Below are positions 1 through 64,000 of a stretch of 64,000 nt of DNA, one piece after another. The position numbers and the translations under genes are program-made. Origin of the DNA: Clostridia bacterium (lineage in GTDB: Bacteria > Bacillota > Clostridia > Christensenellales > UBA1242). Positions within the stretch are counted from its first letter, which is position 1; each line of letters begins with the position of its first letter. The notes beneath the pieces are model-generated. The model searched no databases, was not told where the DNA came from, and saw only the letters and a list, made by a program, of their open reading frames with translations. The stretch lies in the NCBI GenBank assembly GCA_017537515.1, contig JAFYKO010000122.1, positions 3,866-67,865 on the forward strand, read 5' to 3'.

Positions 1-458
1 TATCTTTCATACAGAAATAGTATTCCGCTATACTTCGGGTCGTTCGTCGTGCGGACGTAAATATCCACGGACCTGTTAGGGTCTTTCTGTGACGATACAC
101 GCCACATACACCCGTAAACTTTCGGGTCGTGTATGGTGTCGTCCTTGTCCACTTCGTAGCGTTCGTGGGGAAAGCCCGCAATACTAGGGGCGAACCGCAC
201 GACGTATTCCCAGGACAATTTATCGTCTTCCATACCGAACGGCATTTCAGCGGACTGCCACCACAGAATTTCCGAATTAGAGCGTTCGCTTGGGGCATAG
301 TTGGGGAACGTTGTAAACGTGTCCGAACACTTGCTAGTGTGGATTACGGACATATAGTAGCCGTCCTCCGTGTGGGGCGAACTGATTAGGGCTACAAGCC
401 TAGCACCCCTGGGGATTTCTGTCTTCTTTGCGTCTTGCCAATCTTCCTTGCGTATCAT
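1..458 (-). CDS. hypothetical protein, 3' end runs off the window
   Basis: My own minus-strand translation from ATG at 458 (MIRKEDWQDAKKTEIPRG...) stays open to base 1. The ATG lies 2 nt after the stop of 461..904. It is absent from the ORF track only because no stop falls inside the window. Confidence 0.5.
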   Translation of the reverse strand, partial: MIRKEDWQDAKKTEIPRGARLVALISSPHTEDGYYMSVIHTSKCSDTFTTFPNYAPSERSNSEILWWQSAEMPFGMEDDKLSWEYVVRFAPSIAGFPHERYEVDKDDTIHDPKVYGCMWRVSSQKDPNRSVDIYVRTTNDPKYSGILFLYER

Positions 459-460
459 AC

Positions 461-904
461 CTAGTCCTTTTCGTTTTTGAGTTCGTCCACGGGTTCCTCA
501 CCCATAACCTTGCACCAGGTATTCGCCCTGGCTACGGCTTCAACCGCCCGCTGCTTCACAATCCTAGTGACTTCGGACACTTCTTTCTTCGGGGGTTCCT
601 CAATCGTGACACTAGGCAGTTCCTTTACAATATCCAGGGTGCTGTGGAAGTCCACACGTCGCCCGACAACTTCGGGAGTTTTCCAACCCTCTGCGAGCAG
701 ATACGTGAGTTCCAGGGACACTTCGTAGTCTGCCTGGACGTAATCCCAATCTTGATACCCGTTGCTGTGAACGCCCTTTTCAACGGACTTTACCAAAAGG
801 TAAGTGTCCCGCTGCGTCCTGCCGTCGGGCAAGTCCTGGACTTTCGTGAACTTAATGAACGTGGGTTTCTTTTCAACCAGGGCTTTGAGTTTTTCAAAAT
901 TCAT
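461..904 (-). CDS. hypothetical protein (147 aa)
   Basis: ORF track. Part of the head-to-tail minus-strand gene chain. Confidence 0.6.
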   Translation of the reverse strand: MNFEKLKALVEKKPTFIKFTKVQDLPDGRTQRDTYLLVKSVEKGVHSNGYQDWDYVQADYEVSLELTYLLAEGWKTPEVVGRRVDFHSTLDIVKELPSVTIEEPPKKEVSEVTRIVKQRAVEAVARANTWCKVMGEEPVDELKNEKD

Positions 905-917
905 AATCCATTCTCCG

Positions 918-1373
918 CTAGTAATTGTTTAGTTTGTCAAGAGTAGCAAGGTCCTGTTCGGTGTAGTCAAACATTTCGGTATTACGGGAATCCTTGTAAA
1001 GAGCATTCCACAATTCTCTATTCACGTCAAGCACACCGTCGTCAAGCATTGTCCCGAACCCGAACCAACCCCAATAATGCGTCCTGGCGTAGTAAAGCGG
1101 TTCATCATCGGGGACCACGCTTTCAGTGTCTTCGTCAAATGTTTCACACAGAACAACATAATCGGTTGTAGGATTGAACACCCAATCAATTTCTTTAACG
1201 GCTTCCTGCCAACTTTCAAACACGTCCTTGTATTTCGGGTCAGTAGAAAGTGCCTTGAACGGAATCACTTCTTTGCACTTCACAAGGAAGTGACGCATAA
1301 GCGTAACCTTGCCGTCATCAAAGACGTGGTAAATCTTCCCTACTTCGGGGACAGTAGATTCTTCTGTATTCAT
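918..1373 (-). CDS. hypothetical protein (151 aa)
   Basis: ORF 918..1427 trimmed to ATG 1373 (MNTEESTV), which has an AAGAGG SD and forms an ATGA overlap with the upstream stop. Confidence 0.6.
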   Translation of the reverse strand: MNTEESTVPEVGKIYHVFDDGKVTLMRHFLVKCKEVIPFKALSTDPKYKDVFESWQEAVKEIDWVFNPTTDYVVLCETFDEDTESVVPDDEPLYYARTHYWGWFGFGTMLDDGVLDVNRELWNALYKDSRNTEMFDYTEQDLATLDKLNNY

Positions 1374-1603
1374 AAAAACCTCTTTAATATCTTGGAGCCG
1401 ATAATACCCGCAACGACCGCAAGGCATAATTTTACAAGCGGGCTAACGCCCGCATCGTCAGCACTAGCCGACTTAACAGGTGCTTCCTGGGTTTTCTTTT
1501 TGAGTGGCGTAAAGACCTTGCAGTGTTTACCCTCGTCACAATCATTCTTGCAGGGGCACAATACGCAAGAGCCGTAAAATCCATATCCGTTCGGGAATGC
1601 CAT
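1370..1603 (-). CDS. small Cys-rich protein with hydrophobic C-terminal segment (77 aa)
   Basis: ORF 1370..1657 trimmed to ATG 1603 (MAFPNGYGFYGSCVLCPCKNDCDEGKHC...) preceded by a GAGGA SD. The C-terminus LVKLCLAVVAGIIGSKIL looks like a membrane anchor. Confidence 0.5.
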   Translation of the reverse strand: MAFPNGYGFYGSCVLCPCKNDCDEGKHCKVFTPLKKKTQEAPVKSASADDAGVSPLVKLCLAVVAGIIGSKILKRFL

Positions 1604-1610
1604 AGGGTCC

Positions 1611-2234
1611 TCACTTTTTGGAAACTGTGACAAGGTATTTGAACAGGGGTTCGTCAATCGGGGCGATTTCCACCTTGGACCACGGGTAAGTCTTCAAGGC
1701 AAGTTCGGCATACGACATAGCCACATCAAGGGAAGCCAACTTCTTCGTGAACGTCTTGTTAAGGAACTTGTCTGCATCCACGGGAACAACCGTATTGTCC
1801 AGGATGGTATATATCTTTCGGCACTTTCCGACAGACAGCAGGGCGACAGGGACCTTGGGCATAGCCGACGGTTTCTTTGGGTCCTTCGTGAAATACCTGC
1901 ATTCCAGGGCGACCAAAGAGAACTCACGTTGGTTTGCATCGTAGGTGCGACTTCCACGCAGGTCAAGCCTGTATTCTTCAACTTCGCCATTTTCCAGGAT
2001 AACCTGCATTACTGCCGTGTTGCCACGATACAATCCGTTCACGCTGAAATCCACGGCATTATAGAACGTCAAGCGACACAGCCCGCCCAAGCCATTGTTG
2101 CCGAAGTCCATATTGTAAAGGTAGTTTTCCAGGTTCATAATGTTCCATAGCGAATCGGCTTCGGGCGAATAGAACCGAATGTCCGACACCTTGACAGAAC
2201 CCTTGCTGTTGTTTCTGTAAAAATCTTTGAGCAT
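1611..2234 (-). CDS. hypothetical protein (207 aa)
   Basis: ORF track. Packed within the minus-strand chain. Confidence 0.65.
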   Translation of the reverse strand: MLKDFYRNNSKGSVKVSDIRFYSPEADSLWNIMNLENYLYNMDFGNNGLGGLCRLTFYNAVDFSVNGLYRGNTAVMQVILENGEVEEYRLDLRGSRTYDANQREFSLVALECRYFTKDPKKPSAMPKVPVALLSVGKCRKIYTILDNTVVPVDADKFLNKTFTKKLASLDVAMSYAELALKTYPWSKVEIAPIDEPLFKYLVTVSKK

Positions 2235-2237
2235 AAC

Positions 2238-2423
2238 TTAATCTTCTCCAAAACAGGGCATCACCGTGTCTTCAATCTTTTGGGCAACAACCTTGGAAGT
2301 TTCCTTTTCGGACGTGTAGTTCAAGTGCTTGGAGTTGGCATAGAACTCACGCTTCTCACGAACAACATTACGGAGCCAATTTATTTCTTCCCAGGACAAC
2401 GACAAGTTATATTGAGTAGCCAT
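2238..2423 (-). CDS. hypothetical protein (61 aa)
   Basis: Internal ATG 2423 of ORF 2238..2756 (MATQYNLSLSWEEINW...) preceded by an AGGTGG SD. The upstream part of that ORF overlaps a better membrane-protein ORF. Confidence 0.5.
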   Translation of the reverse strand: MATQYNLSLSWEEINWLRNVVREKREFYANSKHLNYTSEKETSKVVAQKIEDTVMPCFGED

Positions 2424-2434
2424 AGAATCCACCT

Positions 2435-2638
2435 TTACATAAAAGTCCAATAAACGTCGTGCAAGAGCAGCAGCCAAAAGAACAGGAACATCAATGCCAG
2501 GACTGCACTGACAATGGGTCCCGTCGGGTCGCTCTCTCGCATACGACCCATCGCATAGACAGACGTAATGAACAGCCACACGAACAATACGAACAGGGTA
2601 AACAGGACGCAAGCCCCGATAGTCATTAGCAACGTCAT
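2435..2638 (-). CDS. small membrane protein, two predicted TM helices (67 aa)
   Basis: Two long hydrophobic stretches (GACVLFTLFVLFVWLFITSVY and IVSAVLALMFLFFWLLLL). ATGA-type overlap with the upstream ORF. Confidence 0.55.
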   Translation of the reverse strand: MTLLMTIGACVLFTLFVLFVWLFITSVYAMGRMRESDPTGPIVSAVLALMFLFFWLLLLHDVYWTFM

Positions 2639-2826
2639 TCAATAACCTCGCATTCAACAGGTTCGGCATTCGCAAGTTTCGCCTTGCGGTCCAGGCACCC
2701 ATCGTCGTTGGACTTCCAAAAATGGAACATATCGTTTTCAAGGTCACTGCTGACATTCAAGCGACGTATATGAAACACGCCATCTGCGGGCTTGCAAGAT
2801 TGTAAGTGTTCTTCTTGCGTCATCAT
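2635..2826 (-). CDS. hypothetical protein (63 aa)
   Basis: ORF track. 4-nt overlaps with both neighbours. Confidence 0.45.
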   Translation of the reverse strand: MMTQEEHLQSCKPADGVFHIRRLNVSSDLENDMFHFWKSNDDGCLDRKAKLANAEPVECEVIE

Positions 2827-3323
2827 TTACCTATAAACCCCTTCAAGAATTTTTCAACGGGATTGTCAAGGGTAATCTTCGTCACTTTCATAACCTTGCG
2901 AGTATCAATGAATGCCGACACTTCACAACTGCGGAGCAAGTCACAGAATTGGTCCACGCTCATAGTAGTCTGCACCTTTATATTCTTCTTGATTTGCTTG
3001 TAGGCTTCCTTGACACGCTTCAAGTGGTCCCGCAGGTTTTCTTCGGTAAGGTAGTGACCCTTTAAGTGGACGTGGCGATTGAAACCCTTGCAGAACGGGA
3101 AGAACGCATCCGAAATAGAAATATCCACCTGGGGTTCTTCGGTAGGTTCGCCATCGTCGTCAAAGGCACACGAATACTGTGCAGCGTCAATAAGGTAGCC
3201 CGTGAACACGGGGTTCTTTACGGAGTATTCAACCATATCCATAAAGTCCCCGTGGTGTATCAAGCCTTCTTCTTCGCAGATTTTCTTGAACAGGTCTGCG
3301 GTCATACAACGTTCTTTGCCCAT
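2823..3323 (-). CDS. hypothetical protein (166 aa)
   Basis: First ORF after promoter 3351..3399. Leader ...CACCACAACCGAGGATATT-ATG. Confidence 0.65.
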   Translation of the reverse strand: MGKERCMTADLFKKICEEEGLIHHGDFMDMVEYSVKNPVFTGYLIDAAQYSCAFDDDGEPTEEPQVDISISDAFFPFCKGFNRHVHLKGHYLTEENLRDHLKRVKEAYKQIKKNIKVQTTMSVDQFCDLLRSCEVSAFIDTRKVMKVTKITLDNPVEKFLKGFIGK

Positions 3324-3350
3324 AATATCCTCGGTTGTGGTGATGCTGTG

Positions 3351-3399
3351 AATATAACAAATTACCTAGTCGTTGTCAATAAGGCATTTGAAAAATTTT
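3351..3399 (-). promoter_or_regulatory. sigma70-type phage promoter (TTGACA-N17-TATATT plus A/T UP element)
   Basis: Minus strand: -10 TATATT = 3351..3356, -35 TTGACA = 3374..3379, exact 17-nt spacer, A/T-rich tract upstream. Member of a repeated family. Confidence 0.75.
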
Positions 3400-3736
3400 A
3401 AGTAGCCCACGCCTTTGCCTTTTCGGTAAGCGTAATGTAATCCCACTTATGCCACCAACTAGGCTCGCTATACTTTGCGATAGGCTTACCGCAGTTCCAA
3501 CCATACACTTCAATGGTTTGGATAAAGCAACGATAGGTAGCCTTCTTTCGTTCTTCGGGGGTCATCTGCCCGTAGATTGTTGCGAGTGCCTTTAACGGTG
3601 AGCCGTCACTGATAGGACACACCGCTGTGAACTTCTTCTTGAAGAACAGAAACTTGCGGACGCTTGCCTGGATTCCGTAGAAGCGGTTGGTTCCCGATTG
3701 GAGCAAGTCGCCCTTGAACACGATTGTAATATCCAT
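3398..3736 (-). CDS. hypothetical protein (112 aa)
   Basis: ORF track. Confidence 0.6.
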   Translation of the reverse strand: MDITIVFKGDLLQSGTNRFYGIQASVRKFLFFKKKFTAVCPISDGSPLKALATIYGQMTPEERKKATYRCFIQTIEVYGWNCGKPIAKYSEPSWWHKWDYITLTEKAKAWAT

Positions 3737-3745
3737 AAGATACCT

Positions 3746-4021
3746 CTAATGTTGTGAGTTAAAAAGTTTGTCAAGTTCGTCACGACGGACGGTAATGAAC
3801 CGCTCCGTCCGTGAACCACGATGAGGGTAATACCCGATAGTCAGCGTGTTCTGCAACGGGTCGTAGTCATTCACGTTCGGCATCACCTGGGAAATGACAG
3901 GGCAATCCACAGACGCAGCGTCACGCTCATAGATAACTTTCTGCAACGTGATACACACTTCGTTGTATCGGGCGACGGTATCTATCACGTCGTCCACTTT
4001 GGTTCTTACGTGTTCGCTCAT
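3746..4021 (-). CDS. hypothetical protein (91 aa)
   Basis: ORF 3746..4066 trimmed to ATG 4021 (MSEHVRTKVDD), which forms an ATGA overlap with the stop of 4018..4449. Confidence 0.55.
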   Translation of the reverse strand: MSEHVRTKVDDVIDTVARYNEVCITLQKVIYERDAASVDCPVISQVMPNVNDYDPLQNTLTIGYYPHRGSRTERFITVRRDELDKLFNSQH

Positions 4022-4449
4022 ACGGGTTCCTTTGTTTCCTGGGCGACACCCTGGCAATGTCCCCACAGGTCGTTGAGTTCGTCTGCTGTGAAAATCCCGT
4101 TAAGGGAGCCGTTGGCAATAAGACGTTGGACGCTTTCGGCTTCGGCACGGCTGTCTTTTTTCAGCAAGTCGTGGATTTCACGGTGGGGGTCCACGAAACC
4201 TGCAAGGCTGTCAAGCACGGAGCGGGAGCGTTCCGCAAGCATAACCAGGGTCTTGGATTGTTCCAGGCGGTCGTAGTTAATGCGGTCAAGCGTGTGCTTG
4301 TGGACTTCATTGATTTCCTGGATTTCTTCTTCGTGGGCTGTCTGCAATTCGCCAATAAGGTTCAATACGTCAGTGACGCTAAACCACTTGTCACGCCCGA
4401 ACGTGTAAGTCTTGGGGAGTTTGTTTGCGATAGTGTTGAACTTACCCAT
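4018..4449 (-). CDS. hypothetical protein (143 aa)
   Basis: ORF track. Confidence 0.6.
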   Translation of the reverse strand: MGKFNTIANKLPKTYTFGRDKWFSVTDVLNLIGELQTAHEEEIQEINEVHKHTLDRINYDRLEQSKTLVMLAERSRSVLDSLAGFVDPHREIHDLLKKDSRAEAESVQRLIANGSLNGIFTADELNDLWGHCQGVAQETKEPV

Positions 4450-4451
4450 AG

Positions 4452-4901
4452 TTATTCCTCCGATGCTTTAATAGCAAGTTTGATAAAGGCGTTAATCTTT
4501 TCTTCGTCAACGGGTTCAAGGCTGAAATCCACCAGGGCACAATCCTTGCAATCCATTGTCATAGGGAAGCATTCCGAATAACGGAAATGCTTGACCTTGG
4601 GGGGCATATTCTTGTAGGACACGTCCACTTCCTGCGAGCATAACACCGTCACGTTCCTGCCGTTAGTTTCAAAAGCAATGGCGAACTTGTAAAATTCCGT
4701 ATCGGGGTCGTTCGGGTTGAGCCACTTAATCCACTTACGCTTGAAGTTGGCGTTAAGGTATTCTGCCATCGCTTCGCTAAATTCGTAAGCACTCTTTGTC
4801 ATACCCTGCTTGGAATTTTCAAGCATACGCTGTGCCTTGTCGTTTTCTGCCTTATTAGCGTCATAGCGTTTCTTGATTTCGTTGAGTTCCTGTAAATCCA
4901 T
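4452..4901 (-). CDS. hypothetical protein (149 aa)
   Basis: ORF track. Confidence 0.6.
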   Translation of the reverse strand: MDLQELNEIKKRYDANKAENDKAQRMLENSKQGMTKSAYEFSEAMAEYLNANFKRKWIKWLNPNDPDTEFYKFAIAFETNGRNVTVLCSQEVDVSYKNMPPKVKHFRYSECFPMTMDCKDCALVDFSLEPVDEEKINAFIKLAIKASEE

Positions 4902-4916
4902 AATGTTGCCTCCTGG

Positions 4917-5234
4917 TTATGCGGGTTCGCTTCCCTGTTCGGGAGCCGTCTTCTTTTCGGGTAAATTCACGGACACTTGCAGGGTCACAACAGCCCCGTC
5001 CTTGCGTTTCCATTCAAAGGACACCTTCGTGGGCTTCTTGCAGTTCGGATTGTCCTTGGAATCCTTGTAATACTTGTCAGCAAGATTTTGGACGCAGTAA
5101 TCACGCACGGCTTCAATAGCCTGCTGCGTCACGTCAATCTTTGAAATCCATTCGGTGCCGTCCTTGTTAGTGGTGCCCGCATAGATTGTGTTAGTGAGCA
5201 TACTATGTGCCACCATAAATCTTTCGTTTTTCAT
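4917..5234 (-). CDS. hypothetical protein (105 aa)
   Basis: ORF 4917..5366 trimmed to ATG 5234 (MKNERFMVAHS) behind AACCGAGGTATCT. The longer form would overlap 5246..6349. Confidence 0.55.
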   Translation of the reverse strand: MKNERFMVAHSMLTNTIYAGTTNKDGTEWISKIDVTQQAIEAVRDYCVQNLADKYYKDSKDNPNCKKPTKVSFEWKRKDGAVVTLQVSVNLPEKKTAPEQGSEPA

Positions 5235-5245
5235 AGATACCTCGG

Positions 5246-6349
5246 TTAAACAATGTAGTCCACGGTGTTGGTTTCGTTCACGACACCCTTGCGTCTGTAA
5301 GAATAATGTGCCTTTACAAGAACCGTCTTGCCGTGCATACGGGCATAGTGGGCACGAACATACCAACTAGCCACGTTGAAGTTCTTCTGTTCACGAACGC
5401 ACTGCGAAGCACTCTCATACTTCTTCCAGGTTTCGTCCGTGATATGGATATAGCGGTATGCCTGGGAATGCTTCAACGGCTTCTTGCCTGCGAGCAGAAC
5501 AGGCTTGTCCGAAGCGTGGCGGGAGTAGTCGGGTTCCGAACACACTTCACAGGTTCGGAGCGATTCTGCAATCCACAGGTTCGTAAGCAGGGCTTCCACG
5601 TCAAACACGTTACCTGTGGTCCAATTATCATACTGCTCGTCGTATTCAAACGTGGCACCACGTAACTGCTTGTCACGGACAGACGGATGCAGGGGAATGT
5701 TGAAGTATTCGTTTTCCCCCGACTTCGGGTCACGTCGGTGCGTGATATGGCACATTTCCGTAGAAGCGACCAGGTAGATATAGTCGGTATGCCCGTTAAT
5801 CGGGAGTTCCAAAAGTTCCTCATAGAACTTCCCGTTTATGCAGTCCGAAACAAATTCAGTCTTCTGCTGTGCTGCCGTATTGTAAAGGTATTCACGATAC
5901 TCTTTGCGGAGTTCTTCGGCAGGGGCACCCAGGGAAAGCAGGAACTTCATAGCACGTTCGGACACCTTGCGAATCTTGCAGGACGGACCTGGGGTAATGT
6001 AGGCGTTGCACAGAAATTCGTTAATGCCCCCGCTGCTTATGAAACGCTGATGGTCCTTTACAGGCGGGTTCATATCCACCTTGACACCCAGGCGTTCTTC
6101 GTAGGCGTGGACGGAAAAGGGGAGCACCTTGAGTTTACGCAGGCGGTCCACCGCTTTCGTGTCACGCAGCGGTCGAAGCATATTGTCCTTCCACCAATCA
6201 CGCATACCCTGGGTATCGTCGCCAATGCGGTCCACGGCAGCAGCGTAGCAGGTTTCAAAGAATCTATCGGAAAGTGCGTTGCAGTTGAAGACAATCGGGT
6301 TTACGGGTTCTTCAACTTTCTTCTTCGGCTTGTTCTTATGCTTTGACAA
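5246..6349 (-). CDS. hypothetical protein (367 aa), TTG start
   Basis: Start codon is TTG (plus strand reads caa at 6347..6349), 7 nt after ACCGAGGA. First gene after promoter 6390..6447. Confidence 0.7.
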   Translation of the reverse strand: MSKHKNKPKKKVEEPVNPIVFNCNALSDRFFETCYAAAVDRIGDDTQGMRDWWKDNMLRPLRDTKAVDRLRKLKVLPFSVHAYEERLGVKVDMNPPVKDHQRFISSGGINEFLCNAYITPGPSCKIRKVSERAMKFLLSLGAPAEELRKEYREYLYNTAAQQKTEFVSDCINGKFYEELLELPINGHTDYIYLVASTEMCHITHRRDPKSGENEYFNIPLHPSVRDKQLRGATFEYDEQYDNWTTGNVFDVEALLTNLWIAESLRTCEVCSEPDYSRHASDKPVLLAGKKPLKHSQAYRYIHITDETWKKYESASQCVREQKNFNVASWYVRAHYARMHGKTVLVKAHYSYRRKGVVNETNTVDYIV

Positions 6350-6389
6350 GGCGTTATCCTCGGTAAAGGTTGTCGTGGTTTCTGTGCTA

Positions 6390-6447
6390 AATATAACAAA
6401 TTACCCGCCTATTGTCAATAGATATTTTAAATTTTTTGAATTTTTTC
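6390..6447 (-). promoter_or_regulatory. sigma70-type phage promoter (family member)
   Basis: -10 TATATT 6390..6395, -35 TTGACA 6413..6418, 17-nt spacer, long A/T UP tract. Confidence 0.75.
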
Positions 6448-6455
6448 AAGGTCCG

Positions 6456-6908
6456 CTATTTCTTATCGGCTTCTCCTACCATAACGACGGTTGTCAAGTC
6501 CCTGCCCTGCATACGCACGGCATTGTCTAGGAACTCTTTTGCCTTCTCAATGCTGTCAAACGACGCTTGGGTACAACAGGAATCGCAATCGTATTCCACG
6601 AACCTGTTCCAAAAGAACCACCTCTTGTATTCGGGGACGTAGTGAACGCTCAACTTGCCGTCAAGCAGAAGGTGTTCTTCCTTGACGATGCGGACCCGCA
6701 GCACCTTCTTTCGTTTGGTCCCTGGGTCAATGCCCCACATCTTGCAAAGGCTATCCTTGTCCTTGCGGAGTTTTCGGATTTCCCGCTGCAAAGCGTCCAC
6801 GACGTTCTTTACCAACGTAGCCGACGTAGTTAGACCGTGATACGTCATAAGGTCATACACGTTCATTCCATAAGAGTTCTGCGGTTCGTTAAGTTCGTCA
6901 CCAACCAT
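6456..6908 (-). CDS. hypothetical protein (150 aa)
   Basis: ORF track. Confidence 0.6.
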   Translation of the reverse strand: MVGDELNEPQNSYGMNVYDLMTYHGLTTSATLVKNVVDALQREIRKLRKDKDSLCKMWGIDPGTKRKKVLRVRIVKEEHLLLDGKLSVHYVPEYKRWFFWNRFVEYDCDSCCTQASFDSIEKAKEFLDNAVRMQGRDLTTVVMVGEADKK

Positions 6909-7197
6909 AATGCTTCCCCATTAGTTTAGAAAGTAAAATGCTTTGAATATGGGACACACGATTAGAATTTTCTTCGTTAAACGTGTAGTCGGTATCGTCG
7001 CCTGCGATTTGCAGGGTTTCAATAGCGTCCAACCGAACAACGGTGTTGCCGACGGTAATAGTGTCCTTGAACGGATTACCTGGCAGGTTAGTGGCATACT
7101 TGTTGGAATGGTATTCCTGCTTGATTTCGTTGAGAACGCCCGCAACGTCCAGGCGATAGCCCGTGTCGTCCAGGAACGTGACTATTCTAACAATCAT
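6898..7197 (-). CDS. hypothetical protein (99 aa)
   Basis: ORF track. Confidence 0.55.
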   Translation of the reverse strand: MIVRIVTFLDDTGYRLDVAGVLNEIKQEYHSNKYATNLPGNPFKDTITVGNTVVRLDAIETLQIAGDDTDYTFNEENSNRVSHIQSILLSKLMGKHYGW

Positions 7198-7738
7198 CGT
7201 TTACCCCCTGTGTTTTAAGATAGTTCGCTGCGTATTGAATAAGTTCGCATACCTGCAAGTAAACCTGGTCTTCCACAATGCAGGACTGCATAGTGCCGTA
7301 AAGGTATTCCATTTCCAGGTCCCAACCTTTTTCGGAGTTCAATTCATAAAGCGTGTCATACCAGGATTCAAGCGAGTCACGGTCGCTTTCAAGGTATTCC
7401 AGGTCTTCTTCCTTAATGGTGTCGGGATATTCTTCAAGCAGTTCCTTACGCAGTGCTTCCGCATCAATGGTGCGGTCGTAGTGGAACTTCGGGGCTGCTT
7501 CCAACTTTTCTTCCCAATAGCCAGGGTTAATGTGGTCCCCACGGAAGAAAGTATAGCAGTTCACGATATTGCCCTTGAAGACCCAACAGCCGTAATCGCC
7601 CAACACCGTCACGTCGTATTTCGTGAAGCGTATGTATATCGGGCATCCCATTCTGTTGACAAACTTGACTTCGTGACACGCCCTGTTAGGCGTATAGGTC
7701 AATGTGTCGGTAAGATTAAATCCGTTGTCTAATGCCAT
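7187..7738 (-). CDS. hypothetical protein (183 aa)
   Basis: ORF track. GGAGAA SD lies immediately downstream of the tnpB stop. Confidence 0.6.
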   Translation of the reverse strand: MALDNGFNLTDTLTYTPNRACHEVKFVNRMGCPIYIRFTKYDVTVLGDYGCWVFKGNIVNCYTFFRGDHINPGYWEEKLEAAPKFHYDRTIDAEALRKELLEEYPDTIKEEDLEYLESDRDSLESWYDTLYELNSEKGWDLEMEYLYGTMQSCIVEDQVYLQVCELIQYAANYLKTQGVNDDC

Positions 7739-7762
7739 ATAAGGTTCTCCAATATATTAGCT

Positions 7763-9172
7763 TTATATGCTTCTATTATCTATATAGTGCATAAGCGTAA
7801 TTTCCTGCTTCAACAACAAGCACTGTTCCTGTGTTTCAAAGAACTGCAACCTCTTGTCTTTCGGGTCCACATACGCGACACCTTCTTCCGAGCGTTCGCA
7901 AGGAAGGCAGGCTTCAACGGTGTTTTCACCGCAAGTATTTCGTGTGCTTACAAGTTCTGTAAGCCACAAGCCATAGAACTTCAAGTTCTCGGCTGCATTG
8001 AAATCTCTGTCGTGCCTATGCCCACATACGGGGCATACCCACTCTCTGTCTTTCAGTTTCAAATCTTCTTTCTTGTATTGTCCGCAGTGTGAGCAGTATT
8101 GACTACTAGCATAAAAGCAGGGAGCCTGTATTAACTGTATATTGTTCCACTTGCATTTATACTCTAAATAATTACGCATACGCCCGAAGTTTGCGTCTAA
8201 TATAGCCGAAGCAAGTTTGTGATTCTTCGTCATATTGCTAGGCTTCAAGTCCTCAATGACAACCATTTTAGGTTTAGACTTGTAAACCACATCGCTAGTG
8301 AACTGATGGGCTACGTTTATGCGAGCATTCGTTATTCTTTGATACAGCCTAGCGATTTTATGCTTACACTTGATTCTGTTCTTTGAGTGCTTACGCTTAC
8401 GTGCCAATGCACGTTGGTATCTACGCAAGCGTTGTTTAGCACGGGCATACCCTTTAGGGTTAGCATACACCATACCCTCACTTGTAATCGCTAAATCTTT
8501 AATGCCGAAGTCTATGCCTACAATATCGTCAGCAGTTATACTAGACACAGTTTCGTAGATAGGTATAATGTCAGTTTTATAGATAAACGACACGAACCAC
8601 TTGCCCGTAGCATCTACCGAAACGGTAGCCATAGACAGGGGTATTCTATCTACGCCAACGGGAATCTTGACGTAATTCTTTTCCTGTAAACGGATTTTCC
8701 CAATAGTGGGGATTTGAACGAAATCACGACCAATAAAAACATTTCCGCTACAACGGAAAGATTCGTTTACGTCATACCTGTGGAAGCGTGGGTGCTTGGC
8801 TTGACCCTTGAAGAACCGCTTCCAAGCAGCCCCTAAATCCCGCAAGGCTTCCTGCCCACAGAACTTGCTTACTTCTGCCATCCACTTGTTTTCGGGTAAC
8901 TTCTTGTAAATACACCATTCCTTGTGCCAATCAATAGGTGTTCCGAACTCACACTTGATTTTATGTCCTGGGGGAGTATTCTGTTTGGCTAATTCGTAAG
9001 CCTTGTTCTGTTGAGCAAGTTTCCAATTATATGCACGACGAGCAACAGCACACATCCTACGCAAGACAGGTATCTGTGCCTTGCTAGGTTTCAAGCATAT
9101 CTTTCGTCCGCTTATCTGTTGCATATACAAGTAAATGCCCGATGAATACTTATTGTGCAAGTCAGCATCCAT
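7763..9172 (-). CDS. tnpB: TnpB (IS200/IS605-family OrfB) RNA-guided-nuclease-type protein, canonical with zinc ribbon
   Basis: RuvC motifs VGIDFGIKD, VVIEDLKPS and HDRDFNAAENL, plus CSHCG...CPVCG between YASSQY and the last Asp. The true start may be the internal MQQISGRK at 9124. Confidence 0.85.
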   Translation of the reverse strand: MDADLHNKYSSGIYLYMQQISGRKICLKPSKAQIPVLRRMCAVARRAYNWKLAQQNKAYELAKQNTPPGHKIKCEFGTPIDWHKEWCIYKKLPENKWMAEVSKFCGQEALRDLGAAWKRFFKGQAKHPRFHRYDVNESFRCSGNVFIGRDFVQIPTIGKIRLQEKNYVKIPVGVDRIPLSMATVSVDATGKWFVSFIYKTDIIPIYETVSSITADDIVGIDFGIKDLAITSEGMVYANPKGYARAKQRLRRYQRALARKRKHSKNRIKCKHKIARLYQRITNARINVAHQFTSDVVYKSKPKMVVIEDLKPSNMTKNHKLASAILDANFGRMRNYLEYKCKWNNIQLIQAPCFYASSQYCSHCGQYKKEDLKLKDREWVCPVCGHRHDRDFNAAENLKFYGLWLTELVSTRNTCGENTVEACLPCERSEEGVAYVDPKDKRLQFFETQEQCLLLKQEITLMHYIDNRSI

Positions 9173-9238
9173 CGGGCATTCAAATGTCCGTATTAGTATA
9201 TAAGGACTTGCACATACTTATATACACTTTCAACCTAT

Positions 9239-9267
9239 AATATACATTTTTATCAAAAAATAATCAA
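9239..9267 (-). promoter_or_regulatory. promoter of tnpB copy 1 (TTGATT-N17-TATATT)
   Basis: -10 at 9239..9244, -35 at 9262..9267, 17-nt spacer. Confidence 0.55.
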
Positions 9268-9298
9268 GACCCTATATTAAAATGGCATAATAACTATT

Positions 9299-9952
9299 TC
9301 AAAGTTTTGTTCGTTGTAGGTTATGGAATGATATATCGGTCAAGAGCGTATTTGCGAACTCCCCCAGGTTGGTTCCAGGCGGGAACCTGTAAGATACGCC
9401 TGCGTAGGAATGCACTTCACGGGCAGCGTCATAGGAACATTGGAACAACACGCCCTGCCTGTCGGTGTCGTCTTTCGGAGCCAATCCATAGTAGGGTTCC
9501 CGAAAAATGAACATAACACCCCTGGTCCCAAAGAACTGCCAACCATCATTACCCGAATAGTCCTTGCAGTCGCAGGAACAGAACACCATAGCACCCCTGC
9601 TCTTACACGCCCAGGTATTGTAGCACGTTGCCAGGATATACAAGTATTCCTTTTCGGGCAACTGCAACCTGTCCTGGGAGGGCTTGAACTCACGGGCGAA
9701 TGTCGGGCACAGGTCTAGCAACTCACGCAGCGACACAGGGTTCAACGTGGATAGCCCGATATGCTCCAACAGGGTCCGTTCATTCGACGGCATCTTGCCG
9801 TTCAAGAACGTAGTGCGGTAGCCCTGGAAGTTCTTCGGGCTTTCGTATTCCTGCCCTCCAAAACGTTCGGCTATGAACAGCAAGGTAGCAGCAGCCTGTT
9901 CGGTAAACCCCAACTTCTGCAACTCACGTATTTCTTGAAGCCGTCTAGTCAC
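9299..9952 (-). CDS. hypothetical protein (217 aa)
   Basis: ORF track. Confidence 0.65.
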   Translation of the reverse strand: MTRRLQEIRELQKLGFTEQAAATLLFIAERFGGQEYESPKNFQGYRTTFLNGKMPSNERTLLEHIGLSTLNPVSLRELLDLCPTFAREFKPSQDRLQLPEKEYLYILATCYNTWACKSRGAMVFCSCDCKDYSGNDGWQFFGTRGVMFIFREPYYGLAPKDDTDRQGVLFQCSYDAAREVHSYAGVSYRFPPGTNLGEFANTLLTDISFHNLQRTKL

Positions 9953-9953
9953 G

Positions 9954-10178
9954 TCATACCTCGGTCAGTTCGTGGTCGTATTCGCCATTGTTCATCGTAT
10001 AAAGTTCTTCGTATTCCTCAACGGAACTTGTGAAGATGCCCCAAACGGAGCAGTCTTCTTCTACGATTTCTGCGAACTCTTTGTGCCATTGGGCACCCGT
10101 CATTACACGCCCATCGTAGGAATCCTTGTATTTCTTTTGCGGGTCCAGGTGATACCCTTCCGTGAACTTACGTGCCAT
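9954..10178 (-). CDS. hypothetical protein (74 aa)
   Basis: ORF track. Confidence 0.55.
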   Translation of the reverse strand: MARKFTEGYHLDPQKKYKDSYDGRVMTGAQWHKEFAEIVEEDCSVWGIFTSSVEEYEELYTMNNGEYDHELTEV

Positions 10179-10183
10179 AGTCG

Positions 10184-10432
10184 CTATTCCCTGTCAGCGG
10201 TTTTCTTGTTAATGAGGTCCAGGTAGTCCTTGACGGTCCGCAGCGAAGCCTTTTCGCAATCGCTGATTTCAATACCGAACTTGTCTTCAACCCTGCATAT
10301 AATGTCAAAAATATCCAGGGAGTCAGCACCCAGGTAAGCCAGGGAATCCTGTTCTTCAATGTCGTTGCGATGAACGTCTAGTTCAACAATGAGAATATCT
10401 TCAAATTGGTGTCTAATGATTTCGGGTTTCAT
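10184..10432 (-). CDS. acyl carrier protein (82 aa)
   Basis: LAYLGADSLDIFDIICRVEDKFGIEISD matches the ACP core (E. coli AcpP: [27 protein letters not shown]), including the phosphopantetheine-attachment Ser in DSL. Size is typical. Confidence 0.85.
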   Translation of the reverse strand: MKPEIIRHQFEDILIVELDVHRNDIEEQDSLAYLGADSLDIFDIICRVEDKFGIEISDCEKASLRTVKDYLDLINKKTADRE

Positions 10433-10713
10433 TTGTGTTTCTCCAAAGCGGAAAGTGAATCCAGGACAAAGCAGGTAGAAGCCACAGCGTCCTGCTTGTC
10501 GGGGCTAGGTCCAACCAACTTGCCCAACTCTTTTGCAAGGGATTCAAGTTGTTTTGAAGAACCCCCGTAGCGTTCACCGAACCCTGCCGTTTTCGCAAGT
10601 ATGCGTAAGTCTTCGTCGGTCGGGGCTGTGGCGACAAACGACTTGTCCGTAAGGGACGCACAGCACAGGACTTCCAAATCCTTGAACGACAACCCTTCCA
10701 ATTTTCTAGCCAT
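10429..10713 (-). CDS. hypothetical protein (94 aa), translationally coupled to the ACP gene
   Basis: ORF track. ATGA overlap with the ACP start. Confidence 0.55.
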   Translation of the reverse strand: MARKLEGLSFKDLEVLCCASLTDKSFVATAPTDEDLRILAKTAGFGERYGGSSKQLESLAKELGKLVGPSPDKQDAVASTCFVLDSLSALEKHK

Positions 10714-10714
10714 A

Positions 10715-11281
10715 CTAAATCACTCCGTCAATATCGTCAATTAGCCTGTTCTGTGTATCAATGATTTCCTGGGCGATGCGATACATAGTTGAACTGTTCA
10801 CGGGCATTCCGTAGTATTCCTGGGGTATTTCATACACAATGTCATTCCACAGGAACTTTGTGTAGTTGCTATTGAATGCGGGTGCAAACGGGGAAAAGTA
10901 ATAGAACCGCTCGCCTGCGATAACCTTGACACTTTTGGAGCCGTCTTCGTTCTCAACGACTTCCACGGAATTAGGCATCTGCTTTACAGGCGGGACACAC
11001 GATTCAATGGTTTCGTTAATATCCTCGCCATACAGGAAAATCCTACAATCCCTGGCGGTCGGCAATTCCTTGTCAATCCCGAAAGCCTTGACTTCTGCGA
11101 ACTTGTCGGGATTAGCCGTATAGAACTGCTTGCCGTCTTCCCCGTCCTGGCAGTAGAACGCAAATTCGGTCTTCAAGTCCTGCTTGCGTTTTTCCAATTC
11201 CAGGCGACGCTTCTCACGGCTTACCAGGATTCGCCTGGTAAAACCGATTGACATTAAAAGGTCGTGCAGCAATCCACTCAT
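10715..11281 (-). CDS. hypothetical protein (188 aa)
   Basis: ORF track. Confidence 0.6.
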   Translation of the reverse strand: MSGLLHDLLMSIGFTRRILVSREKRRLELEKRKQDLKTEFAFYCQDGEDGKQFYTANPDKFAEVKAFGIDKELPTARDCRIFLYGEDINETIESCVPPVKQMPNSVEVVENEDGSKSVKVIAGERFYYFSPFAPAFNSNYTKFLWNDIVYEIPQEYYGMPVNSSTMYRIAQEIIDTQNRLIDDIDGVI

Positions 11282-12135
11282 TACGTTCTTTCGCTCAATG
11301 GGAGTTTAAGCAACTTTTCCGCTTCTTCATTCGGCAACCACTTGCGGGAGCCGTCAGCCATACGGACGTATTTACCTTTTTGGTTCTGCAATACGTGGTT
11401 TCCGTAATACTTGATTACAGCGTCATACATAGCAAGCAAGTCGGCAGTATCACGGACAAGCGGGCACTTCTCGCAATTCCTGTCGCACCTGTCGGCACGG
11501 CTCACGCATTCACGCTCCGTTTTAAGCAGGTCCAGGACTTCTTCACGGGAAAGCCTTACGTTCCCCTTGCTAACCTTTTTCGGGGCTTCTACGGGCGGTT
11601 CCTGCGGTTCCGTAGCCACCTGCGGGTGGGGTGCCGAATAGGACGCAAGCCTGTCGGCAAACGCATTACAACTTTCCTGCAATTCCGTCGGGGACATTTT
11701 ATAGTTGCAGGCGGGCACAGTGAATCGGGTGCCCACGTCTTTAATCAAGTCTTCCAAAAGACTTGTAGTGTATCGCTGATAGTCCTTTACTCCAAACTGC
11801 CGAACGCCCTTACGCACCACAATCGGAGCATAGGAATCCTCACCGAAAATAAAAATTCGGGATAACGGCATAATGACATTATACGGGGGTGGCATAGACA
11901 AGTCATCCAACCTGTGATAGATAGGCGGGTATCTATAAGGGTCTTCGCACCTTACCCTTAATTCGTTCACAGCAAAACCGATAATGTAGAACGGGTCATT
12001 GTCGTCGGGAACCAATTCATTAAAACTAGAATCGGGCTTCACAATCCCGTGCTTTTTAAGAGTGTCAAGAGTGACAGGGTTAAACACAGCCCCGCCAAAC
12101 TTGACAACACATTCAAACAAACCATCTACTGTCAA
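11281..12135 (-). CDS. hypothetical protein (284 aa)
   Basis: ORF track. Confidence 0.65.
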   Translation of the reverse strand: MTVDGLFECVVKFGGAVFNPVTLDTLKKHGIVKPDSSFNELVPDDNDPFYIIGFAVNELRVRCEDPYRYPPIYHRLDDLSMPPPYNVIMPLSRIFIFGEDSYAPIVVRKGVRQFGVKDYQRYTTSLLEDLIKDVGTRFTVPACNYKMSPTELQESCNAFADRLASYSAPHPQVATEPQEPPVEAPKKVSKGNVRLSREEVLDLLKTERECVSRADRCDRNCEKCPLVRDTADLLAMYDAVIKYYGNHVLQNQKGKYVRMADGSRKWLPNEEAEKLLKLPLSERT

Positions 12136-12147
12136 AAGATACCTTCC

Positions 12148-12561
12148 TTATTTGGTGCTGTGGGCTTCCACAGCACGATTGAAATACTTTACAAAAGAGT
12201 GTGCCCCCTCCAAAAGACTGACGGGGGTGCGGGTAAGATAGCCGTGGGGACAATAGGTATCATTGAAAAACCCAACGCCATACTTGGAGCCGTCCATATA
12301 GTTTGCGGACAACAACAGGGTGTTCATACTCCCAAGGCTTGCCCACATCCTGCAAACAAGTTCCCTGGTTTCTATGTCCTTGATATGGATTTCGCACTTC
12401 GGTTCCTTGCTGCCAGGTATAGCGGGTGTCGGGTTCATTATGACGGGTGTCACTTCCACGACATACTTACCCTGCGAATACAGGTCTTCCTGGATATGTG
12501 ATGCAAACTCCAACGTATTGAAGTTAAGGTCAATCGCTTTGTGGTTAAAATCAATGGGCAT
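12148..12561 (-). CDS. hypothetical protein (137 aa)
   Basis: ORF 12148..12612 trimmed to ATG 12561 (MPIDFNHK) behind AACCGAGGTAATCATT. The longer form would begin inside the promoter. Confidence 0.6.
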   Translation of the reverse strand: MPIDFNHKAIDLNFNTLEFASHIQEDLYSQGKYVVEVTPVIMNPTPAIPGSKEPKCEIHIKDIETRELVCRMWASLGSMNTLLLSANYMDGSKYGVGFFNDTYCPHGYLTRTPVSLLEGAHSFVKYFNRAVEAHSTK

Positions 12562-12602
12562 AATGATTACCTCGGTTAAAGTTTGTGGTTGCCTATGTCC
12601 CA

Positions 12603-12655
12603 AATATAACAAATTACCTACACGTTGTCAATAGGTAATTTGAAAAAATTTTTAA
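12603..12655 (-). promoter_or_regulatory. sigma70-type phage promoter with perfect 10-bp inverted repeat around the -35
   Basis: -10 12603..12608, -35 12626..12631, 17-nt spacer. IR arms aaattaccta 12611..12620 and taggtaattt 12632..12641 with an 11-nt spacer. Confidence 0.8.
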
Positions 12656-14082
12656 CCTTTTTGTTTTTCAAAGGACAGGAACAGCCCACAAGTTTCGTGG
12701 TGGCGTTCATACATCTTAAACGACTTCCCATTGAACCCGTAGCGGGACATTTCGCTTCGCAGGTCCTTGACAGGCACCTTAATATCCACCTTGATTGCAT
12801 ACCTGCCTTTATCCGTCGGCTTAACCTGGACTATATCCGAACCGACACGCAGCGGGTGGATAAAGATTGCTTCGCCCTGTTCCTTGACCGCCTTGACTAT
12901 ATCCGAACTAGCCTCCACGTCCAGGACGAATGAGCCGTAGGGTTCAATCCACGGGACTTGCTTTGCGACATAATCGTGCAGGTCACGAATGCGAACGTCG
13001 CCCACGGGGATATGCTCCCAGGTCAAAGACTGATGGACCATTTCACAAGTGTCGGGGTCAAACGTCATATCCACGTCAACGTCCGACTTGCACAGGACTT
13101 CACACGTTTTCAAGTCAAACTTGATTTCGCCCTTGCCTGTCTTCAAATCTTCCCTAAACTGATATGTGAACCTGGACTGCAAATCGCTTTCAAGGAACTC
13201 ACGGGAATCGCTAGGCATATACTTCGCAGCGGAAACGCACATACTGATAGGTAGCATCCACACGCTGTTAATGATTACCGCAGCAGCCAACGTTTCTTCG
13301 TAAACCTTGGAACCCAGGCTGCTACTATACCTATCCATTATAAAGTCACTCTTGCCCAACGCTCTAATGCCGTCTGCATACTCATTTACGTGCTGACCGC
13401 TACCACCCCACTTCTCGCATTCTTCAAAGCCCACAATGAACTTCGGGTCCAACAGGGATAGTCGGCAGTGCAATTCCCAAAAGTCTGCAATTCTCGCACC
13501 ATTACCGCTAGAATCAAGGTATTCAACAGTGGGGTAAAGGTAGATATTGGAAGTAGATATTTTTCGCAACCCGTGGTCCCATACTTCCCATTGGCACATA
13601 TCCAATTCAAGCATAGGCTGACCCTTGACGAACAAAGTCTGTTCATAGTTCCCGTTGCTCTTTACTTCAATGTCATCGCAGCCCGTCCACTTACGCACCA
13701 GGTCCGCTACACGCTCAATAATCGGGAACGCTTCAAGATACAACTGCAACTCTCTCAACGCTGTCAACTTTGCACAGCGGGCTTCCACGGTCTTTTCCGA
13801 ACCCGAAGCAAGTATTCGTCGCAACTCCGACACACGCTTTCCGTCCCAGGACTTCGGAACCTTTACGGACTTGCTGATGGAATCCGTGATATACTTTTCT
13901 GCAAGTTTGACCTTTTCTTTCAGCACCCTGGATTTAGCCGACGACAAATCCTTTTCGGAGCGTTGCAGCACGGCTGCATAATGCTTCGCCTGCTTCAAGT
14001 CTTCGGACACCTTTTCACGCAGTTCCGTTAGGTTCTGTTCGTTCCTGGCTGTCACGCCTTTAAGTTGTTCTTCAAGCGTCAT
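12652..14082 (-). CDS. hypothetical protein (476 aa)
   Basis: ORF track. Confidence 0.7.
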   Translation of the reverse strand: MTLEEQLKGVTARNEQNLTELREKVSEDLKQAKHYAAVLQRSEKDLSSAKSRVLKEKVKLAEKYITDSISKSVKVPKSWDGKRVSELRRILASGSEKTVEARCAKLTALRELQLYLEAFPIIERVADLVRKWTGCDDIEVKSNGNYEQTLFVKGQPMLELDMCQWEVWDHGLRKISTSNIYLYPTVEYLDSSGNGARIADFWELHCRLSLLDPKFIVGFEECEKWGGSGQHVNEYADGIRALGKSDFIMDRYSSSLGSKVYEETLAAAVIINSVWMLPISMCVSAAKYMPSDSREFLESDLQSRFTYQFREDLKTGKGEIKFDLKTCEVLCKSDVDVDMTFDPDTCEMVHQSLTWEHIPVGDVRIRDLHDYVAKQVPWIEPYGSFVLDVEASSDIVKAVKEQGEAIFIHPLRVGSDIVQVKPTDKGRYAIKVDIKVPVKDLRSEMSRYGFNGKSFKMYERHHETCGLFLSFEKQKG

Positions 14083-14090
14083 AAAACCCT

Positions 14091-14924
14091 CTAGTTTCTA
14101 TACCTACTCCAAAAGTCGTCTGCTTCCTGCTGCTTTCGCTTACGCTCACGCCAATACTTTCCGTATAGCCATTCATTCGGCAGGGCGACGAACGCAATGA
14201 TTAAGCCGATACACACAATGGCGAACACGACCCAAAAGATAGGGACACCCCATTTGTGTATCAAGTGGTCCACGGCTTCGTCAAGCCCAACGCCATTCAA
14301 GAACTTTGCATCGTTGAACTGATGGTTGTCAATGTTGGCATAGACGGTTCCCGTATAGGACAAATTCCTGCCGTAATAGACATAGCGTTGCTTGGCAGAA
14401 AAGAACCCGCTGCGGTTCAAGTTAATCGTGGTGATATAGTTCTCCCCTGGGAGTGCAGGGAACGACCCGTAATAGAAATTCCTGCCCAGGAAATTGACCT
14501 GGTTGACCGCAAAGTGATTGCGACCGATAGCGTCCCAGGTCCAATAGGTTTCCGTATGGCAGTGTCTATTCTTACCCTCACCCGAACAGACGGTCCTGTG
14601 GTGCTTTCGGTATTCTTCAAGGACCCTGGTAATCGTCATATAGTTCCCGATACCATCGTCCGTCACGAACCCTACCGCACTGACTGTCCCGTAGGCGAGC
14701 GTGTGCCCTGCGTTAGTCTTGAACGCATAGTTAAATTGTGTGCTGTCCGCTAACTTGACAGCCTCATAATACTTCACGTTTGCGTCGTCTTCGCAACTAC
14801 GAATGGAGCCTGCGATACAGATACCACCGATAAATGCAATAAGAGCGAACACGATTGACACGAAGATTTCACGATTCGTCACTTCCACTTCGGGACCGCT
14901 GTTGTATGAATAAGGGTAAGACAT
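14091..14924 (-). CDS. membrane protein, N- and C-terminal TM helices flanking a ~190-aa domain (277 aa)
   Basis: Hydrophobic segments IFVSIVFALIAFIGGICIAG and VPIFWVVFAIVCIGLIIAFVAL. Lies immediately downstream of lemA. Confidence 0.65.
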   Translation of the reverse strand: MSYPYSYNSGPEVEVTNREIFVSIVFALIAFIGGICIAGSIRSCEDDANVKYYEAVKLADSTQFNYAFKTNAGHTLAYGTVSAVGFVTDDGIGNYMTITRVLEEYRKHHRTVCSGEGKNRHCHTETYWTWDAIGRNHFAVNQVNFLGRNFYYGSFPALPGENYITTINLNRSGFFSAKQRYVYYGRNLSYTGTVYANIDNHQFNDAKFLNGVGLDEAVDHLIHKWGVPIFWVVFAIVCIGLIIAFVALPNEWLYGKYWRERKRKQQEADDFWSRYRN

Positions 14925-14927
14925 AGG

Positions 14928-15482
14928 TTAGTCCTTCAATAAGCCCGTCGGAGCGTCAACGGGAGCGTTTTCAAACTTCAAGTATTCGTATTCCTTTGCT
15001 TCGTAGCCTACCCAATCCAGGAACACACGGGTCGGGAAACTGCGGACGTATCGCTTGTAATCTTTGACACCTGCATTGTAGTAGGTTCTATGGCTATCAA
15101 TGCGATTTTCGGTCATCGCAAGTTCGCTCATATACCTGTCGTAATTCTCAATGCTTCTCAACTGCGGGTATCTTTCCACGACACCTTTAAGGTAAAGGGA
15201 AGCGTTCACGTTGCCGTTGCCTTCCTTTGGGGTGCGGGCTTCGGACAACTGCACAAGCACTTCGGATTCGTGCTTGTCGTATGATTTAACCGCTTCTGCA
15301 AGGTTGCGGAGCAAACCGTTTCTGCGATTATATTCAGCGTTAAGGTCGCTTTCAGCACTTTCAATCACCTGTTCCTTTGCGATAGCGGAGTTCTGCGAAC
15401 TTTGAACACCGAAAATGCAGGCGACTGCGGTAAGTCCCGCAAGGACGAGGACTGCGATTACAATGAGGATTGCTTTTTTCAT
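14928..15482 (-). CDS. lemA: LemA family protein (184 aa)
   Basis: N-terminal TM helix followed by the LemA signature blocks YNRRNGLLRNLAEAVKSYDKHE, ERYPQLRS and ENRIDSHRTYYNAGVKDYKRYVRSFP. Confidence 0.85.
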   Translation of the reverse strand: MKKAILIVIAVLVLAGLTAVACIFGVQSSQNSAIAKEQVIESAESDLNAEYNRRNGLLRNLAEAVKSYDKHESEVLVQLSEARTPKEGNGNVNASLYLKGVVERYPQLRSIENYDRYMSELAMTENRIDSHRTYYNAGVKDYKRYVRSFPTRVFLDWVGYEAKEYEYLKFENAPVDAPTGLLKD

Positions 15483-15519
15483 TTTTTGTTTTTCCTTGTT
15501 GGTTTATGTAAGACAATAC

Positions 15520-15672
15520 TTACTTTCGGTTTGGTTTTAACGATTTAATTGTTGAACACCATTCAAAATTATCGCAGCAATAACCTATTTGGTGCGGTTC
15601 ACTACCGCACCATTTTTCACGATTCTTTTTGAACCTGTGCTTACACCAATAACAACATTTATGTTTATCCAT
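15520..15672 (-). CDS. small Cys-rich (zinc-binding-like) protein (50 aa)
   Basis: My own translation: MDKHKCCYWCKHRFKKNREKWCGSEPHQIGYCCDNFEWCSTIKSLKPNRK. GAGGT SD 6 nt upstream. Below the ORF-track size cut-off. Confidence 0.45.
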   Translation of the reverse strand: MDKHKCCYWCKHRFKKNREKWCGSEPHQIGYCCDNFEWCSTIKSLKPNRK

Positions 15673-15813
15673 AAGTTACCTCATTCTAGGTTAATACGTT
15701 CCCGAAATGCTAGTGATTTCTTGCATCGGGAAATCGTGTCGTTTCAAATAGTCACGGCAGCGGTCAATACTGCCAATACGATTTTCTTCATTTTTTGATT
15801 TCCTGGATAGAAG

Positions 15814-16050
15814 TTATACAACGGACGGCAAAACATCAACGACCTTGTAAGCCGAATAGTAGTCTTCGCCCCAACCATACTCAAAGTCCCAACCGTCGTA
15901 ATGCAATTCGGCTGCGTGAGAGTTGTTGGGGCTATCCCAATCCTGCTTTACCTTGTTCTTTACCTTTTCAAGATTTTCCTTTGAGTATTCGTAAATCTTG
16001 ATTTCGTCGTCGGTGTGACGGTTGTGGCACTTATAAACGATAACTTTCAT
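15814..16050 (-). CDS. hypothetical protein (78 aa)
   Basis: First ORF after promoter 16086..16132. Leader ...CCACCACAACAAACCGAGGAAACT-ATG. Confidence 0.6.
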   Translation of the reverse strand: MKVIVYKCHNRHTDDEIKIYEYSKENLEKVKNKVKQDWDSPNNSHAAELHYDGWDFEYGWGEDYYSAYKVVDVLPSVV

Positions 16051-16085
16051 AGTTTCCTCGGTTTGTTGTGGTGGGTTATGTCAGT

Positions 16086-16132
16086 AATATAACAAATTAC
16101 CTAAATGTTGTCAATACGAATTTTGAAATTTT
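16086..16132 (-). promoter_or_regulatory. sigma70-type phage promoter (family member)
   Basis: -10 16086..16091, -35 16109..16114, 17-nt spacer. Overlaps the last codons of the coaE-like gene. Confidence 0.75.
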
Positions 16133-16904
16133 CGCATAATTTTTTCTTGTCGTCCCTGTCGTCATACAGCGGGCACGGGAACGGACAATGCGAGCAGCCA
16201 CCCATAAAGGTCTTATACAAGTAGCATTGAACACGGCTCTTTACGTCCTTTGTGAAGACACGCAAGTTCATAGCGAACACAGCGTCACGTTCGTCGTCCG
16301 TAAGGTCCAACAGGTCCCGAAGTGCAATACGCACCTGCTTGTCAAGCGTTTCCAGGGAACCATTGTTCGTAATCACAACGTCGTGCTTATCAAGCGGGCA
16401 GTCCTGCTGCAAGTTGTCACGTTCGGCAATCTGTTCAATAGACAGACCGCTTCGCTGTTCCACACGTTCGTATCGCAGGTCCTTGTCCGCACGAACTACA
16501 ATCCTACGGGAATAGTTAGGGAGCGACTTAAACATATCCAGAACCCGCTGCGATTCGTGAACTTCAATGAACACGGGAACGTCTTCACTGATACCCACCA
16601 GGTAATTAGGCAAGAACACCAGGAACGACTTGAACACATATTCCTCAAATGCACGACGCTGCTTCGCATAACAAGCCTTGAAGAAGTTCTCACGCATAAA
16701 CGAAACGTCCACGTTGCCGTTGCCGTCCAGGACTTCCTTTGAGAACAACTTTACCAACTTCTTCTTGCAGCACTTCGCACCCAGGAACATTTTTGAAAAT
16801 TCGTCAATGCTCACTTCGCAGTGGTGGTGCCTGCGGATAACCGAAGCCACGGCAGACTTACCGCTGCCGATACGCCCCGTAATCAAGATAATGCGGTTCT
16901 TCAT
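16101..16904 (-). CDS. coaE: dephospho-CoA kinase (CoaE)-like P-loop kinase with Cys-rich C-terminal extension (267 aa)
   Basis: Collinear with E. coli CoaE as I recall it: IILITGRIGSGKSAVA (Walker A), SIDEFS, LFSKEVLDGNGNVDVSFMRENFF, RRIVVRADKDLRYERVEQRSGLSIEQIAERDNLQ, HDVVITNNGSLETLDKQV. An extra ~70 aa follows, ending in CSHCPFPCPLYDD. Confidence 0.7.
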   Translation of the reverse strand: MKNRIILITGRIGSGKSAVASVIRRHHHCEVSIDEFSKMFLGAKCCKKKLVKLFSKEVLDGNGNVDVSFMRENFFKACYAKQRRAFEEYVFKSFLVFLPNYLVGISEDVPVFIEVHESQRVLDMFKSLPNYSRRIVVRADKDLRYERVEQRSGLSIEQIAERDNLQQDCPLDKHDVVITNNGSLETLDKQVRIALRDLLDLTDDERDAVFAMNLRVFTKDVKSRVQCYLYKTFMGGCSHCPFPCPLYDDRDDKKKLCENFKIRIDNI

Positions 16905-17188
16905 TATTCCCCCTTTAAGTTCTCAACGTCGCTGTAAAGGGCGTTCAATATGTTTGCAATCGGAACTTCTTCAATGCGAAGATGCCGTTTGATTTCGTCG
17001 TTGCGGTAATCCGTGTTCCATTCGTCCCAGGGCTTATTCCCAAAGTATTCGTCGTGAATGTAGGTGTCCGCTTCATCACGGTTGTTAAAGAACCTAATAA
17101 AGCGACGATACTTACCGTCCTGGTAATACAACGCCATCACGGTCGGGATGGCACAGCCCCTTTTGTTTTCGGTTTTAGTCTTGTTCAT
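16904..17188 (-). CDS. hypothetical protein (94 aa)
   Basis: ORF track. Confidence 0.55.
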   Translation of the reverse strand: MNKTKTENKRGCAIPTVMALYYQDGKYRRFIRFFNNRDEADTYIHDEYFGNKPWDEWNTDYRNDEIKRHLRIEEVPIANILNALYSDVENLKGE

Positions 17189-17189
17189 T

Positions 17190-17534
17190 TTACTTGCCCT
17201 TATACTTGTCGTAAAATTCTTTCAAGTCCACGGTCCCACCCAGGCGATTATACAAGGATTGCATATTGGCGAACCCTTCGTCGCTATAAGCGAAACTGCG
17301 ACCCTCTTTCTTTTGAATGCTTTCAAGTTCTTCGTCAATGAACTTCTTGCAGGAATACAGGTCAAACGAATGTGCGAACGCACTAAACCCGTCTTCGTCA
17401 ATGGCTTCCCATACGACGCAGTGTTCGGGCTGAAAGTAGCCCCCGCATTCAATGAACACGCCCCTATACAAATAGCGAATGCCAACTTCGGAGCGACCTG
17501 TTTTCTTGTGTGGTAATCGGTGTGCCCTAAACAT
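17190..17534 (-). CDS. hypothetical protein (114 aa)
   Basis: ORF track. Confidence 0.55.
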   Translation of the reverse strand: MFRAHRLPHKKTGRSEVGIRYLYRGVFIECGGYFQPEHCVVWEAIDEDGFSAFAHSFDLYSCKKFIDEELESIQKKEGRSFAYSDEGFANMQSLYNRLGGTVDLKEFYDKYKGK

Positions 17535-17545
17535 ACGCAGCCCTA

Positions 17546-17896
17546 CTAGAAAACGGGAATGGCGTTGCGGAGCGAATCCAATACAGCGTTCAACTGCTCC
17601 GTCGTGAGAACCTTGAAATCGCCCGCTGTGCCCACAACGCAGGTAAGCAGCAGGTCTTTCTTCTTCACACGGGTGCGATACCAGGAACCGCTACAATCCC
17701 CGTTCTTTGCGGACTTCGCAGCGACCTGCACATAGTCCTTGTAATAGAAAATGTAGATGGAGCCTTCCTTTACGTGGAAGTCCACAAGATAATAACTATC
17801 GGAATCCTTGTGCGAAATCTTGACCCACTTGTTAGTGTAGTTTTCATAATGGGCTTCTGCACAGGGCGACTTGCTTGATTTTCTAGTCATAGACAA
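17546..17896 (-). CDS. hypothetical protein (116 aa)
   Basis: ORF track. Confidence 0.55.
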   Translation of the reverse strand: MSMTRKSSKSPCAEAHYENYTNKWVKISHKDSDSYYLVDFHVKEGSIYIFYYKDYVQVAAKSAKNGDCSGSWYRTRVKKKDLLLTCVVGTAGDFKVLTTEQLNAVLDSLRNAIPVF

Positions 17897-17928
17897 TCCT
17901 TGATTATGCGGTGTAGTTTACCCGCCTG

Positions 17929-18192
17929 TTAGATGCTGACCTTGCCGTTGAATCCGTAGGAAATCGTCTTGCCCTGGAGCAGTGCGATAGCGTCTTCCTT
18001 TGCAAAACGCAGATAGCCACGGCTAGACAGTAAGCGACCATTGATGGTGCCGTTAGGTTCATACAGGTCAAAGTCATCGGTCCTGTAATCGTGGCGAATG
18101 TAAAGGGTCTTCTGCCCGTTGCTGCAAACATAGCGGTTGCCGTCACGCTTAATCGTGATGCCTTCGGGAACTACGACGTTGTGTCTTCTCAT
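17929..18192 (-). CDS. hypothetical protein (87 aa)
   Basis: ORF 17929..18246 trimmed to ATG 18192 (MRRHNVVV) behind AACCGAGGATATTCCA. The longer form would start inside the promoter. Confidence 0.6.
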   Translation of the reverse strand: MRRHNVVVPEGITIKRDGNRYVCSNGQKTLYIRHDYRTDDFDLYEPNGTINGRLLSSRGYLRFAKEDAIALLQGKTISYGFNGKVSI

Positions 18193-18236
18193 TGGAATAT
18201 CCTCGGTTTCGGGTGGTTGGTTGTCTTTACGTCCTA

Positions 18237-18295
18237 AATATAACAAAATACCTGCTGATTGTCAACAGGTATTTTAAAAATTTTTAAATTTTTGA
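18237..18295 (-). promoter_or_regulatory. sigma70-type phage promoter with perfect 10-bp inverted repeat around the -35
   Basis: -10 18237..18242, -35 18260..18265, 17-nt spacer. IR arms aaaatacctg 18245..18254 and caggtatttt 18266..18275 with an 11-nt spacer. Long A/T UP tract. Confidence 0.8.
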
Positions 18296-18475
18296 TTATT
18301 TTCCGTGGGCTTTCTTGAAGTCTGTATAGACGGTCGGCAGTTTTACCCTCACCCGCTCCAAAAGGTCTTCGTGGAGTTTTGCGATTTCCCGAAGCGAGTC
18401 ATATTCCCATTTGGGGACTACCACGGTGTCAGCGTCCCCGTGCGGGCTAATCGGGTATTTTTTGAGGCGACTCAC
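18296..18475 (-). CDS. hypothetical protein (59 aa), GTG start
   Basis: My own translation: (V)SRLKKYPISPHGDADTVVVPKWEYDSLREIAKLHEDLLERVRVKLPTVYTDFKKAHGK. GTGA overlap with the stop of 18472..18894. The plus-strand ORF 18305..18655 is its shadow. Confidence 0.45.
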   Translation of the reverse strand: MSRLKKYPISPHGDADTVVVPKWEYDSLREIAKLHEDLLERVRVKLPTVYTDFKKAHGK

Positions 18476-18894
18476 TTATTTGCTTCCCCCTCGGCAGCAT
18501 CGCCCTGGGGTTCCGCAGCAGCGTCGCCCTGGAACCCTGCAAACTTCCAGGTGTTCGCACAGTCAAGCGAGAACGTCAAGTGGTTTTCGTCAGTCGGGAC
18601 GAACACCCCACAGTCAATGAACAGGACCATCAAGGAAAGCAGTTGGTCGGGATAGTTCGCAAGCGGGCTGTGCAGGCAGAAGTAGTCGGCAGTCACGTTC
18701 CCGTTCAAGGCGACGTAGGACGTGGTAAGGAACCTTACGGCATTGTCCAGGGCGATTAACAGGGAAGATTCTGTCGGGAACGCCTCTTTGAACATCGGGG
18801 CGTATTCCTTCGCCTTCTTTGCAATGTCGGAGGTGTATTTCATTTCAGCGGATGCGGGTGTCACTTTCGGAACATTCTTATGAGCCATTGCCAT
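18472..18894 (-). CDS. hypothetical protein (140 aa)
   Basis: ORF track. AACCGAGGAATGGCA-ATG. Confidence 0.6.
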   Translation of the reverse strand: MAMAHKNVPKVTPASAEMKYTSDIAKKAKEYAPMFKEAFPTESSLLIALDNAVRFLTTSYVALNGNVTADYFCLHSPLANYPDQLLSLMVLFIDCGVFVPTDENHLTFSLDCANTWKFAGFQGDAAAEPQGDAAEGEANK

Positions 18895-19163
18895 TCCTCG
18901 GTTAGATTAAAAAATCGGGGCACTCCCGATAGGGGAGCAGATACACTTTGAACACTTACAAAGGCGGGATTGCCCGATACTTGTATATAGTTGCAAGGCT
19001 ACTTTTTTGAAAGCCATATGCGATGCTCCTGGTAAAAATTTAGGGTGCCCCATTAACAAGAGGCAACACGTTAAACCCAATAGAACACTTGGGGCACCCT
19101 GTTTCAAATATAGTATATTGCCACTGTGAATAAACTGTCCAAATTGTGAATTACCACCAAACC
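18895..19163 (-). other. 269-bp structured non-coding spacer (candidate small RNA or attenuator)
   Basis: No credible ORF. 10-bp stem 19042..19051 / 19091..19100 encloses two smaller hairpins. A 6-bp hairpin plus T-run at 18908..18930 sits just upstream of the next SD. Confidence 0.4.
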
Positions 19164-19475
19164 CTATTCTTCCTTTAAAGATGCGTGGTATTCGTCAAGC
19201 GTAGCGGGAAGCGGTCGGTTTTCAAAATTCTTGTTCGCAAGGATTGTATATCGCCCGTCGCACAAGACAGAAATGGATTCGTCAATTACGCCCTCAATGA
19301 CGTTGTAGCGGATTTTTGTGCCCGCAGGGAACACCTTTTCAGCAAGGGCTGTAATACGCTTGTAGCCGTCAGCGTAGTCGGAGGTCCGAACATCCACGGA
19401 CGTGTGGTTGTCGGAGTTGTTATTGCCGTTGAACAGGTCGTCCACGGAAAAGGTATAAGTGGAATGTTTTGCCAT
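19164..19475 (-). CDS. hypothetical protein (103 aa)
   Basis: First ORF after promoter 19511..19560. Confidence 0.6.
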   Translation of the reverse strand: MAKHSTYTFSVDDLFNGNNNSDNHTSVDVRTSDYADGYKRITALAEKVFPAGTKIRYNVIEGVIDESISVLCDGRYTILANKNFENRPLPATLDEYHASLKEE

Positions 19476-19510
19476 TAGAGCATACCTCGGTTATTGGTTG
19501 TCCGAGGTAT

Positions 19511-19560
19511 AATATAACAAAATACCTGCTTATTGCAAACAGGTATTCTAAATAATAAAT
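19511..19560 (-). promoter_or_regulatory. phage promoter, weaker -35 (TTTGCA/TTGCAA), with inverted repeat
   Basis: -10 19511..19516. IR arms aatacctg 19521..19528 and caggtatt 19540..19547 with an 11-nt spacer. Confidence 0.6.
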
Positions 19561-19572
19561 GTTACATTTTAC

Positions 19573-20376
19573 TTACATACAGTAATAGACGGCAGTGACG
19601 TTACTGTTCTTGTCGTAGTGTTCTTCGGATGCCACGATAACTTTCTTGTCGTAGGTCAAGGAACTAACCACCGTGGAACCGATTTCCAACACCTGCGAAT
19701 AGGTGAACATCTGCATATCCGAAAACAACTTTGCGATTTCATTGCAGTTGTTCACGACGTTTTCCATAGCAGCCTGGTCTATGTTCGTGAACTGTCCGAA
19801 CGGCAGGACCACCTGGGCATCGTCGGGATATGAACCCGTTACAAGTTCTTCCCACCCGATGAACCCCGCAAGCGGGGCACGACCGTATAGCCTACGGAAC
19901 GGCACCTGGACCTGGACGGGCTTCTGCTTGTAGAGTTCGGAATAGTAAACGACCTTTTCCTTTTCAAAGTCCACAAAGCCAAACTTCGGGGACATATTCG
20001 CTAAAAGGATTGCCAACTGACCCTTGTTCAAGAACAAGTTCAAGAACGTGGTCGGGACCTTGGGACCGTTCTCAAGCCCAAGCCCCTTGAGTATTTCAGC
20101 AGCCTTGGCACTCTCAACCGACATAGGCGAGGTCTGCAACCACTTTTCGTGGGAGCCTAGAAGGGCTGAAATCTTGACCTGCGTCTTCTCACCGACGTGC
20201 ATATACACTTCGCTGCCCGCCACCTTGTATTCCTGCTTCACGTCCTCCACCGTAAGCGTGAACTTCGGTGCGTCGGAATAGGTCGCCATCGGGACGGCAA
20301 ATTCAGCGAACGTATAACCCGACAGTGCCCTGCGGATTATAACTTCTTCAATGTTTCCAAGGTCGCAGCCAATCAT
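19573..20376 (-). CDS. hypothetical protein, last gene of the tail operon (267 aa)
   Basis: ORF 19573..20421 trimmed to ATG 20376 (MIGCDLGN), which shares one base with the upstream TAA (TAATG). Confidence 0.55.
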   Translation of the reverse strand: MIGCDLGNIEEVIIRRALSGYTFAEFAVPMATYSDAPKFTLTVEDVKQEYKVAGSEVYMHVGEKTQVKISALLGSHEKWLQTSPMSVESAKAAEILKGLGLENGPKVPTTFLNLFLNKGQLAILLANMSPKFGFVDFEKEKVVYYSELYKQKPVQVQVPFRRLYGRAPLAGFIGWEELVTGSYPDDAQVVLPFGQFTNIDQAAMENVVNNCNEIAKLFSDMQMFTYSQVLEIGSTVVSSLTYDKKVIVASEEHYDKNSNVTAVYYCM

Positions 20377-20642
20377 TATATCTTGAAGTCCTCTTGTTCG
20401 TTCAATTCCGTAGCAAGCCACATGCGGTCAACGGGTGCGACGGCAGCACCCCTAGCCAATCGGTGAGGTGTATCAATGCCGTTGTAAATAAGGTCCCATT
20501 TCATATATTGGTCCCTGGGGAACAACTTGTCGGGGCGGTAGCGTGTCTTCAAGTCAGCCACCACGACATTGCCCATAACGCACTGCGGATTCACTCCGCT
20601 GTTGTTGTCCAGGAACCGTTCAATCGTTTTAGAGTCTGCCAT
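20376..20642 (-). CDS. hypothetical protein (88 aa)
   Basis: ORF track. Confidence 0.55.
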   Translation of the reverse strand: MADSKTIERFLDNNSGVNPQCVMGNVVVADLKTRYRPDKLFPRDQYMKWDLIYNGIDTPHRLARGAAVAPVDRMWLATELNEQEDFKI

Positions 20643-20645
20643 ACA

Positions 20646-21572
20646 TTACCCGCTAGAAGAAGTGTTATACAGGGCACCATACATATTCGTGATTGAAATG
20701 TTCACGTCCATTGCGGTGGGATAGACGTTCCCGCCCGACGTATCGTCTACAGCGTAGCCCTTTTCCGTGAACTTTGCAGAAGTGAGGACCCCGTTCACAC
20801 TTTGACGTGCGACCTGTCCCTCAATAATAAGTTCTACGGGGTGTCCTGCGGTCATCCACTTGCCCGCCACACCGCTGTTCATATTAGAACCCATCGCTTC
20901 CAAACCCGCCTGCATATTCGCACCGATACCGATAGCACCACCGATAACGGGAACGCCTGCGGTCTGTCCCGACATAGAGGCACCCGAACGTGCCTTGCCC
21001 TCGGCATACATTTCCTTGTTACCCGTAGCATAGCCCACGGTAATCTGTGTCTGTGCGGACGTGTGCTGCATAGCGGAGGTCATCATCGCCATACCCGCAG
21101 CGTCCATCGGGTCGTCGTTATAAAGGGCATCGTCGCCACCACGGGCGGGCTTGTAGGAAGCCAAACTCATATTCAAGAGTTGACTGCTAGAGGTGAACTG
21201 CTTCCAACCCTGTGCCAACATTTCGCTGCGAAGATTTTTCTTAACCGTCACGTAATCACGATAATCCGTAAAATACATAACCCCGTCAAGGCTGATAGTC
21301 AGTTCCAACCTATCGCCCTGCCATTGAACACCAGGCAGGGGCTTGGACAACTTGCTTTTCGGGTCATTACCACCTGCGTTCGCACCCAGGCTTTGTATCA
21401 ATGTCAAAAACTTCTCAACAGAACCCGCCCCTTCCCTGCATTGGTAATTAGGGAAGTTGTGTTCGTCAAGGGAAACATACCTGTCGGAATAAATATACAG
21501 GCACCCGTAGCGATAGCAGTTTGCACGGGCGAGCCTGCGAAATTCTAGGGATTCAATAACCTGTTCCATCAC
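20646..21572 (-). CDS. hypothetical tail protein immediately downstream of the tape measure (308 aa)
   Basis: ORF track. Assigned by position only. Confidence 0.55.
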   Translation of the reverse strand: MMEQVIESLEFRRLARANCYRYGCLYIYSDRYVSLDEHNFPNYQCREGAGSVEKFLTLIQSLGANAGGNDPKSKLSKPLPGVQWQGDRLELTISLDGVMYFTDYRDYVTVKKNLRSEMLAQGWKQFTSSSQLLNMSLASYKPARGGDDALYNDDPMDAAGMAMMTSAMQHTSAQTQITVGYATGNKEMYAEGKARSGASMSGQTAGVPVIGGAIGIGANMQAGLEAMGSNMNSGVAGKWMTAGHPVELIIEGQVARQSVNGVLTSAKFTEKGYAVDDTSGGNVYPTAMDVNISITNMYGALYNTSSSG

Positions 21573-21581
21573 ACAACCTCA

Positions 21582-23537
21582 TTAAGCGGTCCACGGTGCC
21601 ATAGCAGGGTTAGCAACCATAATCGGGGTGGTGCCAGGGTTCTTCGCAGAAGCCATAACAGCTTCACGCATAATTTCGTTCTGCTCACGCTGATTACGCC
21701 AATCTGCAACCTGGTATTCGGCAGGTGCGGGAGCCTGTGCAGCCCTAGCCTGTTCCATAATGGCGTTAGCCTCGGAAGGTGTAGTAAGGGCGGTTTCCCT
21801 GCGTGTGACAGACGCACGGACACCACGGGAATACACCGACGTAGTATCAATGATACCAGGTCCGTTCGTGACTTCCCGACGGGTCTTACGCTGTTTTTCC
21901 TGTTCGGCTTCAACGGCTGCGGACTTCTCCGAAATCTTGGATTGAACTTCGCTGTCCTTATACCAACCACGACCGAACAGACGGCTGCGGTCAAACAATT
22001 CAATCAAGCCGTTAATGCCCCCAAGTATCTGTGCCCCCGTTTCAATTATTGACGACACAATCATAGGCATTATGAGTTTGGTCATATCCATAATGGACCC
22101 TGCCAAACCACTTACTATGGGCACAAGCCTGTCAAATGACATAATGGCACTAGCGACCAAACCCCAGGGACCCAGGAACTTCGTTGCGGACTTTGCAATA
22201 GACCCAATACCCTTTACAACACCGCCCAACGCCTTGCCTAGCCCACCGAGGTTCACAGCACCCGATTTGCTACCGAACATACCCGTTGAAGCGGGGTTTA
22301 CAGTAGCCTGCGGTGCAGCCCCCCGCTTGACAACGGGAGTAAGCAACCTGGAACTTTGGCGGGGTGCCTTTTGCATTCTTGCATTTTTAGGCATCTGTCT
22401 AGGGGCTTCGGATGCTTTCTGCGGGATTTCCGCTTTAAGCGTGGAAGCAATTTCGGGGCGTTCTGCGGGAGCAAGTGCAGGCTTTGTGACTTTCGCTTTC
22501 GGGGCAGTAGCCTTTTCCACATTGTCTGTAATCCCGCTGCGTGTAAGCGTCGGAACTTCTGCGGGCGGTGCAGACTGCGGTTCACGGATAGCCTGGGAAA
22601 TTTCTTTCGCTGCCTTTTCCATAGACGGGACGTTCACCTTGACCTTGCCCGAAAGCAACTGCTTTTCAAAGTTCACGCCCTCGCCTGCCACAGCCTTGAC
22701 ATTCTGTGCCCGTTCCGCATACAGGCTCGCAGCGGACCCTGGGTCCTTGATACCCTGCTTTGCAGCACGGATAGCAAATTCTTCGTTAATGTCTGCCTGC
22801 TTTACGCCAAATTCCTTGTCAGCCAAAGCCTTTTTGCCCTCGGCAATTCGGTTCTGCTGATTTACAAGTGCGTCATACTTTTCTTTGGTCGCTTCGCTAA
22901 TCGGAGTTTCTTTATTTTCCTTGACGTAGCGACCTAGACCCGCAACCAGGAACTTTCCAAGGGAATCGCCCCCCGAATTGCCTAGACCACCGATAGCGGA
23001 TTCAATAGTCCCGTATTTGTCCTTAATGGCAAAATTGGCTTCGGCACGTTCAGTTTCTATCGCCTTGATACGACGCTTCTGCATATCTTCGGCATTTTTC
23101 TTTTGCAGGTCGTATTTCTTCTTTTCAAGTTCAACCGTGGCTTCAAGCGTCTTCCTGTGTTCACGGGCAACCAACTGCTGCAAACGAAATGCTTTCAGTT
23201 GTTCTTCCGTGACCTGCGGGACAAGGCTTTCAGCCAAATCCATCATACGTTGGTGGCGTTCCTGCTCAATCTTGTCTTCGGCAATCTTTGTTGTGAGCAG
23301 GTTGCGAATAGTGTCTTGAACGTCCGTTGCTTCGCCCGTCCGTCTAGCGATAGCGTTAGCAGCGATTTGGTCCTTAACTGCTAGTTGCATTCTATCCACA
23401 GCATTGGCGACCCGCTGCATACCTTCTGCGGTCTTACTCAAAGTTTTAGCAAACGGTCCACCTTGATTAGACAGACTTTCACGCTTTTCTTTCAATTCAA
23501 CCATTTTTTCAAACAAAGTCGCCATAGTTGCCATCAC
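21582..23537 (-). CDS. tail tape measure protein (651 aa)
   Basis: Position downstream of sheath, tube and chaperone-position genes. Long coiled-coil-like Ala/Lys/Glu-rich N-terminal half, then the Gly/Ala-rich hydrophobic block GAVNLGGLGKALGGVVKGIGSIAK...IVSGLAGSIMDMTKLIMPMIVSSIIETGAQILGG typical of TMPs. Start is GTG 23537 or ATG 23534 (GTGATG overlapping the upstream TGA). Confidence 0.8.
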   Translation of the reverse strand: MMATMATLFEKMVELKEKRESLSNQGGPFAKTLSKTAEGMQRVANAVDRMQLAVKDQIAANAIARRTGEATDVQDTIRNLLTTKIAEDKIEQERHQRMMDLAESLVPQVTEEQLKAFRLQQLVAREHRKTLEATVELEKKKYDLQKKNAEDMQKRRIKAIETERAEANFAIKDKYGTIESAIGGLGNSGGDSLGKFLVAGLGRYVKENKETPISEATKEKYDALVNQQNRIAEGKKALADKEFGVKQADINEEFAIRAAKQGIKDPGSAASLYAERAQNVKAVAGEGVNFEKQLLSGKVKVNVPSMEKAAKEISQAIREPQSAPPAEVPTLTRSGITDNVEKATAPKAKVTKPALAPAERPEIASTLKAEIPQKASEAPRQMPKNARMQKAPRQSSRLLTPVVKRGAAPQATVNPASTGMFGSKSGAVNLGGLGKALGGVVKGIGSIAKSATKFLGPWGLVASAIMSFDRLVPIVSGLAGSIMDMTKLIMPMIVSSIIETGAQILGGINGLIELFDRSRLFGRGWYKDSEVQSKISEKSAAVEAEQEKQRKTRREVTNGPGIIDTTSVYSRGVRASVTRRETALTTPSEANAIMEQARAAQAPAPAEYQVADWRNQREQNEIMREAVMASAKNPGTTPIMVANPAMAPWTA

Positions 23538-23638
23538 CTCGTAGTTCTGTTCGGTTTGTTAGACTTCTTGCGTTCCGCTTCAAGCATTTCTTCCCTTGCC
23601 CGCAAGTAGTCTTCCACTTCGGCTACGGACGTGTTCAT
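23534..23638 (-). CDS. small ORF (34 aa) between the chaperone-position gene and the TMP
   Basis: ATG 23638 (MNTSVAEVEDYLRAREEMLEAERKK...). Alternatively it is the C-terminal extension of a frameshift product of 23646..24392. Confidence 0.35.
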   Translation of the reverse strand: MNTSVAEVEDYLRAREEMLEAERKKSNKPNRTTR

Positions 23639-23645
23639 ATCCACG

Positions 23646-24392
23646 TCAAAGCCTAAAATTAGTCTTATACTTGCTAATCGCTGCCTTGTCAAGAAACGGG
23701 GTGTATTGAGTGACCTCCACGGCACTCAAAGCCACGCTGTATTTCTTCTTGCATTCGGGACATTCAAATTCGGCTTCGGTATCATCCAGGAAATAGGTTT
23801 TAATGGCTTCAAGCATAAGGTTCAAAATGCCGAAGTCGTCCATTTCCATAATAGTTTCACGAATCTTTTCTTTCTTGCCGTCCACAGACAGAATATAAGG
23901 TTCCACAAGGTCAATGAACTTTGCAGGTTCCAATTCGTCCAGGTCGGTGTCTTTCGTGAAACCCAACTTTTCCACCATAGTGTCCCAGGCTTCAACTGTC
24001 GGATAGCCCAATTCCCAAACGTGCTTGCCATCGTCAATGGTAAGCGGGTAAGGGTCGTCTGCTGCAAGGCTAGGAACAGGCGGGAAATCGCTCATAGATA
24101 TGGAACGCTTGTGGGCTTTCTTGCAGTGCGGGCAGGTAAGATTCAGTTCCCATTTCTGCTTCGGGTAAGCGTGGAACGCAAGCATAGCCACAAGATACTT
24201 CACGTCCACAGGGACAAGGAGGCTTGCGTCTATTTCGTCGCCCACAAGAACCTGCAAAAGTTTCACGACTTCTTGCAGCGACGGGTCCTTGCCCAAGTCA
24301 ATAGCCTGCTGCAAACTCATAGCCTTCATCTTGAAAGACTTGAATTTGTAGGGCTTAAAGTTGGACGGCAGGGAAGTCACAGGAATTATCAT
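23646..24392 (-). CDS. tail assembly chaperone-position protein with CxxC...CxxC zinc ribbon (248 aa)
   Basis: Lies between tube and TMP. CPHCKK and CPECKK pairs. AACCGAGGTATAAA-ATG. Confidence 0.45.
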   Translation of the reverse strand: MIIPVTSLPSNFKPYKFKSFKMKAMSLQQAIDLGKDPSLQEVVKLLQVLVGDEIDASLLVPVDVKYLVAMLAFHAYPKQKWELNLTCPHCKKAHKRSISMSDFPPVPSLAADDPYPLTIDDGKHVWELGYPTVEAWDTMVEKLGFTKDTDLDELEPAKFIDLVEPYILSVDGKKEKIRETIMEMDDFGILNLMLEAIKTYFLDDTEAEFECPECKKKYSVALSAVEVTQYTPFLDKAAISKYKTNFRL

Positions 24393-24409
24393 TTTATACC
24401 TCGGTTGGT

Positions 24410-24832
24410 TTAGATTGCCCTTAACGTAAGTTTTACGTCAAGAATTTCTGCGGACTTGTAATCCACAGAATCGGGTGGTTCATACTTTGAAAGATAGCAT
24501 TTAATTTGAGTGGGGTTGTCTTCGTGACCCCACATAAGCGTTATAGGCAACCGCAAATCAATGTAGCCAGGGTGGACGGTTGCCGTATAAAGGGAACGCA
24601 GCAGCAATTCCTGTCTGTTCGTCACATAGGCTTCAACGGTAAATTCCTGGGTCTTCAACTGCCCATCTTCAATAATGAACGGGCGAAGACCGCCAACGTT
24701 AGAAATAACCAACTTATTCAGTTCGTCAAAGCCACGGGGAAAGACACATTCTGCGTCAAAATGTGCCGTATCTAAAAATGTCGTATCAATAGCAGATTGG
24801 ACCGACAGCCCGTTTCTTACGTTGAATGCCAC
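24410..24832 (-). CDS. hypothetical tail protein (140 aa), probable GTG start
   Basis: The track ORF 24410..24895 would begin inside a strong hairpin. GTG 24832 has an AAGGA SD 7 nt upstream. Confidence 0.5.
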   Translation of the reverse strand: MAFNVRNGLSVQSAIDTTFLDTAHFDAECVFPRGFDELNKLVISNVGGLRPFIIEDGQLKTQEFTVEAYVTNRQELLLRSLYTATVHPGYIDLRLPITLMWGHEDNPTQIKCYLSKYEPPDSVDYKSAEILDVKLTLRAI

Positions 24833-24856
24833 TATGAAATCCTTTGAAAGTAGAAG

Positions 24857-24899
24857 CGGGGTGCCCCTATCTACCCAATAGATATATAGTGGCACCCCG
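24857..24899 (-). promoter_or_regulatory. nested hairpin directly after the tail tube gene (attenuator or RNA-stability element)
   Basis: 9-bp GC-rich stem cggggtgcc 24857..24865 / ggcaccccg 24891..24899 encloses a 6-bp inner stem (24868..24873 / 24879..24884). No clean U-tract follows. Confidence 0.5.
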
Positions 24900-24904
24900 T
24901 CAAA

Positions 24905-25489
24905 TTAGGTGTTGCCGTCGCCAATCGTCCAACCGTGTGCCTTGATTTCAAGTTGCACGGAGCCGATTTCGGCAGCGTCGGAAGTGTAGTTCGGGGACTG
25001 CACCTTTTTGAACTGCACACCTTTAAGGTGGTAGGTAATTGTCGGGGGAACTTCCCCATCAGCCGTGGAGTTGCCCAAGGCTTCCAGGGTAATCCCGTCA
25101 AAGGTGTATTCCGACTTTTCATTGATATTGCGGTGGTTGAAATAACCCGCAGTATTGTTCGCCACGTTCACAAGAGCCTTGAAAATACGGTGGTCCATAT
25201 TTTCATAAATGTCAATCGGGAGCGAATCAATAAAGCGGTCCTGCCAAGCAGCCTGGGAAATGTGAATGCCCTTGATTTCCGCTTCTGCATAGGTGGTTTC
25301 AGTTTCAAACTGAAAGTCGCTATGGCAGGCGAAGGACATCTGCAAACGGGGGTCGTTTGCCACGTCGCCCATAAGTTCTTTCAACTTATCGCACTTGTCA
25401 AAGTTAATACGCCAATTTGACGTAACGGCATAGTTGTATTCATTGAAGTTCTTGCCGAGAAGTTCTCCAATCTTAATGTTCTGTGGCAT
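24905..25489 (-). CDS. tail tube protein (194 aa)
   Basis: Immediately downstream of the sheath gene. Size is typical of myovirus tube proteins. Confidence 0.65.
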   Translation of the reverse strand: MPQNIKIGELLGKNFNEYNYAVTSNWRINFDKCDKLKELMGDVANDPRLQMSFACHSDFQFETETTYAEAEIKGIHISQAAWQDRFIDSLPIDIYENMDHRIFKALVNVANNTAGYFNHRNINEKSEYTFDGITLEALGNSTADGEVPPTITYHLKGVQFKKVQSPNYTSDAAEIGSVQLEIKAHGWTIGDGNT

Positions 25490-25492
25490 AGA

Positions 25493-27754
25493 TTAAGCCT
25501 CCTGTGCAAGCGACACAGCCAAAGTCTGCGTTTGGCTGTATGCGGTAATGTAAACGTCCACAAAGCGAGCCACGCCCTTGAAGCGGATTGCATAGTCAAA
25601 GCGAAGCACTTCATCACCGATAACGTTCTTGTCGGCACTGACGATACCTTCTTCAATGTAGTTCTTGTCAATGAAGTTTTGGTTCAACTGATTAAGAACT
25701 GCAAGACCACGGTTGACAGTGGATTGGTCGTTGTATTCAGCCACGAATGCCTTCATAGCGTCATAGATAGCGAACTTCATCCATAAGAACGAAATAATGC
25801 AGTGAATGTCGGAAAGCGACGTGTCGGTAAGTTGCGACGTGCGTTCTTCCCAAATGAAGTAGCCACCGTCTTCAATGACAGGGTTAATCTTCAACTGACG
25901 GGCGAGCATATTGCGTTCGGGTCCGCTGAACTGCTGCGACAGGGACAGACAAGCAATCTGTCCGTAATTGTAGCCGAACGGGGGACGTGCTTCAATGCCG
26001 TCGTTGTAGTGGCTGTTGAGCAAGTCAGCGACCAAGCAAGCCATAGTCACAGCCGTTCTCTTGCCTGCCAGGGTGCGGTAAGCATACTGACAGTAGTCGG
26101 CAATAAAGCGGTTGCCGTGACGACCCGTAAGGTTGCCGAACACGTCGGTAGAAGCAGCACGACCAATGTTAGACAGACCCAAGGTCGCTTCATTGGAAGC
26201 CGTGATTGCGGAAATGTAATCCGCAGGGTTCATAATGTCGCCAAGGTTCGGGGTAGCAAGACAACGCCAACGGGTAAGGTTGTCCCCAAGCAACACTTGG
26301 AGTGCCTGCGAGTAGGCGTAGGACTTGTTCTGCCCAAGAATCTTGTTTTCCTTAATCATACCCTCAAAGTAATGGAGTTCATTAGTAATCGGGTCGTTTT
26401 CGTAATCAATGGTGTAGTCGCCAAAGATTTCGCTAGACTTCGGAACAAGATACTTGGAACCACCCATAACAGCGTCCATCTGCATAGAAATGTAGTTGGA
26501 ATCAAAGTCGTCGTAAGACATAGACACCACGAAATCATTCTTGCAGTAGGTCTTGTAGTAGGAAGCCCAATACTCATTCTGCTCACCCATATACATATAG
26601 GTGTTGCGGTTTTTAAGATAGAGTTGGGTGCTAATGTTGAACTTCGCAACATAGCCGTCGCCCTTCTTTGCAACCGTCACATTACCGCACGGGAAGCCGT
26701 AGAAGCCAGGTGCGAGTTTACGGGTAGAAGTCGGGTCTTCGGCAATCGGGAGTTCCACGGTAGCCGTGAGCGAAATAGACAGACCGAAGCAGTTGAGTTG
26801 CTGCGGACCGCCATCCTTACCCGAATACAGGTAATAGACACCATACTTTTCGTTTTCGTCGGAACCCGAACCTTCCACACCCACACCAGGGGTATAGACA
26901 AGCGGGGTGTCCCAATCTTCTTCAATGACGTGCTTGCCGTCTGCGTAAGTGGCACCCTTGACCGCTTCTGCAAACTTGTCAAACATACCCCAATCGGAGC
27001 CGTCAAACAAAGCGGAGTAGTCAAATTCAGCCATACGGTTCACACGACCATTCACGAAAGCGGTAATCTTGACAGGGTGTTCGCCCTCGTCACCGCTACC
27101 GCTACCGCCCGCTGCTGCACCGACCAGGAAGCCGTCCAACTTGAAATCGCCCGAAGCGGAAATAAGGTTGGCAACGTCGGGATTGAATGCGAGTTCTGCG
27201 GGAACGTCTTCGTCAATGTGGTTTGCACCGTCAAAGTCAAACAACTGCACACGGACGGAACGACCTTCCTTTGCGTAAGCAGACTGCGTAATCGGCTGAC
27301 TTAAACGCACGACGACGTTCTTCTTGTCCTTGGAGCAGTAATCGCCTTCGCCCTTGAAGTAAAGGTAGGATTCGCTGTCTTCAACAGGGGCAGCGATAGC
27401 CGAAGCGGGAAGCATAGTGTTCACGACCAACTTGCCGTCTTCCACCGTAAACTTCATAGCACCGAACGGAGTGTCCGACGGGAGCATTTCGGGGTCCTTT
27501 GCACGGCAAAGAACCTGCGGGACCTTACGCTGTGCGAGCAAGTAGGCTTCCATAGCAGCAAGCCCGTGACGCTCCATATTCGGAGTGCCGAACGTCTTCA
27601 CGTAATCGTCTTCGCTAGAAATCAAGGTTGGTGTATTACAAAGTCCCCTGTCTGCTTCAATGGCACCCGCAGAACGGAAACCGATTGCAACAGAAGAACG
27701 CTGCGATTTATCAATGAGGTAAACACCTACGCCTGCGGAATCATTAACGGGCAT
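25493..27754 (-). CDS. contractile tail sheath protein (753 aa)
   Basis: Sheath-tube-chaperone-TMP synteny. N-terminal GVGVYLIDKS...FGTP pattern resembles the PGVY.E start of sheath proteins. Size is typical. Confidence 0.75.
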   Translation of the reverse strand: MPVNDSAGVGVYLIDKSQRSSVAIGFRSAGAIEADRGLCNTPTLISSEDDYVKTFGTPNMERHGLAAMEAYLLAQRKVPQVLCRAKDPEMLPSDTPFGAMKFTVEDGKLVVNTMLPASAIAAPVEDSESYLYFKGEGDYCSKDKKNVVVRLSQPITQSAYAKEGRSVRVQLFDFDGANHIDEDVPAELAFNPDVANLISASGDFKLDGFLVGAAAGGSGSGDEGEHPVKITAFVNGRVNRMAEFDYSALFDGSDWGMFDKFAEAVKGATYADGKHVIEEDWDTPLVYTPGVGVEGSGSDENEKYGVYYLYSGKDGGPQQLNCFGLSISLTATVELPIAEDPTSTRKLAPGFYGFPCGNVTVAKKGDGYVAKFNISTQLYLKNRNTYMYMGEQNEYWASYYKTYCKNDFVVSMSYDDFDSNYISMQMDAVMGGSKYLVPKSSEIFGDYTIDYENDPITNELHYFEGMIKENKILGQNKSYAYSQALQVLLGDNLTRWRCLATPNLGDIMNPADYISAITASNEATLGLSNIGRAASTDVFGNLTGRHGNRFIADYCQYAYRTLAGKRTAVTMACLVADLLNSHYNDGIEARPPFGYNYGQIACLSLSQQFSGPERNMLARQLKINPVIEDGGYFIWEERTSQLTDTSLSDIHCIISFLWMKFAIYDAMKAFVAEYNDQSTVNRGLAVLNQLNQNFIDKNYIEEGIVSADKNVIGDEVLRFDYAIRFKGVARFVDVYITAYSQTQTLAVSLAQEA

Positions 27755-27755
27755 A

Positions 27756-28919
27756 TTACTTCTCCTGTGTTAAATTTTTGGCGACGAGGGAATCCATTTC
27801 AACCACCTTTTCGGGGGCACGGCTGCAAGCGGATTCGTGCATTCTATCAAGCAACGCCATTTCGTCGGTAATCACGGCTTGATGCTTTTCTTCCACGTGT
27901 TCGGGGGCATACTTGCGGGCGAAGCCTTCTGCCATTTCAGCACCCATAAACTTCGTGGCAACTTTCTTCGCTTCGTCAATGTGGTTTTCCTGCAAGAGCG
28001 ACTTCACCAGGGTAGCGATTTTAGTCTTGTCATTACCGACAAACGCTTCCCCAAGGTAGCCATACTTGTGAACGAAACTTTCGCACGGTTCGGCAGAAGC
28101 CATAGCGTCACACCATTCGTCGTCGGAACAGGTGTTGGACTTGCAAAGGGCGTTGTCCATAATGCAGTTCACGGCAGAAATAAGGAACGAACGGAGTTGT
28201 TCAATTTCGTAGTCAGTCGGGTATTCGGGAATGGTAAGAGCCAGGTCGCCCGTTTCGTCATTGTAACCGCCATCAATGGTGTCCGCTCCGTAATACGGGT
28301 CGGGGACAAATTCCTGGGTTGGCTTCACAAGTTCCGAAGCACCACGGACAATCAACTTGCCGTTTTCGTTGGCGATAGTTACGCCCGTGCCTTCCAAAGC
28401 GTCGTTAGCAAGAGCGATAACGGAATCAAGTTCAATCGGGAAGCCGTCCATATCCACCTGGTCAACGTCTTCGGACTTCTTCTTATAACTAGAACCCGTG
28501 GTCTTGTTTACATTGTCCATAAACTTGTCGGGGTCTTCAACTTCAAGGGCATTACCATCCTTGTCAACGACGTAGGTCTTGCCATTCTTCGTGATAGTCT
28601 TCACGTTGTCCTTGCCGTCGCTGTAAACGGATTCTGCCTTTACAGGATTGAACTCAACGGAAACGTTGTATGCAGCGTTGTAGCCGTTGGAAATCGGTGT
28701 CATACGAACCGACTCAATGGCAGGCGAAGAAGCCTTTAACGAATCCATAAGACGTGTGACAGCACCAGGACCGCCCGTCACGGATTCAGTAAACGAGAAA
28801 CGACCACTTTTGTATTGGTCAATGTGGAACGCTTCACCGAGGGAATGTCCGAAAGTGGACTTGACACCTGCGTTAAGGTCAGCCCAAAATTTAGTCTTTG
28901 CGTTTTCAGTGAAATTCAT
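27756..28919 (-). CDS. hypothetical structural protein upstream of the sheath (387 aa)
   Basis: ORF track. AGGAG SD. Stop abuts the sheath start. Confidence 0.6.
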   Translation of the reverse strand: MNFTENAKTKFWADLNAGVKSTFGHSLGEAFHIDQYKSGRFSFTESVTGGPGAVTRLMDSLKASSPAIESVRMTPISNGYNAAYNVSVEFNPVKAESVYSDGKDNVKTITKNGKTYVVDKDGNALEVEDPDKFMDNVNKTTGSSYKKKSEDVDQVDMDGFPIELDSVIALANDALEGTGVTIANENGKLIVRGASELVKPTQEFVPDPYYGADTIDGGYNDETGDLALTIPEYPTDYEIEQLRSFLISAVNCIMDNALCKSNTCSDDEWCDAMASAEPCESFVHKYGYLGEAFVGNDKTKIATLVKSLLQENHIDEAKKVATKFMGAEMAEGFARKYAPEHVEEKHQAVITDEMALLDRMHESACSRAPEKVVEMDSLVAKNLTQEK

Positions 28920-29029
28920 TTGAGGAATACTCCTAATTTTCAGTATATACTAGACAAAATATAAATAAAATTTTTAGCACGTTCGCAACCATTATAGGCT
29001 TCAAACATATTTTATTAAAAGTGCCTGCC

Positions 29030-29058
29030 TTGACAAATGTTGCTCAACAAATTATATT
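29030..29058 (+). promoter_or_regulatory. plus-strand sigma70-type promoter ending 7 nt before the ATG (leaderless transcript predicted)
   Basis: TTGACA 29030..29035, 17-nt spacer, TATATT 29053..29058, then taagcgt and ATG at 29066. Confidence 0.6.
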
Positions 29059-29065
29059 TAAGCGT

Positions 29066-30394
29066 ATGAAGACCGTAAAAGTGCCAATACTCAAACCACC
29101 CTGCTTGAATACAGACATTCAACAGTATAGCAGTATGGTCCGTATGGCATTTAAGCGGTATCAAGAAGGACTATCTAATAAAGAAATTAGGTCATACTTA
29201 AAAGAGCGTTACACAATAAATAGTTGGCTTATAGAGTCCGCAAGAGCAGACGCACAGAACTTATATAACACCCTAAAGACAAAACACGTCATTTGGGGCG
29301 GGTTAGATAATCTAAAAAAATACCTAAACGGGTCTATATCAAAAGAGCAGTATAAATGCCGTAGAAACTTTCCTGTCTGCTCGGTAGGGGAATCCCCTAA
29401 CAAGGGCAACAGGCTGTTTGAATTAACTCTAAAAAACAATCAAGTTACTTACAAACCCTCTCGCAGAATCCACACAGAAATACGGTTCTGCCCTGTAAAG
29501 AAGAAACTAGCACAGGAATTAGCAAAAGTTCAAGAACTTGCGGAACAAGGAAAAATGCCCGTAACTGTAAAGTTCACTAGCACCCACCTGTTCTTTACTT
29601 ACGACGAATCCTTGATTTACAACGAAGCCTATAAGGGATTGAAGCATAACCGTGTTCTAGGTATTGATATGAACCCCAACTACATAGGGGTATCTGTTAT
29701 TGAATTTACCAAAAAGGCAGGCTTCACCGTCTTGCACAAAGAAGTGTTTGATTTAACAACCCTTACTAAACCTAGCGGGGAATCTTCACAGCATAAGAAA
29801 TCCAAGTATTTTACGAATAAATTGAAACACGAAACTATTGCGATTGCTTACAAGATTAACAAACTTGTAGATTATTGGAAGTGTAACAAGTTGGCTATTG
29901 AAGACCTGTCTATTAAACCTACCAATAAACAGAAGGGTAAGACATTTAATCGGTTGTGCAACAACAAGTGGGAACGCCAACTTTTCGTGGACAAACTTAA
30001 AATGCTCGCAGGAATACACAAATATGAACTTGTAGAGGTTAATCCTGCATATTCTTCAATCGTGGGAAACTTCGCATACGGTGGTCCAAATACACCCGAT
30101 ATGGTTGCTGCAAGCATAGAAATCGCTAGACGAGCATACAAGAAGTTTGAAAAAGGATGGTTCTATCCGAGGTTTAACATTAACCACTTAAATGAGCAAT
30201 GGAAGCAAACATTAAGTGGTGTGAAATCTTGGAAGGACTTATTCTTGAAAGTCAAAGAATCTAAACTGAAATATAGGTTCCTGCTATCCGACTATATCGG
30301 GAATGCAGTCTTTAGAGGAATATATCCTAAACAAAAGTGGGAACGTTACACTTTTACTACAAACGGATGTATTCCACATTTCGCAACAATCTAA
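29066..30394 (+). CDS. TnpB/Cas12-type RuvC protein lacking the zinc-ribbon domain, paralog 1 (442 aa)
   Basis: GIDMNPNYIGVSV (RuvC-I Asp), KLAIEDLS (RuvC-II Glu), VNPAYSSIVGNFAYGGPNTPDMVAASIEIARRAY (RuvC-III Asp). No CxxC pairs. Start set at ATG 29066 (MKTVKV), matching the paralog N-terminus. The track's GTG 29021 lies in the promoter. Confidence 0.75.
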   Translation: MKTVKVPILKPPCLNTDIQQYSSMVRMAFKRYQEGLSNKEIRSYLKERYTINSWLIESARADAQNLYNTLKTKHVIWGGLDNLKKYLNGSISKEQYKCRRNFPVCSVGESPNKGNRLFELTLKNNQVTYKPSRRIHTEIRFCPVKKKLAQELAKVQELAEQGKMPVTVKFTSTHLFFTYDESLIYNEAYKGLKHNRVLGIDMNPNYIGVSVIEFTKKAGFTVLHKEVFDLTTLTKPSGESSQHKKSKYFTNKLKHETIAIAYKINKLVDYWKCNKLAIEDLSIKPTNKQKGKTFNRLCNNKWERQLFVDKLKMLAGIHKYELVEVNPAYSSIVGNFAYGGPNTPDMVAASIEIARRAYKKFEKGWFYPRFNINHLNEQWKQTLSGVKSWKDLFLKVKESKLKYRFLLSDYIGNAVFRGIYPKQKWERYTFTTNGCIPHFATI

Positions 30395-30419
30395 AAATAA
30401 GTCCTATACAAACTCTACA

Positions 30420-30584
30420 CTAGCACTTCAATGCTTCAAGGGACCATTGTTCGTCAAGGTCGGGGTGTTCGCTGCGGAATTTCTTCAACGCCTTGTGAAC
30501 TTCCCACGCAAGGTTCAAATTCTTTTCCTTGCACTCTTGCTTCAACGTGTCATACAGTTCTTTTACTTTTTCTTCTAGCGTCAT
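30420..30584 (-). CDS. hypothetical small helical protein (54 aa)
   Basis: My own translation: MTLEEKVKELYDTLKQECKEKNLNLAWEVHKALKKFRSEHPDLDEQWSLEALKC. AAGGAAAC SD. Convergent with 29066..30394. Confidence 0.5.
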   Translation of the reverse strand: MTLEEKVKELYDTLKQECKEKNLNLAWEVHKALKKFRSEHPDLDEQWSLEALKC

Positions 30585-30618
30585 ACATAGTTTCCTTTTC
30601 TGTATGCCGTGGTTGTCC

Positions 30619-30646
30619 TATATACAATATAGCACCATAGCGTCAA
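30619..30646 (-). promoter_or_regulatory. candidate promoter (TTGACG-N16-TATATA)
   Basis: -10 30619..30624, -35 30641..30646. Confidence 0.4.
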
Positions 30647-30677
30647 AAATGAAAGTTGCCGAGTATTCCTCGGCAAC
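30644..30677 (-). terminator. rho-independent terminator
   Basis: 9-bp stem gttgccgag / ctcggcaac (30655..30677), followed on the minus strand by TTTCATTTTT. Confidence 0.7.
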
Positions 30678-30704
30678 TATCCAATCCATTAGACCAGGCG
30701 GTTA

Positions 30705-32213
30705 TTAGAACGGTTCGGGTTCGCCCATTTCAGCGGGGTTCGGGGCTTCGTTTTCGCCCCCGTTCGCTTCGGGTCCTTCTTCGCCACCCTCGCCACCTGC
30801 GGGGCTGTATTCCTTTTCAACGTCGCTAATCACGTCGTTTTCTTCTTCGTCGGATTCTTCGCCACCCTCGGTAGAACCGCCATTGTCGTCGTTCACAATC
30901 TGTGTGATAGCGTCGGCAAGAATGCCAATGACATTCATATTGTCTTCGTTCTTGTGATACGACAGGGCGTTCTTCAAGGTCTTGCAGGCTTCGCCAAGAG
31001 CCTGGAACGATTCAACAGCGTTCTTGACGGCTTCTTCTGCGTAGATAACTTCGTCGTCAAATTCGCCCGCCAGGGAAGCGTCCTTGACAAGTTTATCGCA
31101 GCAGTGAAGCACGGACTTCGTAAGGACTTCAAACTTCTTACCGAGTGTCGGAGCCTTGCGGACGTAGGATTCAACGACGATACCCACGACAGCGAAGCCT
31201 TCTTCAACTTCGGCAAAGGTTTCAGCGGATTCAAGGGCTTCGTCTTCAAGGTTGAAGAACAGGGAAGTAAAAGAGTTCCACAAGGTAGAAATCTTGTCCT
31301 TGAGCGTAGAAACAAGTTCTTTGAGTTTGTCAATAAGACCTTCGGACACAAACGCTTCGGTCGGGATAGTATCAATATCGCCCTTGGAAAGCGTAGTGAT
31401 TGTGGTCTTGATAGTTGCTTTCGGGGTGGACGCTTCCTTGACAATCTGTTCCACCAGGTCACGGAGTTCCTTGAACTGCTTGGGGTCAATGACCGCTTCT
31501 TCAATCTTCGGAGCAGAATCAAGCAAGGCGTTCATACGTTCAAGAACAGGCGTGAGTTTTTCAACGGTGTCCTTGTTCTTTACCCCGTGAGTAGCAGAAG
31601 TGACAGCCACAAGTTTCACAACGTCTTCTTCGGACATAAGCCCGTCAGCGATGCTGTCCTTGATAGTCTGTGCGTCCACTTCAATAGCACGATTAGCGTT
31701 GTCAACCCAGGCGGTCACAACCTTGTCGCCACGGGTGGCATAACGGCTGTCAATAACTGTCAGCAGTTGGGTCACGTCGGGAATGTTCTCATAATCGGAA
31801 TAAAGGATTTTGAGAGCGTCTTTAAGGTGTTTTTCAACGTCGGCAGCAGCCTTGACTTCGGGGGACTTATTGAACGTGAGTGCGTCCTTGATACCCTTTA
31901 CGGACTGCTGCTTCAAGAACAGGACGTGAGCGGAAAAGTCATTGAGAGCCTTGATAGACGCTTTCAAATCTTCCTTGGATTGAGCCAGGTCCTTCGCCTT
32001 GTTTTCCATAAACTTGCGGTGTTCTTCCAGGACGTTGATGATTTCGCCCAGGTTCCGCATTTTGGAAAAGTCAGTTCGCTTGGACATACCCGCACCGAAA
32101 CTTGTGGCTTCGGATTTCTTGGATTCAGCCCTGCGAGCAATCGGGCTACGCTGTGCAGCGGGAGCCACACGGCTTTCAAACTTATGTGTATTGATTTTCA
32201 ATGCCATATTCAA
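30705..32213 (-). CDS. head-module protein with N-terminal propeptide ending in ESKKSE, coiled-coil body and acidic tail (502 aa)
   Basis: M(NM)ALKINTHKFES...RRAESKKSE/ATSFG. Long helical middle. C-terminus GGEESDEEEND...GEPEPF. Confidence 0.65.
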   Translation of the reverse strand: MNMALKINTHKFESRVAPAAQRSPIARRAESKKSEATSFGAGMSKRTDFSKMRNLGEIINVLEEHRKFMENKAKDLAQSKEDLKASIKALNDFSAHVLFLKQQSVKGIKDALTFNKSPEVKAAADVEKHLKDALKILYSDYENIPDVTQLLTVIDSRYATRGDKVVTAWVDNANRAIEVDAQTIKDSIADGLMSEEDVVKLVAVTSATHGVKNKDTVEKLTPVLERMNALLDSAPKIEEAVIDPKQFKELRDLVEQIVKEASTPKATIKTTITTLSKGDIDTIPTEAFVSEGLIDKLKELVSTLKDKISTLWNSFTSLFFNLEDEALESAETFAEVEEGFAVVGIVVESYVRKAPTLGKKFEVLTKSVLHCCDKLVKDASLAGEFDDEVIYAEEAVKNAVESFQALGEACKTLKNALSYHKNEDNMNVIGILADAITQIVNDDNGGSTEGGEESDEEENDVISDVEKEYSPAGGEGGEEGPEANGGENEAPNPAEMGEPEPF

Positions 32214-32220
32214 TTCTCCC

Positions 32221-32769
32221 TTAATCTACACGATATGCGAGCATACCGTTTTCAAGTCCAACTTCCTTGCTGTCATAGATAGCAAGGTGCCAAGCAGGGT
32301 CAAGGCGGTCAATGTTATATTCAGCAAATCCCCTGTAATTCACACTGAAATTCGGGGCAACCTGTTCTTGGACGAATTTAGCAAATTCTTCTTTGCCCAA
32401 ATCGTCTGCAAGACTTTCAATTTCGTCCCTGTCTTCCCCGTCAGCGTCAACAAAGTCCAGGAACGTATCGTTCCCGAAGTAGTCAATGGCTGCACCCAAA
32501 ATGGTATAGTTGTCACGGAACTGCGATTCAAGGTCGTCAACGGCTGCGTCGTAAGCAGACTGCTCATTGTCATACACACAATACGTGGCGGTTTCCCCGT
32601 CTTTCATTTTCACGTCAAGGACATATTCGGGTTCCAGGTAATCGTAGTCCTTGGAACTTTCCTTTACATTACGAACAGGGACACCTAGTTCCTTTGCAAG
32701 TGCCTTACGTGCGTCGCCCAGGTCTTCGCACTTCTTTGTTTCGTGAACACGGATTGTCATTTTAGACAT
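32221..32769 (-). CDS. head-module protein with N-terminal targeting-type peptide (182 aa)
   Basis: MSKMTIRVHETKKCEDLG shares the M..KI.VHE.KK.E pattern. Confidence 0.6.
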   Translation of the reverse strand: MSKMTIRVHETKKCEDLGDARKALAKELGVPVRNVKESSKDYDYLEPEYVLDVKMKDGETATYCVYDNEQSAYDAAVDDLESQFRDNYTILGAAIDYFGNDTFLDFVDADGEDRDEIESLADDLGKEEFAKFVQEQVAPNFSVNYRGFAEYNIDRLDPAWHLAIYDSKEVGLENGMLAYRVD

Positions 32770-32782
32770 AATCTATTCTCCA

Positions 32783-33502
32783 TTATGTGAGTTCGCCTTT
32801 ATTGGGCTTCACTCCGAAATTTTCTGCATACACGTAGTAGGGCTGCGAAGCACCTGCCATAGTAGCGTCAACGTAAAGATAGGTTTCTTCAAATACAGCG
32901 TCGCCCTCGCCCTTTTCCTTGTCATAGTGACCGTCGTCTGCCATAGCCTGTTCGGTTTCTGCAACGTCTAACAGAACAGACTTGTCAATCTTTTCTGCAA
33001 GAGCCACAGCCACTTCCAGGGCTTCTTCGGGGTTGCGGTCGCCATTGTGGACGTTCACATAGAACACGTGGGTGTCATACCCGCTTCCCGTCCACAAGTG
33101 AACCTGGGCGTTAGCCATTTGCTGCATAGACGGGTAATAGGAAGTTGTGCGATACGAATTGCCGTCCGTAATGTTTACGGAACACGGGTATTCGTCGTCG
33201 GGCATAAAGCCATTTTCGTTTTCAATTTCACGGGTCCCGAACAATTCGTTCTTCACGAACAGGTCAAGCAACTTGCGAGCCTTTTTAATCACGCTGTCGG
33301 AAACGCTGCTGTCTTCAACCAGGATAGCGTCCTTTTCGCTGTCGTAGCCTATGGGGAGTTGTTCCCCGTCCACGACAATAAACGACTGCTCGCCTTCAAG
33401 AACGCCCAGGGCGGTGTCCTGTGCGTCGTCTGCGTCGGGATAGAGTTTAGACAGGTCGTCGTTCTCTATAAAATAAACTTTTTGATTGTCGGGTTCAAGC
33501 AT
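32783..33502 (-). CDS. hypothetical acidic protein (239 aa), possibly leaderless
   Basis: No SD. TATATT (33509..33514) ends 6 nt before the ATG. Confidence 0.55.
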   Translation of the reverse strand: MLEPDNQKVYFIENDDLSKLYPDADDAQDTALGVLEGEQSFIVVDGEQLPIGYDSEKDAILVEDSSVSDSVIKKARKLLDLFVKNELFGTREIENENGFMPDDEYPCSVNITDGNSYRTTSYYPSMQQMANAQVHLWTGSGYDTHVFYVNVHNGDRNPEEALEVAVALAEKIDKSVLLDVAETEQAMADDGHYDKEKGEGDAVFEETYLYVDATMAGASQPYYVYAENFGVKPNKGELT

Positions 33503-33547
33503 AACAGAAATATAAATAAAATTGAACAGACCAAGTAATCGCCTATA

Positions 33548-33574
33548 TGAAAAAGCACCCCTTTTACGGGGTGC
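33548..33574 (-). terminator. rho-independent terminator
   Basis: Stem gcacccc / ggggtgc (33555..33574), loop ttttac, followed on the minus strand by TTTTTCA. Confidence 0.7.
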
Positions 33575-33594
33575 CTCACAAAAGAACTAGGCGA

Positions 33595-35700
33595 TTACTG
33601 AATCACCAGATACATTCCCTTGTCGCTCTTGTATGCGTCAAGGTCGCCATCGTCAATGGCTGCTTGAATACATTCGCCCTTGGATTTGTTTTTGTCCTTA
33701 TACTTGTCGTCAAGCATTTCGCCGTAAACACGTTCTTCGTCAGCCCAATCCGTGTATTGGAACAGATTGTCAAAGAACTCAAAGGCAGAACCCTGGATTT
33801 CGCCCATTTCGGAATAGTATTCCCAAAGAGCATCCCAATAGTCTTCGTCTTCGTCAAGGTAGGCAGCAGCAGCACACAGACGCATAAACGTGTTATAGTC
33901 AATGTTCATCTTGATTGTGTCACTGATACCTTCGGACTTTTTGGATTCGGAAAGAACCTTACTAACTTCTCCGTAGTCCAGGTTATCGCCCGCAGCATTC
34001 GGAAGGAAATCACCGCCCTTGTCGGTCCACAAGGAACTGACACCCTTCGGGTAAGCATCGCACACAGCGGACACGTCAGCCAACTTGCCACGGATAGTAA
34101 TAGTGCAGCCGATAGCGTCGGATTCCACGTTCGGGAACTTTTTCTTAATCTGCTTCAAGGTGCGTTCAATCCACTTCTCGCTTGAACTATCCAACGTTCC
34201 TACAACCACGGTGTCCTTTGTCAAGGCTTCGGATTTCTTGGCTTCAGGCTTTTTCGCCTCGCCCTTATCCCTACAACGCTTGCAAAGACCACCATAGCGG
34301 TCATAATCATATTCGGTCATAACTGCCCCGCAAGAGTCGCAGCGTTCCATACTCTCTTTCTTACCGTCCTTACAAGATTCGGGTTTCTTGGATTCTTCCA
34401 ACTTACCACCAAGAACATCTGCAAGTTCTTCGGAGGCTTCCTTGCTAGGCAGATGAACGTAAAAGACATTCTCGTAATAGTAATCGGCCCGTCCATCGCC
34501 CCCTTCTATCTTGATAGTAAATTCGGGGTCGCCCTTTGCCTGGTCTTCATCAAAAACAATATCATCGCCATCACCCTCATAGGTATAATACTTGGATAAA
34601 ACATCCACTACATCTTCAAGCAAATACTCTGCGTCAGCATATCTCAAAAGGTCTTCAAACCCAATGTAAGTTTCAATTTTAGTAGTGACACGCTCGTCGT
34701 TATTGCCAACCTTCCAAAAGCCGAAGCAGGCTCCGTCACCTTCGGATGCTCCGAAGAAATATCCGTCGGGTGCAATGCCGTTGAGTGCGTCAGTGAGTTC
34801 GTCCACAAGCATAGACTTCGTTTCGTCGTCAACGTCGTCCCAGGACTGAATTTCAAGGATTTCGGGATAGTCCTTCAAGAACTTGGAGTGGGCGGTTTCG
34901 TCGTGCTTCAAGGCGTTAAGGAACTTCGGAATAAGGTCTTCGGGCTTCAAGGTGCCATCGGACACAACCTTGTCTTTCAAGGCTTCAACACCCTCGGACT
35001 TCTTGGATTCGGGGACCTTACTAACCACTGATTTCAGCCAACCCTTCGGGTCCCTCATAATATCGTCAATGTCAGTCCCTTCATCAACCCATTCGCCATT
35101 ATCGTCGCACACATAAACGCTACTCAACTCATTATCTAGGAACTGAACACCGAACGTCAATGTCTTACCACCACTAGCATACAGATAATCAAACAAATAA
35201 GTGTCCTGCGAAACACCCTCAATGTCGTCTGTGAAGTAATCGTCAAACACAAACATTTTAAGGTCATCAAGATTCTTCAAAAACGCCCTGGCTTTTTTAA
35301 ACATATCATTCCTAGCGTCTTCGTTAAAACTCTTCGTGGGAAGACCATCAGACTTCTTGGATTCGTTCTTGTCACACCAATCCTGGATAGCCCGTACAAG
35401 TTCGTCAAGTTCGTCAACATAGTCGCGTTCTTCGGGTAAGTCGGTGTCCATACTGCCCTTGCAGTCGTCACGATACTTCTTGACCTTTTCAAGAATATCC
35501 TTGTAGGAAAATTCAGTCGTGCCGAAGTTCAAGTCAATGTCGCCCAAGCCGAACTGACCATTGTCTTCGGAACCACTGTGAACGAACGCAAAACCCTTTT
35601 CAGTGAGCGGGTCGTATTCATCAAGCCACGGGGAAAAGCCACCATAACCTTCAATGTGGTGGCAGAAGTCGGTATATTTTGCTGCGTCCTGTTTAATCAT
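33595..35700 (-). CDS. head-module polyprotein, ~6 segments separated by ESKK(S/P)(E/D) linkers (701 aa)
   Basis: Linkers NESKKSD/G, PESKKSE/G, EESKKPE/S, EAKKSE/A and SESKKSE/G. One segment carries a zinc ribbon, CDSCG...CKRC. Confidence 0.7.
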   Translation of the reverse strand: MIKQDAAKYTDFCHHIEGYGGFSPWLDEYDPLTEKGFAFVHSGSEDNGQFGLGDIDLNFGTTEFSYKDILEKVKKYRDDCKGSMDTDLPEERDYVDELDELVRAIQDWCDKNESKKSDGLPTKSFNEDARNDMFKKARAFLKNLDDLKMFVFDDYFTDDIEGVSQDTYLFDYLYASGGKTLTFGVQFLDNELSSVYVCDDNGEWVDEGTDIDDIMRDPKGWLKSVVSKVPESKKSEGVEALKDKVVSDGTLKPEDLIPKFLNALKHDETAHSKFLKDYPEILEIQSWDDVDDETKSMLVDELTDALNGIAPDGYFFGASEGDGACFGFWKVGNNDERVTTKIETYIGFEDLLRYADAEYLLEDVVDVLSKYYTYEGDGDDIVFDEDQAKGDPEFTIKIEGGDGRADYYYENVFYVHLPSKEASEELADVLGGKLEESKKPESCKDGKKESMERCDSCGAVMTEYDYDRYGGLCKRCRDKGEAKKPEAKKSEALTKDTVVVGTLDSSSEKWIERTLKQIKKKFPNVESDAIGCTITIRGKLADVSAVCDAYPKGVSSLWTDKGGDFLPNAAGDNLDYGEVSKVLSESKKSEGISDTIKMNIDYNTFMRLCAAAAYLDEDEDYWDALWEYYSEMGEIQGSAFEFFDNLFQYTDWADEERVYGEMLDDKYKDKNKSKGECIQAAIDDGDLDAYKSDKGMYLVIQ

Positions 35701-35727
35701 AATGCAGGTCCTCTCTTTGTTAAAAAA

Positions 35728-36609
35728 TTACTTTGCGTAGTAGTCCATAGCGTTGTCAAACGCTGCGTAGTTGGCTTTCTTACGATATTCGGAAGTCGTA
35801 GCCTTGTCGCTAGACGAAGCCCAATAAATGTCATACGGCTCTCCTACAATGTCTCCACTAGGCTTTTCACGTTCGCCCGCCATAACCACAGCAAACACAA
35901 CCCCGTCATCGTCCTTGTAGCAGTCAATGATTTTCTTTGCGTCTTCAATGGCATCGTCGTCGGAGTAGTATGTTTGGGAAGCAGCCATATCGTCAATGCG
36001 GTCTTCTTCCCCGTCAGCGTCAATGCGGAACAGGTCAATGGTGAACACGTCCTTGTCGCCCTCGGCTTCGGACTTCTTGGATTCAGCAGTTTCAACCTTG
36101 TCGGTAAAATCCGCAAAGGTAATACCGCTGTCGTCGTCCGAACCACCGAACAACTCACGCATCACGTCGTCCTTAATATCCTGGTCAAATACCACAACTT
36201 CGTCGTAATAGCACCAAAGTTCTTCAACTTCGTCCAGGCTATCAATAGTGCCCGCAAAAGAATAGGGGCGACCCAAATCCTTGTTCGTGACTATGATTTC
36301 GTAATAGCCCTTATAGACGTTGAACTTGCCGTCCATATAGTAAGTGCTTGCGTCAGTCATACCTGCGAAATGTTCCATTTTACGGCAGCACTGCGGGTCG
36401 GCTCCGTCCACTTCGTCAAAGTCCTCCTGGTCATACGGCTGCAATTTAAGGGTTCCGTCGTCATTCACAGCGATTACTTCTGCAAACGCCATTTCGTGAA
36501 TCAACTTACCCCCATCCTTTTCAGCGTCGTAATCTACGAAATCGCCAACCTGGAAATTGCCGACGGCTTCGGACTTCTTGTTTTCGTGGACGTTAATCTT
36601 CATAGTCAT
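35728..36609 (-). CDS. head-module protein with N-terminal targeting-type peptide and one internal ESKKSE (293 aa)
   Basis: MTMKINVHENKKSEAVG and TAESKKSEAEG. Confidence 0.65.
   Translation of the reverse strand: MTMKINVHENKKSEAVGNFQVGDFVDYDAEKDGGKLIHEMAFAEVIAVNDDGTLKLQPYDQEDFDEVDGADPQCCRKMEHFAGMTDASTYYMDGKFNVYKGYYEIIVTNKDLGRPYSFAGTIDSLDEVEELWCYYDEVVVFDQDIKDDVMRELFGGSDDDSGITFADFTDKVETAESKKSEAEGDKDVFTIDLFRIDADGEEDRIDDMAASQTYYSDDDAIEDAKKIIDCYKDDDGVVFAVVMAGEREKPSGDIVGEPYDIYWASSSDKATTSEYRKKANYAAFDNAMDYYAK
36067..36084 (-). repeat. 18-mer GAATCCAAGAAGTCCGAA (encodes ESKKSE), perfect copy
   Basis: Identical 18-mers at 36067, 36905 and 49177. One-mismatch copies at 32109, 33931, 34993 and 37931. 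Copies with 2-4 mismatches at 34228, 34378, 35348, 36568, 37244, 38204 and 44374. Confidence 0.9.
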
Positions 36610-36630
36610 AGTGTTTACCTCTCACTGTTA

Positions 36631-36679
36631 AATATAACTAAATACCTGCTGATTGTCAACAGGTATTTTGAAATTTTTA
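36631..36679 (-). promoter_or_regulatory. sigma70-type phage promoter with inverted repeat
   Basis: -10 36631..36636, -35 36654..36659, 17-nt spacer. IR arms 36640..36648 and 36660..36668 with an 11-nt spacer. Confidence 0.75.
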
Positions 36680-38254
36680 TACGAAATAGAACAGGTTGCT
36701 GCTACGGGCGGTAATGGCATATTTCTTGCCGTCATTATCACGGAGCAAGGCACCGTTCATTCCGTAAGTCCCACGGCTCACACCGACAAGTTCAATGCCC
36801 TTCTTGCGAAGTTCCTTTGCTTCTGCGTCGGAAATAGTCGTAATGTCTTCGGCTTCCCCGTAGCGGACCATATCTTTCAATTCTTTCTGTTTGAGCGACA
36901 GGCTTTCGGACTTCTTGGATTCAGCATTACGGGTCCAATCATTCTTCGCACAATAGCCCTTGATTACACTTAAAAGTTTATTGACTGCTTCTTCGGGGGT
37001 GTAATCTTTTGCATAATACGAAACAGACCTATCAAAGTCATCATCCGTATAAGTGTGGAAATACTTTGTCCCCACAGTCCCCAACTGCTGCGAAAGTTCA
37101 TTACGCTTAACAAAAATAGTATAAGCAGCATCGGTGCCACTGCGACTATCCGTGATTTCGTCATATTCAATGTCAAAGCCATAATCGTCCTTTACGGCTT
37201 CCAAACCTTTAACGACTTTATCCTGCCAATCGCTTATGAACGCATTGGACTGCTTGGATTCAGCAGTGTTGCTTTCGTCGTCACGCCAATCCGCTTCAAT
37301 TTCTTCCCAAAAATAGATATTCATTTCACCAATGGAGTGTCCCTCATCGGGAATGCCTATAAGGTCTGCGATTTCTTCGCAAACGCCATAGCAGCGGTTC
37401 CACTGATTTGCGTCGGCTTCGTCACGGGTGTCATCGTCTTCGTAATCGCCAACCACAACGAACTTAAACCCGTAGCCGTCCCATTCAAAATTGTTGTCCA
37501 AGATTTCAACAATATCGGACATATTTTCCTGGACGGCTTCAAGGTCAAGGTTGTCTGCAATGGTCTTGCGGTCCTTGTCGGAATTAGACCACCTGTCAGC
37601 CCATTCTTTCATACCCTTAAAGATATTAGTGACTTCTTCTTCCTTTGTGCGGTTTTCGTGCTGCTTGCTTTCGGGAAGGTAGTCACCATCAAAGTTGCGG
37701 GTGGAAGTGTAATACCACTTGCCGTCCTTGTCGCCATAGTAGGACTGTGCTACAAGGTTGCCGTTAGTGTCAAGGGCGTAACCTGCGGTATGGAGCCACT
37801 GCGAGTCCTTAATGTCGTTGAACTGCTTGCTAGTCGTGACTTCCACGGCTCCAAGTTGCTTCATCTTGTTAATAAGGTCTGCACGGGAACGATACTGACG
37901 CTTACCGCCCAAACGCTTCGGGGGAAGACCCTCGGACTTCTTGGATTCGCTTGCTGATTCCTGTGTCAATTCATACCCATCAATAGTTTCCATAAAACTA
38001 TTCCAACGCACTACCAACTTATACTTAACACCGTTGTCAGTCATAGTGTAGGTCGTAACACACGTCTTCGTGCCATTAGGGTATTCTTCTTTTTCGGACA
38101 ACCATTCCCAACCCCAACCAATAAGGTCATCTTCACTATACGGTTCACCGTCCATTGTGTCCATATACGAACGGAAATCCTGGATAAATTCGGATTCAGC
38201 AGCCTCGGACTTCTTGCTTTCTTTAACGGCAATCTTGAATTTCTTGTTAGACAT
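36677..38254 (-). CDS. head-module polyprotein, ~6 segments separated by ESK(K/Q)(S/H)(E/N) linkers (525 aa)
   Basis: MSNKKFKIAVKESKKSE/A, then SESKKSE/G, PESKQHE/N, AESKQSN/A and AESKKSE/S. Confidence 0.7.
   Translation of the reverse strand: MSNKKFKIAVKESKKSEAAESEFIQDFRSYMDTMDGEPYSEDDLIGWGWEWLSEKEEYPNGTKTCVTTYTMTDNGVKYKLVVRWNSFMETIDGYELTQESASESKKSEGLPPKRLGGKRQYRSRADLINKMKQLGAVEVTTSKQFNDIKDSQWLHTAGYALDTNGNLVAQSYYGDKDGKWYYTSTRNFDGDYLPESKQHENRTKEEEVTNIFKGMKEWADRWSNSDKDRKTIADNLDLEAVQENMSDIVEILDNNFEWDGYGFKFVVVGDYEDDDTRDEADANQWNRCYGVCEEIADLIGIPDEGHSIGEMNIYFWEEIEADWRDDESNTAESKQSNAFISDWQDKVVKGLEAVKDDYGFDIEYDEITDSRSGTDAAYTIFVKRNELSQQLGTVGTKYFHTYTDDDFDRSVSYYAKDYTPEEAVNKLLSVIKGYCAKNDWTRNAESKKSESLSLKQKELKDMVRYGEAEDITTISDAEAKELRKKGIELVGVSRGTYGMNGALLRDNDGKKYAITARSSNLFYFV
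36905..36922 (-). repeat. 18-mer GAATCCAAGAAGTCCGAA (ESKKSE), perfect copy
   Basis: See 36067..36084. Confidence 0.9.
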
Positions 38255-38287
38255 ACAGGTGTTCCTTGTTTGGAAAATTGTTATACG

Positions 38288-38419
38288 CTAGAACGGGAGA
38301 ACGTCGCCCGTGAAGTTTCCCGTCCACAGAGATTCGTCACGCAGTTCTTCGTCCGCATACATAGCCAAAATGTATGCGTTGTAGGAATAATAATCGGGGG
38401 AAGTGTTTTCTTCTGCCAT
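38288..38419 (-). CDS. small hypothetical protein (43 aa)
   Basis: My own translation: MAEENTSPDYYSYNAYILAMYADEELRDESLWTGNFTGDVLPF. AAGGAA SD. Confidence 0.4.
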   Translation of the reverse strand: MAEENTSPDYYSYNAYILAMYADEELRDESLWTGNFTGDVLPF

Positions 38420-38554
38420 AGTAATTCCTTATTATAGAAGTGTCACTACTAAAAATAATAAAAATAGCAGACGACAGCACATTCTAGGTAACAAAAATAC
38501 TGCTGTAAGCACAGTTGGACACATTTTATACAAATGCCCCTAACTTACAGTGGT

Positions 38555-39742
38555 TTACACCACTGATGGTTTCGGGCATTCTCGGTTTTGAAGCCGAGCA
38601 TTGTTTAAGACTTCGGCAGGTCCCCCGCCTAGTGTCTTTTTAACTCCAAGATACAGGATGTTCCGTGCAGCGTTAATATCCCTGTCGTGCTGTGTGCTGC
38701 ATACGGGACACACCCACTGCTTAACGCCAAGCACAACGTCTTTGTTTACAATCCCGCACACGTTACAGGTCTTGCTTGTGTATTGTGCGGGGACTTTGAC
38801 TAGGTTTGTCTTGTAAGACAGGTATTGCCGTAGCAACCCGAAACCCTGGTCGCCAACAGTTCTGCCGTGTTCCTTTTCGGCTGACATCTTCTGCATATTG
38901 ATGTCTTCCACGAACACATACTCATACTTATTGGCTAGTTCACGGCTTACCTTGTGCAGCCAATCCCTGCGTTGGTTGGCTACCTTTTCGTGCAGCCGTG
39001 CAACCTTGGACTTGGCACGGTAATACCGCTTGGACTGCACGTCCTTACCTTTGACGAACCTGCGGGATTGGACCTGTTGGTATTTCTCCAACTGTTTTTC
39101 TTTCCTTTTCAAGAAGCGTGGGCACTTGACTTTCGTGCCGTCGCTCATTGTTAGGAACGAATCGTCGGAGCAGTTCCAATCAATCCCGACTGCCTTTCCG
39201 TTCTGTATTTTAGTTTGTTCTTCCTTGAGTTCTACGCAAATCTTGACATACCATTTACCGCTTGCGGAACGCTTGAACGTGATGTTCTTCCACTTGCCCT
39301 CACAGAACTGTGACTGTGCAGCAATCTTGATATAACCTAATCTGCTAGAAACATATAATCCTTTAGAATATAGACCCACACACATTTTTTGAACAGGGTA
39401 TCTAAAAGAAGCCTTACAAATCTTCTTACACTTAAACGTAGGTCTATTACAAACTTTACCCTTACGGGACCCTTGTATAGACGAAAAGAAATTTGTATAG
39501 GCTCCCCGCACATCCGACCACACTTGTCCCAAAGGCATAGAATCTACATCATTTAGCCATCCCAGGGCTTCGGGCTTGAACTTTGTAAATGTAGGTTTGT
39601 AACCTTCAATGGGCATTCTATAATCTTTATTCTTATGTTCAACTACAAGATTATAATACAAACGGCATAGACCTAGCGTCTTGTTAAAAACAGACAACTG
39701 TTCTTTTGTTGGATATATTCTGTATTCGTAAGTTGCAAACAT
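38555..39742 (-). CDS. tnpB: TnpB (IS200/IS605-family OrfB), canonical with zinc ribbon (395 aa)
   Basis: MFATYEYRIYPTKEQ start. GIDWN, VFVEDINMQ, AQYTSKTCNVCG...CPVCSTQHDRDINAARNI. Confidence 0.9.
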   Translation of the reverse strand: MFATYEYRIYPTKEQLSVFNKTLGLCRLYYNLVVEHKNKDYRMPIEGYKPTFTKFKPEALGWLNDVDSMPLGQVWSDVRGAYTNFFSSIQGSRKGKVCNRPTFKCKKICKASFRYPVQKMCVGLYSKGLYVSSRLGYIKIAAQSQFCEGKWKNITFKRSASGKWYVKICVELKEEQTKIQNGKAVGIDWNCSDDSFLTMSDGTKVKCPRFLKRKEKQLEKYQQVQSRRFVKGKDVQSKRYYRAKSKVARLHEKVANQRRDWLHKVSRELANKYEYVFVEDINMQKMSAEKEHGRTVGDQGFGLLRQYLSYKTNLVKVPAQYTSKTCNVCGIVNKDVVLGVKQWVCPVCSTQHDRDINAARNILYLGVKKTLGGGPAEVLNNARLQNRECPKPSVV

Positions 39743-39771
39743 AAGTTATTGTATAAAGTCACTATGGTGTA

Positions 39772-39800
39772 AATATACATAACTTCACAATTAAAAGCAA
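39772..39800 (-). promoter_or_regulatory. promoter of tnpB copy 2 (TTGCTT-N17-TATATT)
   Basis: -10 39772..39777, -35 39795..39800, 17-nt spacer. Confidence 0.5.
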
Positions 39801-39811
39801 CCCCCATCTAC

Positions 39812-39847
39812 ATACAAAAAATGTTCCTGTCGTGTGACAGGAACATT
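39812..39847 (-). terminator. strong rho-independent terminator after the major capsid gene
   Basis: Perfect 12-bp stem 39820..39831 / 39836..39847, 4-nt loop, followed on the minus strand by TTTTTTG. Confidence 0.85.
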
Positions 39848-39869
39848 CTGCTTAATAGTTTAAGCCTTA

Positions 39870-41519
39870 CTAGCCGTTGCTAGAACCGCTACCACTACCG
39901 CCATTCGGAGTCGTAGTCAAGAAGACATTGACATCCGCAGGGGCTTCGGCATCCTTCGTAATCACGATACGTTGGACAAATTCAGCCACAACAGGTTCAA
40001 TAGCCTTCCAAGACGCAATAGCACGTTGAGTTTGGAACGGGTTATCTGCCACAGGCATAGTGTCAGTCAAGAAGACAGGCATATACGTTGCACACACAAC
40101 AGGTGCTTCAAACGGGCTATTATCGCTGCTATAAGCAGCAATAACTTCGTTCGGAGCCACGATGGTGTTGGAACGGATAACCGTGATACCTTCGTTTTCA
40201 AGGGTGCCATACACGTGCGGACCCACAAGGTTGGTCTGCGGAGCAAGACGGAAACCAGGGAGGGACGCAATATACTGACAAGCGACGTAGCCCGCAACAA
40301 TCTTGTTAGCGTGACCCTTACCTGCACGGCTACCGATAGCAGCAGAAGCAGCCTGGATAGCATACAGGAAAGACTGACGGTGTTCAAATTCGCTGATACC
40401 TGCGGTCTTGTTGAGATTCCAGGTAATCGGCTTCCACTTGTTAGCACAACGGACATAGGCAGCAAGAATCTTTTCGGATTCAGCCATAGCCATATGACCC
40501 GTAAGGTCAGCAAGAACTTCGTCGGACGCAGCCTTACCAAAACGCTTGTTGAATTGGAAAGACTTGAACGTGCCCATCATTTCCTTCAAGCCAATGATTT
40601 CGGCACTGACAACCTTGTTGTCAAGAGCGTATTCAATAGCAGGAACGTCGGGAGCCTTTTCAAAGTCAACGTCATAAGTCACACCACCCTGGTAGCCCGT
40701 CGGAATGGTAAGAACCAGGTCGGGACCAACAGCAGCAGCGGTCACGGAAACCTTACCATAGAAAGTCGGCAACTGACCAGGACCACCGCAAACACCAACC
40801 ACGTCTTCAACGTTGCCGTTCTTGTCAACAAGACGGACGTTAATCGGGGTGTTCCAACGGAGGTTGCCAACGCCATACTTAATGGTAGCAGAACCGTCAG
40901 CAGCGATAGCAAACTGACGTTCACTCATATACTGCGTCGGGGAAGCCTGCCAACCCTTGAGGGCGTTGAAAGTGATAGCGTCAAAGTTCTTGGCTGCGAG
41001 TTGTTCGGCAGTCAGTTCGGTGTCGGGGGCAGCAACGGGACGACCACGGGTGTCAAGCCACTTCTTCCAGGCACCTGCGAAAGTCTTGTCGCCTTCAAAC
41101 TTACCGTCGGCACCCATCCACCTGTCTTCGGGCAGGGACGGAAGTCCTTCCTGGGCAGTCAGCGGATAGCCGTGGGTAAAGGTCTTCTTGAAGTAGATAA
41201 GACCCTGGGATTCTTCAAGCGTCTGCACACTTGCCAACTGCGGAGCAATAGAAAGTGCGTAGGTAGCAGAAATAAGGTCAAGAGCAACACGGGGCAACAC
41301 ACCAAGGCTAGAAGCCGAGGAATTTTCGTTCACGAAACTTTCGTAACGCTTGTAGTTGTCCATCTGCTGACCAAGGTTGAACATAGCGTTCTTGGACAAG
41401 GTGCCCTTGAACGACGGGGACTTGGCAAGGGCTTCAAACTGCTTGCCATAGCGGGCTTCGTAGGATTCTACGAGGCGGTTGTATTTCTGATTAGACATTT
41501 CTTCAACGGAAGTCTTCAT
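39870..41519 (-). CDS. major capsid protein, HK97-fold / T4 gp23-like (549 aa)
   Basis: Follows the protease, core-protein and scaffold genes and is followed by the strongest terminator in the window. LPRVALDLISATYALSIAPQLASVQTLEESQGLIYF resembles the gp23-family ...IAFDICGVQPMNSPTGQVFAL block. Confidence 0.75.
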   Translation of the reverse strand: MKTSVEEMSNQKYNRLVESYEARYGKQFEALAKSPSFKGTLSKNAMFNLGQQMDNYKRYESFVNENSSASSLGVLPRVALDLISATYALSIAPQLASVQTLEESQGLIYFKKTFTHGYPLTAQEGLPSLPEDRWMGADGKFEGDKTFAGAWKKWLDTRGRPVAAPDTELTAEQLAAKNFDAITFNALKGWQASPTQYMSERQFAIAADGSATIKYGVGNLRWNTPINVRLVDKNGNVEDVVGVCGGPGQLPTFYGKVSVTAAAVGPDLVLTIPTGYQGGVTYDVDFEKAPDVPAIEYALDNKVVSAEIIGLKEMMGTFKSFQFNKRFGKAASDEVLADLTGHMAMAESEKILAAYVRCANKWKPITWNLNKTAGISEFEHRQSFLYAIQAASAAIGSRAGKGHANKIVAGYVACQYIASLPGFRLAPQTNLVGPHVYGTLENEGITVIRSNTIVAPNEVIAAYSSDNSPFEAPVVCATYMPVFLTDTMPVADNPFQTQRAIASWKAIEPVVAEFVQRIVITKDAEAPADVNVFLTTTPNGGSGSGSSNG

Positions 41520-41537
41520 AATGTCTTCTCCTTTGGG

Positions 41538-42035
41538 TTAGGCTTTCTTGCCAATTTTGGAACGGAACTTCGCACGTGCTTCACCGATTGCCTTCTTACG
41601 GGCTTCGGCAGTGGAAGTAGAAGTTTTGGCTTCTGCTTTCTTTGCAGCACGACGGGCTTCAAGTCGCTTGCGGAACGCTTCGGCACGAGCCTCGTTGCGG
41701 GCGGGTGCGGTCTGCTTCTTTGCAGAACGACGGGCTTCAAGACGCTTACGGAATGCCTCACGACGAGCAGCCTTGCGGGATTCTTCAGCACCTTCATCTT
41801 CACTACCTTCAACGGAAGCGGAACCAAGAACTTCTTCTTCTTCCACGTCTTCCTTGGAGTTAGTAAGAACTGCGACGGTCACAGAGTTTTCGTTTTCGGG
41901 GTCGGGGGAAACGACAACCTGGATGTCCTTTTCTTCGTCAGCGAAAACAACTTCGGTTTCCTTGGCATCCAACTTAACGTCGCCAACTTCCACGATGCTA
42001 TCTTCTTCACGGAGTTTCTTGCGGAATTTAAGCAT
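41538..42035 (-). CDS. putative scaffolding protein (165 aa)
   Basis: Directly upstream of the capsid gene. Acidic N-terminal half, basic helical C-terminal half with a tandem 26-aa repeat EAFRKRLEARR(S/A)AKK. Confidence 0.5.
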   Translation of the reverse strand: MLKFRKKLREEDSIVEVGDVKLDAKETEVVFADEEKDIQVVVSPDPENENSVTVAVLTNSKEDVEEEEVLGSASVEGSEDEGAEESRKAARREAFRKRLEARRSAKKQTAPARNEARAEAFRKRLEARRAAKKAEAKTSTSTAEARKKAIGEARAKFRSKIGKKA

Positions 42036-42120
42036 AATAATGCTCTCCTTGTTAGGGTTTTGTTTTTGTTTGCTAGAGGTAGCTCTACGAAAGCCACCCT
42101 CCTACAAGGGAATTTGTCTG

Positions 42121-42300
42121 TAATAAGAATTACCTACAAGTATTGGCAGGGAAATTGCCCTCCCTTTGACAACAGAATATAATAAAAATTTTGTGCGATT
42201 TTGAAAAAGTTTTGAATAAAATGTCAAAAAATGTCAAATATAACAAATTACCTAGTTATAAGCTGTAGGTAATTTGTTATATAAATTAGGTAATCTATTA
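42121..42300 (-). promoter_or_regulatory. late-type regulatory region: four TAGGTAAT boxes and a perfect 17-bp inverted repeat carrying back-to-back -10 elements
   Basis: Boxes at 42128..42136, 42246..42254 (plus-strand sense AATTACCTA), 42266..42274 and 42287..42294 (TAGGTAAT). IR arms 42238..42254 / 42266..42282 with an 11-nt spacer. No TTGACA at -35. Confidence 0.55.
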
Positions 42301-42330
42301 TATTTAATTTATACGAAAGAAAATGGGCAT

Positions 42331-42359
42331 ACAAAAAGTGCCCCGAACAATCGGGGCAC
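42331..42359 (-). terminator. rho-independent terminator
   Basis: 9-bp stem gtgccccga / tcggggcac (42338..42359), loop acaa, followed on the minus strand by TTTTTGT. Confidence 0.8.
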
Positions 42360-42385
42360 CTTGATGATTTCGTCGTAGGATTTCT

Positions 42386-42745
42386 TTAAGCAACGACTTC
42401 GTTATAAATCTTCCTGGCGTATTCTTCGGCTTCGGCTGCACCGAACGGGGAGCCGTCCACGGGACTGCCCGAAAGACCTGCAAGGATTTCGTCAACCCAT
42501 TCGTCTTCGTTCTGTGCTGCGGTAGGACCATCAGCATAACTACGAATATACCACTTACCACACATTTCAGCCACGGCTTCGTCTTCAATGGTAAATTCTT
42601 CGGTATGACTCATAATTTCGGCACACAGGCTTTCAATGGCTACGGGTGCGTCATACGGCAGGTCATCCAACAAACCTTCGCACTTATTGGACTTATTCGC
42701 AGCAAGACTTTCTTTTTTCTTCTGCATAGAGCATTTGTATGTCAT
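42386..42745 (-). CDS. putative head core protein with MTYKCSMQKKKESL N-terminus (119 aa)
   Basis: N-terminal 14 aa are identical to the neighbour 42770..43459. Lies between protease and scaffold. Confidence 0.6.
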   Translation of the reverse strand: MTYKCSMQKKKESLAANKSNKCEGLLDDLPYDAPVAIESLCAEIMSHTEEFTIEDEAVAEMCGKWYIRSYADGPTAAQNEDEWVDEILAGLSGSPVDGSPFGAAEAEEYARKIYNEVVA

Positions 42746-42769
42746 AGTGTTACCTTTCCTTTTGCAGAC

Positions 42770-43459
42770 TTAATCTGCTTTAACTTCAATGGTCTTGTCG
42801 CCCTGGCTAAACGAATAGTTGGCGAATGCTTCTTCAACAGCCTTAATGAACTTGTCCGCATTTTCCTGCGTAAGTTGTCGGTAGTCCAAATACATTTGAA
42901 CACTCAAATAATTCCCGATAGTTTCACCACCGTCATATTCACGACCGATAGAAGCAGACAGGGTATAAGCAACACCACGCATAGACCGCTCATACATTTC
43001 TATGGCTGCGACACCCCAAAGGTTCATATCCCCCAAGAAACCCATCAAGTATTCCGTGTAATCGTCATACCCGTCGGAATCCTTTTCGGGAACTTCCCCG
43101 TGGTCCGAAGCATACGCCATATCCGCAGCGTCAATAGCCTTTTCAATTTCATAACCCAACTGACTATCGTGGAAACCCGAACTTTCAAAGAAACCCAAGT
43201 TTCCTACAAAATCTTTCTGCAAGCCTGCCTTGAAACTATCACGGGGCGAACCATCGCTGTAAGTGTTATAAAGCACTTCAACGTCGTGGGCTTCCCACCC
43301 ATCGCCACCCTGCGTGTCGTTCATATCATAGTCTTCAAGAATTTCACGGGCACGGGGTTCAATGAACTTGCTGTAAAATTCTCCTGCCACTACGGGAGCA
43401 GACTCAACCTTTTTGTTAAGACTTTCTTTCTTCTTTTGCATAGAACACTTGTAAGTCAT
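42770..43459 (-). CDS. putative head core protein with MTYKCSMQKKKESL N-terminus (229 aa)
   Basis: Shares its N-terminal peptide with 42386..42745. The same CSMQKKKESL occurs internally in 48610..49569. Confidence 0.6.
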   Translation of the reverse strand: MTYKCSMQKKKESLNKKVESAPVVAGEFYSKFIEPRAREILEDYDMNDTQGGDGWEAHDVEVLYNTYSDGSPRDSFKAGLQKDFVGNLGFFESSGFHDSQLGYEIEKAIDAADMAYASDHGEVPEKDSDGYDDYTEYLMGFLGDMNLWGVAAIEMYERSMRGVAYTLSASIGREYDGGETIGNYLSVQMYLDYRQLTQENADKFIKAVEEAFANYSFSQGDKTIEVKAD

Positions 43460-43501
43460 AGTGCTTCTCCATTATACTCTTGCAAGTATAGCCATTTAAG
43501 T

Positions 43502-44119
43502 TTACGCCTTGTATTTGTTATACATTTCTTCCACCAACTTCAAGGCTTCGTCTGCGGACTGCGTGTCCTTGATTTCGCTGCCGTTAGCAGCCTCGGCAAC
43601 GACGAAACCGAAAGCACCGACCATACAACTAACTTCCCCGTCTTCGGTATAGGCATTGTCAATTCCACCAGGAACGTCGCCCATATCGTTAATATCGCCC
43701 AGGTAATAGCCTAGTTCAAATTCCTTGCCCTTTGTAACGTCCACAATCTGCTTGGCGTAAGCGTCACGCAGGGCACCCACGTCAATGTAGCCGACAAGTT
43801 CCAGGGCTTCGGGCAGAACAGCCTTTTTGTATTCGTCAGCCATAATAGACTTGACCTTTTCGGCACCAGGATTGTCCTTGAAAGCGACCATAAGGTAATT
43901 GTCGCTCACGGTGGCTTCGTCAACGTCCCAGGACATATCTTCTACATCCCAGGCTGCGTCGGGTTCAACATCTTCCTTACCCTTGAACACAGCAAGTCCG
44001 TTAGCCCTGTAAAGCGACGGAAGTTCGTATTCAATGTCGGATTTCAACGTGGCGGGCAGAAACACAAGACCCTGTGCTTCTGCCTGTCGGCTTTCGTGAA
44101 GATTTATTCGGAGTGCCAT
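43502..44119 (-). CDS. putative head core protein with N-terminal targeting-type peptide (205 aa)
   Basis: MALRINLHESRQAEAQG. Confidence 0.6.
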   Translation of the reverse strand: MALRINLHESRQAEAQGLVFLPATLKSDIEYELPSLYRANGLAVFKGKEDVEPDAAWDVEDMSWDVDEATVSDNYLMVAFKDNPGAEKVKSIMADEYKKAVLPEALELVGYIDVGALRDAYAKQIVDVTKGKEFELGYYLGDINDMGDVPGGIDNAYTEDGEVSCMVGAFGFVVAEAANGSEIKDTQSADEALKLVEEMYNKYKA

Positions 44120-44121
44120 AA

Positions 44122-44418
44122 TTAGTCCCTGTAAAATACCAAACCGTCAGTGCCACCCTTCTTGTCAAGGGCTTCCATAGTGCCACGGAAGTAGCAGGCA
44201 GCGTGGTAAATCGTGGTGGTTTCTTCGTCAAGCAATTTGTTGTCAGCGTCGTAAAGAGCAACCCTGAACCTGCGGTTTCCTTCATCGGTAATAACCACGC
44301 AGCGGTCATCCTTACTAACGTGCCAATCAAGAGCATTGTTAATGTTCAAGTCACCCAGGCGAACGTCCTGGGCTTCGGACTTCTTTTCTTCGTGGACACA
44401 AATTTTCATTTTAGCCAT
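44122..44418 (-). CDS. putative head core protein with N-terminal targeting-type peptide (98 aa)
   Basis: MAKMKICVHEEKKSEAQD. Directly downstream of the protease. Confidence 0.6.
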   Translation of the reverse strand: MAKMKICVHEEKKSEAQDVRLGDLNINNALDWHVSKDDRCVVITDEGNRRFRVALYDADNKLLDEETTTIYHAACYFRGTMEALDKKGGTDGLVFYRD

Positions 44419-44430
44419 AGTGAGCCATCC

Positions 44431-45474
44431 TTAACGTTTGCTGCCGAGAATATAACCAATCAAGGACCCGTCGTTATCTTCGGCTTCACGGGCTGGTGCC
44501 TTTGCTTCCAAGACCTTAAAGGTCTGCGTTTCGGGCTGCTCACGTTCAATCGCTTCGTAAGTAGCACCTGCACGACGACGTTCGGTCACGTAGGCTTCGT
44601 TCAATCCATTCTTGTTAGCGAACTTCAAGTCACGGATAGTGTCTGCGGACTGCTTCACTTCTTCCTGCAAGCCTTCCACGAACTTCACGATAGACTGCTT
44701 AATGTCTTCGTTCACTTCGGTAAAGTCTTCAAACTTGTAAGTGTCGCCCGTGCCCTTGTCACAATCTGTCATTTCAACAGTATTGTTTTCCAGGCTTTCC
44801 ACAATATAGGTGCTGCCGTCAAGTTCAACAGGTGCCCCAAGTTCCTTTGCAAGAGAAAGCAGGGATTCTGCGACACGTTCCTTAACGGCTTCTTCAACCT
44901 TTTCGTTCTGCTTGCTTTCGGAAATCATCTTCGGCTTTGCGTCCAGGAACCCAGGGTCCTGCACAAAGTCAAAGCGTTCAAGTTTGTAGGTCTTCGGGTC
45001 AAGAATGTCGTTGCCGTCTTCGTCCTTGCCTTCGTAGTCGCCATCGGCACGGGAACTGACAAACATAGTAGTACCCGCACGAAGAATGGTGTAAAGCGTC
45101 TTGCCCATATCCGTATTGTAGATAACAGATTCAGCGATACCCGTCTTCCAATCAATGTTGCGGGTAATGTGGCTAAACTTGCCGTCGGCAATATCTTCGT
45201 CGGTAATTTCGGCTTCGTGACCGATACGACCGAACATTTGTCCGTTGGTCAACTTACGCTGCACGTCTTCGTCCTTGCCTGCTTCTTCCCAAAGTTCGGG
45301 AGTGTAAAGACGGTGGTTACGGCTTACCTTGCCAGGGCAGAAATGCTGACCCTTGACAATGGCGAGAATGGTGCCACCACTTTTAGCAACTTCGGATTGT
45401 GCGGATTCGTCAACACGGGAAATGTCGTCAATGAACTCACACTTAAACGGAATATAATCTTCTGCAATCTGCAT
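44431..45474 (-). CDS. prohead maturation protease, T4 gp21 family (347 aa)
   Basis: Collinear with T4 gp21 as I recall it: SRNHRLYTPELWEEA (gp21 NRNKRLYPKRILEKA), FGRIGHE (LGELNHP), ILRAGTTMFVSSRADG (IRAGWIPGVSSRGLG), FDFVQDPGF (VDAVWGPSA). Confidence 0.85.
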   Translation of the reverse strand: MQIAEDYIPFKCEFIDDISRVDESAQSEVAKSGGTILAIVKGQHFCPGKVSRNHRLYTPELWEEAGKDEDVQRKLTNGQMFGRIGHEAEITDEDIADGKFSHITRNIDWKTGIAESVIYNTDMGKTLYTILRAGTTMFVSSRADGDYEGKDEDGNDILDPKTYKLERFDFVQDPGFLDAKPKMISESKQNEKVEEAVKERVAESLLSLAKELGAPVELDGSTYIVESLENNTVEMTDCDKGTGDTYKFEDFTEVNEDIKQSIVKFVEGLQEEVKQSADTIRDLKFANKNGLNEAYVTERRRAGATYEAIEREQPETQTFKVLEAKAPAREAEDNDGSLIGYILGSKR

Positions 45475-45501
45475 AGTGTTTTTGCCTCGGTTGGTTTAAG
45501 T

Positions 45502-46173
45502 TTAACGCTTGTTAGACGGACGGACGGTGGCGGTCGGGACTGCTCCAAGCGACGCAGCGGACGCACCCCCGCAATCTTCTTTCAACGACTTGTGGAAGTC
45601 ATCGCTAGAATAGAACTTGCGGACAATGCCCGTGTTGCCGTCGTCATAAGCCATACGGAACACGTCTGCGATATACGGCTCAACAATGTCATAAGCGTAG
45701 TCAAACACAGCGTCGCTAACGTCGCCCTTGATAACGTTAAAAGTCGGCTCGCCCATCGCACTTTGATAAATGCTCATAAAGAGCAGGTCGGACAACTTGT
45801 CCCCGTCGCCCTTGAAATAGATTTCGTAGTTGTCATTACCAATCGGGACAACCTTGAAGAACTTCGTTTCAGCACGGTCGTCAAATTCAGCAAGCAACTT
45901 GCGAACTACGTCCTTGAAATCGTCCCATTCTTCCTTGCCGTCGGCATAGCGGTTCGGGTCTTTCTTGTCGGCAGACCCGTAAAAGATACCTTCCGAAACT
46001 TTTACAGCGGAACGGATAGGGGCGGTCACGTTCACAAGGTCGCCCAAGTCCCCGTAAGTGCGGGGAATGAGTTCTTCATAGCGAGCCTGGGCAGCATCCT
46101 GGCTAGTGAACAATTCAACTTTCTTCTTACCAAAAACGTCTGTATAACTGATAGACCAATTAGCCATATCCAA
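45502..46173 (-). CDS. hypothetical head-module protein (223 aa)
   Basis: ORF track. Confidence 0.6.
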   Translation of the reverse strand: MDMANWSISYTDVFGKKKVELFTSQDAAQARYEELIPRTYGDLGDLVNVTAPIRSAVKVSEGIFYGSADKKDPNRYADGKEEWDDFKDVVRKLLAEFDDRAETKFFKVVPIGNDNYEIYFKGDGDKLSDLLFMSIYQSAMGEPTFNVIKGDVSDAVFDYAYDIVEPYIADVFRMAYDDGNTGIVRKFYSSDDFHKSLKEDCGGASAASLGAVPTATVRPSNKR

Positions 46174-46187
46174 GAACCCCTTTGCAA

Positions 46188-46814
46188 TTAGTAAATGGTG
46201 TCAATCTTGCCGTCTTTAATGTAAATGCCGTGTTCGTCGGATTCAGCACCATCGCTATCACACCAATAAACTTCAAGGTCGCCCGCAGTAATAACAGCAG
46301 GAACGGCTTCAAGTTCCTTAATGATAGAATCCAGGTCATAGTCGCAATTCCACGCAGTATTGGACGGGTCATACCCATCAGTGGTATCGTAGCCATTACG
46401 AATGTCATAGCCGTTAGACGGGGGAAATTCCTTGTTCGTCGGGTCGGTTTCAACGTTGTCCTTGAGTTTGTTCCAGGCATCTTCAAGTTCTACATAGGTG
46501 AAGTTCTGCTTACCCACCTTGTCGTTGCCGTTGGCTTCGGAACGCTTCTTACAGCTTTCGTCGCTGTCACGGATAATTTCGCCCTTTTCTTCGTCATACT
46601 GCAAGCCGATGGCTTCGCAGACAGTGGCGAAATCAAACCAAAACATATCGTTGATTTCGGTTGCAGTCGGGAGGTTCCCGTCACCCGTATTAAAGTATTC
46701 GGGCAGGACCTCATCCAATTCCTGCAATTCGCTGTATTCTAAAAGTTTGGCGTTGTCAGCAGCACCACTCCAAAACTTGAAGTTGGTTAAGGATTCGTCA
46801 ACGACATACTGCAT
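46188..46814 (-). CDS. hypothetical acidic head-module protein (208 aa)
   Basis: ORF track. AGGAG SD. Contains a degenerate linker, ESCKKRSEA. Confidence 0.6.
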   Translation of the reverse strand: MQYVVDESLTNFKFWSGAADNAKLLEYSELQELDEVLPEYFNTGDGNLPTATEINDMFWFDFATVCEAIGLQYDEEKGEIIRDSDESCKKRSEANGNDKVGKQNFTYVELEDAWNKLKDNVETDPTNKEFPPSNGYDIRNGYDTTDGYDPSNTAWNCDYDLDSIIKELEAVPAVITAGDLEVYWCDSDGAESDEHGIYIKDGKIDTIY

Positions 46815-46860
46815 AAATAAACTCCTAGTTTAATTTTTACGTTCTTAAAAATAACAACAA

Positions 46861-46887
46861 ATTCCCCCGTCGTGCAACAGGGGAACA
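46861..46887 (-). terminator. hairpin plus U-rich tract (probable terminator or attenuator)
   Basis: ttcccc / ggggaa stem extended by G-U and 2 further bp, followed on the minus strand by TTTGTTGTTATTTTT. Confidence 0.5.
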
Positions 46888-46921
46888 CGCAAAATGAGCA
46901 TTACTTCGGGCACAACCATAG

Positions 46922-46940
46922 TATATAACAAATTACCTAC
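46922..46940 (-). promoter_or_regulatory. isolated half-site of the promoter box (TAGGTAATTTGTTATATA), no -35
   Basis: Plus strand reads tatataacaaattacctac. Overlaps the stop of 46940..47716. Confidence 0.35.
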
Positions 46941-47716
46941 TAGGGCTTCTCAACTTCAACGTAAGCGTCCTTGGGGACGATTACCTTTGTGCCGTCCTTT
47001 GCGACATATTCTTTCCATTCGGGCTGTCCGTTGAAATCCATAGAAGCGAGAGGAATGCCACGCTTGTTATACAGGTCAACGACAACGGAACGCAACGGGG
47101 CTGTCTTCCAATCGGCAAATTCGCTCACGAACTGCAACAGGAAACGGACGTTCCAACTATACGAAAACAGGTCGCCCTGTCGGAACGAAATAGGTTCCTC
47201 GGTCCCAAGGTCCTGGATAATCGTTGCGTTCAAGCCTGCCGTATCATAACCGCCCTCTGCTGTGCTTGTGCGGGTTTCATAGGCGAACTTCAAGTTAATC
47301 GGGACGTTATGGACGTTTTGATATTCCGCTGCGAACGCTTCTGCGAAATCTTCAATCATTTCCATTTTGTTAGACACCAGGACGCAACCCATACCAAATT
47401 CAGCCGAAACGGTCTTCTTGAACTTCAACCGCCCGTCGGGTGCCACTCCGTCTTGCAGGCGTATGGAACGACGGACAATGTTCTTCAAGGAATCCCTGGT
47501 CCAAAACAGGTAGGAATACGGGGCTTCACGGACATTCTCACGGTTGGTTTCGGACTTGCGTTCCATTTTCTTGTCGGCTAGGTCCTGGTCCAAGATACGC
47601 TGCGGACCCTCTGCGTCCGAACCATAGCAGACTTTCATAGTGCCGTCAAAACCCTGCCTGGTAAAGAAACCACGCATTTGAGCGAAATAGGCTTGTATGG
47701 CGATAGATTGCATCAT
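46940..47716 (-). CDS. hypothetical structural-module protein (258 aa)
   Basis: ORF track. Confidence 0.6.
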   Translation of the reverse strand: MMQSIAIQAYFAQMRGFFTRQGFDGTMKVCYGSDAEGPQRILDQDLADKKMERKSETNRENVREAPYSYLFWTRDSLKNIVRRSIRLQDGVAPDGRLKFKKTVSAEFGMGCVLVSNKMEMIEDFAEAFAAEYQNVHNVPINLKFAYETRTSTAEGGYDTAGLNATIIQDLGTEEPISFRQGDLFSYSWNVRFLLQFVSEFADWKTAPLRSVVVDLYNKRGIPLASMDFNGQPEWKEYVAKDGTKVIVPKDAYVEVEKP

Positions 47717-47729
47717 AGGCGATTAACCC

Positions 47730-48050
47730 CTAGTCTTCTGCGATTTCGCCATCAATAAGAGTGCTATACGACGCAACGTCAGCGATAAACTGATTTACTT
47801 CGTCACGGGAATACAATTTAGTTTGGCAATCCGTTTCTTTCTTGCCGTCGGGGTGCTTAACAAAGCATACGACCCTATACTTCTGCGTAGCATTGTCGTA
47901 TTCGGGCATTAAAGAATACGTTGCGTGGTCCTTACCGAACAAGTGCGGGAACTGCATAAACGAATTACCCATTCGCATATACAATTCGTCAAAGGTCAAG
48001 TTCATTCGGTGGTTGTCAAAATCATAGCGGTCAGTGTGGGCTGAAACCAT
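47730..48050 (-). CDS. hypothetical protein (106 aa)
   Basis: ORF track. Confidence 0.55.
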   Translation of the reverse strand: MVSAHTDRYDFDNHRMNLTFDELYMRMGNSFMQFPHLFGKDHATYSLMPEYDNATQKYRVVCFVKHPDGKKETDCQTKLYSRDEVNQFIADVASYSTLIDGEIAED

Positions 48051-48060
48051 ATAAACCTCG

Positions 48061-48597
48061 CTAGAATAAAGTTTTCTGCTGCGTCGGGACGTGCATACCC
48101 ATAAGCGGACAGGCTGTATTACAATTCAACCCAAGACCCATTCCGTCGCCTATCATAATCATATCGCCCGTAAGCGACAGGACACCCTTTGTTTCCACGG
48201 TCGTGCCTGCGGGTGTGTGTTCAACACGGAACCCGTCGTCGCCACCCTTGAACTCAAACGTGGTGCCGTCCTTACGACCCTTTGCGATATTCTTGCCGAA
48301 TCGGAAATAAAATTCTTCTTCGGTGTTCGTTTCGGCTAGTTCCTTGACTAAACCCAGGATATAGGCTTCGCACAGGGAACGGACTTCAACTATAACTTCG
48401 TCGTCAACTTCGTAAGAATATGACAGGGAAAGCAGCGGTTTCGCCCAAAAGTCCAAGTGGACTTCTTCCTTGGCGTTCATTGTGCATTGGACCTTGTAGA
48501 ACGGTCCAATTTCAAGAATCTTGCACCGCAAGGTGTAAGTCCTTGGGCTTAACGCCCGACGTAACGCTGCTGTTCCCAAGTCAAAGTTGTAAGCCAT
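48061..48597 (-). CDS. possible gpV/gp5-type OB-fold spike-like protein (178 aa)
   Basis: YEVDDEVIVEVRSLCEAYILGLV resembles the P.vGd.V.V.f..gd...p.IlG block of baseplate-V/Vgr OB folds. Ends with CPLMGMHVPTQQ. Weak recognition by eye only. Confidence 0.35.
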   Translation of the reverse strand: MAYNFDLGTAALRRALSPRTYTLRCKILEIGPFYKVQCTMNAKEEVHLDFWAKPLLSLSYSYEVDDEVIVEVRSLCEAYILGLVKELAETNTEEEFYFRFGKNIAKGRKDGTTFEFKGGDDGFRVEHTPAGTTVETKGVLSLTGDMIMIGDGMGLGLNCNTACPLMGMHVPTQQKTLF

Positions 48598-48609
48598 TAA
48601 CGAACCCGA

Positions 48610-49569
48610 TTATCCCTTGGGGAAGTTAGCCACAATGTCGTCAAGGACATTAAGAGCGTTGTCAAGTTGGTAGCCTACGGAGCAATCGGCATCGGACACA
48701 AGACCGCTACCCTCAATGGAAGCATAGTTGCCACGCAGATATGCACGAACTTTACGCATTGCGTCTTCCACGTCCTTCGGGAGCGAAACATCGGATTCGT
48801 TCTTCTTTGCGAGCAGGCTTTCCTTCTTCTTCTGCATAGAGCAGACGTGCTTCTTGGATTCATTCGGGGCATACAGGGCTTTCAAGATACGGGTAATTTC
48901 ATTATCCAACGGTGTGTGCTTAATGCCCTCAATGTTTTCCAACCAATCACGATACGGTCTGTCGGGTTCGCTATCACTTTCGGGATGGAACTCCATATAG
49001 TAGCCAACAATTTCATCGGCTTCTTTCTGCTTAAACGGACCGTCTGTCTTAATATCGGAAAAATAGTCAGCCCAATCTTCTTCGCTCTTACCATCTTCAA
49101 TAGCAAGTTGGCAGCATTCCTTGTAGGCTGCGTCAAACATATCCTGGTAATACTTCTTGTCCTTGACTTCGGCTGCTTCGGACTTCTTGGATTCACCCTT
49201 CTTCAAAACCTTGTCAATAAGCGGAAGCGGGTCAAATTCGCCAACTTCTCCCTCAACCTTATTAAGCAAGTTTGCGTCATCGTCATAACAATGGCATTCA
49301 AGCCAGGACTTCCCATCACCCAGGTCAGTATTAAGGACAAGCACGATTTCCGTGCCAGGATTCTTACCCTCAATATCGTCAAGAATGACCGACCATTCGT
49401 TAAAGTCGTCACTACGGCTGTCATTGAAACCGTTACCGACGGAACACTTGTCACCAACCACAGCACTGACGGCTTTGGTAAATTCGGGGGCAATGTCGTC
49501 ATACTTACGGGCAAGGTCATTGCCAACGACCTTGCCATACTTCTGTGCAAACTGCTGAATAGCGTTCAT
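48610..49569 (-). CDS. head-module polyprotein with ESKKSE and CSMQKKKESL linkers (319 aa)
   Basis: KKGESKKSE/AAE and PNESKKHVCSMQKKKESLLAKKNESD separate three segments. Confidence 0.65.
   Translation of the reverse strand: MNAIQQFAQKYGKVVGNDLARKYDDIAPEFTKAVSAVVGDKCSVGNGFNDSRSDDFNEWSVILDDIEGKNPGTEIVLVLNTDLGDGKSWLECHCYDDDANLLNKVEGEVGEFDPLPLIDKVLKKGESKKSEAAEVKDKKYYQDMFDAAYKECCQLAIEDGKSEEDWADYFSDIKTDGPFKQKEADEIVGYYMEFHPESDSEPDRPYRDWLENIEGIKHTPLDNEITRILKALYAPNESKKHVCSMQKKKESLLAKKNESDVSLPKDVEDAMRKVRAYLRGNYASIEGSGLVSDADCSVGYQLDNALNVLDDIVANFPKG
49177..49194 (-). repeat. 18-mer GAATCCAAGAAGTCCGAA (ESKKSE), perfect copy
   Basis: See 36067..36084. Confidence 0.9.
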
Positions 49570-49676
49570 AAGGAAAATCCTCGTTTTGAAAGTTTAACAC
49601 CCTAAATATACATTATTCCCTGCAATCTGCACCCAGGCAGGTCACGTTTATGGGCTTATAGGGCAGTCCCCAGGCA

Positions 49677-49826
49677 TTAGCCAATTTCAGTGATATTCTC
49701 AATGTCGTAGATACCGTCAATGGTATCAAGGGCTTCGCAGCGAACTTCGTCAATGTCGTTGCATTCCACGACTGCGGAGCAGTGACCGCCAAATTCGTTA
49801 ATGTATTCTACCTTGAACTTCTTCAT
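49677..49826 (-). CDS. small hypothetical protein (49 aa)
   Basis: My own translation: MKKFKVEYINEFGGHCSAVVECNDIDEVRCEALDTIDGIYDIENITEIG. First ORF after promoter 49872..49928. AACCGAGGATAGCCCA-ATG. Confidence 0.5.
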   Translation of the reverse strand: MKKFKVEYINEFGGHCSAVVECNDIDEVRCEALDTIDGIYDIENITEIG

Positions 49827-49871
49827 TGGGCTATCCTCGGTTTGGAGTGGTTATTTTCTCTTTACGTCATA

Positions 49872-49928
49872 AATATAACAAATTACCTATTGATTGTCAA
49901 CAGGTTTTGTTAAAATTTTTGAAAAAAA
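49872..49928 (-). promoter_or_regulatory. sigma70-type phage promoter (family member)
   Basis: -10 49872..49877, -35 49895..49900, 17-nt spacer, A/T UP tract. Confidence 0.75.
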
Positions 49929-50699
49929 TTAACGCTTACGGAATTTCCGTATTTGCTCCAATATAGCCTTACGCTTACTATGGACCGCAACAGGCTTGTG
50001 GACAATTACAGGCTTGCTTGCATACGTTAAATTGTGACCTGTATGCTTATTCAAAATATAACTACGCTCATACATAATGCAGACGTAATCGGTATAGTCA
50101 AAAGACAATATCTTATTGTAATCGTCCCTACCCATATCATACCGAAAATCCAAACACAAGATTTCTTGGAAATAGGGGAGTAATAACGGAATTAAAGGGA
50201 TAGACATACTATCGCAATTAAGCAACAGCCTACGTCCACTACTAGAACCTGGGGGATTATCCACTTTATACAAAACGCTTTCGTGTGGATAGCGAATAAC
50301 AGAATGATACTTTGTTATACCACCACCTGCACAGCATTCACGATAACTATGCAGTGTTATAGCCCGTGTTCTAAACCTATAAGCATCGCATATAAAGTCA
50401 TCTTTCCACAAGTGCCTATCATACCTAGAATCCCCTTCGGGGTCTGCAACTAATTTGAAGTCCCCAGGATTAAAGGGTATATCTAACTTTTTAGCCAAAT
50501 ACGGAAAGAATGTGCCCCACACATACGGAAAAACCCAATGGTGCTTATTCAATAGCCCGTCCGTGTCTTTATTATAAGTCGGGAACTCAACGTCAGTTAA
50601 ATCTTCAAACCTAGAATCTATGGAATGTTTTTCCCTTGAATAAATATCCCACAACACGCAGCGATAGACGTGTTCGGCTGTAATAGCGGACTCTATCAT
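49929..50699 (-). CDS. hypothetical protein, weak resemblance to AlgX/AlgJ/DHHW-type SGNH O-acyltransferases (256 aa)
   Basis: YDRHLW and LNCDSMS are reminiscent of the D.HW and GDS blocks. ATGA-coupled to the glycosyltransferase gene. AT-richer than its surroundings by eye. Confidence 0.3.
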   Translation of the reverse strand: MIESAITAEHVYRCVLWDIYSREKHSIDSRFEDLTDVEFPTYNKDTDGLLNKHHWVFPYVWGTFFPYLAKKLDIPFNPGDFKLVADPEGDSRYDRHLWKDDFICDAYRFRTRAITLHSYRECCAGGGITKYHSVIRYPHESVLYKVDNPPGSSSGRRLLLNCDSMSIPLIPLLLPYFQEILCLDFRYDMGRDDYNKILSFDYTDYVCIMYERSYILNKHTGHNLTYASKPVIVHKPVAVHSKRKAILEQIRKFRKR

Positions 50700-52654
50700 T
50701 CAATCCCTGCCATTGCTAAATACTTCAAAGCGTTCTTACGAACGTCCAATTCTTTTTCAGCAAATGACCGCATAACTGCACCATCCGCAGGATTATACTT
50801 CTTCAACTCCCGAACAAGCATATCGGCTGTATGAATAGTTGGGAACCCACGACCTGTAAAATTCGTCTTTGCGAAATCATACCATTTATCCGAAGTCACA
50901 TAGCCACAGCCCGTAAACGGGTTTAACTTACGATTATCCCAAGAAATACACGCCCTGCCACAAGCCATAGCGTCATACAACGAACGACCTATGCCCACTA
51001 CAATGTCAGCATCATTTATCAAGTCTTCTATATGCCATATACGGGAACCGACTTCTTTTGGGACATTCCTAAACTGCCAACCCAATTTGGAGCAGGCTTC
51101 CTTTAACAGACTATCATCCCCCTGGCATATAGAAAGCACACGTGGAACCTCATTTAACGGACGTTTAGAACAATAGCGAACCAGGTCTATGCCATTTCGG
51201 ATAATGTCAGTTTGATACCCACGGACTTTCAAGTATAATTGGATTTCTTCGGAAATAGATACAAACGCACGGGAACCCTTTACAGGAAATTCCAAATTAG
51301 TAAACGCACTATGACACGTCTGCACAACGGGGCATTTACCCAAGAAGTATTTACCACTTTGCTGATTAGCAAAACAAGCCAACAATGGGGTCCCCTCAAT
51401 ATACGGGCGAACCCCCGCTTCCATTAAATACTTTTCAGTGACACCCGTCCCGTCCATATTTGGGGCATAGTAATAAACCGTATAACCTAAATCCTGGAAC
51501 GCTCTACACAAAGCCCAATTAAATGTGTCGGTCCCGCCAATCCACTTATATGTTCCATTAGCAACACAGATATTACGGGCACCCGAAGTAAACAAATTAT
51601 TGAAATCCACCTTATACGCAGGGGCTACATTGTTATCATATAACAAATAGGCACCACTCACAGGACACAAAGTAGATACTTCCTTTTGCTCAAAGCACAA
51701 ACTTAAAAATTGTTCAACCGTGTAGGGGTCCGAAATCCACAAACTTCTATTACGTTCTTCAAGTGTGGCACCCAAATCGTCAAAACGTTTCTTCAAAAAC
51801 GACCCATCAAACGCCTGGAAAGAACCTGTGTAATGACCGCTTACAGGTAAACTCCATTTAGGAATTATACCCCTGTTCAAGTAATGCAGCGTAGGACGAT
51901 TCGGGTAAAGTAAAGGTCCAATAGCAATAGCACTTTTTGGGGAATCCTCAAAAAGATACCTATACATAACATAGCACCAATACAAGATATTTACTGCCGT
52001 TATCTTTATAGGGGACCCATTCCTGTATGAGCCTGTGACTATGGAATCGGCTATGTGTGTCACTCCCTTAAAATGGGTGTAATACACAAACTTTCCTGTA
52101 GCAACAGCGTGTTCAACACATTCCTTAAATGTGTCGTGTTCCCAACTACGCTTTTGCGGAACAATCTTAAAATCTATAACAGCCTTACCGCAAGACAAAA
52201 TAGCCTTGGCTTTCTGCATAGCAAAGGACATTCCACTTTTCGCAGCACAACGTATATGGATAACTTCAACCCTATCCATAACGTTAAATAATTGGAGCAT
52301 ATTCAAATGGAATATCTCGCAGGTAGTCAACCTATCTACACGCCTATCCCTATAAAACCAATGTATAAACAATTCCCCACGTTGAGGACCATCATACGGG
52401 CACCGATAACTTTGTAGAACCGTGAGCCTGTCAAATAAAGACTTGTCCCCATAAGCGAACGGACCCCTGGAATTACCCAAATTAAGCAGGGAACGTCTTT
52501 GGGAAATAGCCTCCTGTAATTCCTTACTATTGTTCGGTTGAGAACTAGGCAGAATCGCCTGGACTGCGGGGGCTGCAACAATGTGTGGGGGTCGTTTAAT
52601 CTTTTTAAGTTGTTTCAAAGTGGCAAGCAAGTTGCCCCTTGTCAGTCGGCTCAT
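50696..52654 (-). CDS. two-domain protein with C-terminal GT-B (GT4-like) glycosyltransferase domain (652 aa)
   Basis: The C-terminal half has GT4-like blocks: NGIDLVRY, VLSICQGDD and ADIVVGIGRSLYDAMACGRACISWD (compare E..G..lEAmAcG.PVI). Confidence 0.55.
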   Translation of the reverse strand: MSRLTRGNLLATLKQLKKIKRPPHIVAAPAVQAILPSSQPNNSKELQEAISQRRSLLNLGNSRGPFAYGDKSLFDRLTVLQSYRCPYDGPQRGELFIHWFYRDRRVDRLTTCEIFHLNMLQLFNVMDRVEVIHIRCAAKSGMSFAMQKAKAILSCGKAVIDFKIVPQKRSWEHDTFKECVEHAVATGKFVYYTHFKGVTHIADSIVTGSYRNGSPIKITAVNILYWCYVMYRYLFEDSPKSAIAIGPLLYPNRPTLHYLNRGIIPKWSLPVSGHYTGSFQAFDGSFLKKRFDDLGATLEERNRSLWISDPYTVEQFLSLCFEQKEVSTLCPVSGAYLLYDNNVAPAYKVDFNNLFTSGARNICVANGTYKWIGGTDTFNWALCRAFQDLGYTVYYYAPNMDGTGVTEKYLMEAGVRPYIEGTPLLACFANQQSGKYFLGKCPVVQTCHSAFTNLEFPVKGSRAFVSISEEIQLYLKVRGYQTDIIRNGIDLVRYCSKRPLNEVPRVLSICQGDDSLLKEACSKLGWQFRNVPKEVGSRIWHIEDLINDADIVVGIGRSLYDAMACGRACISWDNRKLNPFTGCGYVTSDKWYDFAKTNFTGRGFPTIHTADMLVRELKKYNPADGAVMRSFAEKELDVRKNALKYLAMAGIE

Positions 52655-52677
52655 AAAACTATGTCCTTATAAAGTGA

Positions 52678-53268
52678 TTACCAAACACGCCTGCCCGAAA
52701 AGAAATACGGCTTCGGAATGCCCGTGTAGGCTTCGTTCCGCAAGTCCGTAATGTTTTCGGGGTCGCAGTCACGGTTTATCATAATGAAATTCTTCCAATA
52801 CTCAACGCCCTTTTCGCCCTCGGCAAACATTTCGGGTCCGTCCAACTCAATCGGCTGCGACGGATATTTAGAGAACTTCAAGCGTTGACCTATCACAATC
52901 TTGCAGTGTGCCACGAACAGGTTTTCCAATTCTTCGGGAAGACCCGCCAGGTATGCGTTGTTCGCATTCAAGGCGATAGTGACGGTGATAGTCCCCGTCC
53001 CATTGAAAACCCTGGTCTGTGTTTCTACGAACTCCGACAACTTACCCGTCTTTCCGTCAACCGTCACGACCTGGTTCATAAGAATGTCGGGGACGTAATC
53101 CCCGCTTTCAATGGAATAGTTGTAGGTATTCGTGCGGGGAAACAGGCGATACTTGCGATACCAATGCAACGCCTTGTTATACATACGCTTGATAACAGCG
53201 TCCGTAATAAGTTCTTCGGTTTCAATGTTAAGTTCTTCGTCAAGAACGTCACGCAGACTAACAGCCAA
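52678..53268 (-). CDS. hypothetical structural-module protein (196 aa)
   Basis: ORF track. GGAGG SD lies 18 nt after the stop of 53287..54582. Confidence 0.6.
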   Translation of the reverse strand: MAVSLRDVLDEELNIETEELITDAVIKRMYNKALHWYRKYRLFPRTNTYNYSIESGDYVPDILMNQVVTVDGKTGKLSEFVETQTRVFNGTGTITVTIALNANNAYLAGLPEELENLFVAHCKIVIGQRLKFSKYPSQPIELDGPEMFAEGEKGVEYWKNFIMINRDCDPENITDLRNEAYTGIPKPYFFSGRRVW

Positions 53269-53286
53269 AATATACCTCCTTTAATC

Positions 53287-54582
53287 TTATACAAAAATGT
53301 AATAATTCCATTTTCGTTTATTATAGAAGTTACTAAAGACTGCATTTCCGAAATAGTCGGATAGCAGGAAACGATATTTGAGTTTCGCTTCTTTAACTTT
53401 TCGGAATAAGTCCTTCCAAGATTTCACTCCACCAAGCGTTTGCTTCCATCGCTCGTCTTGGGTTTCAACGTTAAACCTCGGATAGAACCATCCCTTTTCA
53501 AATTTCTTATATGCCCTACGTGCTATTTCAATAGACGCTGCTACCATATCGGGTGTATTTTCATTCCCGTATGCAAAATTACCCACGATAGACGAATAGG
53601 CGGGGTTGACTTCAACCAACTCATACCTGTGTATGCCCGCAAGCATTTTGAGTTTATTCACGAACAGTTGGCGTTCCCACTTATTATTAGCGAGCCTGTT
53701 AAAAGTTTTGCCCTTCTGTTTATCGGACGGCTTCATAGACAAGTCTTCAACCGCTAGTTTACTGCATTTCCAATAATCTACAAGTTTGTTAATCCTATGG
53801 GCAATAGCAAGCGTTTCGTGTTTCAACTTGTTCGTAAAATACTTTGATTTTATATGGGTGCTTGCTTTACCACTAGGTTTTGTGAGAGCCGTCAAGTCAA
53901 ACACCTCTTTGTGCAAGACCTTAAATTCATCATTTTTATCAAACTCAATAACTGACACCCCTATATAGTTGGGGTTCATATCTATGCCAAGAACCCTGTT
54001 CTGTTCCAAGCCCTTGTAGGCTTCATTGTAAATAAGAGTTTCGTCATAAGTAAGAAACAGGTATTTATCCGTAAACTTTACCGTAACAGGCATTTTCTTT
54101 TGGTCGGCTAACTCTTGAACCTTTGCTAACTCTTGGGCTAACTTCTTTTTTACAGGACAGAACTTTATTTCTTTACGAATGCCCCGACTAGGCTTATAGT
54201 TCACTACATTATTTTCAAAGTCAAATGAAAACAAACGATTCCCGTGATAGTTAGACTCACCTATACTGCACAGGGGCATCAACCTTTTTTGTCTAAACTG
54301 TTCTTTAGTTATCAATCCTTTAAGGTATTGTTTAAGATTAAGTTTACCACCGAACAGGACTTTCTTACCCTTATTAAGCGTAACTACCCCGTGGGCTTCC
54401 TTTGCTGCGGAAGACGCAAGCCAACTGCATACGCCAAACAAGTTTTGTAATCTCTTACGTGCTTCATTTTCGGAGCAACCCTCTTGAAGACGGTTGTAAG
54501 CCATACGGAACATACTGCTATACACACGTATAGCGTCCGACAGGTCGGGATTGTTCGTAATGGCTAGTTTCAATGTCTTCAA
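53287..54582 (-). CDS. TnpB/Cas12-type RuvC protein lacking the zinc-ribbon domain, paralog 2 (431 aa), TTG start
   Basis: Same three RuvC motifs as 29066..30394 (GIDMNPNYIGVSV, KLAVEDLS, NPAYSSIVGNFAYGNENTPDMVAASIEIARRAY). The TTG start lies 1 nt after the upstream TAG and has a GGAGGT SD inside that upstream gene. Confidence 0.75.
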   Translation of the reverse strand: MKTLKLAITNNPDLSDAIRVYSSMFRMAYNRLQEGCSENEARKRLQNLFGVCSWLASSAAKEAHGVVTLNKGKKVLFGGKLNLKQYLKGLITKEQFRQKRLMPLCSIGESNYHGNRLFSFDFENNVVNYKPSRGIRKEIKFCPVKKKLAQELAKVQELADQKKMPVTVKFTDKYLFLTYDETLIYNEAYKGLEQNRVLGIDMNPNYIGVSVIEFDKNDEFKVLHKEVFDLTALTKPSGKASTHIKSKYFTNKLKHETLAIAHRINKLVDYWKCSKLAVEDLSMKPSDKQKGKTFNRLANNKWERQLFVNKLKMLAGIHRYELVEVNPAYSSIVGNFAYGNENTPDMVAASIEIARRAYKKFEKGWFYPRFNVETQDERWKQTLGGVKSWKDLFRKVKEAKLKYRFLLSDYFGNAVFSNFYNKRKWNYYIFV

Positions 54583-54583
54583 A

Positions 54584-55393
54584 CTAGGACCTCCCCGCCC
54601 GCTGCACGGCTACGTCACGGATATGCTTCATAGCGTCGGCAAATTCAGCCAACAGCACCATCTGTGTAGAAGCCATAAATTCGGGACCCAACGTGTCAAA
54701 CACAATGTATTCGCTAACTTCGGCAGCATTCTTAACGCCATCAAGATACAAGCGAACCTTGTAATCAATTTCCATTTCGGGACAAAGGTTCACGACACCC
54801 GATGTCTTGGAAACATACAGAAGTATCGGGTCTTCGCTTATAGTCTTGTATTGCAAGTTCCCGCCATAGGCAGACGGGTCAAGTTGGTTATAGACAGTAA
54901 CCTGCTCCCAATGGGTAGTATCGCTAGGCGGGTATGCGTCTGCGTCTTCCACATTTTCAATGCAGCGGTAATACTCATACACGTCGTTGCTGCCCAAATA
55001 CCAAACAGTGTCGCCCACCCTGTAGTCGCCCTTTTTGGCAAACGGGGCGAACATATAGTAAAGGTCAGCCAACACAGCGATAACATTGTAGGACACTTCC
55101 TGCGTGGGCAGGAACGTAAATTCAATATCCAGGGCAGCAATCGGTTTACCCGTTTCTTCGCCCTGGCTGTCATACATACACGGAAGGTAACTTGTGCAAG
55201 GAAGGTCGGCACCCTCAATAGCGGAATCCGAAATGTCGGACCACTTGAGTGCAGCGACTTCATCCACGGAAGCCATCCCGCTAGAAACGTTGCAAAGCGT
55301 AGCACCACGGATAATGAGTTTGGCACCCGTAGCGACCGCACGGGCTAACGCAAGGCTACCCTCGTTAGTGAGCATATCATACTTTGTTGCCAT
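54584..55393 (-). CDS. tail-fibre-type protein with P2 gpH-like N-terminus (DUF3751-like) (269 aa)
   Basis: YDMLTNEGSLALARAVATGAKLIIRGATLCNVSSG resembles the FRTVITTAGAAKLAAATAPG...MAVGDGGG opening of P2 gpH-type fibres. Confidence 0.45.
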   Translation of the reverse strand: MATKYDMLTNEGSLALARAVATGAKLIIRGATLCNVSSGMASVDEVAALKWSDISDSAIEGADLPCTSYLPCMYDSQGEETGKPIAALDIEFTFLPTQEVSYNVIAVLADLYYMFAPFAKKGDYRVGDTVWYLGSNDVYEYYRCIENVEDADAYPPSDTTHWEQVTVYNQLDPSAYGGNLQYKTISEDPILLYVSKTSGVVNLCPEMEIDYKVRLYLDGVKNAAEVSEYIVFDTLGPEFMASTQMVLLAEFADAMKHIRDVAVQRAGRS

Positions 55394-55395
55394 AA

Positions 55396-55623
55396 CTAAA
55401 ATTCCTCCAGGGCTTTGTCAACCGTATTTTCGGCAGCGTCCTGCGTAAGACCGCCAACAGGGATAGAAAGAACCATCACGTCACTGTCGTAAACGTCAAT
55501 AGCCACTCCCTTGTCGTCAGCAGACACCGCAGCGGAATAACCCGCAGGCAAATTCCTGTTGGTATATTGCTTCAACGCCTGTGCGTCAAGTTCGCTCGCC
55601 TCGTTTTTCTTGAACTTCCTCAT
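55396..55623 (-). CDS. hypothetical protein (75 aa)
   Basis: ORF track. Confidence 0.5.
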   Translation of the reverse strand: MRKFKKNEASELDAQALKQYTNRNLPAGYSAAVSADDKGVAIDVYDSDVMVLSIPVGGLTQDAAENTVDKALEEF

Positions 55624-55638
55624 AGTCTAAATATACCT

Positions 55639-58599
55639 TTATTCTTCGTTTTCTTCAAACGTAAACTTGAACAGATATTCGGAACTGCTCGCATCGTCAA
55701 CCAGGCGTTCCGTAAACGGAACGATAATCATACCACGGATGAAGCCGTCCTTGTCCCAAAGATACAGGAAGCGGGGAATACCTCCGCCAACGCTCAAGGT
55801 CGGTTCGTCGGGGTCCCAGGCGAATGTCAAGTTCTTCACTTCGGGGGACGTGACATTCACAATCATACTCTTAAAGGTTGCAACGTCGCTAACCCAACAA
55901 CCTACCATCTTTACACCGTCAAGCGGATGCCAATCCGCAAACGGCATAACTTCATCCATAGTCCATTCGGGGTCATTGAAGATATACTGCCACTGCAACG
56001 CTTCTGCCGTCACTTTCAAAGTGTTCGTATCAATTCGGAGCGTAATAGCAGCCATACCCTTACACAAGTAAATGTCGGAGCCGTGGCGGTCATTGTCCGT
56101 AGGATTCATTTGGGTGGCATCCTCAAAGCCGTCGAACCCGTGGTCGCCAGGACGTGCCTTGTAATCGTCGGTGCCTGGGGAATCGGGATTACCCAAGCAA
56201 CCAATCGTATAGCGGGAAGTCCAACACCATTTATATCGGACAACATCACCCATATCGTCGTAATCAATCCCACGGGCTACCTTGTAGATTACAGAAGCGT
56301 CGTCACCCGTGTATTTGATACGCATATACACAGCCTGGTCAAACGCAAAGTAGCGGTAAGTCCCCTTGTTCACAAAATCAATGCACTGCGTCCAATCGGA
56401 GTCGGGGCTATCTTCTGCCAACGGCTCATAAGAATAGAATACTGTCGGGTAGCATTCCTTGACCTGCATAGTGATAAAGTCAAAATACTTGCCAGGGAAC
56501 AGTTTCAGCCCGATAGGTCCCCCCCAGGAATCCTGCAATACAACAGGCTTGGAAATCCCACGCAGGCGGGTGCGTCCTACCGTAGTAAGACGGATTTTCA
56601 AACGGAAATAAATGTAGATAGGGATTTCGTAAGAAAGCAGCGTAGTGAGTGCGAGCGACAAACCCACAAAGGTGTCGTCGTCAATCCACTGCAAGCCATC
56701 GCCCATATCAATAATGCCGTCCGAAGCCAAGCGGTCCAACAGACTTGCGTCTGCCCTGTAATAGCGGTTGTTCACGGAATAATCATATTCCGACACGTTC
56801 CTGTCGCTACCGATATGTTCAAACGAATAGAACTTTTCCCAATTACCTGCATCCGTCGTTTCATTGTTGCGGGTGTAAACCCAAACGGTATCGGGGTCTT
56901 CACCTTCCTGGGAATAACGAATCCAGGGCACATCCATATCGGGGTCGTCCTTAACCAAAAGGGAACGTCCCTCGGTCCAAACCTTGTCAGCCTTTACGGA
57001 CTTCGCAATCTGCTTGACCTTGCCGATTTCAGTATAAACGTCCTTGATTTCAGCCTTATTGCCACCGTCATACTGCGAATAGATAACCGACGGGGAACCC
57101 CTACGCAGGTTAGTAATATCCATACCAATAGCGTTCATAGCAGCCTTAATACCAGGGAACGTTTCCCTAGTCCTGTAAAGCAACGCCCACAAAAGAACAC
57201 TATACTTGGAGCCTAACGCATCCACAAGGGCATACGGAATATCCACCATTTTGGCGTAGATACGGAACGCTTCTTCACGGGCGGGACAGGTTTTGCTAAC
57301 CACCGCATTCGTGGCGTTCGTGTAAGGCTTGATTATCGGGTCCCGAAGCATAGTGGAATTACTTTCACTATACACTTCGGTCCAATGCGGGTTCTTGTAA
57401 TGTCCTGGGCGGTAGGCTTCTTCAATACCATCTTCGGCAATAGACGTATCGTTTCGCTGATACAGCGTGATAACGTTATCGTCAATAACAGACACCAGGT
57501 CGCCCGTTGCATAATCCAAGAAATACTTGCGGTCGTAATGACCCCAATAGTGACGAACAGGGAACGCACGGAGCAGGTCCATCTTAAACAAATAACCACC
57601 AACGTCCAGGACCGCCCACAGCGACGTAAGTTCATATTCCCCGTCGGGAAGTCCAATAGGCTCAACGGAGTAATAGCAACCCCGCAACCAATACGTGCGG
57701 TCAACACCGTCCTCGGCAAACGTAGCCGTCGGCAGGACGCTACCCGTGATAGTCTTCTTGTCGTCGTTCGGGTCGGGATATTGCCTGGTAGGAATATAGT
57801 CAAGAGCGTAGTAATCCGAACCGCAATAGTTGACAATATCTCCCTTTGTGTAAACGTCCTGGTTAGAGAACTGCGGGCAAATAAGCGTCACGCCTAGCAT
57901 ACGAGGAATGCCATTCACGACAACTTCGGTGCCCACAGGAAGACGTGGACCCGAAATGAACAAGCGTTTGTCAATCACGATAGCACGGGCAGCCCTATAC
58001 TTCAATGCAGCAAACTGACTGACCGCTGCGGGAGCGTTAGCCTGTTGGAAATTGTAAATAGGCACACCCGCTTCATAGAGAGCCTCATTGAACTGTGGTT
58101 CAATCACAAGGCGGTTCAAATCTGCAAGAGCCTTGTTAGAGCGGTTCCACGGGGTCACGATATGGCGAAGCAGCGGGGGTTCTTCAATAGAAACCCAGGA
58201 ACGCCAAATGGGTGTAGTTTTTTCGCCACTAACGGAAATCGTGAAGTCCAGGGCATACAGACCTGGTGTTTCGGGGTTAGGGTGGTTCACAGAAACCCTA
58301 TCCGAAACGTCAACGGAATAGTTCCCGTAGGACACTTCCACACGGGGATATTCCACAACGTAGTCAACGTAAGCGTCAACTTTCAAAACTTCTGCGGGCA
58401 ACTGCGTAAGCGTGATAGTGGGCTTCACGTCTTCGGGCAGAGGTTCCGTAACATAGCCCGAAATAAACTCACGCCAATACGTCAAGAGGGTGTCGTCTTC
58501 AACAGGGCGAAGCACAACTTCGTCCGAAGACGCAGACACGACAATGTAAGTCCGTTTATAACTTGTATCTACAAATCCGTTCATTAGCCAACCTCTCAA
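55639..58599 (-). CDS. large tail-fibre or baseplate-associated structural protein (986 aa)
   Basis: Size and position in the baseplate/fibre operon. 4-nt overlap with the upstream gene. Confidence 0.55.
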   Translation of the reverse strand: MRGWLMNGFVDTSYKRTYIVVSASSDEVVLRPVEDDTLLTYWREFISGYVTEPLPEDVKPTITLTQLPAEVLKVDAYVDYVVEYPRVEVSYGNYSVDVSDRVSVNHPNPETPGLYALDFTISVSGEKTTPIWRSWVSIEEPPLLRHIVTPWNRSNKALADLNRLVIEPQFNEALYEAGVPIYNFQQANAPAAVSQFAALKYRAARAIVIDKRLFISGPRLPVGTEVVVNGIPRMLGVTLICPQFSNQDVYTKGDIVNYCGSDYYALDYIPTRQYPDPNDDKKTITGSVLPTATFAEDGVDRTYWLRGCYYSVEPIGLPDGEYELTSLWAVLDVGGYLFKMDLLRAFPVRHYWGHYDRKYFLDYATGDLVSVIDDNVITLYQRNDTSIAEDGIEEAYRPGHYKNPHWTEVYSESNSTMLRDPIIKPYTNATNAVVSKTCPAREEAFRIYAKMVDIPYALVDALGSKYSVLLWALLYRTRETFPGIKAAMNAIGMDITNLRRGSPSVIYSQYDGGNKAEIKDVYTEIGKVKQIAKSVKADKVWTEGRSLLVKDDPDMDVPWIRYSQEGEDPDTVWVYTRNNETTDAGNWEKFYSFEHIGSDRNVSEYDYSVNNRYYRADASLLDRLASDGIIDMGDGLQWIDDDTFVGLSLALTTLLSYEIPIYIYFRLKIRLTTVGRTRLRGISKPVVLQDSWGGPIGLKLFPGKYFDFITMQVKECYPTVFYSYEPLAEDSPDSDWTQCIDFVNKGTYRYFAFDQAVYMRIKYTGDDASVIYKVARGIDYDDMGDVVRYKWCWTSRYTIGCLGNPDSPGTDDYKARPGDHGFDGFEDATQMNPTDNDRHGSDIYLCKGMAAITLRIDTNTLKVTAEALQWQYIFNDPEWTMDEVMPFADWHPLDGVKMVGCWVSDVATFKSMIVNVTSPEVKNLTFAWDPDEPTLSVGGGIPRFLYLWDKDGFIRGMIIVPFTERLVDDASSSEYLFKFTFEENEE

Positions 58600-59942
58600 T
58601 CATATTCCGTCGGGGACATAGGCATCATATAGGCATACAGGATTCCACCTATAATGGACCACTTAAAGATAAAATCTATTGACGAATATGGTGGGAACGT
58701 AATGTAGTTCAAGTCTTCCACGGCACCGTAAACAGTGTCGTCTTTTTTAATAGAACCCTGTGCTGCGGAACCAGCTATGTCGCCAAATGTAGTGGCAACG
58801 GCACCCACTACGTTTGTAATCCACGCACTTTCCCGCTCGCTATCTATTTTGGCAACGGTGAAAGCCCAGGCGTTGCACAACTTTAATTTCTTGGAAGTCG
58901 GATTACGAACCTGGAATACCCTGTTAGCACGTTCTTCTGTAGGTTCCAACAACGTCACATAGCAAGTACCATACCAATGGTCTTTCGTGCGGGTGCCCTT
59001 AAACGGATAAAGCATAACAATGTTCGGGACTTCCGTTTCAGCCATTTCCTCGGTCATACTGTAATCGGGATAGTTTACCTTTGGCAGCGGATAAGTTTCA
59101 AACTCAATGTCAGTATAACCTCCATCGCCACGTCCCGAACTTCCACCATACGATATGCCCTTGAACACGGGTATTTCAACAATCACACCTGCGTGATAAG
59201 ACTTGAACTGACGGGTATATTCGGAATAACTGTTATAGTCATAACGGAAATACCCCGTCACCTTATACAACCCCCACACATCCCTGGATTCACACTGCGT
59301 ATAGCACGACAAGTCATAAGAACCATTCCACCTGGTAGGGAACTTCAAGGCTGCGTCCCACCTAATCTTCGACAAGTCCACTGTAAGCGGATTGATAAAC
59401 GGAGAATCGCTTCTGTTTTGAATACTTCCGTTTTCAAGGTTTAGTTCGTTCGTTTCAGCAACCTGCGAAACGTTAGCGTTATACGTTGAAAGTTCTTCTG
59501 TAGCCTCCAACTTCGTAATGATAGCGTCGCTAGGAATATCCACAGAATCTGCCACCAACTCTACAATAGTCCCGTCAGTTATTTGCAGGTCTGTGGAAGT
59601 GTCACCTATTTCGGGAAAGTTCGCTTTAAGCGGGGAACCCTCAATGTCAAGATTCAAAGTCGTCTTTTGATACTTACCACCCTGGATAGGAATAGTAGTT
59701 ATTTCGGGGATTAACTCCGCAACGGCACCTACAATTACTTTCAAAAAAGTAGCATTACACATACCCCGAACAAATTCAAAAGTAGGCACAACGTCAACGG
59801 AGCCATCAGACCACTTGATTTCAACAACGCCCTTGTCATCACTGCTATCTTCGGGATGCAGGTCATACAAGGCGTAAAGAAAAGCCTTTACGTCAAATTG
59901 AAGTTCCCTAAAAGTCCGAATAGCCGTATGAGCGTTCAACAT
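58596..59942 (-). CDS. hypothetical baseplate/fibre-module protein (448 aa)
   Basis: ORF track. Confidence 0.6.
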   Translation of the reverse strand: MLNAHTAIRTFRELQFDVKAFLYALYDLHPEDSSDDKGVVEIKWSDGSVDVVPTFEFVRGMCNATFLKVIVGAVAELIPEITTIPIQGGKYQKTTLNLDIEGSPLKANFPEIGDTSTDLQITDGTIVELVADSVDIPSDAIITKLEATEELSTYNANVSQVAETNELNLENGSIQNRSDSPFINPLTVDLSKIRWDAALKFPTRWNGSYDLSCYTQCESRDVWGLYKVTGYFRYDYNSYSEYTRQFKSYHAGVIVEIPVFKGISYGGSSGRGDGGYTDIEFETYPLPKVNYPDYSMTEEMAETEVPNIVMLYPFKGTRTKDHWYGTCYVTLLEPTEERANRVFQVRNPTSKKLKLCNAWAFTVAKIDSERESAWITNVVGAVATTFGDIAGSAAQGSIKKDDTVYGAVEDLNYITFPPYSSIDFIFKWSIIGGILYAYMMPMSPTEYD

Positions 59943-59945
59943 AAG

Positions 59946-61163
59946 TTAAGAAAGTTCCAATATGTAGGTTACAGTTTTTTCCGAAATATTAGCGTCAGTC
60001 CCTTGGATGCATCCAACAATGAAGCGGAAGCACGAATACGGAGGGATTTTCGTGTATTCGCCAAAGTCGATAGACTCAACCATCCCGTTAGTCCCGACTA
60101 CCAGGCTCATTCGTCTGTAAATATACCATTCGTTTTCATAAGTTTGGTAGTAAATTTCCTTACCAATATCATCCGCAGAAAACGACGTAATGTATAAAGC
60201 ACCGTAATCGCCCTGGGAAGGAGCATAACCACCCGTAGGGAATGCCATTAAAGCAGCGAACTGATATGCAGACCTGTCAAACCTCACAAGGTAGAAGTTA
60301 GAACTGTTGAAGTCCGCAACGTAAGCCCCGACATTAGCTGGAACTTCTAGGGGAGTCAGCGGGGCAATAATACCCGCCTTACGGTTGAAACTAGAATACT
60401 TTGTGTTACCACAAATTTGAATCAAGTCGGGAACGGCAGACGTAGCCTTTAATGTCTGCGGGTCTTCTGCGACTGCGAACCCAAAGTCAGTCGGGGACAA
60501 TTTACCGTTGCCCGCATTCATAACCCACTGACCGTTGTCAAGGTTCAACAATTTGTAGGCATCGTCAAGCGGTTGGTCGTTTCGGTAGAACATTCTACGA
60601 ACACGCTGCGGTGCAAACTTGCGAACACCCGTAACAAGTATTCCATCGCAAGACAACGACGACCCAACTGAAAGAACGTTTGTCTTCACTTTCTGTGCGT
60701 TCAAGTTCATAGTATTCAAGTTCTCAAACGACATACTACCAAATTTTACGGAACCACCACTAACTTTTGTCTTTCCCTTAATGGAACGAATTGTGGCACC
60801 ATTGGCAGTAACATATCGGGCATAACACTGCTGAATTGTAGCCGAAATAACCTTGCTGCAAGACACAGAAACCTTATAACCATCGCTATCGGTCACACAC
60901 AAATTACCGTCAGCATCAACAGACAACTTAACTTTCTTGCCAACGCCTTGACCGCCCAAATACAATTCGTCAAACTTGCCATCCTTGTAATTGGAAACCA
61001 GGTCCAGGACAGACTGCACGGTGATGCTGTATTTGCCCATATTGAACGTGACGGGTTCCTTGCCGTTAAGCAGGGACTTCAACTTCAATATGAGTTCAAC
61101 AAAGTCGTCGTTAGCCGACTTCATCTCTTCAAGAGAGGTAGAACTATCTGCTACACTAGCCAT
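59946..61163 (-). CDS. hypothetical baseplate/fibre-module protein (405 aa)
   Basis: ORF track. Confidence 0.6.
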   Translation of the reverse strand: MASVADSSTSLEEMKSANDDFVELILKLKSLLNGKEPVTFNMGKYSITVQSVLDLVSNYKDGKFDELYLGGQGVGKKVKLSVDADGNLCVTDSDGYKVSVSCSKVISATIQQCYARYVTANGATIRSIKGKTKVSGGSVKFGSMSFENLNTMNLNAQKVKTNVLSVGSSLSCDGILVTGVRKFAPQRVRRMFYRNDQPLDDAYKLLNLDNGQWVMNAGNGKLSPTDFGFAVAEDPQTLKATSAVPDLIQICGNTKYSSFNRKAGIIAPLTPLEVPANVGAYVADFNSSNFYLVRFDRSAYQFAALMAFPTGGYAPSQGDYGALYITSFSADDIGKEIYYQTYENEWYIYRRMSLVVGTNGMVESIDFGEYTKIPPYSCFRFIVGCIQGTDANISEKTVTYILELS

Positions 61164-61921
61164 TAAATTGCCCCTTCGTCGTCATTCTTCATTTCAAAAA
61201 TGTTCACACGGTCCTGCCCGATAGCCGCCCAAACAAGGAACGTGACATTACGATACACAGGCAGCACACGGGTATAATAACCATTAGCGTCTGCATCGTT
61301 ATACCAAAGTTTAAGGGTTACATCGTCGCCATTTGGGTTCGTGTTTACGAATGTGACCTGCGTGTAATACTGCTTACCGCTATACAGGCTATTCGCCACT
61401 CCCGTAGGCATAGACTTGATATGGAAGTCAAACGACGTAATCGGGGTTCCACCACTATCGGTTGCCCAACCCACGAAGATAACAGGTTCTAGTTGGTGCA
61501 TCCTAACGTTAATGTTATTCGTGGTTGGCATACATACAGAAGACACTTCTGCCCGCATAAACTTGGCATAAGACTCCCAACCAACACGGGACGGGTCATA
61601 CGGGTTGCCCCCCTCGTCGTGCCACGCATTAGACGTGCGGTCCGTAGCAGAAATTCTACCGTCCACACGATACGCTGAAAACTTCACTGTCTTACAGGTA
61701 GGCTCGTTAAGGGACAAACCAGCAATCAAGTCGTTTCGGATTTTCGCCAGGTTATCTACCTTGTGGACCCCGTTAGACAACTGAATTTCCACAGTTCGGG
61801 GCGTATCGGTGTTGCAAATCAAGTCCCACTTGGTTACGATTTCAGCAACGTCACTTTGGGACTGCCCAAGCAACTTCAAGGCAGCAGCGAAATCTACAAT
61901 AGCAGCAGGCATTTGTTCCAT
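61163..61921 (-). CDS. hypothetical baseplate-module protein (252 aa)
   Basis: ORF track. Confidence 0.6.
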   Translation of the reverse strand: MEQMPAAIVDFAAALKLLGQSQSDVAEIVTKWDLICNTDTPRTVEIQLSNGVHKVDNLAKIRNDLIAGLSLNEPTCKTVKFSAYRVDGRISATDRTSNAWHDEGGNPYDPSRVGWESYAKFMRAEVSSVCMPTTNNINVRMHQLEPVIFVGWATDSGGTPITSFDFHIKSMPTGVANSLYSGKQYYTQVTFVNTNPNGDDVTLKLWYNDADANGYYTRVLPVYRNVTFLVWAAIGQDRVNIFEMKNDDEGAI

Positions 61922-61924
61922 AGT

Positions 61925-63931
61925 TTACTTCCTCGTTCCAAGAATTTCTTTAAGTGATACGTTGAGCAGGCTTGGGGGCACGTAGGTAGCCGACGGCAGA
62001 ACCAACTCAATTTCGTCCTTTGCGTTGTCAACCGAATCCAACCGAAGCGTGACATACGCTGACGACAGATTGTAGGTTTCCGTAAGCAAAGAATTGAGTG
62101 TATCGGCTTCTAGGGTCTTGCCGACGTGGTAGCACACATAGTCTTCAATCGTCTTGCGGACCTGCTGCTGCATAGTGTAGGGTGCCGTATATTGAATGTA
62201 AACACTGACACCGACCTGCCCAAGCGGTTCAACCACTACAGACGTAAATCCCAACTTATCCGCTATATTGAAATAGCCCTTGATTTCGGATTCAAAGATA
62301 GCCTGGGTAAGTTGTTCATAATCATCAAACTTGTAGGACAGGTTATAGACCTGTTCGGTAGAATTGTCGTCGTCGTCAAGTTCCAGGGCTTCTTCACGGG
62401 TAGCCCAAAACCTGTCTTCGCTATACAGCGAAACGTCTTCTTCACTGCCAGGTTCAACCGTCTGCCCGCCATCCCGCAACGCAAGCCAAAGTTTCTTCGT
62501 CTTGGAATGGTAAACAACGTCGCCCTGGTAATAGACCCCGTGTTCACTCCAATACCTGCGGTTCTTCAAGACAAGACCCGACAACACGATTGTAGCATTG
62601 TCATACACACAAGACGACGGGTAATAGCGTTGGTAAACCTGCGAAAGTTTAGTTCCGTCTGCCAAAGACATATAGAATGCCCAACCGTTCTTTGAAGAGG
62701 GGACACCCCTGTAATTCGGGTCGGAACAAATATACAGGCTAGACTCATAAACAACCATATCACCAGGATTATACTTCTTATAACGGCTATACTTGTATCG
62801 GTTGAAAAACAAAAGTTCCTTGGACTTGCGACCATTCCTAGCGTCGTTGTAGCCCTTTGAGAGCATAGACACCGTAATCCAGGAAGCCCAATTATATTCC
62901 CTGCGACCAAAGCAAGATTTCACAAAAGGTATCTTACTAACTTCGGTCACAAGGTCACGTTCGTCTGTAATCTTGCTTGCAGCGAAAAATTCCGAAACAG
63001 CACGGGAACGCAACGTGGTAGGGGTGTCGCCCATATTCATAGGTGCAAGCAACGGAGTGCTTTCACCTTTAAGGAACATTTCCGTAATGTCAGTATTGAA
63101 CTTTATCGTAGAATTGTCCACAGGTGCAAGGCTTTCGCACTTAACGTAGGTCACGACGACTTGCTTAATATGAGCCTTACCGCTACCACCATTGTAATCC
63201 TTGCCGAAGATTTCGCCATCGCCCAAGGTAAGTGTCATACCACGGGAGGTATGCTGAATCAAGGCTGCTTCGTCGGCATTCGGCATAGACAGAAGTTCAT
63301 CCAAGGACCAGGCTAGTTTCGGATAAATCGGGGGTTCGTCCCCGTCCATTTCCAACTTGACTTCCACAGACTCCGACCATACAGACTTGTAGGTTTCGGG
63401 AATAAGGACGGGTGCAAAGATACCAGGGGTATATCCGTCAAACCCGCTATCAATCGTCTGCTGCACGTAGTCGCCCGCACAATAAAGGGCTTCGTATTCA
63501 GTCCCCAATTCGGAACCTTCCACGTGACCCGTAGCGTCAATCTTGAACACAATAAGGTTCGTCTTGGAGCCGTCTTTAAGTGCAATAGTCCCCAACGAAC
63601 TCCAACGAGTATAAGAACGCTCCGACCAAAAGCGGAACGGGGTTGAGGAGTTAATCTTCGGGGGCGTAATGGATTCAACGCTGTTAAGCAAAATGCCTTC
63701 CGCAAGTTTAAGCAGGTAAGCGTCGTTGCTATACAGAACGTCCATATTGAGCAGGTGGGACGCAGAACGGGCAGTGATAGCGTCAAGCCCATACATAAGC
63801 ATCTGCAAGAACGAACGGGTCTGCTGCCCGAACACTGCGGAGTCTTTATTGAGAGTGGCTGCGGAACGCCCCAGGCGTTCCTGTATAGACAGGTTCGCTA
63901 ACGCAAAATGGTCGTAAAATTGTTGAGCCAT
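61925..63931 (-). CDS. putative baseplate wedge protein (gpJ/gp6 position) (668 aa)
   Basis: Size and position at the head of the baseplate/fibre operon. No motif recognised. Confidence 0.45.
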   Translation of the reverse strand: MAQQFYDHFALANLSIQERLGRSAATLNKDSAVFGQQTRSFLQMLMYGLDAITARSASHLLNMDVLYSNDAYLLKLAEGILLNSVESITPPKINSSTPFRFWSERSYTRWSSLGTIALKDGSKTNLIVFKIDATGHVEGSELGTEYEALYCAGDYVQQTIDSGFDGYTPGIFAPVLIPETYKSVWSESVEVKLEMDGDEPPIYPKLAWSLDELLSMPNADEAALIQHTSRGMTLTLGDGEIFGKDYNGGSGKAHIKQVVVTYVKCESLAPVDNSTIKFNTDITEMFLKGESTPLLAPMNMGDTPTTLRSRAVSEFFAASKITDERDLVTEVSKIPFVKSCFGRREYNWASWITVSMLSKGYNDARNGRKSKELLFFNRYKYSRYKKYNPGDMVVYESSLYICSDPNYRGVPSSKNGWAFYMSLADGTKLSQVYQRYYPSSCVYDNATIVLSGLVLKNRRYWSEHGVYYQGDVVYHSKTKKLWLALRDGGQTVEPGSEEDVSLYSEDRFWATREEALELDDDDNSTEQVYNLSYKFDDYEQLTQAIFESEIKGYFNIADKLGFTSVVVEPLGQVGVSVYIQYTAPYTMQQQVRKTIEDYVCYHVGKTLEADTLNSLLTETYNLSSAYVTLRLDSVDNAKDEIELVLPSATYVPPSLLNVSLKEILGTRK

Positions 63932-63944
63932 ACTTTAACCTCTA

Positions 63945-64000
63945 CTACACTATCCCGTTCACGTCAAAAGTTTCAGTGCCGAACGTAAGTTGCAAATCCA
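63945..64000 (-). CDS. 3' end of an upstream gene (partial)
   Basis: The frame reading ...DLQLTFGTETFDVNGIV* ends at TAG 63945..63947, 13 nt before the next ATG, with a GAGG SD in between. Confidence 0.3.
   Translation of the reverse strand, partial: DLQLTFGTETFDVNGIV

What the first reader, a model, noticed from the sequence alone, without database searches (positions are those of the whole stretch)
18237..18295. Conserved promoter family with a 10-bp inverted repeat bracketing the -35 (built-in operator)
Eight minus-strand sites share UP(A/T)-TTGACA-N17-TATATT with an exact 17-nt spacer. Their -10 elements are at 3351, 6390, 12603, 16086, 18237, 19511, 36631 and 49872. In five of them the -35 sits in the 11-nt spacer of an inverted repeat. 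The repeat is AAAATACCTG-N11-CAGGTATTTT at 18245..18275, and the same arms occur at 36640..36668 and 19521..19547. A second arm type, AAATTACCTA-N11-TAGGTAATTT, is at 12611..12641. The other sites are degenerate. A dimeric DNA-binding protein on this palindrome would occlude or contact the -35 and the spacer, so it could be a phage repressor or anti-repressor switch, or an appropriator-like factor. The two arm variants (TACCTG vs TACCTA) could define two regulons. The promoters and SD use point to a host with sigma70-like -35/-10 recognition, so a Bacteroidota-type host is unlikely.
Basis: seen in the sequence. Interest (0 to 1): 0.6.

Follow-up and report, generated by a model that had tools for sequence, protein, structure and literature searches.

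The report
Phage promoter with overlapping terminator hairpin
A repeated, near-perfect bacterial-type promoter in an uncultured T4-related giant phage often carries a built-in hairpin that most likely stops transcription coming from the upstream gene; this is a new example of the "promoter plus stem-loop" cassettes known from T4-like phages, not a demonstrated repressor switch.

Summary
Seven minus-strand sites match TTGACA-N17-TATATT exactly (0 expected), and an eighth has TTTGCA. All have an A/T-rich upstream tract, a TG extended -10 and a strong SD. Five have the 10-bp inverted repeat around the -35.

About 60 further copies occur in related ~215-kb IMG/VR phage contigs. The arms co-vary: there are four symmetric arm types, and three orthologous pairs carry compensatory changes. 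The 5 nt after TTGACA often pair with TTGA. Read-through RNA could therefore fold into a hairpin of up to 15 bp followed by UAUUUUGUUAUAUUU.

Elements start about 30 nt after the upstream stop codon. Promoters with a weak repeat have a conventional terminator upstream far more often (11/29 vs 2/26). The copy at 36631 is a 52-bp insertion absent from seven relatives. A 12-kb block between two copies is replaced by one gene in a relative.

Best reading: composite sigma70-type promoter plus attenuator/terminator cassettes of the PeSL kind (Arbiol 2010; Comeau 2014).

The operator idea is not excluded, but it is disfavoured. Arm conservation is asymmetric, arm types switch between orthologues, and the repeat is dispensable. 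The strong conservation of GGTAWTTTGT in the spacer, even without a -35 or a left arm, remains unexplained.

The parts
18276..18295 (-). A/T-rich UP-like tract, starting 30 nt after the stop codon of the upstream 59-aa ORF (18296..18475)
   Evidence: Sequence. 96% A+T in the 25 nt beyond the arm. Stop-to-(-35) distance of 30 nt.
18266..18275 (-). Left arm AAAATACCTG, the 5' half of the hairpin stem
   Evidence: Co-varies with the right arm across the family.
18260..18265 (-). -35 hexamer TTGACA. Its TTGA forms the inner stem.
18255..18259 (-). N5 (ATCAG). TCAG pairs with TTGA (one U.G pair), leaving a 3-nt loop CAA.
   Evidence: strand folding MFE hairpin, -17.6 to -18 kcal/mol, z = -5.4. The terminator scan reports 15 pairs and a loop of 3.
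18245..18254 (-). Right arm CAGGTATTTT. It is the 3' half of the stem and also the conserved promoter spacer motif GGTAWTTT.
   Evidence: G28, T30, A31 invariant.
18237..18245 (-). TGT extended -10 plus the -10 hexamer TATATT (18237..18242). With the preceding T-run this forms the U-rich tail UAUUUUGUUAUAUUU after the GC part of the stem.
   Evidence: d-score +10.5 for this copy.
18190..18236 (-). Inferred transcription start (~18230). Conserved leader ACAACCAACCAC...AACCGAGGATA, with SD GAGGA at 18200..18204. ATG at 18190..18192 starts an 87-aa ORFan (17929..18192).
   Evidence: The start site is inferred, not mapped.
36631..36669 (-). Family copy with a perfect hairpin. It is part of a 52-bp insertion between two genes that are directly adjacent in 7 relatives.
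19511..19549 (-). Family copy with -35 TTTGCA and N5 ATAAG. The inner stem is kept by changes on both sides.
12603..12641 (-). Family copy with arm type AAATTACCTA/TAGGTAATTT. The loop does not pair with itself.
49872..49910 (-). Family copy with a partial repeat (one G.U pair and a 2-nt bulge).
3351..3389 (-). Family copy, repeat degenerate
   Evidence: z = -1.4.
6390..6428 (-). Family copy with no hairpin. It marks the left edge of a 12-kb variable block.
16086..16124 (-). Family copy embedded in the 3' end of the upstream ORF. The stop codon TAG is the TAG of the right arm. No hairpin.
42237..42283 (.). -35-less palindrome made of two back-to-back copies of TAGGTAATTTGTTATATW around an 11-nt centre. 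A conventional terminator lies just upstream at 42331..42360. It sits ~720 nt upstream of the major capsid gene and is conserved in relatives.
46922..46939 (-). A copy of TAGGTAATTTGTTATATA with no -35 and no repeat. It overlaps the stop codon of ORF 46940..47716 and lies upstream of the head-protease gene cluster.
   Evidence: conserved at L150+2227.

Best explanation
The element is a member of a family of strong host-RNA-polymerase (sigma70/sigmaA-type) promoters: A/T-rich UP tract, TTGACA, a 17-bp spacer, TGn, TATATT, a ~33-nt leader and a strong SD. These promoters start short transcription units, mostly of ORFans, in an uncultured T4-related phage of ~215 kb.

In about half of the copies, including 18237, the 10 nt upstream of the -35 are the complement of the conserved spacer segment YAGGTAWTTT. 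Often the 5 nt after TTGACA also complement TTGA. An RNA that reads in from the upstream gene, whose stop codon is ~30 nt away, can therefore fold into a hairpin of 10-15 bp. Its 3' side runs straight into the U-rich spacer and -10 sequence. That is the layout of an intrinsic terminator or attenuator.

The same ~40 bp would thus end the upstream transcript and start the next one. This is a composite promoter-terminator cassette of the PeSL type. Such a cassette can be inserted between genes without polar effects, and it provides homology for swapping gene modules.

Shown: the sequence family, the co-variation, the predicted folding, the position after stop codons, the complementary distribution with ordinary terminators, and the insertion and junction behaviour. 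Inferred: that host RNAP uses these promoters, the position of the start site, that termination actually occurs, and how efficient it is.
For: Promoter:
- 8 exact matches against 0 expected; TG present.
- A/T-rich upstream tract.
- SD and start codon a median of 40 nt after the -10.

Pairing:
- 24 of 64 copies have perfect 8-bp arms, and the distribution is bimodal. Arms exceed permutation in 0 of 10,000 trials.
- Double-sided changes number 32 vs 15.7 +/- 2.6, and slid controls are much lower.
- Three orthologous pairs differ by compensatory changes: L001-1765/L007+4615, L004-6279/L015-833 and L005-11138/L015-11436.
- Inner-stem complementarity rises with arm integrity (2.9 vs 1.9 of 4 pairs, p = 0.006).
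- At 19511 a -35 change is matched by an N5 change.

RNA sense:
- The sense strand folds better than the antisense strand at 51 of 64 sites (p = 1e-8).

Terminator-like character:
- Five window copies fold at -15 to -18 kcal/mol, with z from -3.8 to -6.
- The tool's terminator scan flags 18276..18244 and 19550..19518.
- Hairpin-plus-U-tract scores are well above random windows (median -40 vs -77; 9 of 64 vs 0 of 150 above 0).

Position:
- The upstream stop codon lies a median of 33 nt before the -35.

Substitution for ordinary terminators:
- A GC-rich terminator lies within 130 nt upstream in 12 of 32 weak-repeat promoters and 2 of 29 strong-repeat promoters (p = 0.006).
- After collapsing orthologues this is 11 of 29 vs 2 of 26 (p = 0.011).

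Cassette behaviour:
- The 36631 copy is a 52-bp insertion absent from 7 relatives.
- The window block 6431..18192 is replaced by one gene between two elements in L029, with junctions at the element edges.

Precedent:
- PeSLs consist of an AT-rich tract, a near-consensus sigma70 promoter and a stem-loop that may overlap the -35. They show terminator and promoter activity in reporters and sit at indel junctions in T4-type phages (PMC2839356; PMC4122927).
- The phage has a gp23-like capsid protein and a gp21-like protease.
Against: - By the hairpin/U-tract score only 9 of 64 copies reach the value typical of efficient E. coli terminators. Stems have only ~4 G-C pairs, and several loops are 9-11 nt. 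Many copies would be weak attenuators at best.
- Two promoters with perfect repeats (L009+3633, L029+9040) and the 42237 palindrome lie just downstream of a conventional terminator, where a second one is redundant.
- In the outer stem, mismatches show no preference for G.U over other mismatches. The sense-strand bias therefore rests mainly on the inner stem and on the fixed T/G-rich right arm.
- Compensatory changes in a DNA palindrome can also arise by template switching during replication, without selection for an RNA structure.
- The right arm is conserved far beyond what a stem needs. It is kept without a left arm, without a -35, and it changes in concert in another lineage. This model does not explain that.
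- No transcript data exist.
Confidence: 0.55

Rival explanations
1. Operator. A phage-encoded dimeric DNA-binding protein binds TACCTR-N11-YAGGTA. It occludes or replaces the sigma region 4 / -35 contact, giving a temporal switch. Precedents from my own knowledge: phi29 p4 sites overlapping a -35, and lambda-type operators.
For: There is an exact palindrome with fixed 11-bp spacing centred on the -35 in many copies. The same arms and the same 11-nt spacing recur without a -35 in the conserved palindrome upstream of the capsid operon, next to an ordinary terminator. The arm core ACCT/AGGT is conserved in sequence, not only in complementarity. The spacer motif changes in concert across all copies of another lineage, GGTAWTTTGT to GATAAAKTGT, as expected for co-evolution with a trans-acting factor.
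Against: Conservation is asymmetric: the right arm is much more conserved than the left. About half of the promoters lack the left half-site. Two positions vary but stay symmetric, in four combinations, and they switch between orthologues. A protein that ignores those bases would not enforce symmetry, and one that reads them would fix a single base. The centre of the palindrome tends to be self-complementary. The repeat is statistically replaced by ordinary terminators. No DNA-binding domain was detected in adjacent genes, but only 64 kb of ~215 kb was examined.
Confidence: 0.2
2. By-product with no function of its own. The conserved unit is the 18-mer core promoter YAGGTAWTTTGTTATATT. The left arm is a remnant of a second, back-to-back copy, as at 42237..42283. 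Replication template switching and recombination between copies keep it symmetric.
For: A full back-to-back pair of 18-mers exists and is conserved. The 18-mer occurs alone at 46922. Asymmetric arm combinations look like recombinants between arm types: A/C in 8 copies and A/A in 14. The orthologous pair window 6418 / L029+1403 shares only the right part.
Against: The repeat stops at 10 bp in ordinary copies. Only 12 of 64 continue to pair 11, so there is no trace of the rest of a reverse 18-mer. Integrity is bimodal, either perfect or degenerate. The association with loop complementarity and the anticorrelation with ordinary terminators are not expected for a neutral remnant.
Confidence: 0.13
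3. A DNA-level structure. Cruciform or hairpin extrusion in supercoiled or single-stranded DNA hides the -35, giving supercoil-sensitive promoter control. Alternatively it is the recognition or recombination site of a phage enzyme, as in N4-type hairpin promoters or IS200/IS605- and REP-like hairpin elements.
For: The co-variation says only that the arms pair, not in which molecule. The element behaves as a small insertion. The window carries a TnpB and two RuvC-like paralogues. PeSL recombination was mapped to the stem-loop (PMC2839356).
Against: A perfect sigma70 -35/-10, TG and UP signature argues for duplex recognition by host RNAP. The inner stem uses T.G pairs, which would be A.C mismatches on the other strand and would weaken a cruciform. 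No target-site pattern or TnpA-type transposase was seen (only the window was examined). No phage RNAP was looked for.
Confidence: 0.07

Closest known systems
PeSLs (promoter-early stem-loops) of T4-type phages RB49/phi1, T4/PST and KVP40/nt-1 (Arbiol et al. 2010, PMC2839356; Comeau et al. 2014, PMC4122927)
   Same: Both are intergenic cassettes with the same order of parts: stop codon, AT-rich tract, near-consensus TTGACA-N17-TATAAT-like promoter, stem-loop, SD and start codon. In one described PeSL subclass the stem-loop overlaps the -35. Stems have a lineage-specific consensus. Both are many-copy families in front of ORFans. Both include degraded 'half' copies. Both are found at insertion, deletion and replacement junctions. 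Both occur in a phage with T4-type head genes.
   Different: Here the geometry is fixed. The 3' arm is always the promoter's own conserved spacer, and the -35 is in the loop or inner stem. The stems are A/U-rich (ACCU/AGGU core) rather than G-run/C-run, so predicted termination is weaker. The phage is only distantly related: its capsid protein is ~29% identical to any cultured phage. No functional assay has been done.
Intrinsic (Rho-independent) terminators with an upstream A-tract
   Same: A hairpin directly followed by a U-rich tract, an A-rich tract on the 5' side, and a location just after a stop codon.
   Different: Low G+C stem and often a large loop. The U-tract is interrupted (UAUUUUGUUAUAUU) because it must also serve as TGnTATATT. 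Most copies score below the usual threshold.
Operators overlapping a -35 (lambda/434 OR/OL; phi29 p4 sites). Comparison from my own knowledge.
   Same: A palindrome centred on or next to the -35 of a sigma70-type phage promoter.
   Different: Here the half-sites are conserved unequally, are variable but symmetric, and are often absent. No cognate protein is known.
N4 virion-RNAP early promoters (DNA hairpins). Comparison from my own knowledge.
   Same: A short hairpin with a 3-nt loop that is part of a phage promoter.
   Different: N4 promoters have no sigma70 -35/-10 and need a phage-encoded RNAP. Here the sigma70 consensus is near perfect.

Membership tests
Sigma70/sigmaA-type promoter with UP element and extended -10 | -35 TTGACA and a -10 close to TATAAT, 17 +/- 1 bp apart | tested here: met
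   Seven exact TTGACA-N17-TATATT matches on the minus strand, 0 expected. 11 of 12 consensus positions matched.
Sigma70/sigmaA-type promoter with UP element and extended -10 | TG one base upstream of the -10, and an A/T-rich tract upstream of the -35 | tested here: met
   TG flagged at all family copies. Mean 78% A+T over 25 nt, against 53% for the window.
Sigma70/sigmaA-type promoter with UP element and extended -10 | Transcription initiates ~7 nt downstream of the -10 with host holoenzyme | not testable with these tools
   No transcript data. The host is unknown (one search gave only 3 unrelated hits in Firmicutes MAGs).
PeSL composite promoter-terminator cassette | Intergenic position between co-oriented genes, in the order: stop codon, AT-rich region, promoter, SD, start codon | tested here: met
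   Stop codon a median of 33 nt before the -35. Start codon a median of 40 nt after the -10. 50 of 62 copies have an upstream ORF ending there.
PeSL composite promoter-terminator cassette | A stable stem-loop within or next to the promoter | tested here: met
   29 of 64 copies fold at -9 kcal/mol or better. Five of the 8 window copies fold at -15 to -18 kcal/mol. The remaining copies lack it; the PeSL papers also describe degraded copies.
PeSL composite promoter-terminator cassette | The stem-loop terminates or attenuates upstream transcription | tested here: inconclusive
   A U-rich tail is present and scores exceed random windows, but only 9 of 64 copies exceed the classical threshold. Indirect support comes from the anticorrelation with ordinary terminators. 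There is no experiment.
PeSL composite promoter-terminator cassette | Association with ORFans and with insertion, deletion or replacement junctions between related genomes | tested here: met
   Downstream genes have no PHROG or Pfam family. The 52-bp copy at 36631 is absent from 7 relatives. A 12-kb block vs a 0.6-kb block sits between the same two elements. Only a few junctions were examined.
PeSL composite promoter-terminator cassette | The host genome is a T4-type myovirus | tested here: inconclusive
   gp23-like capsid (Pfam PF07068, E = 2e-10), a tail sheath and a weak gp21-like protease hit. The capsid is only ~29% identical to cultured phages, and those hits are not classical T4-likes.
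Palindromic operator of a dimeric repressor or activator | Two half-sites of the same consensus, conserved to a similar degree | tested here: not met
   The right arm has 3 invariant and 3 near-invariant columns. The left arm has 1 invariant column. Only 24 of 64 copies are perfect, and 30 of 64 have 5 or fewer of 8 pairs.
Palindromic operator of a dimeric repressor or activator | A cognate DNA-binding protein encoded by the phage or host | tested here: inconclusive
   No HTH or other DNA-binding domain in 20 neighbouring ORFs. About 70% of the genome lies outside the window.
Palindromic operator of a dimeric repressor or activator | Protein binding changes promoter output | not testable with these tools
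   Needs EMSA or reporter assays.
N4-type hairpin promoter | Recognition by a phage-encoded RNAP of an extruded hairpin that lacks sigma70 elements | tested here: not met
   A near-consensus sigma70 -35/-10/TG/UP signature is present in every copy. A phage RNAP was not searched for.

The most novel reading that the evidence does not exclude
The truly conserved unit is the 16-18-nt block (Y)AGGTAWTTTGTTATATT, not the palindrome. It survives without a -35, without a left arm, and as a conserved back-to-back pair upstream of the capsid operon. It changes in concert (GGTA to GATA) in a sister lineage. It could be the recognition site of a phage-encoded factor (a sigma appropriator, activator or alternative sigma). 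Such a factor would use -35-containing copies early and -35-less copies, in front of the head genes, late. On this reading the palindrome gives a second, symmetric binding site.
Probability: 0.15. Interest if true: 0.6.

Novelty: new member of a known kind. Interest (0 to 1): 0.33.

Why it matters
This would extend PeSL-type composite promoter-terminator cassettes from a few cultured T4-like coliphages, vibriophages and yersiniophages to a distant, uncultured lineage of ~215-kb phages. That suggests the design is a general solution for inserting and swapping genes without polar effects. This family is an unusually compact version: the UP tract doubles as the A-tract, the -35 sits in the loop, and the spacer and -10 double as the 3' stem and U-tract. 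It also gives practical landmarks for annotating transcription units and mosaic junctions in these genomes. It raises one concrete open question: why GGTAWTTTGT in the spacer is so strongly conserved.

Tried and rejected
- Near-identity DNA search of 7 kb against 50,697 phage records found nothing.
- A distant search with the 111-bp element gave only generic A/T-rich promoter look-alikes in Staphylococcus and Vibrio phages.
- A genome-contig scan for the motif gave 3 unrelated single hits in Firmicutes MAGs. This is not usable as host evidence.
- A looser viral contigs pattern (TTATATT-N20-45-AACCGAGGA) was mostly noise and added only 8 sites.
- Rfam and tRNA scans of the window found nothing.
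- Pfam and PHROG searches of genes around the elements for a regulator found nothing.
- G.U versus A.C counts in the outer stem were tested as a strand test and showed no clear bias. Only the whole-hairpin energies and the inner stem favour the sense strand.
- I considered reading the left flank as a reverse-facing extended -10 promoter. I rejected it because only a subset of copies (TTTTAACAATACC) would give TGnTAAAAT.
- I considered a match to the Bacteroidota -7 motif TAnnTTTG. I rejected it because TAWTTTG is one base short and SD use is strong.
- I looked for a target-site duplication at the 52-bp insertion, as a MITE-like or IS200/605-like signature. None was seen.

Full report
**What is there.** On the minus strand, 18295..18190 reads: AAAAATTTAAAAATTTTT-AAAATACCTG-TTGACA-ATCAG-CAGGTATTTT-GT-TATATT-(leader)-ACAACCAACCAC..AACCGAGGATATTCCA-ATG. 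TTGACA-N17-TATATT occurs 8 times exactly in the 64-kb window, against 0.00 expected from shuffles. Seven of these are minus-strand members of one family, with -10 boxes at 3351, 6390, 12603, 16086, 18237, 36631 and 49872. The eighth exact match (29030, + strand) belongs to another gene family. All copies carry TGT before the -10, which is an extended -10. The upstream tract is 64-96% A+T, against 53% overall. The start codon follows a strong SD about 40 nt after the -10.

**Genomic setting.** The window is nearly all minus-strand genes of a novel large myovirus. It has a gp23-like major capsid protein (39870..41519), a tail sheath (25493..27754), a weak gp21-like prohead protease hit (44431..45474) and a TnpB (7763..9172). 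There is no near DNA match among 50,697 phage records. The capsid protein is ~29% identical to the best cultured phages. Scanning IMG/VR with the motif, and later with the capsid protein, recovered relatives. Several are 213-216-kb contigs. They carry the same promoter family, giving 64 unique copies in total.

**The inverted repeat is under constraint to pair.**
- Among the 64 copies, 24 have perfect 8-bp Watson-Crick arms. The distribution is bimodal: 8 pairs in 24 copies, 7 in 4, 6 in 5, and 5 or fewer in 31.
- Re-dealing right arms among sites never reaches the observed complementarity (376 vs 342 +/- 5; 0 of 10,000).
- On a gap-free 57-sequence alignment, cells changed on both sides number 32 against 15.7 +/- 2.6 in shuffles (0 of 500). 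The co-variation score is 0.183, against 0.04-0.10 for slid partners.
- Two pairs carry the signal: the pair next to the -35 (A:U 32, G:C 13) and the seventh pair (A:U 27, U:A 16).
- All four symmetric combinations occur (ATACCTG/CAGGTAT, ATACCTA/TAGGTAT, TTACCTG/CAGGTAA, TTACCTA/TAGGTAA), plus TTTACCTA/TAGGTAAA.
- Three pairs of orthologous promoters, with the same flanks on both sides, differ by exactly such double changes. This removes much of the worry about shared ancestry.
- It also shows that arm type is not a stable label of a 'regulon'.

**The '11-nt spacer' is often part of the stem.**
- In 18237, 36631 and many relatives, N5 is ATCAG or ATCAA. TTGA then pairs with TCAG/TCAA, leaving a 3-nt loop CAA and a 14-15-bp hairpin.
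- At 19511 the -35 is TTTGCA and N5 is ATAAG, which keeps four inner pairs.
- Inner complementarity is higher where the arms are intact: 2.9 vs 1.9 of 4 pairs, Mann-Whitney p = 0.006.
- The inner helix uses many U.G pairs. The sense strand folds better than the antisense strand at 51 of 64 sites, p = 1e-8. This favours a structure in sense RNA, or in the non-template strand.
- The caveat is that in the outer stem, mismatches show no G.U preference.

**Terminator-like properties.**
- Five window copies fold at -15 to -18 kcal/mol with z-scores of -3.8 to -6. Copies 3351, 6390 and 16086 do not fold.
- The GC-containing part of the stem (CCUG...CAGG) is followed directly by UAUUUUGUUAUAUUU.
- The tool's own terminator scan lists 18276..18244 and 19550..19518.
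- I applied a d'Aubenton-Carafa-type score with ViennaRNA energies, so the threshold is only approximate. It gives +10.5 for the 18237 copy, -1 for 19511 and -8 for 36631.
- The family median is -40, against -77 for random 66-nt windows. Only 9 of 64 copies exceed 0, against 0 of 150 random windows.
- The best copies therefore look like real terminators, and many look like weak attenuators.

**Position and substitution.** Elements begin right after the upstream gene. The stop codon lies a median of 33 nt before the -35, and 17-37 nt in the window. At 16086 the upstream ORF ends in the TAG of the right arm, and the left arm, which is coding, is not complementary. The most telling test is the distribution of conventional terminators. 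Promoters with a weak repeat have a GC-rich terminator within 130 nt upstream in 12 of 32 cases. Those with a strong repeat have one in 2 of 29 (Fisher p = 0.006). After collapsing orthologues this is 11 of 29 vs 2 of 26 (p = 0.011). The repeat and an ordinary terminator thus tend to replace each other.

**Cassette behaviour.**
- The copy at 36631 is a 52-bp insertion: a short A/T tract, the repeat with the -35, the spacer, the -10 and 9 nt more.
- It lies between two genes that in seven relatives (73-99% capsid identity) are separated only by an SD.
- Its core 30 nt are identical to the 18237 copy.
- In relative L029, the orthologues of the 18237 and 6390 elements flank a single 0.6-kb gene. 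In the window, 12 kb lie between them, with two more elements and a TnpB. The homology breaks at the element edges.
- Genes behind the elements have no family assignment.

**Comparison with the known.** This matches the PeSLs of T4-type phages in its parts and behaviour. PeSLs have an AT-rich region, a near-perfect sigma70 promoter, a stem-loop, an SD and a start codon. The stem-loop can lie between the boxes, overlap the -35 or the -10, or lie upstream. The stem-loop acted as a strong terminator, and the whole element as a strong promoter, in lacZ fusions. PeSLs sit at indel and replacement junctions and can recombine within the loop (PMC2839356). Stem consensus differs by lineage, and degraded half-copies occur (PMC4122927). 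Four things differ here: the fixed geometry, the A/U-rich stems, the reuse of the promoter's own spacer as the 3' arm, and the very distant phage lineage.

**What does not fit, and the rivals.**
- The right arm plus -10 (YAGGTAWTTTGTTATATT) is conserved more than a stem requires. G28, T30 and A31 are invariant, against a single invariant left-arm column.
- It is kept in a related phage whose left arms are mostly non-complementary (TTGGTATTTTGT).
- It occurs without a -35 at 46922 and as a back-to-back pair at 42237..42283, just after an ordinary terminator and ~720 nt upstream of the capsid gene. Both are conserved in relatives.
- In another lineage all copies read GATAAAKTGT instead.
- A neutral 'remnant of a back-to-back copy, homogenised by template switching' (about 0.13) and a DNA-level hairpin function (about 0.07) are further rivals.
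- None of these explains the anticorrelation with ordinary terminators as well as the terminator reading does.

**Verdict.** This is a real, well-defined promoter family. The inverted repeat is real and constrained. The most likely function is a promoter-overlapping attenuator/terminator hairpin in a PeSL-like mobile regulatory cassette (confidence about 0.55 for the whole statement, and higher for the promoter part alone). That makes it a new member of a known kind. Interest is moderate to low, with one open point worth an experiment: the conserved GGTAWTTTGT spacer block.

Noticed in passing
window 42220-42360 (both strands); L147-L151, L159, L161, L162 about 720-960 nt upstream of the capsid gene: A conserved regulatory knot upstream of the capsid operon. 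It starts with a conventional, apparently bidirectional terminator (42331-42360). Next come two reverse-facing copies of GGTAAT(C/T)T(A/G)TTATAT(T/A) (42268-42283 and 42289-42304, + strand). A forward copy (42237-42252) forms an 18-bp-arm palindrome with the first reverse copy. Last is a tandem TGACATTTTT x2 with a 10-bp period. The reverse copies could drive a ~60-80-nt antisense or small RNA that ends at the terminator.
   Followed up: partly
window 46922-46939 (-); L150 2227: A copy of TAGGTAATTTGTTATATA with no -35 and no repeat overlaps the stop codon of ORF 46940-47716. It lies upstream of the Bro-N-like, prohead-protease and scaffold genes and is conserved in a relative. It may be a distinct (late?) promoter class that shares the spacer/-10 block.
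   Followed up: partly
window 29066-30394 (+) and 53287-54582 (-); L001 ~4850-5900, L009 ~1380-2260: Two paralogous 431-442-aa genes, 71% identical, in opposite orientation. Their motifs suggest a RuvC/TnpB-like nuclease (GIDMNPN, AIEDLS, NPAYSS), but there is no Pfam or PHROG hit. At least the 29030 copy and its homologues in L001 and L009 sit behind their own TTGACA-N17-TATATT, with the ATG only 7 nt after the -10. That implies a nearly leaderless mRNA. They look like a mobile gene family.
   Followed up: partly
window 7763-9172 (-): An IS605-type TnpB (OrfB_IS605 plus Cas12f1-like TNB domains) lies inside the 12-kb variable block. It is 70% identical at the DNA level to a copy in L001.
   Followed up: partly
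window 6431-18192 versus L029 766-1391: A 12-kb block of the window is represented by a single ~205-aa gene in the 213-kb relative. The window block holds four family promoters, a TnpB and a dNMP-kinase-like ORF. Homology breaks at the promoter cassettes. L002 shows further swaps, and a 1.5-kb indel, within the same block.
   Followed up: partly
leaders of family copies, e.g. window 18193-18230; 48 of 62 copies: The 5' leaders share a C/A-rich block (ACAACCAC) followed by AACCGAGGATA and then 4-7 nt to the start codon. It may be a translation-enhancing, unstructured leader. It was not analysed.
   Followed up: no
L055, L122, L161 (contig IMGVR_UViG_3300031998_000006 and relatives): In this sister lineage every copy of the spacer block reads TTGATAAAKTGT instead of YAGGTAWTTTGT, including the pair upstream of the capsid gene. 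This is a concerted, lineage-wide change of a promoter spacer motif.
   Followed up: partly
window 16101-16904 (-): An ORF whose N-terminus resembles a P-loop deoxynucleoside-monophosphate or guanylate kinase (PHROG 139, E = 7e-8) ends inside the 16086 promoter. Its coding sequence therefore carries the UP tract and the -35 of the next transcription unit.
   Followed up: no

What the first reader, a model, noticed from the sequence alone, without database searches (positions are those of the whole stretch)
30183..30220. Covarying hairpin inside the 3' coding region of both zinc-ribbon-less paralogs: candidate guide-RNA scaffold element
In paralog 1 a perfect 9-bp stem (accacttaa 30183..30191 / ttaagtggt 30212..30220) encloses a 20-nt loop, AUGAGCAAUGGAAGCAAACA. 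At the homologous codons of paralog 2, mRNA-sense ccaag and cttgg (plus-strand 53457..53461 and 53432..53436) can pair around a 20-nt loop, ACGAGCGAUGGAAGCAAACG. The stem sequences differ, the loop is conserved, and the loop length is identical. The stem arms coincide with one of the few non-conserved peptide patches in the C-terminal half (NINHLNEQ vs NVETQDER, and LS vs LG). That is what is expected if RNA pairing rather than the protein constrains those bases. In canonical TnpB the omega/reRNA scaffold overlaps the 3' end of tnpB. Nucleotide similarity between the paralogs ends at about the paralog-2 stop (...ttacatttttgtATAA vs ...ttacacttttacTACAAACGG), which would be the scaffold/guide boundary. 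The paralog-2 stem is only 5 bp, so this evidence is suggestive and not strong.
Basis: seen in the sequence. Interest (0 to 1): 0.6.

Follow-up and report, generated by a model that had tools for sequence, protein, structure and literature searches.

The report
Guide-RNA scaffold hairpin in phage TnpB genes
The hairpin is real and is the first stem of a roughly 200-base structured RNA embedded in the end of two phage genes for a TnpB-like (CRISPR-Cas12-ancestor) nuclease, most likely the RNA that guides that nuclease, so it is a new example of a known kind of selfish genetic element.

Summary
The hairpin is exactly where stated: 9 bp in paralog 1 and 5 bp plus one extra pair in paralog 2. Alone it is unremarkable, because the window holds 29 inverted repeats of at least 9 bp. 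In 58-78 homologues it covaries strongly. Its two central pairs are the top two of 831,405 column pairs, all four Watson-Crick types occur, and changes are coordinated many times on the tree.

It is the 5'-most of at least five covarying helices. These span the last ~65 codons and continue 20-23 nt past the ancestral stop, to a sharp conserved end (..TATTTTA/G), after which copies diverge. Synonymous-site variation falls to about half over exactly this stretch. G:U outnumbers A:C 132 to 38, which points to the sense strand. Distant relatives keep a stem around a UGGAAG loop although that motif lies in another reading frame.

The protein has a Cas12f/TnpB fold, an invariant D-E-D triad and no zinc finger. 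Some relatives carry an IS607-type serine recombinase. Related phages have empty sites, one with a 20/20 match to the paralog-2 flank.

The best reading is an undescribed omega-RNA scaffold (no Rfam match) of a zinc-finger-less, phage-borne TnpB lineage. The guide function itself is inferred and was not shown.

The parts
29030..29058 (+). Promoter-like left end of paralog 1: TTGACA, 17 nt, TATATT, ending 7 nt before the ATG. The spacer is a palindrome whose sequence differs between copies.
   Evidence: The scan gives 11 of 12 consensus matches. The same layout is conserved upstream of about 12 close homologues.
29066..30394 (+). Paralog 1, a TnpB-like gene of 442 aa. The ancestral stop is lost, so the ORF reads 11 codons into the RNA tail.
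   Evidence: 71% aa identity to paralog 2. Homologues end at about codon 431. No CxxC motif is present (translation).
30183..30220 (+). H1 of paralog 1, the reported hairpin: a 9-bp stem, a bulged A30192 and a U30193:A30211 pair. The loop carries the conserved AAUGGAAGCAAAC.
30257..30280 (+). H2 of paralog 1: GAATCTA 30257-30263 pairs with TAGGTTC 30274-30280, with a 10-nt loop.
   Evidence: 96.8% of cells are paired and 5 of 7 pairs show changes on both sides. RNAalifold predicts it.
30281..30308 (+). H3 (30281-30284 with 30305-30308) enclosing H4 (30287-30291 with 30297-30301) of paralog 1.
   Evidence: H3 is 98% paired, with CUGC/GCAG changing to CAGC/GCUG in some copies. H4 is 84% paired, with 4 of 5 pairs changed on both sides.
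30317..30375 (+). H6 of paralog 1: GGAATATATC 30317-30326 pairs with GATGTATTCC 30366-30375. It encloses hairpin H7 (AAAAGTG/CACTTTT).
   Evidence: The covariance-model alignment shows all pairs formed. The single-sequence fold also predicts it. In the family it is 80% paired, with 6 of 9 pairs changed on both sides. H7 is shown.
30376..30383 (+). Right-end tail of paralog 1 (ACATTTCG, the counterpart of the family's GTATTTTA). This is the end of the conserved element.
30384..30403 (+). Flank of paralog 1, the putative guide (CAACAATCTAAAAATAAGTC).
   Evidence: This assignment is an inference from the position after the conserved end. Its first 17 nt match, with one mismatch, a site in the same intergenic region of related phages L130 and L131.
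53287..54582 (-). Paralog 2, a TnpB-like gene of 431 aa with a TTG start placed 1 nt after the stop of the upstream gene.
53432..53461 (-). H1 of paralog 2: CCAAG 53461-53457 pairs with CTTGG 53436-53432, plus the pair C53455:G53437.
53368..53391 (-). H2 of paralog 2: GAAGCGA 53391-53385 pairs with TCGTTTC 53374-53368.
53340..53367 (-). H3 (53367-53364 with 53343-53340) enclosing H4 (53361-53357 with 53351-53347) of paralog 2.
53275..53330 (-). H6 of paralog 2: ACTTCTATA 53330-53322 pairs with TAAAGGAGG 53283-53275, with 7 of 9 pairs formed. The 3' arm contains the Shine-Dalgarno-like AGGAGG.
   Evidence: alignment and fold.
53266..53274 (-). Right-end tail of paralog 2 (TATATTTTG). Its TTG (53268-53266) is the start codon of the downstream gene.
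53246..53265 (-). Flank of paralog 2, the putative guide (GCTGTTAGTCTGCGTGACGT, codons 2-8 of the downstream gene).
   Evidence: It matches 20 of 20 the element-free site of related phage L128, where TAAATG precedes it.

Best explanation
The hairpin is the 5'-most stem-loop (H1) of a sense-strand structured RNA of about 200-215 nt. This RNA overlaps the last ~65 codons of each TnpB-like gene and runs 20-23 nt past the ancestral stop to a sharply defined element end. It most likely is the omega-RNA (reRNA) of this lineage. Under that reading, the mRNA 3' part is bound and probably processed by the nuclease it encodes. The helices H1-H7 form the scaffold and the conserved H1 loop (AAUGGAAG) is a recognition element. 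The variable ~16-20 nt just after the end (from 30384 in paralog 1 and from 53265 downward in paralog 2) serve as the guide. The complex would then cut element-free copies of the same site in sister or co-infecting phage genomes, and recombinational repair would copy the element in.

Shown here: the structure, its covariation, its extent, its strand, the fold and catalytic triad of the protein, and presence/absence polymorphism at identical sites.

Inferred only: RNA processing, protein binding, guide use, cleavage and homing.
For: 1. Covariation. In a codon alignment of 78 unique homologues, the H1 pairs 1124:1149 and 1123:1150 rank first and second of 831,405 column pairs. On the MAFFT alignment A5 (58 sequences), 88.5% of cells are paired against 31-47% when the partners are slid. 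The covariation score is 0.432 against at most 0.095, and no shuffle out of 500 reaches it. RNAalifold independently predicts H1-H4.

2. Repeated coordinated change. On a tree built from residues 1-360 only, pair 20:45 changes state at least 15 times and is always canonical. Pair 22:43 changes 8 times, matched by 8 changes in each of its two columns.

3. The constraint is on the RNA, not the protein. The Asp codon's third base covaries with the Thr codon's third base. Asp/Asn covaries with the CUN/UUR choice for Leu. The synonymous-site entropy ratio is 0.9-1.0 over codons 40-360 and falls to 0.5-0.65 over codons 366-431.

4. Strand. G:U occurs 132 times and A:C 38 times in the helices.

5. 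Boundary. Conservation stops abruptly after ..GTATTTTA, and the flanks are unrelated between copies.

6. Depth of conservation. A covariance model finds the RNA at the 3' end of the gene in 28 of 42 more distant loci, including Campylobacter phage CP220 ISCaje4. These distant clades keep a stem around a UGGAAG loop even where that motif is in a different reading frame.

7. Protein. The best PDB fold matches are Cas12f, Cas12k, Cas12g and the ISDra2 and ISFba1 TnpBs, with E down to 1e-8. D201, E279 and D345 are invariant.

8. Mobility. There are several copies per phage genome. Element-free sites exist in relatives. The paralog-2 flank matches the empty site of L128 at 20 of 20 positions. An IS607-type recombinase lies upstream in L101 and CP220.
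Against: There are no expression or processing data. No Rfam family matches, including the known TnpB/IscB guide RNAs. No target-adjacent motif could be established. The five empty sites only share ATG before the match, and the element's own end reads TTTG or TTTTA. The protein lacks the zinc finger of canonical TnpB and scores below the curated cut-offs of the TnpB sequence models, so its activity is unproven. In paralog 2 the putative guide is the start of the downstream ORF and the 3' arm of H6 holds that gene's Shine-Dalgarno sequence, so part of the structure could serve translational control instead. H1 of paralog 2 is short (5+1 bp), and the whole-scaffold fold z-score for paralog 2 is only -2.2.
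Confidence: 0.72

Rival explanations
1. The helices are a cis-acting mRNA structure. It would stabilise the 3' end of the mRNA or couple and regulate translation of the displaced downstream gene, and it would carry no guide.
For: In paralog-2-type copies the tail supplies AGGAG plus a TTG start for the downstream gene. The 3' arm of H6 pairs with that Shine-Dalgarno sequence.
Against: The same RNA is conserved in copies whose tail carries no Shine-Dalgarno sequence and which are followed by unrelated or opposite-strand sequence, paralog 1 among them. H1 through H4 lie 90-200 nt from any downstream start. The H1 loop is conserved across clades and reading frames, which fits a trans-acting partner better. 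The protein is of a family whose members are known to use such RNAs.
Confidence: 0.15
2. The hairpins act as single-stranded DNA structures recognised by a transposase at the right end, as in IS200/IS605 elements, and do not act as RNA.
For: IS200/IS605 ends carry subterminal hairpins. Covariation alone cannot tell RNA from top-strand DNA.
Against: No Y1/HUH transposase lies next to any copy examined. The recombinase found in relatives is the IS607 serine type, which acts on double-stranded DNA. Seven helices over about 200 nt, with frequent G:U (G:T) pairs, are far more than a transposase end hairpin.
Confidence: 0.05
3. The hairpin is a chance inverted repeat or a by-product of protein-level co-evolution.
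For: The window holds 29 comparable inverted repeats. The stem of paralog 2 is only 5 bp.
Against: Synonymous positions covary, all four Watson-Crick pair types occur, the shuffle and slide controls fail to reach the observed values, and the pairs rank at the top among 831,405.
Confidence: 0.01

Closest known systems
TnpB with its omega-RNA/reRNA (OMEGA systems of IS200/IS605 and IS607; ISDra2 is the paradigm)
   Same: It is a compact RuvC nuclease with a Cas12f/TnpB fold and a D-E-D triad. A structured non-coding RNA overlaps the 3' end of its own ORF and ends at the element's right end, followed by a copy-specific flank. The elements are multi-copy and show presence/absence polymorphism.
   Different: There is no C4 zinc finger between RuvC-II and RuvC-III. 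The RNA matches no Rfam family. The window copies have no transposase gene. A target-adjacent motif is not defined. The protein scores below the curated cut-offs of the TnpB sequence models.
[quoted passage not shown] 2024, PMC11061315; reviewed in PMC13565253)
   Same: Relatives of these genes (L101, CP220 ISCaje4) sit directly downstream of an IS607-type serine recombinase gene.
   Different: RAGATH-18 is not detected. The AGGAG/GAGGG motif reported for most IS607 TnpBs is not adjacent to the junctions seen here. The window copies lack the recombinase.
The zinc-finger-less, virus-enriched TnpB clade RIIIr-4 in the survey of Altae-Tran et al. 2023 (PMC10691335)
   Same: It has no zinc finger and is enriched in viruses.
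   Different: In RIIIr-4 the RuvC-III aspartate is described as replaced by histidine, whereas D345 is invariant here.
Free-standing homing endonuclease genes of T-even phages (Seg and Mob types)
   Same: These are selfish nuclease genes sitting between conserved phage genes, present or absent at the same site in related phages.
   Different: Target recognition here would be RNA-guided and not protein-based. The nuclease fold is unrelated.

Membership tests
TnpB / omega-RNA (OMEGA) system | Protein with a TnpB/Cas12-type fold (WED, REC and a split RuvC domain) | tested here: met
   The AlphaFold2 model has mean pLDDT 71, with residues 1-230 mostly at 78-93. The top Foldseek PDB hits are Cas12f, Cas12k, Cas12g and the ISDra2 and ISFba1 TnpBs, with E 1e-8 to 7e-5 over about 430 aligned columns.
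TnpB / omega-RNA (OMEGA) system | Conserved RuvC catalytic triad D..E..D | tested here: met
   D201, E279 and D345 are invariant in alignments spanning 32-100% identity and are present in both paralogs.
TnpB / omega-RNA (OMEGA) system | C4 zinc finger between RuvC-II and RuvC-III (typical, though lost in some clades) | tested here: not met
   Neither paralog has a CxxC motif. Only about 15 residues separate NPAYSS from D345 (translations).
TnpB / omega-RNA (OMEGA) system | Structured RNA overlapping the 3' end of the ORF and ending at the element's right end | tested here: met
   Helices H1-H4 and H6 covary. Synonymous-site variation is suppressed over codons 366-431. Conservation ends abruptly 20-23 nt past the stop.
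TnpB / omega-RNA (OMEGA) system | The flank after the right end acts as guide and matches the element-free site next to a target-adjacent motif | tested here: inconclusive
   The paralog-2 flank matches the empty site of L128 at 20 of 20 positions. Five empty sites all have ATG immediately 5' of the match, but this may simply reflect insertion at start codons. No motif could be defined.
TnpB / omega-RNA (OMEGA) system | RNA-guided DNA cleavage | not testable with these tools
   This needs biochemistry or in vivo assays.
TnpB / omega-RNA (OMEGA) system | Match to curated TnpB sequence models | tested here: not met
   The local Pfam-A copy gives no TnpB hit. TIGR01766 scores 14-15 bits against a cut-off of 32. 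PHROG 12300 'transposase' gives E 0.006. Homologues carry a precomputed PF27229.1, which is not in the local library.
IS607 family | Serine recombinase TnpA encoded upstream of tnpB | tested here: not met
   It is absent next to both window copies. It is present in relatives: L101, with NF033518 at E 6e-29 on an ORF cut short by an in-frame stop, and as a truncated gene in CP220.
IS607 family | RAGATH-18-type guide RNA | tested here: not met
   No Rfam match was found at gathering score or at E up to 10.
IS200/IS605 family | Y1 (HUH) transposase TnpA | not tested
   None was seen in the ORFs next to the window copies. No systematic search was made.

The most novel reading that the evidence does not exclude
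These are RNA-guided homing elements of jumbo phages that insert exactly at the start codon of a phage gene. The native Shine-Dalgarno sequence then drives the nuclease gene, and the element's own tail has evolved an AGGAG plus TTG to restart the displaced gene. The first ~20 nt of that gene act as the guide against element-free competitor phages. The A-to-T difference in the start codon (ATG versus TTG) would be the self/non-self mark. In this reading the H1 loop (UGGAAG), conserved across reading frames, is the main protein-recognition element of a zinc-finger-less TnpB.
Probability: 0.3. Interest if true: 0.7.

Novelty: new member of a known kind. Interest (0 to 1): 0.55.

Why it matters
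It gives a covariation-supported secondary structure and exact boundaries for the likely guide RNA of a large, uncharacterised, zinc-finger-less TnpB lineage. The family has over 1,500 proteins, several copies per ~215-kb phage genome, and relatives in Lak megaphages and Campylobacter phages. That makes the lineage directly testable as a compact RNA-guided nuclease. It also raises the idea that TnpB elements behave in phages like homing endonuclease genes. The locus is a clean case of a coding sequence whose amino acids are visibly dictated by an overlapping RNA structure.

Tried and rejected
- DNA search of the phage collection found nothing.
- Pfam, PHROGs, NCBIfam and the PDB sequence search gave only sub-threshold hits or none.
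- Rfam gave nothing beyond a chance SL1 hit at E=3.
- My first covariation filter (at least 3 pair types, at least 85% canonical) was too lax and produced hundreds of spurious 3-bp helices. I replaced it with a ranked covariance score.
- A strict regular expression for the tail caught only 9 sequences, so I loosened it.
- A candidate helix H5 (AGCAA with UUUGC at the stop) is only 78% paired and competes with H6. The better local alternative is hairpin H7.
- I looked for orphan copies of the RNA in the window. Only the two gene-linked copies were found, plus a noise hit at 19530-19585 with E=0.6. There is no third protein copy.
- I tried to define the left boundary and a target-adjacent motif for paralog 1 from element-free relatives. 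The intergenic region is too rearranged to give a clean junction.
- The sequence just 5' of the promoter-type left ends shows no shared motif.
- The paralog-1 flank has no match with 3 or fewer mismatches over 20 nt outside itself.

Full report
**Observation.**
The sequence is as described. In paralog 1 (gene 29066-30394, plus strand), accacttaa 30183-30191 pairs perfectly with ttaagtggt 30212-30220 around 20 nt. In paralog 2 (gene 54582-53287, minus strand), ccaag 53461-53457 pairs with cttgg 53436-53432 around 20 nt. The proteins are 71% identical with no gaps.

As a single-sequence feature the hairpin is ordinary. The window has 29 inverted repeats of at least 9 bp within 40 nt. The local fold z-scores are -2.9 and -2.2.

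**Family.**
The protein family is large. There are 1,579 database proteins at E<1e-5, many on 200-225-kb contigs, and up to four copies on one IMG/VR contig. More distant relatives occur in Lak megaphages and in Campylobacter phage CP220, where the gene is annotated as ISCaje4 TnpB next to a truncated resolvase-like gene. I collected 126 loci from viral and metagenome contigs. From them I built a codon alignment of 78 unique homologues with at least 43% identity to paralog 2.

**Covariation of the hairpin.**
The stem differs between copies while staying complementary: CCAAG/CTTGG, GCTAG/CTAGC, ACAG/CTGT, TCCAA/TTGGA, CCGAG/CTCGG, and ACCACTTAA/TTAAGTGGT in paralog 1 and again in a 45%-identical clade.

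- Amino-acid changes on the two arms are those required by pairing.
- Purely synonymous positions covary as well. The third base of the Asp/Asn codon pairs with the third base of the Thr codon across a bulged A. Asp versus Asn tracks CUN versus UUR for Leu.
- Among all 831,405 column pairs of the gene, the two central H1 pairs rank first and second.
- On an NJ tree built only from residues 1-360, pair 20:45 changes state at least 15 times and is canonical in every sequence. Pair 22:43 changes 8 times, matched by 8 changes in each of its two columns. Recombination between copies could inflate these counts, but not the perfect complementarity.

**The hairpin is one part of a larger RNA.**
The same scan and RNAalifold revealed more helices:

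- H2 is a 7-bp stem with a 10-nt loop.
- H3 encloses H4.
- H6 is a long-range helix joining the codons around ..CTATA.. to a TATAG motif downstream of the stop codon.
- H7 is a hairpin inside H6.

On the MAFFT alignment A5 (58 sequences, not fitted to any structure), 88.5% of cells are paired against 31-47% when partners are slid by 1-3 columns. The covariation score is 0.432 against at most 0.095, and no shuffle out of 500 reaches it. H1, H2, H4 and H6 each have four to six pairs with changes on both sides.

The synonymous-site entropy ratio is 0.9-1.0 over most of the gene. It falls to 0.5-0.65 from codon 366 to the end, which is exactly the stretch covered by the helices. G:U pairs outnumber A:C by 132 to 38, so the structure belongs to the sense strand. 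The whole scaffold of paralog 1 folds with z = -4.3, and that of paralog 2 with z = -2.2.

**Boundary.**
Conservation does not stop at the stop codon. Most copies continue with about 23 nt (..TATAG TTTTTG TATTTTA), and after that the sequences of different copies are unrelated. Aligned to the covariance model, the ends are at 53266 (TATATTTTG) for paralog 2 and 30383 (ACATTTCG) for paralog 1.

Paralog 1 has lost its stop codon and reads through the tail. Its H6 nevertheless forms 10 pairs through compensating changes.

**Depth.**
A covariance model built from A5 finds only the two gene-linked copies in the window, at 216 and 198 bits, with no orphan copies. It finds the RNA at the gene's 3' end in 28 of 42 more distant loci, CP220 included.

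In the distant clades a stem of unrelated sequence (up to 14-16 bp in L026 and L038) still encloses a UGGAAG loop. There the motif is read as uUG-GAA-Gaa, whereas in the window it is UGG-AAG. A nucleotide motif kept across a frame change is hard to explain by protein constraint.

**Protein.**
AlphaFold2 gives a confident N-terminal and RuvC core and a low-confidence C-terminus (residues 361-431, pLDDT below 50), which is the part overlapped by the RNA. The best PDB fold matches are Cas12f, Cas12k, Cas12g and the ISDra2 and ISFba1 TnpBs. D201, E279 and D345 are invariant. No zinc finger is present. Curated sequence models match only below threshold. Homologues carry a precomputed Pfam family, PF27229.1, that is not in the local library.

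**Mobility.**
L101 and CP220 have an IS607-type serine recombinase gene directly upstream. The window copies have none.

Paralog 1 has its own promoter-like left end (TTGACA, 17 nt, TATATT), shared by about a dozen close homologues. Paralog 2 starts 1 nt after the upstream gene's stop codon.

Related phages provide element-free sites:

| Empty site | Filled counterpart | Evidence |
|---|---|---|
| L128 | paralog 2 | ..GGTCCTAAATG\|GCTGTTAGTCTGCGTGACGT, a 20/20 match to the paralog-2 flank |
| window ~55393 | the L058 copy | |
| window ~47716 | the L051 copy | |
| L005/L053 | the second L002 copy | |

In all of these the element sits exactly at a start codon. The empty site reads ATG and the filled site reads ..AGGAG-N-TATAYTTTG. 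The element's tail therefore supplies a Shine-Dalgarno sequence and a TTG start to the displaced gene.

**Interpretation.**
The combination seen here is the signature of a TnpB omega-RNA: a TnpB/Cas12f-fold nuclease, a multi-helix sense RNA overlapping its 3' end, a sharp right end followed by copy-specific sequence, several copies per genome, and filled/empty polymorphism. H1 is its first stem-loop.

I could not show processing, binding, guide use or cleavage, and no target-adjacent motif could be defined. A role of the 3' part (H6) in translation of the downstream gene is not excluded and may coexist with the guide role.

**Relation to what is known.**
Omega-RNAs overlapping tnpB are well established (PMC8612924, PMC10278001). 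IS607 TnpBs use RAGATH-18-derived RNAs (PMC11061315), which are not detected here. A survey noted a zinc-finger-less, virus-enriched TnpB clade, RIIIr-4, but described it as having His in place of the RuvC-III Asp (PMC10691335). Here the Asp is kept, so membership is open.

I therefore file this as a new member of a known kind. It is an undescribed guide-RNA family for a phage-borne, zinc-finger-less TnpB lineage, with an unusual habit of inserting at start codons.

Noticed in passing
window 53266-53290 (minus strand), with L128:2480-2520: The tail of paralog 2 (AAAGGAGGTATATTTTG) gives the downstream gene (52678-53268) a Shine-Dalgarno sequence and a TTG start. In the element-free relative L128 the same gene starts with ATG directly after the upstream stop. 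Paralog 2 itself appears to use the native GGGAGG that formerly served that gene.
   Followed up: partly
window ~55391-55400 and ~47714-47720 (minus-strand gene starts): Both positions are element-free versions of sites that carry a family member in other phages (L058 and L051/L050). The ATG there is replaced by the element's TTG in the filled versions.
   Followed up: partly
window 29036-29052, and the same position in L003-L013, L049, L050, L060 and L063: The 17-nt spacer between the -35 and -10 hexamers of the element's promoter is an inverted repeat. Its sequence differs between copies while staying palindromic (for example ATTATGctacCATAAT, ACTATTATATAATAGT). This is odd for a protein operator. 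It could be a hairpin or a copy-specific regulatory site.
   Followed up: no
L066, L071, L015, L079, L068, L072, L078, L076, L070: about 170 nt upstream of the ATG: The ~60%-identity clade has a different, long conserved left end. It has three hairpins, at least one of which covaries (TCCTATTTGG..CTGAATAGGA against TCCTATCTAG..CTGGATAGGA), followed by a T-run just before the ATG. This looks like a structured leader or attenuator.
   Followed up: no
L020, L021, L102, L110, L117 and L101 (gene 3' regions): An in-frame TAG sits where all other homologues have a conserved Gln codon (D-Y-I-TAG-N-A-V-F against D-Y-V-Q-N-A-V-F). This suggests that these phages read TAG as an amino acid. The IS607 recombinase ORF of L101 is also interrupted.
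   Followed up: partly
window 30384-30401, with L130 and L131 (reverse complement, ~4190-4210): The first 18 nt after the end of paralog 1 (CAACAATCTAAAAATAAG) match CAACATTCTAAAAATAAT in the same intergenic region of element-free relatives at 16 of 18 positions. The match lies about 150 nt from the equivalent position, next to the start of the 387-aa gene. It may be a carried-over old flank or a nearby homing target. The region is too rearranged to decide.
   Followed up: partly
window 42238-42282 and 12610-12642; also L130, L131 and L134 intergenic regions: A perfect 17-bp inverted repeat, ATATAACAAATTACCTA/TAGGTAATTTGTTATAT, and a shorter copy occur in the window. The same ATAACAAATTACCTA motif is repeated in tandem in the intergenic region of related phages. 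It is probably a phage regulatory site.
   Followed up: no
paralog 2 residues 361-431 (window 53290-53502): AlphaFold2 confidence drops below 50 for exactly the C-terminal ~70 residues whose codons carry the RNA helices. This part of the protein may be shaped more by the RNA than by folding needs.
   Followed up: partly
codons 1-35 of the family (window 29066-29170 and 54478-54582): There is a mild drop in synonymous-site variation (ratio 0.75-0.8 against 0.9-1.0 elsewhere) at the 5' end of the gene.
   Followed up: no
L002:3001-4296 and 5181-6473; L007:3001-4296 and 5834-7123: Two family copies lie within about 0.9-1.5 kb of each other on the same strand in some phages.
   Followed up: no

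What the first reader, a model, noticed from the sequence alone, without database searches (positions are those of the whole stretch)
30705..38254. Head-module proteins and polyproteins cut into ~50-250-aa segments by a recurring ESKKSE peptide
Proteins encoded at 30705..32213, 33595..35700, 35728..36609 and 36677..38254 carry 13 copies of E-S-K-K-S-E or close variants. So does 48610..49569 outside this span. The variants are ESKKSD, ESKKPE, EAKKSE, ESKQSN, ESKQHE and ENKKSE. Each copy is followed by a small residue (A, G or S) and separates acidic Trp/Tyr-rich blocks that otherwise look unrelated. The 701-aa and 525-aa ORFs each break into about six such blocks. A T4 gp21-family prohead protease is encoded in the same module (44431..45474). 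Proteases of that family cut after Glu in short motifs: T4 uses L/I-x-E, and the phiKZ protease uses S/A/G-x-E. The simplest model is that these are polyproteins packaged into the prohead and cleaved after the second Glu, giving roughly 15-20 small internal proteins. By analogy with T4 IPI*, phiKZ inner-body proteins and the 'polyvalent proteins' of phages and plasmids, these could be injected anti-defence or takeover factors. I do not know of this regular linker-delimited organisation being described.
Basis: partly seen in the sequence, partly recalled or inferred. Interest (0 to 1): 0.8.

Follow-up and report, generated by a model that had tools for sequence, protein, structure and literature searches.

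The report
Phage head polyproteins with standard cut-sites
An uncultured ~220-kb T4-like phage encodes long head-module proteins built from unrelated ~100-residue cassettes joined by one six-residue junction (E-S-K-K-x-E). The junction looks like a cut site for the phage's own head protease, so one gene would yield many small virion-packaged proteins.

Summary
The window holds nine exact ESKKSE copies, against 0.002 expected, plus variants. All lie in coding frame on the minus strand, inside the head module.

Evidence that it is a protease junction:
- **Conservation.** Related ~215-kb phage contigs keep E-S-K-K-x-E with a free fifth position and a small residue after it. The flanks carry no information.
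- **Shuffling.** Among 240 homologous polyproteins, 954 cassettes fall into 134 families that change gene and position at these junctions.
- **Structure.** In both AlphaFold models every junction overlaps a low-confidence linker between folded domains.
- **Other sites.** The motif also follows 10-residue T4-like leaders (MSKMKIKVHE) and marks the end of the gp21-type protease domain.
- **Covariation.** Sister lineages use other junctions that copy their own leaders.

- The cut may fall after the first Glu, or after both, rather than only after the second.
- The cassettes are acidic but not Trp/Tyr-rich.
- No cassette function could be assigned, so an anti-defence role is speculation.

Cleavage and packaging are inferred, not shown. 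I rate it a new variant of the T4 targeting-leader and prohead-protease system, and moderately to highly interesting.

The parts
36677..38254 (-). 525-aa polyprotein. It has a leader, MSNKKFKIAVK-ESKKSE (aa 1-17), then blocks 18-108, 109-200, 201-337, 338-450 and 451-525. Junctions lie at 38204-38221, 37931-37948, 37655-37672 (ESKQHE), 37244-37261 (ESKQSN) and 36905-36922. The last block is the conserved 75-aa C-terminal domain.
   Evidence: In the AlphaFold model all five junctions lie in segments with pLDDT below 50, between folded domains. The blocks recur elsewhere in relatives, bounded by junctions.
35728..36609 (-). 293-aa protein. It has a leader, MTMKINVH-ENKKSE (36568-36585), then blocks 15-181 and 182-293, separated by ESKKSE (36067-36084).
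   Evidence: Block 182-293 is a stand-alone ORF in L016 and an internal block of a polyprotein in L003 (gene,265 aa, open frame 1,270 aa), starting one residue after a junction.
33595..35700 (-). 701-aa polyprotein with no N-terminal leader. Junctions are ESKKSD (35347-35364), ESKKSE (34993-35010), ESKKPE (34378-34395), EAKKPE/EAKKSE (34228-34260) and ESKKSE (33931-33948). It includes a 45-aa zinc-ribbon cassette (aa 442-486) and a conserved 111-aa C-terminal block.
   Evidence: It is 100% identical to NCBI 'MAG: hypothetical protein IKT27_03755 [Clostridia bacterium]' on a 224-kb contig. In the AlphaFold model every junction overlaps a low-confidence segment.
32783..33502 (-). 239-aa acidic protein conserved in all relatives, with no leader or junction. 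It is part of the same gene block; its role is unknown.
32221..32769 (-). 182-aa protein with the leader MSKMTIRVH-ETKKCE (32725-32742) and one 167-aa block.
   Evidence: In L001 the same block follows an extra cassette and a junction.
30705..32207 (-). 500-aa protein. It has the leader MALKINTHKFESR...RRA-ESKKSE (junction 32109-32126) and a conserved 467-aa, largely helical, acidic body.
   Evidence: In L016 a cassette homologous to part of 48610..49569 is inserted directly after the leader junction.
48610..49569 (-). 319-aa three-part protein. Block 1-131 ends in ESKKSE (49177-49194). A middle block follows. Then come the degenerate ESKKHV (48844-48861), an internal copy of the second leader type (CSMQKKKESLLAKKNE) and a last block.
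44431..45474 (-). Prohead protease of the T4 gp21 (Peptidase S77) family. The protease domain is aa 16-188. The motif M-I-S-E-S-K-Q-N-E (44902-44919) sits at the end of the domain, followed by a 156-aa C-terminal region.
   Evidence: Pfam S77, E 1.4e-4, residues 16-188, below the family cut-off. phrog_207, 3.7e-22. Family profile against T4 gp21 5JBL, E 5.8e-10. S140 and S141 are invariant and H86 nearly so. The site is conserved across relatives.
43502..44418 (-). Two small leader-bearing proteins: 44122..44418 (MAKMKICVH-EEKKSE, junction 44374-44391) and 43502..44119 (MALRINLH-ESRQAE, junction 44078-44095).
42386..43459 (-). Two proteins with the second leader type, MTYKCSMQKKKES: 42770..43459 and 42386..42745.
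39870..41519 (-). Major capsid protein of the T4 Gp23 family. It has a candidate maturation site, F-V-N-E|N, at residues 61-64 (41328-41339), conserved as Y-V-x-E-N in relatives.
   Evidence: Pfam Gp23 at 41.1 bits, above the cut-off of 24.4. phrog_138. N-terminal alignment.
41538..42035 (-). 165-aa scaffold-like protein just upstream of the capsid gene. It has an acidic N-terminal half and a repeated EAFRKRLEARR-AKK C-terminal half. Relatives carry EAKRAE, EARKAE and EARRAE there.

Best explanation
The window comes from an uncultured phage of about 220 kb with a T4-type head: a Gp23-family capsid protein and a gp21/S77-family prohead protease. About ten genes of the head module encode acidic cargo proteins. 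Several of these are polyproteins, strings of unrelated folded cassettes of about 45-250 residues joined by a flexible junction, E-S-K-K-x-E followed by a small residue.

Proposed mechanism, all inferred:
1. The precursors are built into the prohead core. Targeting would use a 10-residue N-terminal leader that resembles the T4 capsid targeting sequence (M-x-K-M-K-I-K-V-H-E), and possibly conserved anchor blocks at one end of each polyprotein.
2. The prohead protease cuts after Glu at the leaders, at every junction, at its own domain boundary and in the capsid protein's N-terminal region. In the junction the cut falls after the first Glu, the second, or both.
3. This releases roughly 20-25 small acidic proteins, which stay in the head and enter the cell with the DNA.

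Because the junction is the same everywhere, cassettes can be gained, lost and moved between polyprotein genes without losing packaging or processing. That would explain the very fast turnover of cassettes between otherwise near-identical phages.
For: **Shown**
- The motif is massively over-represented, in frame, and confined to the head module.
- Relatives with capsid proteins 65-99% identical keep E-S-K-K-x-E. The fifth position is free (S, N, K, T, P, H, M, Q, C, G) and the next residue is A, S or G. The ten residues on each side carry no information.
- Window cassettes recur in other genes and positions. Homology starts one residue after a junction and ends at the next one. The same cassette is found internal, terminal, stand-alone or directly behind a leader.
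- 954 cassettes from 240 proteins form 134 families with tight lengths and variable positions. Homology breakpoints are three to four times enriched at junctions.
- L001 has a capsid protein 99% identical and a protease 98.6% identical, yet about 13 of the ~21 window cassettes find no match in its locus.
- Every junction overlaps a segment with pLDDT below 50, between confidently folded domains, in both AlphaFold models.
- The protease belongs to the gp21 family and is the only peptidase family Pfam detects among the ORFs I called in the window.
- The protease carries the motif exactly at the end of its catalytic domain, conserved across the clade. gp21-family proteases are known to remove their own C-terminal region (PMC10052503, PMC9026906).
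- The leaders are 10 residues long and end V-H-E-[S/A]. This matches the T4 targeting sequence in length and in its (L/I)-x-E ending (PMC9026906).
- Leaders and junctions covary between lineages:
  - ESRRPARES matches a leader ending ...ESRRPARES, next to an S77 protease.
  - [L/M/V]-x-E-S-S matches leaders such as MVRKYKKLVKES, beside T4-type portal, S77 and Gp23 genes.
- More distant relatives, with proteases 45-53% identical, have leaders but no ESKKxE polyproteins. Their protease site lacks the KKxE part.

**Inferred**
- Packaging, cleavage, retention in the head, and ejection into the host.
Against: - There are no proteomic or biochemical data. The phage is known only from metagenomes.
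- Neither Glu of the junction has the position-3 residue known for this protease family, which is L/I in T4, S/A/G in phiKZ and A in SPN3US. Position 3 is Lys for the second Glu and variable for the first.
- The 701-aa polyprotein has no N-terminal leader.
- T4 internal proteins are described as basic (PMC9026906). These proteins are acidic.
- No cassette has a recognisable fold or family.
- Low pLDDT at junctions could partly reflect alignment breaks between shuffled homologues rather than true disorder.
- ESKKSD and ESKQSN lack Glu at the last position. In T4, Asp at the cut position blocks processing (PMC9026906).
Confidence: 0.55

Rival explanations
1. Sacrificial core. The polyproteins are scaffold or core filler for a large prohead. 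The junctions exist so that the protease can chop them into pieces that leave the head before or during DNA packaging. Nothing would be delivered to the host.
For: - The proteins are strongly acidic, so DNA would repel them.
- In phiKZ and SPN3US, long propeptides carry multiple redundant cut sites so that they can be cleared from the head (PMC9026906, PMC10052503).
- Each polyprotein keeps one conserved terminal block, which could be the only retained part.
Against: - The pieces are folded domains of 75-250 residues, not short peptides.
- 134 unrelated cassette families, and near-complete turnover between phages whose capsid proteins are 99% identical, are hard to reconcile with a purely structural filler.
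- The same cassettes also exist as stand-alone genes with their own leader.
Confidence: 0.18
2. Uncleaved linker. E-S-K-K-x-E is only a favoured flexible, charged spacer in modular multi-domain virion proteins, and the proteins stay intact.
For: - The junctions are predicted to be disordered.
- Position 3 does not match the known specificity of this protease family.
Against: - A simple spacer would not need invariant Glu, Ser and Lys positions plus a small following residue across 166 unrelated contexts.
- It would not recur directly after 10-residue N-terminal leaders, nor at the end of the protease domain.
- It would not covary with the leader sequence in other lineages.
Confidence: 0.1
3. 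A different protease. The junction is cut by a host or unidentified phage Glu-specific endopeptidase rather than by the S77 prohead protease, possibly outside the capsid.
For: - Position 3 mismatches gp21-type sites.
- Only 64 kb of a roughly 220-kb genome was inspected.
Against: - No other peptidase family is detectable in the window.
- The S77 protease carries the motif at its own autocleavage position, and the KKxE extension of that site is found only in the clade that has the polyproteins.
Confidence: 0.08
4. Primarily a DNA signal. The 18-nt sequence GAATCCAAGAAGTCCGAA is a recombination or other nucleic-acid signal, and the peptide is a by-product.
For: - Codon choice in the motif is very uniform. 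The first Ser is TCC in 61 of 71 sites and the fifth-position Ser is TCC in 34 of 34, against a 32% background.
- Two of three high-identity DNA matches to relatives start within 3 nt of a motif.
Against: - Matching dipeptide contexts outside the motif show nearly the same codon bias: TCC is 72% in E-S-K and 81% in K-S-E.
- The fifth codon varies freely at the amino-acid level while the other residues stay fixed.
- Flanking DNA is not conserved.
- The motif is always in frame and on the coding strand.
- Short-patch recombination at the junction may still help shuffling as a side effect.
Confidence: 0.04

Closest known systems
T4 internal proteins (IPI, IPII, IPIII and relatives) with the 10-residue capsid targeting sequence, processed by prohead protease gp21
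   Same: - The head is T4-type, with a Gp23-family capsid protein and a gp21/S77 protease.
- Short N-terminal leaders of about 10 residues end in hydrophobic-x-Glu followed by a small residue.
- The cargo set is highly variable between close relatives, with only the leader conserved. The T4 literature describes the same pattern (PMC3012670, PMC9026906).
   Different: - T4 has one protein per gene. Here up to seven junctions lie in one ORF, with up to 1,265 aa in a gene call in the related contigs and up to about 1,300 aa among database homologues.
- There is an additional six-residue junction, E-S-K-K-x-E.
- The cargo is acidic, whereas T4 internal proteins are described as basic (PMC9026906).
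- No sequence similarity to any T4 internal protein was detected.
Inner-body and ejection proteins of phiKZ, 201phi2-1 and SPN3US, cut by gp175 or gp245
   Same: - A gp21-related protease cuts many head proteins after Glu, and some substrates are cut at several sites.
- The protease removes its own C-terminal region (PMC10052503, PMC9026906).
   Different: - Those substrates are a propeptide plus one mature C-terminal protein, and they belong to paralogous families. Here the pieces are unrelated folded cassettes that shuffle.
- The motif there is S/A/G-x-E or A-x-E, not E-S-K-K-x-E.
- The capsid protein here belongs to a different lineage. Its nearest isolates are Rhizobium Kleczkowskaviridae at 29.5% identity.
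Polyvalent proteins of phages and conjugative elements (Iyer et al. 2017, PMC5512222)
   Same: They have many unrelated domains (2-15) in one polypeptide, are encoded near virion genes, and are predicted to be packaged and delivered.
   Different: - Polyvalent proteins are defined by recognisable conflict-related enzymatic domains, and are often processed by an embedded zincin-like peptidase.
- Here no such domains are detectable.
- Processing would be by a separately encoded prohead protease, at a standard junction.
Viral polyproteins of RNA viruses and retroviruses, and the herpesvirus assemblin-scaffold precursor
   Same: One ORF is cut at short conserved sites by a viral protease. In herpesviruses, as I recall, the protease cuts itself from a C-terminal scaffold-like region, which would parallel the motif at the end of the protease domain here.
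   Different: - Here the products are accessory cargo of a tailed dsDNA phage, not the core replication or structural set.
- The cassette content is hypervariable.

Membership tests
T4-type head (Gp23 capsid protein plus gp21/S77 prohead protease) | Prohead serine protease of family S77 encoded in the head module | tested here: met
   Pfam PF03420 gives E 1.4e-4 over residues 16-188, at 21.9 bits, below the 27-bit cut-off. phrog_207 gives 3.7e-22. A 50-sequence family profile hits T4 gp21 5JBL at E 5.8e-10. Many homologues carry PF03420.
T4-type head (Gp23 capsid protein plus gp21/S77 prohead protease) | Conserved catalytic Ser and His | tested here: inconclusive
   S140 and S141 are invariant, and H86 and H102 at least 90% conserved, in the family alignment. 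S141 aligns with Ser in the T4 VASRG segment. The residue aligned with H86 is Ala in the crystallised T4 chain, which may be an engineered mutant; I could not check this.
T4-type head (Gp23 capsid protein plus gp21/S77 prohead protease) | Gp23-family major capsid protein | tested here: met
   PF07068 scores 41.1 bits, above the cut-off of 24.4.
T4 targeting-leader (CTS) internal proteins | N-terminal leader of about 10 residues ending in (L/I)-x-E, followed by a small residue | tested here: met
   Six window proteins and at least 22 distinct ORFs across the window and relatives carry M-x-K-M-K-I-K-V-H-E-[S/A]-type leaders. The match is by pattern only.
T4 targeting-leader (CTS) internal proteins | The leader targets the protein into the prohead core and is removed by the protease | not testable with these tools
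   This needs virion proteomics or a leader-reporter fusion.
T4 targeting-leader (CTS) internal proteins | Small basic proteins, one per gene | tested here: not met
   pI is 4.1-5.3, and multi-cassette ORFs of 293-701 aa are present.
phiKZ/SPN3US inner-body and ejection proteins | Cleavage motif S/A/G-x-E or A-x-E | tested here: not met
   Position 3 is Lys for the second Glu (93%) and mixed for the first.
phiKZ/SPN3US inner-body and ejection proteins | Paralogous substrate families, each a long N-terminal propeptide plus one mature C-terminal part | tested here: not met
   The window blocks are not similar to each other. There are 134 cassette families with variable order. Conserved terminal anchor blocks do exist, which is a partial resemblance.
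Polyvalent proteins (Iyer et al. 2017) | Recognisable conflict-related enzymatic or binding domains in one polypeptide | tested here: not met
   Pfam finds nothing in the window polyproteins. Among 60 cassette representatives it finds only weak zinc-ribbon hits, all in one cassette.
Polyvalent proteins (Iyer et al. 2017) | Embedded zincin-like metallopeptidase for self-processing | tested here: not met
   No peptidase domain occurs inside any polyprotein.

The most novel reading that the evidence does not exclude
The E-S-K-K-x-E junction and the 10-residue leader form a natural plug-and-play packaging system. Any cassette placed between junctions in a few anchor-bearing polyprotein genes would be loaded into the capsid, cut free by the prohead protease and injected. 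On this reading, the 134 or more fast-turning cassette families are a large library of injected host-takeover or anti-defence effectors that can be predicted from sequence. Related T4-like jumbo phages would use the same architecture with different, leader-matched junctions.
Probability: 0.3. Interest if true: 0.85.

Novelty: new variant of a known kind. Interest (0 to 1): 0.68.

Why it matters
If the junctions are cut as proposed, three things follow.
- **A reading rule.** It gives a simple sequence rule for which proteins an uncultured jumbo phage packages into its head, and where each mature protein begins and ends.
- **A new evolutionary route.** T4-type targeting and processing would have been extended from single proteins to exchangeable cassette arrays. 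That is a route for rapid turnover of injected proteins that has not been described in the literature I could search.
- **A practical tool.** It would provide a compact leader-plus-junction tag that might be reused to load and release several cargo proteins from one gene in engineered capsids.

It also defines more than a hundred small folded domains of unknown function as candidates for host-interaction screens.

Tried and rejected
**Searches that led nowhere**
- No phage isolate in the INPHARED collection has similar DNA (megablast). The best capsid-protein match is 29.5% identical, in Rhizobium phages whose head module has no comparable polyprotein block.
- Cassette function:
  - Pfam and PHROGs on the window proteins gave no informative match.
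  - Pfam on 60 cassette representatives gave only weak zinc-ribbon hits, including Lar_restr_allev. In the full proteins these fall below the family cut-off, and I treat the Lar match as generic zinc-ribbon similarity.
  - Foldseek against the PDB gave no match with E at or below 0.001 for either model.
  - Foldseek against BFVD gave one nominal hit (E 1.5e-4) with rmsd 29.6 over 509 columns, which is meaningless. A T4-like 'Ip6 putative internal head protein' appears at E 0.1 and is not significant.
- The AlphaFold-database library was not available.
- The protease alone found nothing in the PDB by sequence. A family profile was needed.
- The C-terminal 75-aa domain and nine remote homologues have no credible Pfam match at E up to 0.1.
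- Literature searches for phage polyproteins cut by a prohead protease found only the T4, phiKZ/SPN3US and polyvalent-protein work. That library is incomplete.

**Ideas tested and rejected**
- A DNA-level repeat: the flanks are not conserved, and the uniform codons are mostly explained by local codon context.
- Paralogy of the blocks.
- A second peptidase in the window.
- Trp/Tyr enrichment.

Full report
**1. What is in the sequence**

Almost all genes in the window lie on the minus strand. Independent gene callers call the same products on public contigs that carry them, of 525, 293, 701, 239, 182 and 500 aa.

A six-frame scan finds E-[S/A/N]-K-[K/Q]-[S/P/H]-[E/D/N] only on the minus strand and only in the frames of these ORFs. 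There are nine exact ESKKSE copies, against 0.002 expected from the composition of 18,338 residues. The looser core KKxE occurs 24 times in the 5,446 residues of head-module protein. Shuffles give a mean of 3.35 and a maximum of 8, and the other 12,892 residues hold six.

It missed several sites:
- ETKKCE, EEKKSE and ESRQAE directly after the N-terminal leaders of 32221..32769, 44122..44418 and 43502..44119
- ESKQNE inside the protease
- a second leader type, MTYKCSMQKKKES, on two further genes and internally in 48610..49569

The blocks between motifs are not similar to each other. They are acidic, with D+E at 20.8% against 13.2% elsewhere and pI 4.1-5.3. They are not enriched in Trp or Tyr, at 6.3% against 6.4%.

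**2. Context**

- The capsid protein (39870..41519) belongs to the T4 Gp23 family, with a Pfam score of 41.1 bits, above the cut-off.
- 25493..27754 is a tail sheath.
- 44431..45474 is a gp21/S77-type prohead protease:
  - Pfam gives E 1.4e-4 over residues 16-188, below the cut-off, and phrog_207 gives 3.7e-22.
  - A profile of 50 homologues hits the T4 gp21 structure 5JBL at E 5.8e-10.
  - S140 and S141 are invariant.
- Pfam detects no other peptidase family among the ORFs I called in the window.
- The 701-aa ORF is 100% identical to a protein labelled 'MAG: hypothetical protein [Clostridia bacterium]' on a 224-kb contig.
- No isolate phage has similar DNA. The nearest capsid proteins are 29.5% identical, in Rhizobium phages whose compact head module has no such gene block.
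- IMG/VR holds 16 related loci, several from contigs of 213-216 kb.

**3. The motif is a conserved peptide signal, not a repeat or a DNA element**

- The relatives carry the same motif on the coding strand only. The consensus is E-S-K-K-x-E, and the fifth position takes S, N, K, T, P, H, M, Q, C or G.
- Over 166 non-redundant sites, the ten residues on either side carry almost no information. The fifth position and the residue after the motif were not fixed by the search pattern. They are 62% Ser and 72% A/S/G.
- Flanking DNA is not conserved.
- Codon use in the motif is very uniform. Ser codons in the same dipeptide contexts outside the motif are almost as biased, with TCC at 72% and 81%. I therefore do not invoke a DNA-level function.
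- The exact 18-mer occurs in only 27 stretches of IMG/VR, mostly from contigs of this clade.

**4. The motif bounds exchangeable cassettes**

Window blocks recur in relatives in other genes and at other positions. Homology starts one residue after a junction and stops at the next. Examples:
- The last 75 residues of the 525-aa ORF form the C-terminal block of polyprotein frames of 656-1,270 aa.
- Block 182-293 of 35728..36609 is a stand-alone ORF in L016 and an internal block in L003.
- Part of 48610..49569 is inserted directly behind the leader junction of the L016 homologue of 30705..32213.
- Blocks that are internal in the window sit directly behind an N-terminal leader in database homologues. 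MSKMKINVRESKKSE|ALTKD... and ...FAKKSE|GVEALKDK... are two cases.

Splitting 240 homologous proteins at the motif gives 954 blocks of at least 40 residues, in 134 families. Block lengths within a family are tight (for example 75, 110, 95, 105, 99, 63 and 45 residues). Positions within the polyprotein vary. Two families serve as conserved C-terminal anchors. Homology breakpoints lie within 10 residues of a junction in 39-53% of cases, against 13-14% for random positions.

L001 has a capsid protein 99% identical and a protease 98.6% identical. Even so, about 13 of the ~21 window cassettes find no match in its locus.

**5. Structure**

AlphaFold models were made for the 525-aa ORF (mean pLDDT 67, pTM 0.33) and the 701-aa ORF (mean pLDDT 64, pTM 0.31). 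Both show separate folded domains. Every junction overlaps a segment with pLDDT below 50:
- 525-aa ORF: 1-17, 102-120, 186-200, 322-337 and 443-452
- 701-aa ORF: 115-125, 233-236, 434-450, 480-496 and 552-597

Only 22% and 31% of residues are that low overall. One caveat applies: alignment breaks between shuffled homologues may lower the confidence at junctions.

**6. Link to the protease, and which Glu is cut**

Three kinds of site share the motif or its first half.

- *Leaders.* Six window proteins, and many in relatives, start M-x-K-M-K-I-K-V-H-E-[S/A]. Many of these lack the KKxE part. The T4 capsid targeting sequence is also 10 residues long, and its processing depends on residues 8 and 10 (PMC9026906).
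- *The protease itself.* M-I-S-E-S-K-[K/Q]-x-E sits at the end of the S77 domain throughout the clade.
  - Across the wider family the first Glu, with [I/V]-[S/T] before it and Ser after it, is at least 90% conserved. This holds even where KKxE is absent, as in VSESLNKGG. T4 gp21 aligns there with E-I-T-E-S.
  - gp21-family proteases are known to remove their own C-terminal region (PMC10052503, PMC9026906).
- *The capsid protein.* It has a conserved Y-V-x-E-N at residues 61-64.

The canonical T4-like site, hydrophobic-x-E followed by Ser, therefore coincides with the first Glu of the hexamer. The small residue after the second Glu, and the start of block homology right after it, fit a cut there as well. 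Position 3 of internal junctions is Lys for the second Glu and mixed for the first. That matches no specificity known for this family.

I conclude that a cut within the junction is likely. Which bond is cut (first, second or both) remains open.

**7. Covariation in other lineages**

An exhaustive search with the 525-aa ORF found 277 representative proteins. Among the 121 newly found representatives, the 75-aa C-terminal block gives 104 matches, 88 of which end within 3 residues of the C-terminus. It also exists as stand-alone proteins of 69-77 residues.

In other lineages the stretch before this domain differs, but it copies that protein's own leader:
- ...DESRRPARES... matches the leader MSIKIRVRESAHKKFESRRPARES, directly downstream of an S77 protease whose own site is V-T-E-S-K-S-K-E.
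- ...[L/M/V]-x-E-S-S... matches leaders such as MVRKYKKLVKES. This occurs in a ~200-kb phage beside T4-type portal, S77 and Gp23 genes. Its neighbours carry MKL-I-I-K-E-type leaders, and its protease carries L-N-E-S-K twice.
- ...SRKPIKS... matches the leader MK-MRPIKSGKYIKSG.

Relatives with proteases 45-53% identical keep the leaders but have no ESKKxE polyproteins. The leader is therefore older. The six-residue junction and the long polyproteins arose within the ~215-224-kb clade.

**8. Function of the cassettes**

Nothing significant was found with Pfam, PHROGs, PDB or BFVD. One relative's cassette gives sub-threshold zinc-ribbon hits, including Lar_restr_allev. This is not evidence for anti-restriction. 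The fast turnover fits a host-interaction role, as proposed for T-even internal proteins (PMC3012670), but that is an inference.

**9. Comparison and novelty**

The system works like T4 leader-directed internal proteins processed by gp21. It meets the tests for a T4-type head and for a leader of the right pattern. It fails 'one small basic protein per gene'.

It differs from phiKZ/SPN3US substrates in motif and architecture. It differs from polyvalent proteins in having no recognisable domains and no embedded peptidase. I found no description of junction-delimited cassette polyproteins in tailed phages in the searchable literature.

I rate it a new variant of a known kind. My confidence that the junctions are cut by the S77 protease inside the prohead and that the products are retained as cargo is 0.55. 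The main rivals are a sacrificial core (0.18) and uncleaved linkers (0.10).

Noticed in passing
window 36680-36904 (-), the last 75 residues of the 525-aa ORF; proteins P0351-P0429: The C-terminal block (...KQKELKDM..AEDIT...GxYGMNGALLRD..G..Y.IT.R.SNLFYFV) is a widespread domain with no credible Pfam match. In an exhaustive search, 88 of its 104 matches among the newly found representatives end within 3 residues of the C-terminus. It also occurs alone as proteins of 69-77 aa, and in several T4-like phage lineages. It may be a capsid-anchoring or packaging domain.
   Followed up: partly
window 29021-30394 (+) and 53287-54582 (-): These two ORFs are 71% identical paralogues of about 431 aa on opposite strands, bracketing the head module. 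They have no Pfam or PHROG match, but they carry GIDMNPNYIG, AIEDLS and NPAYSS motifs that look to me like a RuvC/TnpB-like nuclease. They could be divergent transposon-associated nucleases or mediators of rearrangement.
   Followed up: partly
window 38555-39742 (-) and 7763-9172 (-): A clear IS605 OrfB/TnpB gene (OrfB_IS605 plus a Cas12f1-like TNB domain) sits between the first polyprotein gene and the capsid gene. It is absent at that position in L001, whose capsid protein is 99% identical. A second transposase (phrog_506, E 2.7e-99) lies at 7763-9172.
   Followed up: partly
window 55396-55623 (-): A 75-aa protein starting MRKFKKNE|A carries a leader-plus-KKxE-like N-terminus outside the head module. 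It may be another packaged protein.
   Followed up: no
window 35347-35364 (-) and 37244-37261 (-): Two junctions lack Glu at the last position: ESKKSD and ESKQSN. The first of these is ESKKSE in close homologues. In T4, Asp at the cut position blocks processing. If the second Glu is the cut site, these two junctions may stay uncut in this phage.
   Followed up: partly
window 10184-10432, 14928-15482, 16101-16904, 50696-52654 (-); assignments to ORFs tentative: Pfam hits elsewhere in the window include a phosphopantetheine-binding (acyl-carrier-like) protein, a LemA-family protein, a dephospho-CoA kinase/AAA_18 protein, and a weak family-4 glycosyltransferase match in the 652-aa ORF next to the head module.
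   Followed up: no
L054 11599-14025 and 18148-20403: In a different T4-like jumbo phage that shares the C-terminal domain, the Gp23 capsid gene is split around a SegE/GIY-YIG-like homing endonuclease gene. An 808-aa protein upstream of the portal carries intein-splicing domains.
   Followed up: no
window 41538-42035 (-): The scaffold-like protein upstream of the capsid gene has tandem EAFRKRLEARR[S/A]AKK repeats. Relatives carry EAKRAE, EARKAE and EARRAE there, which are possible degenerate cleavage sites of the same E-[S/A]-[K/R]-[K/R]-x-E type.
   Followed up: no
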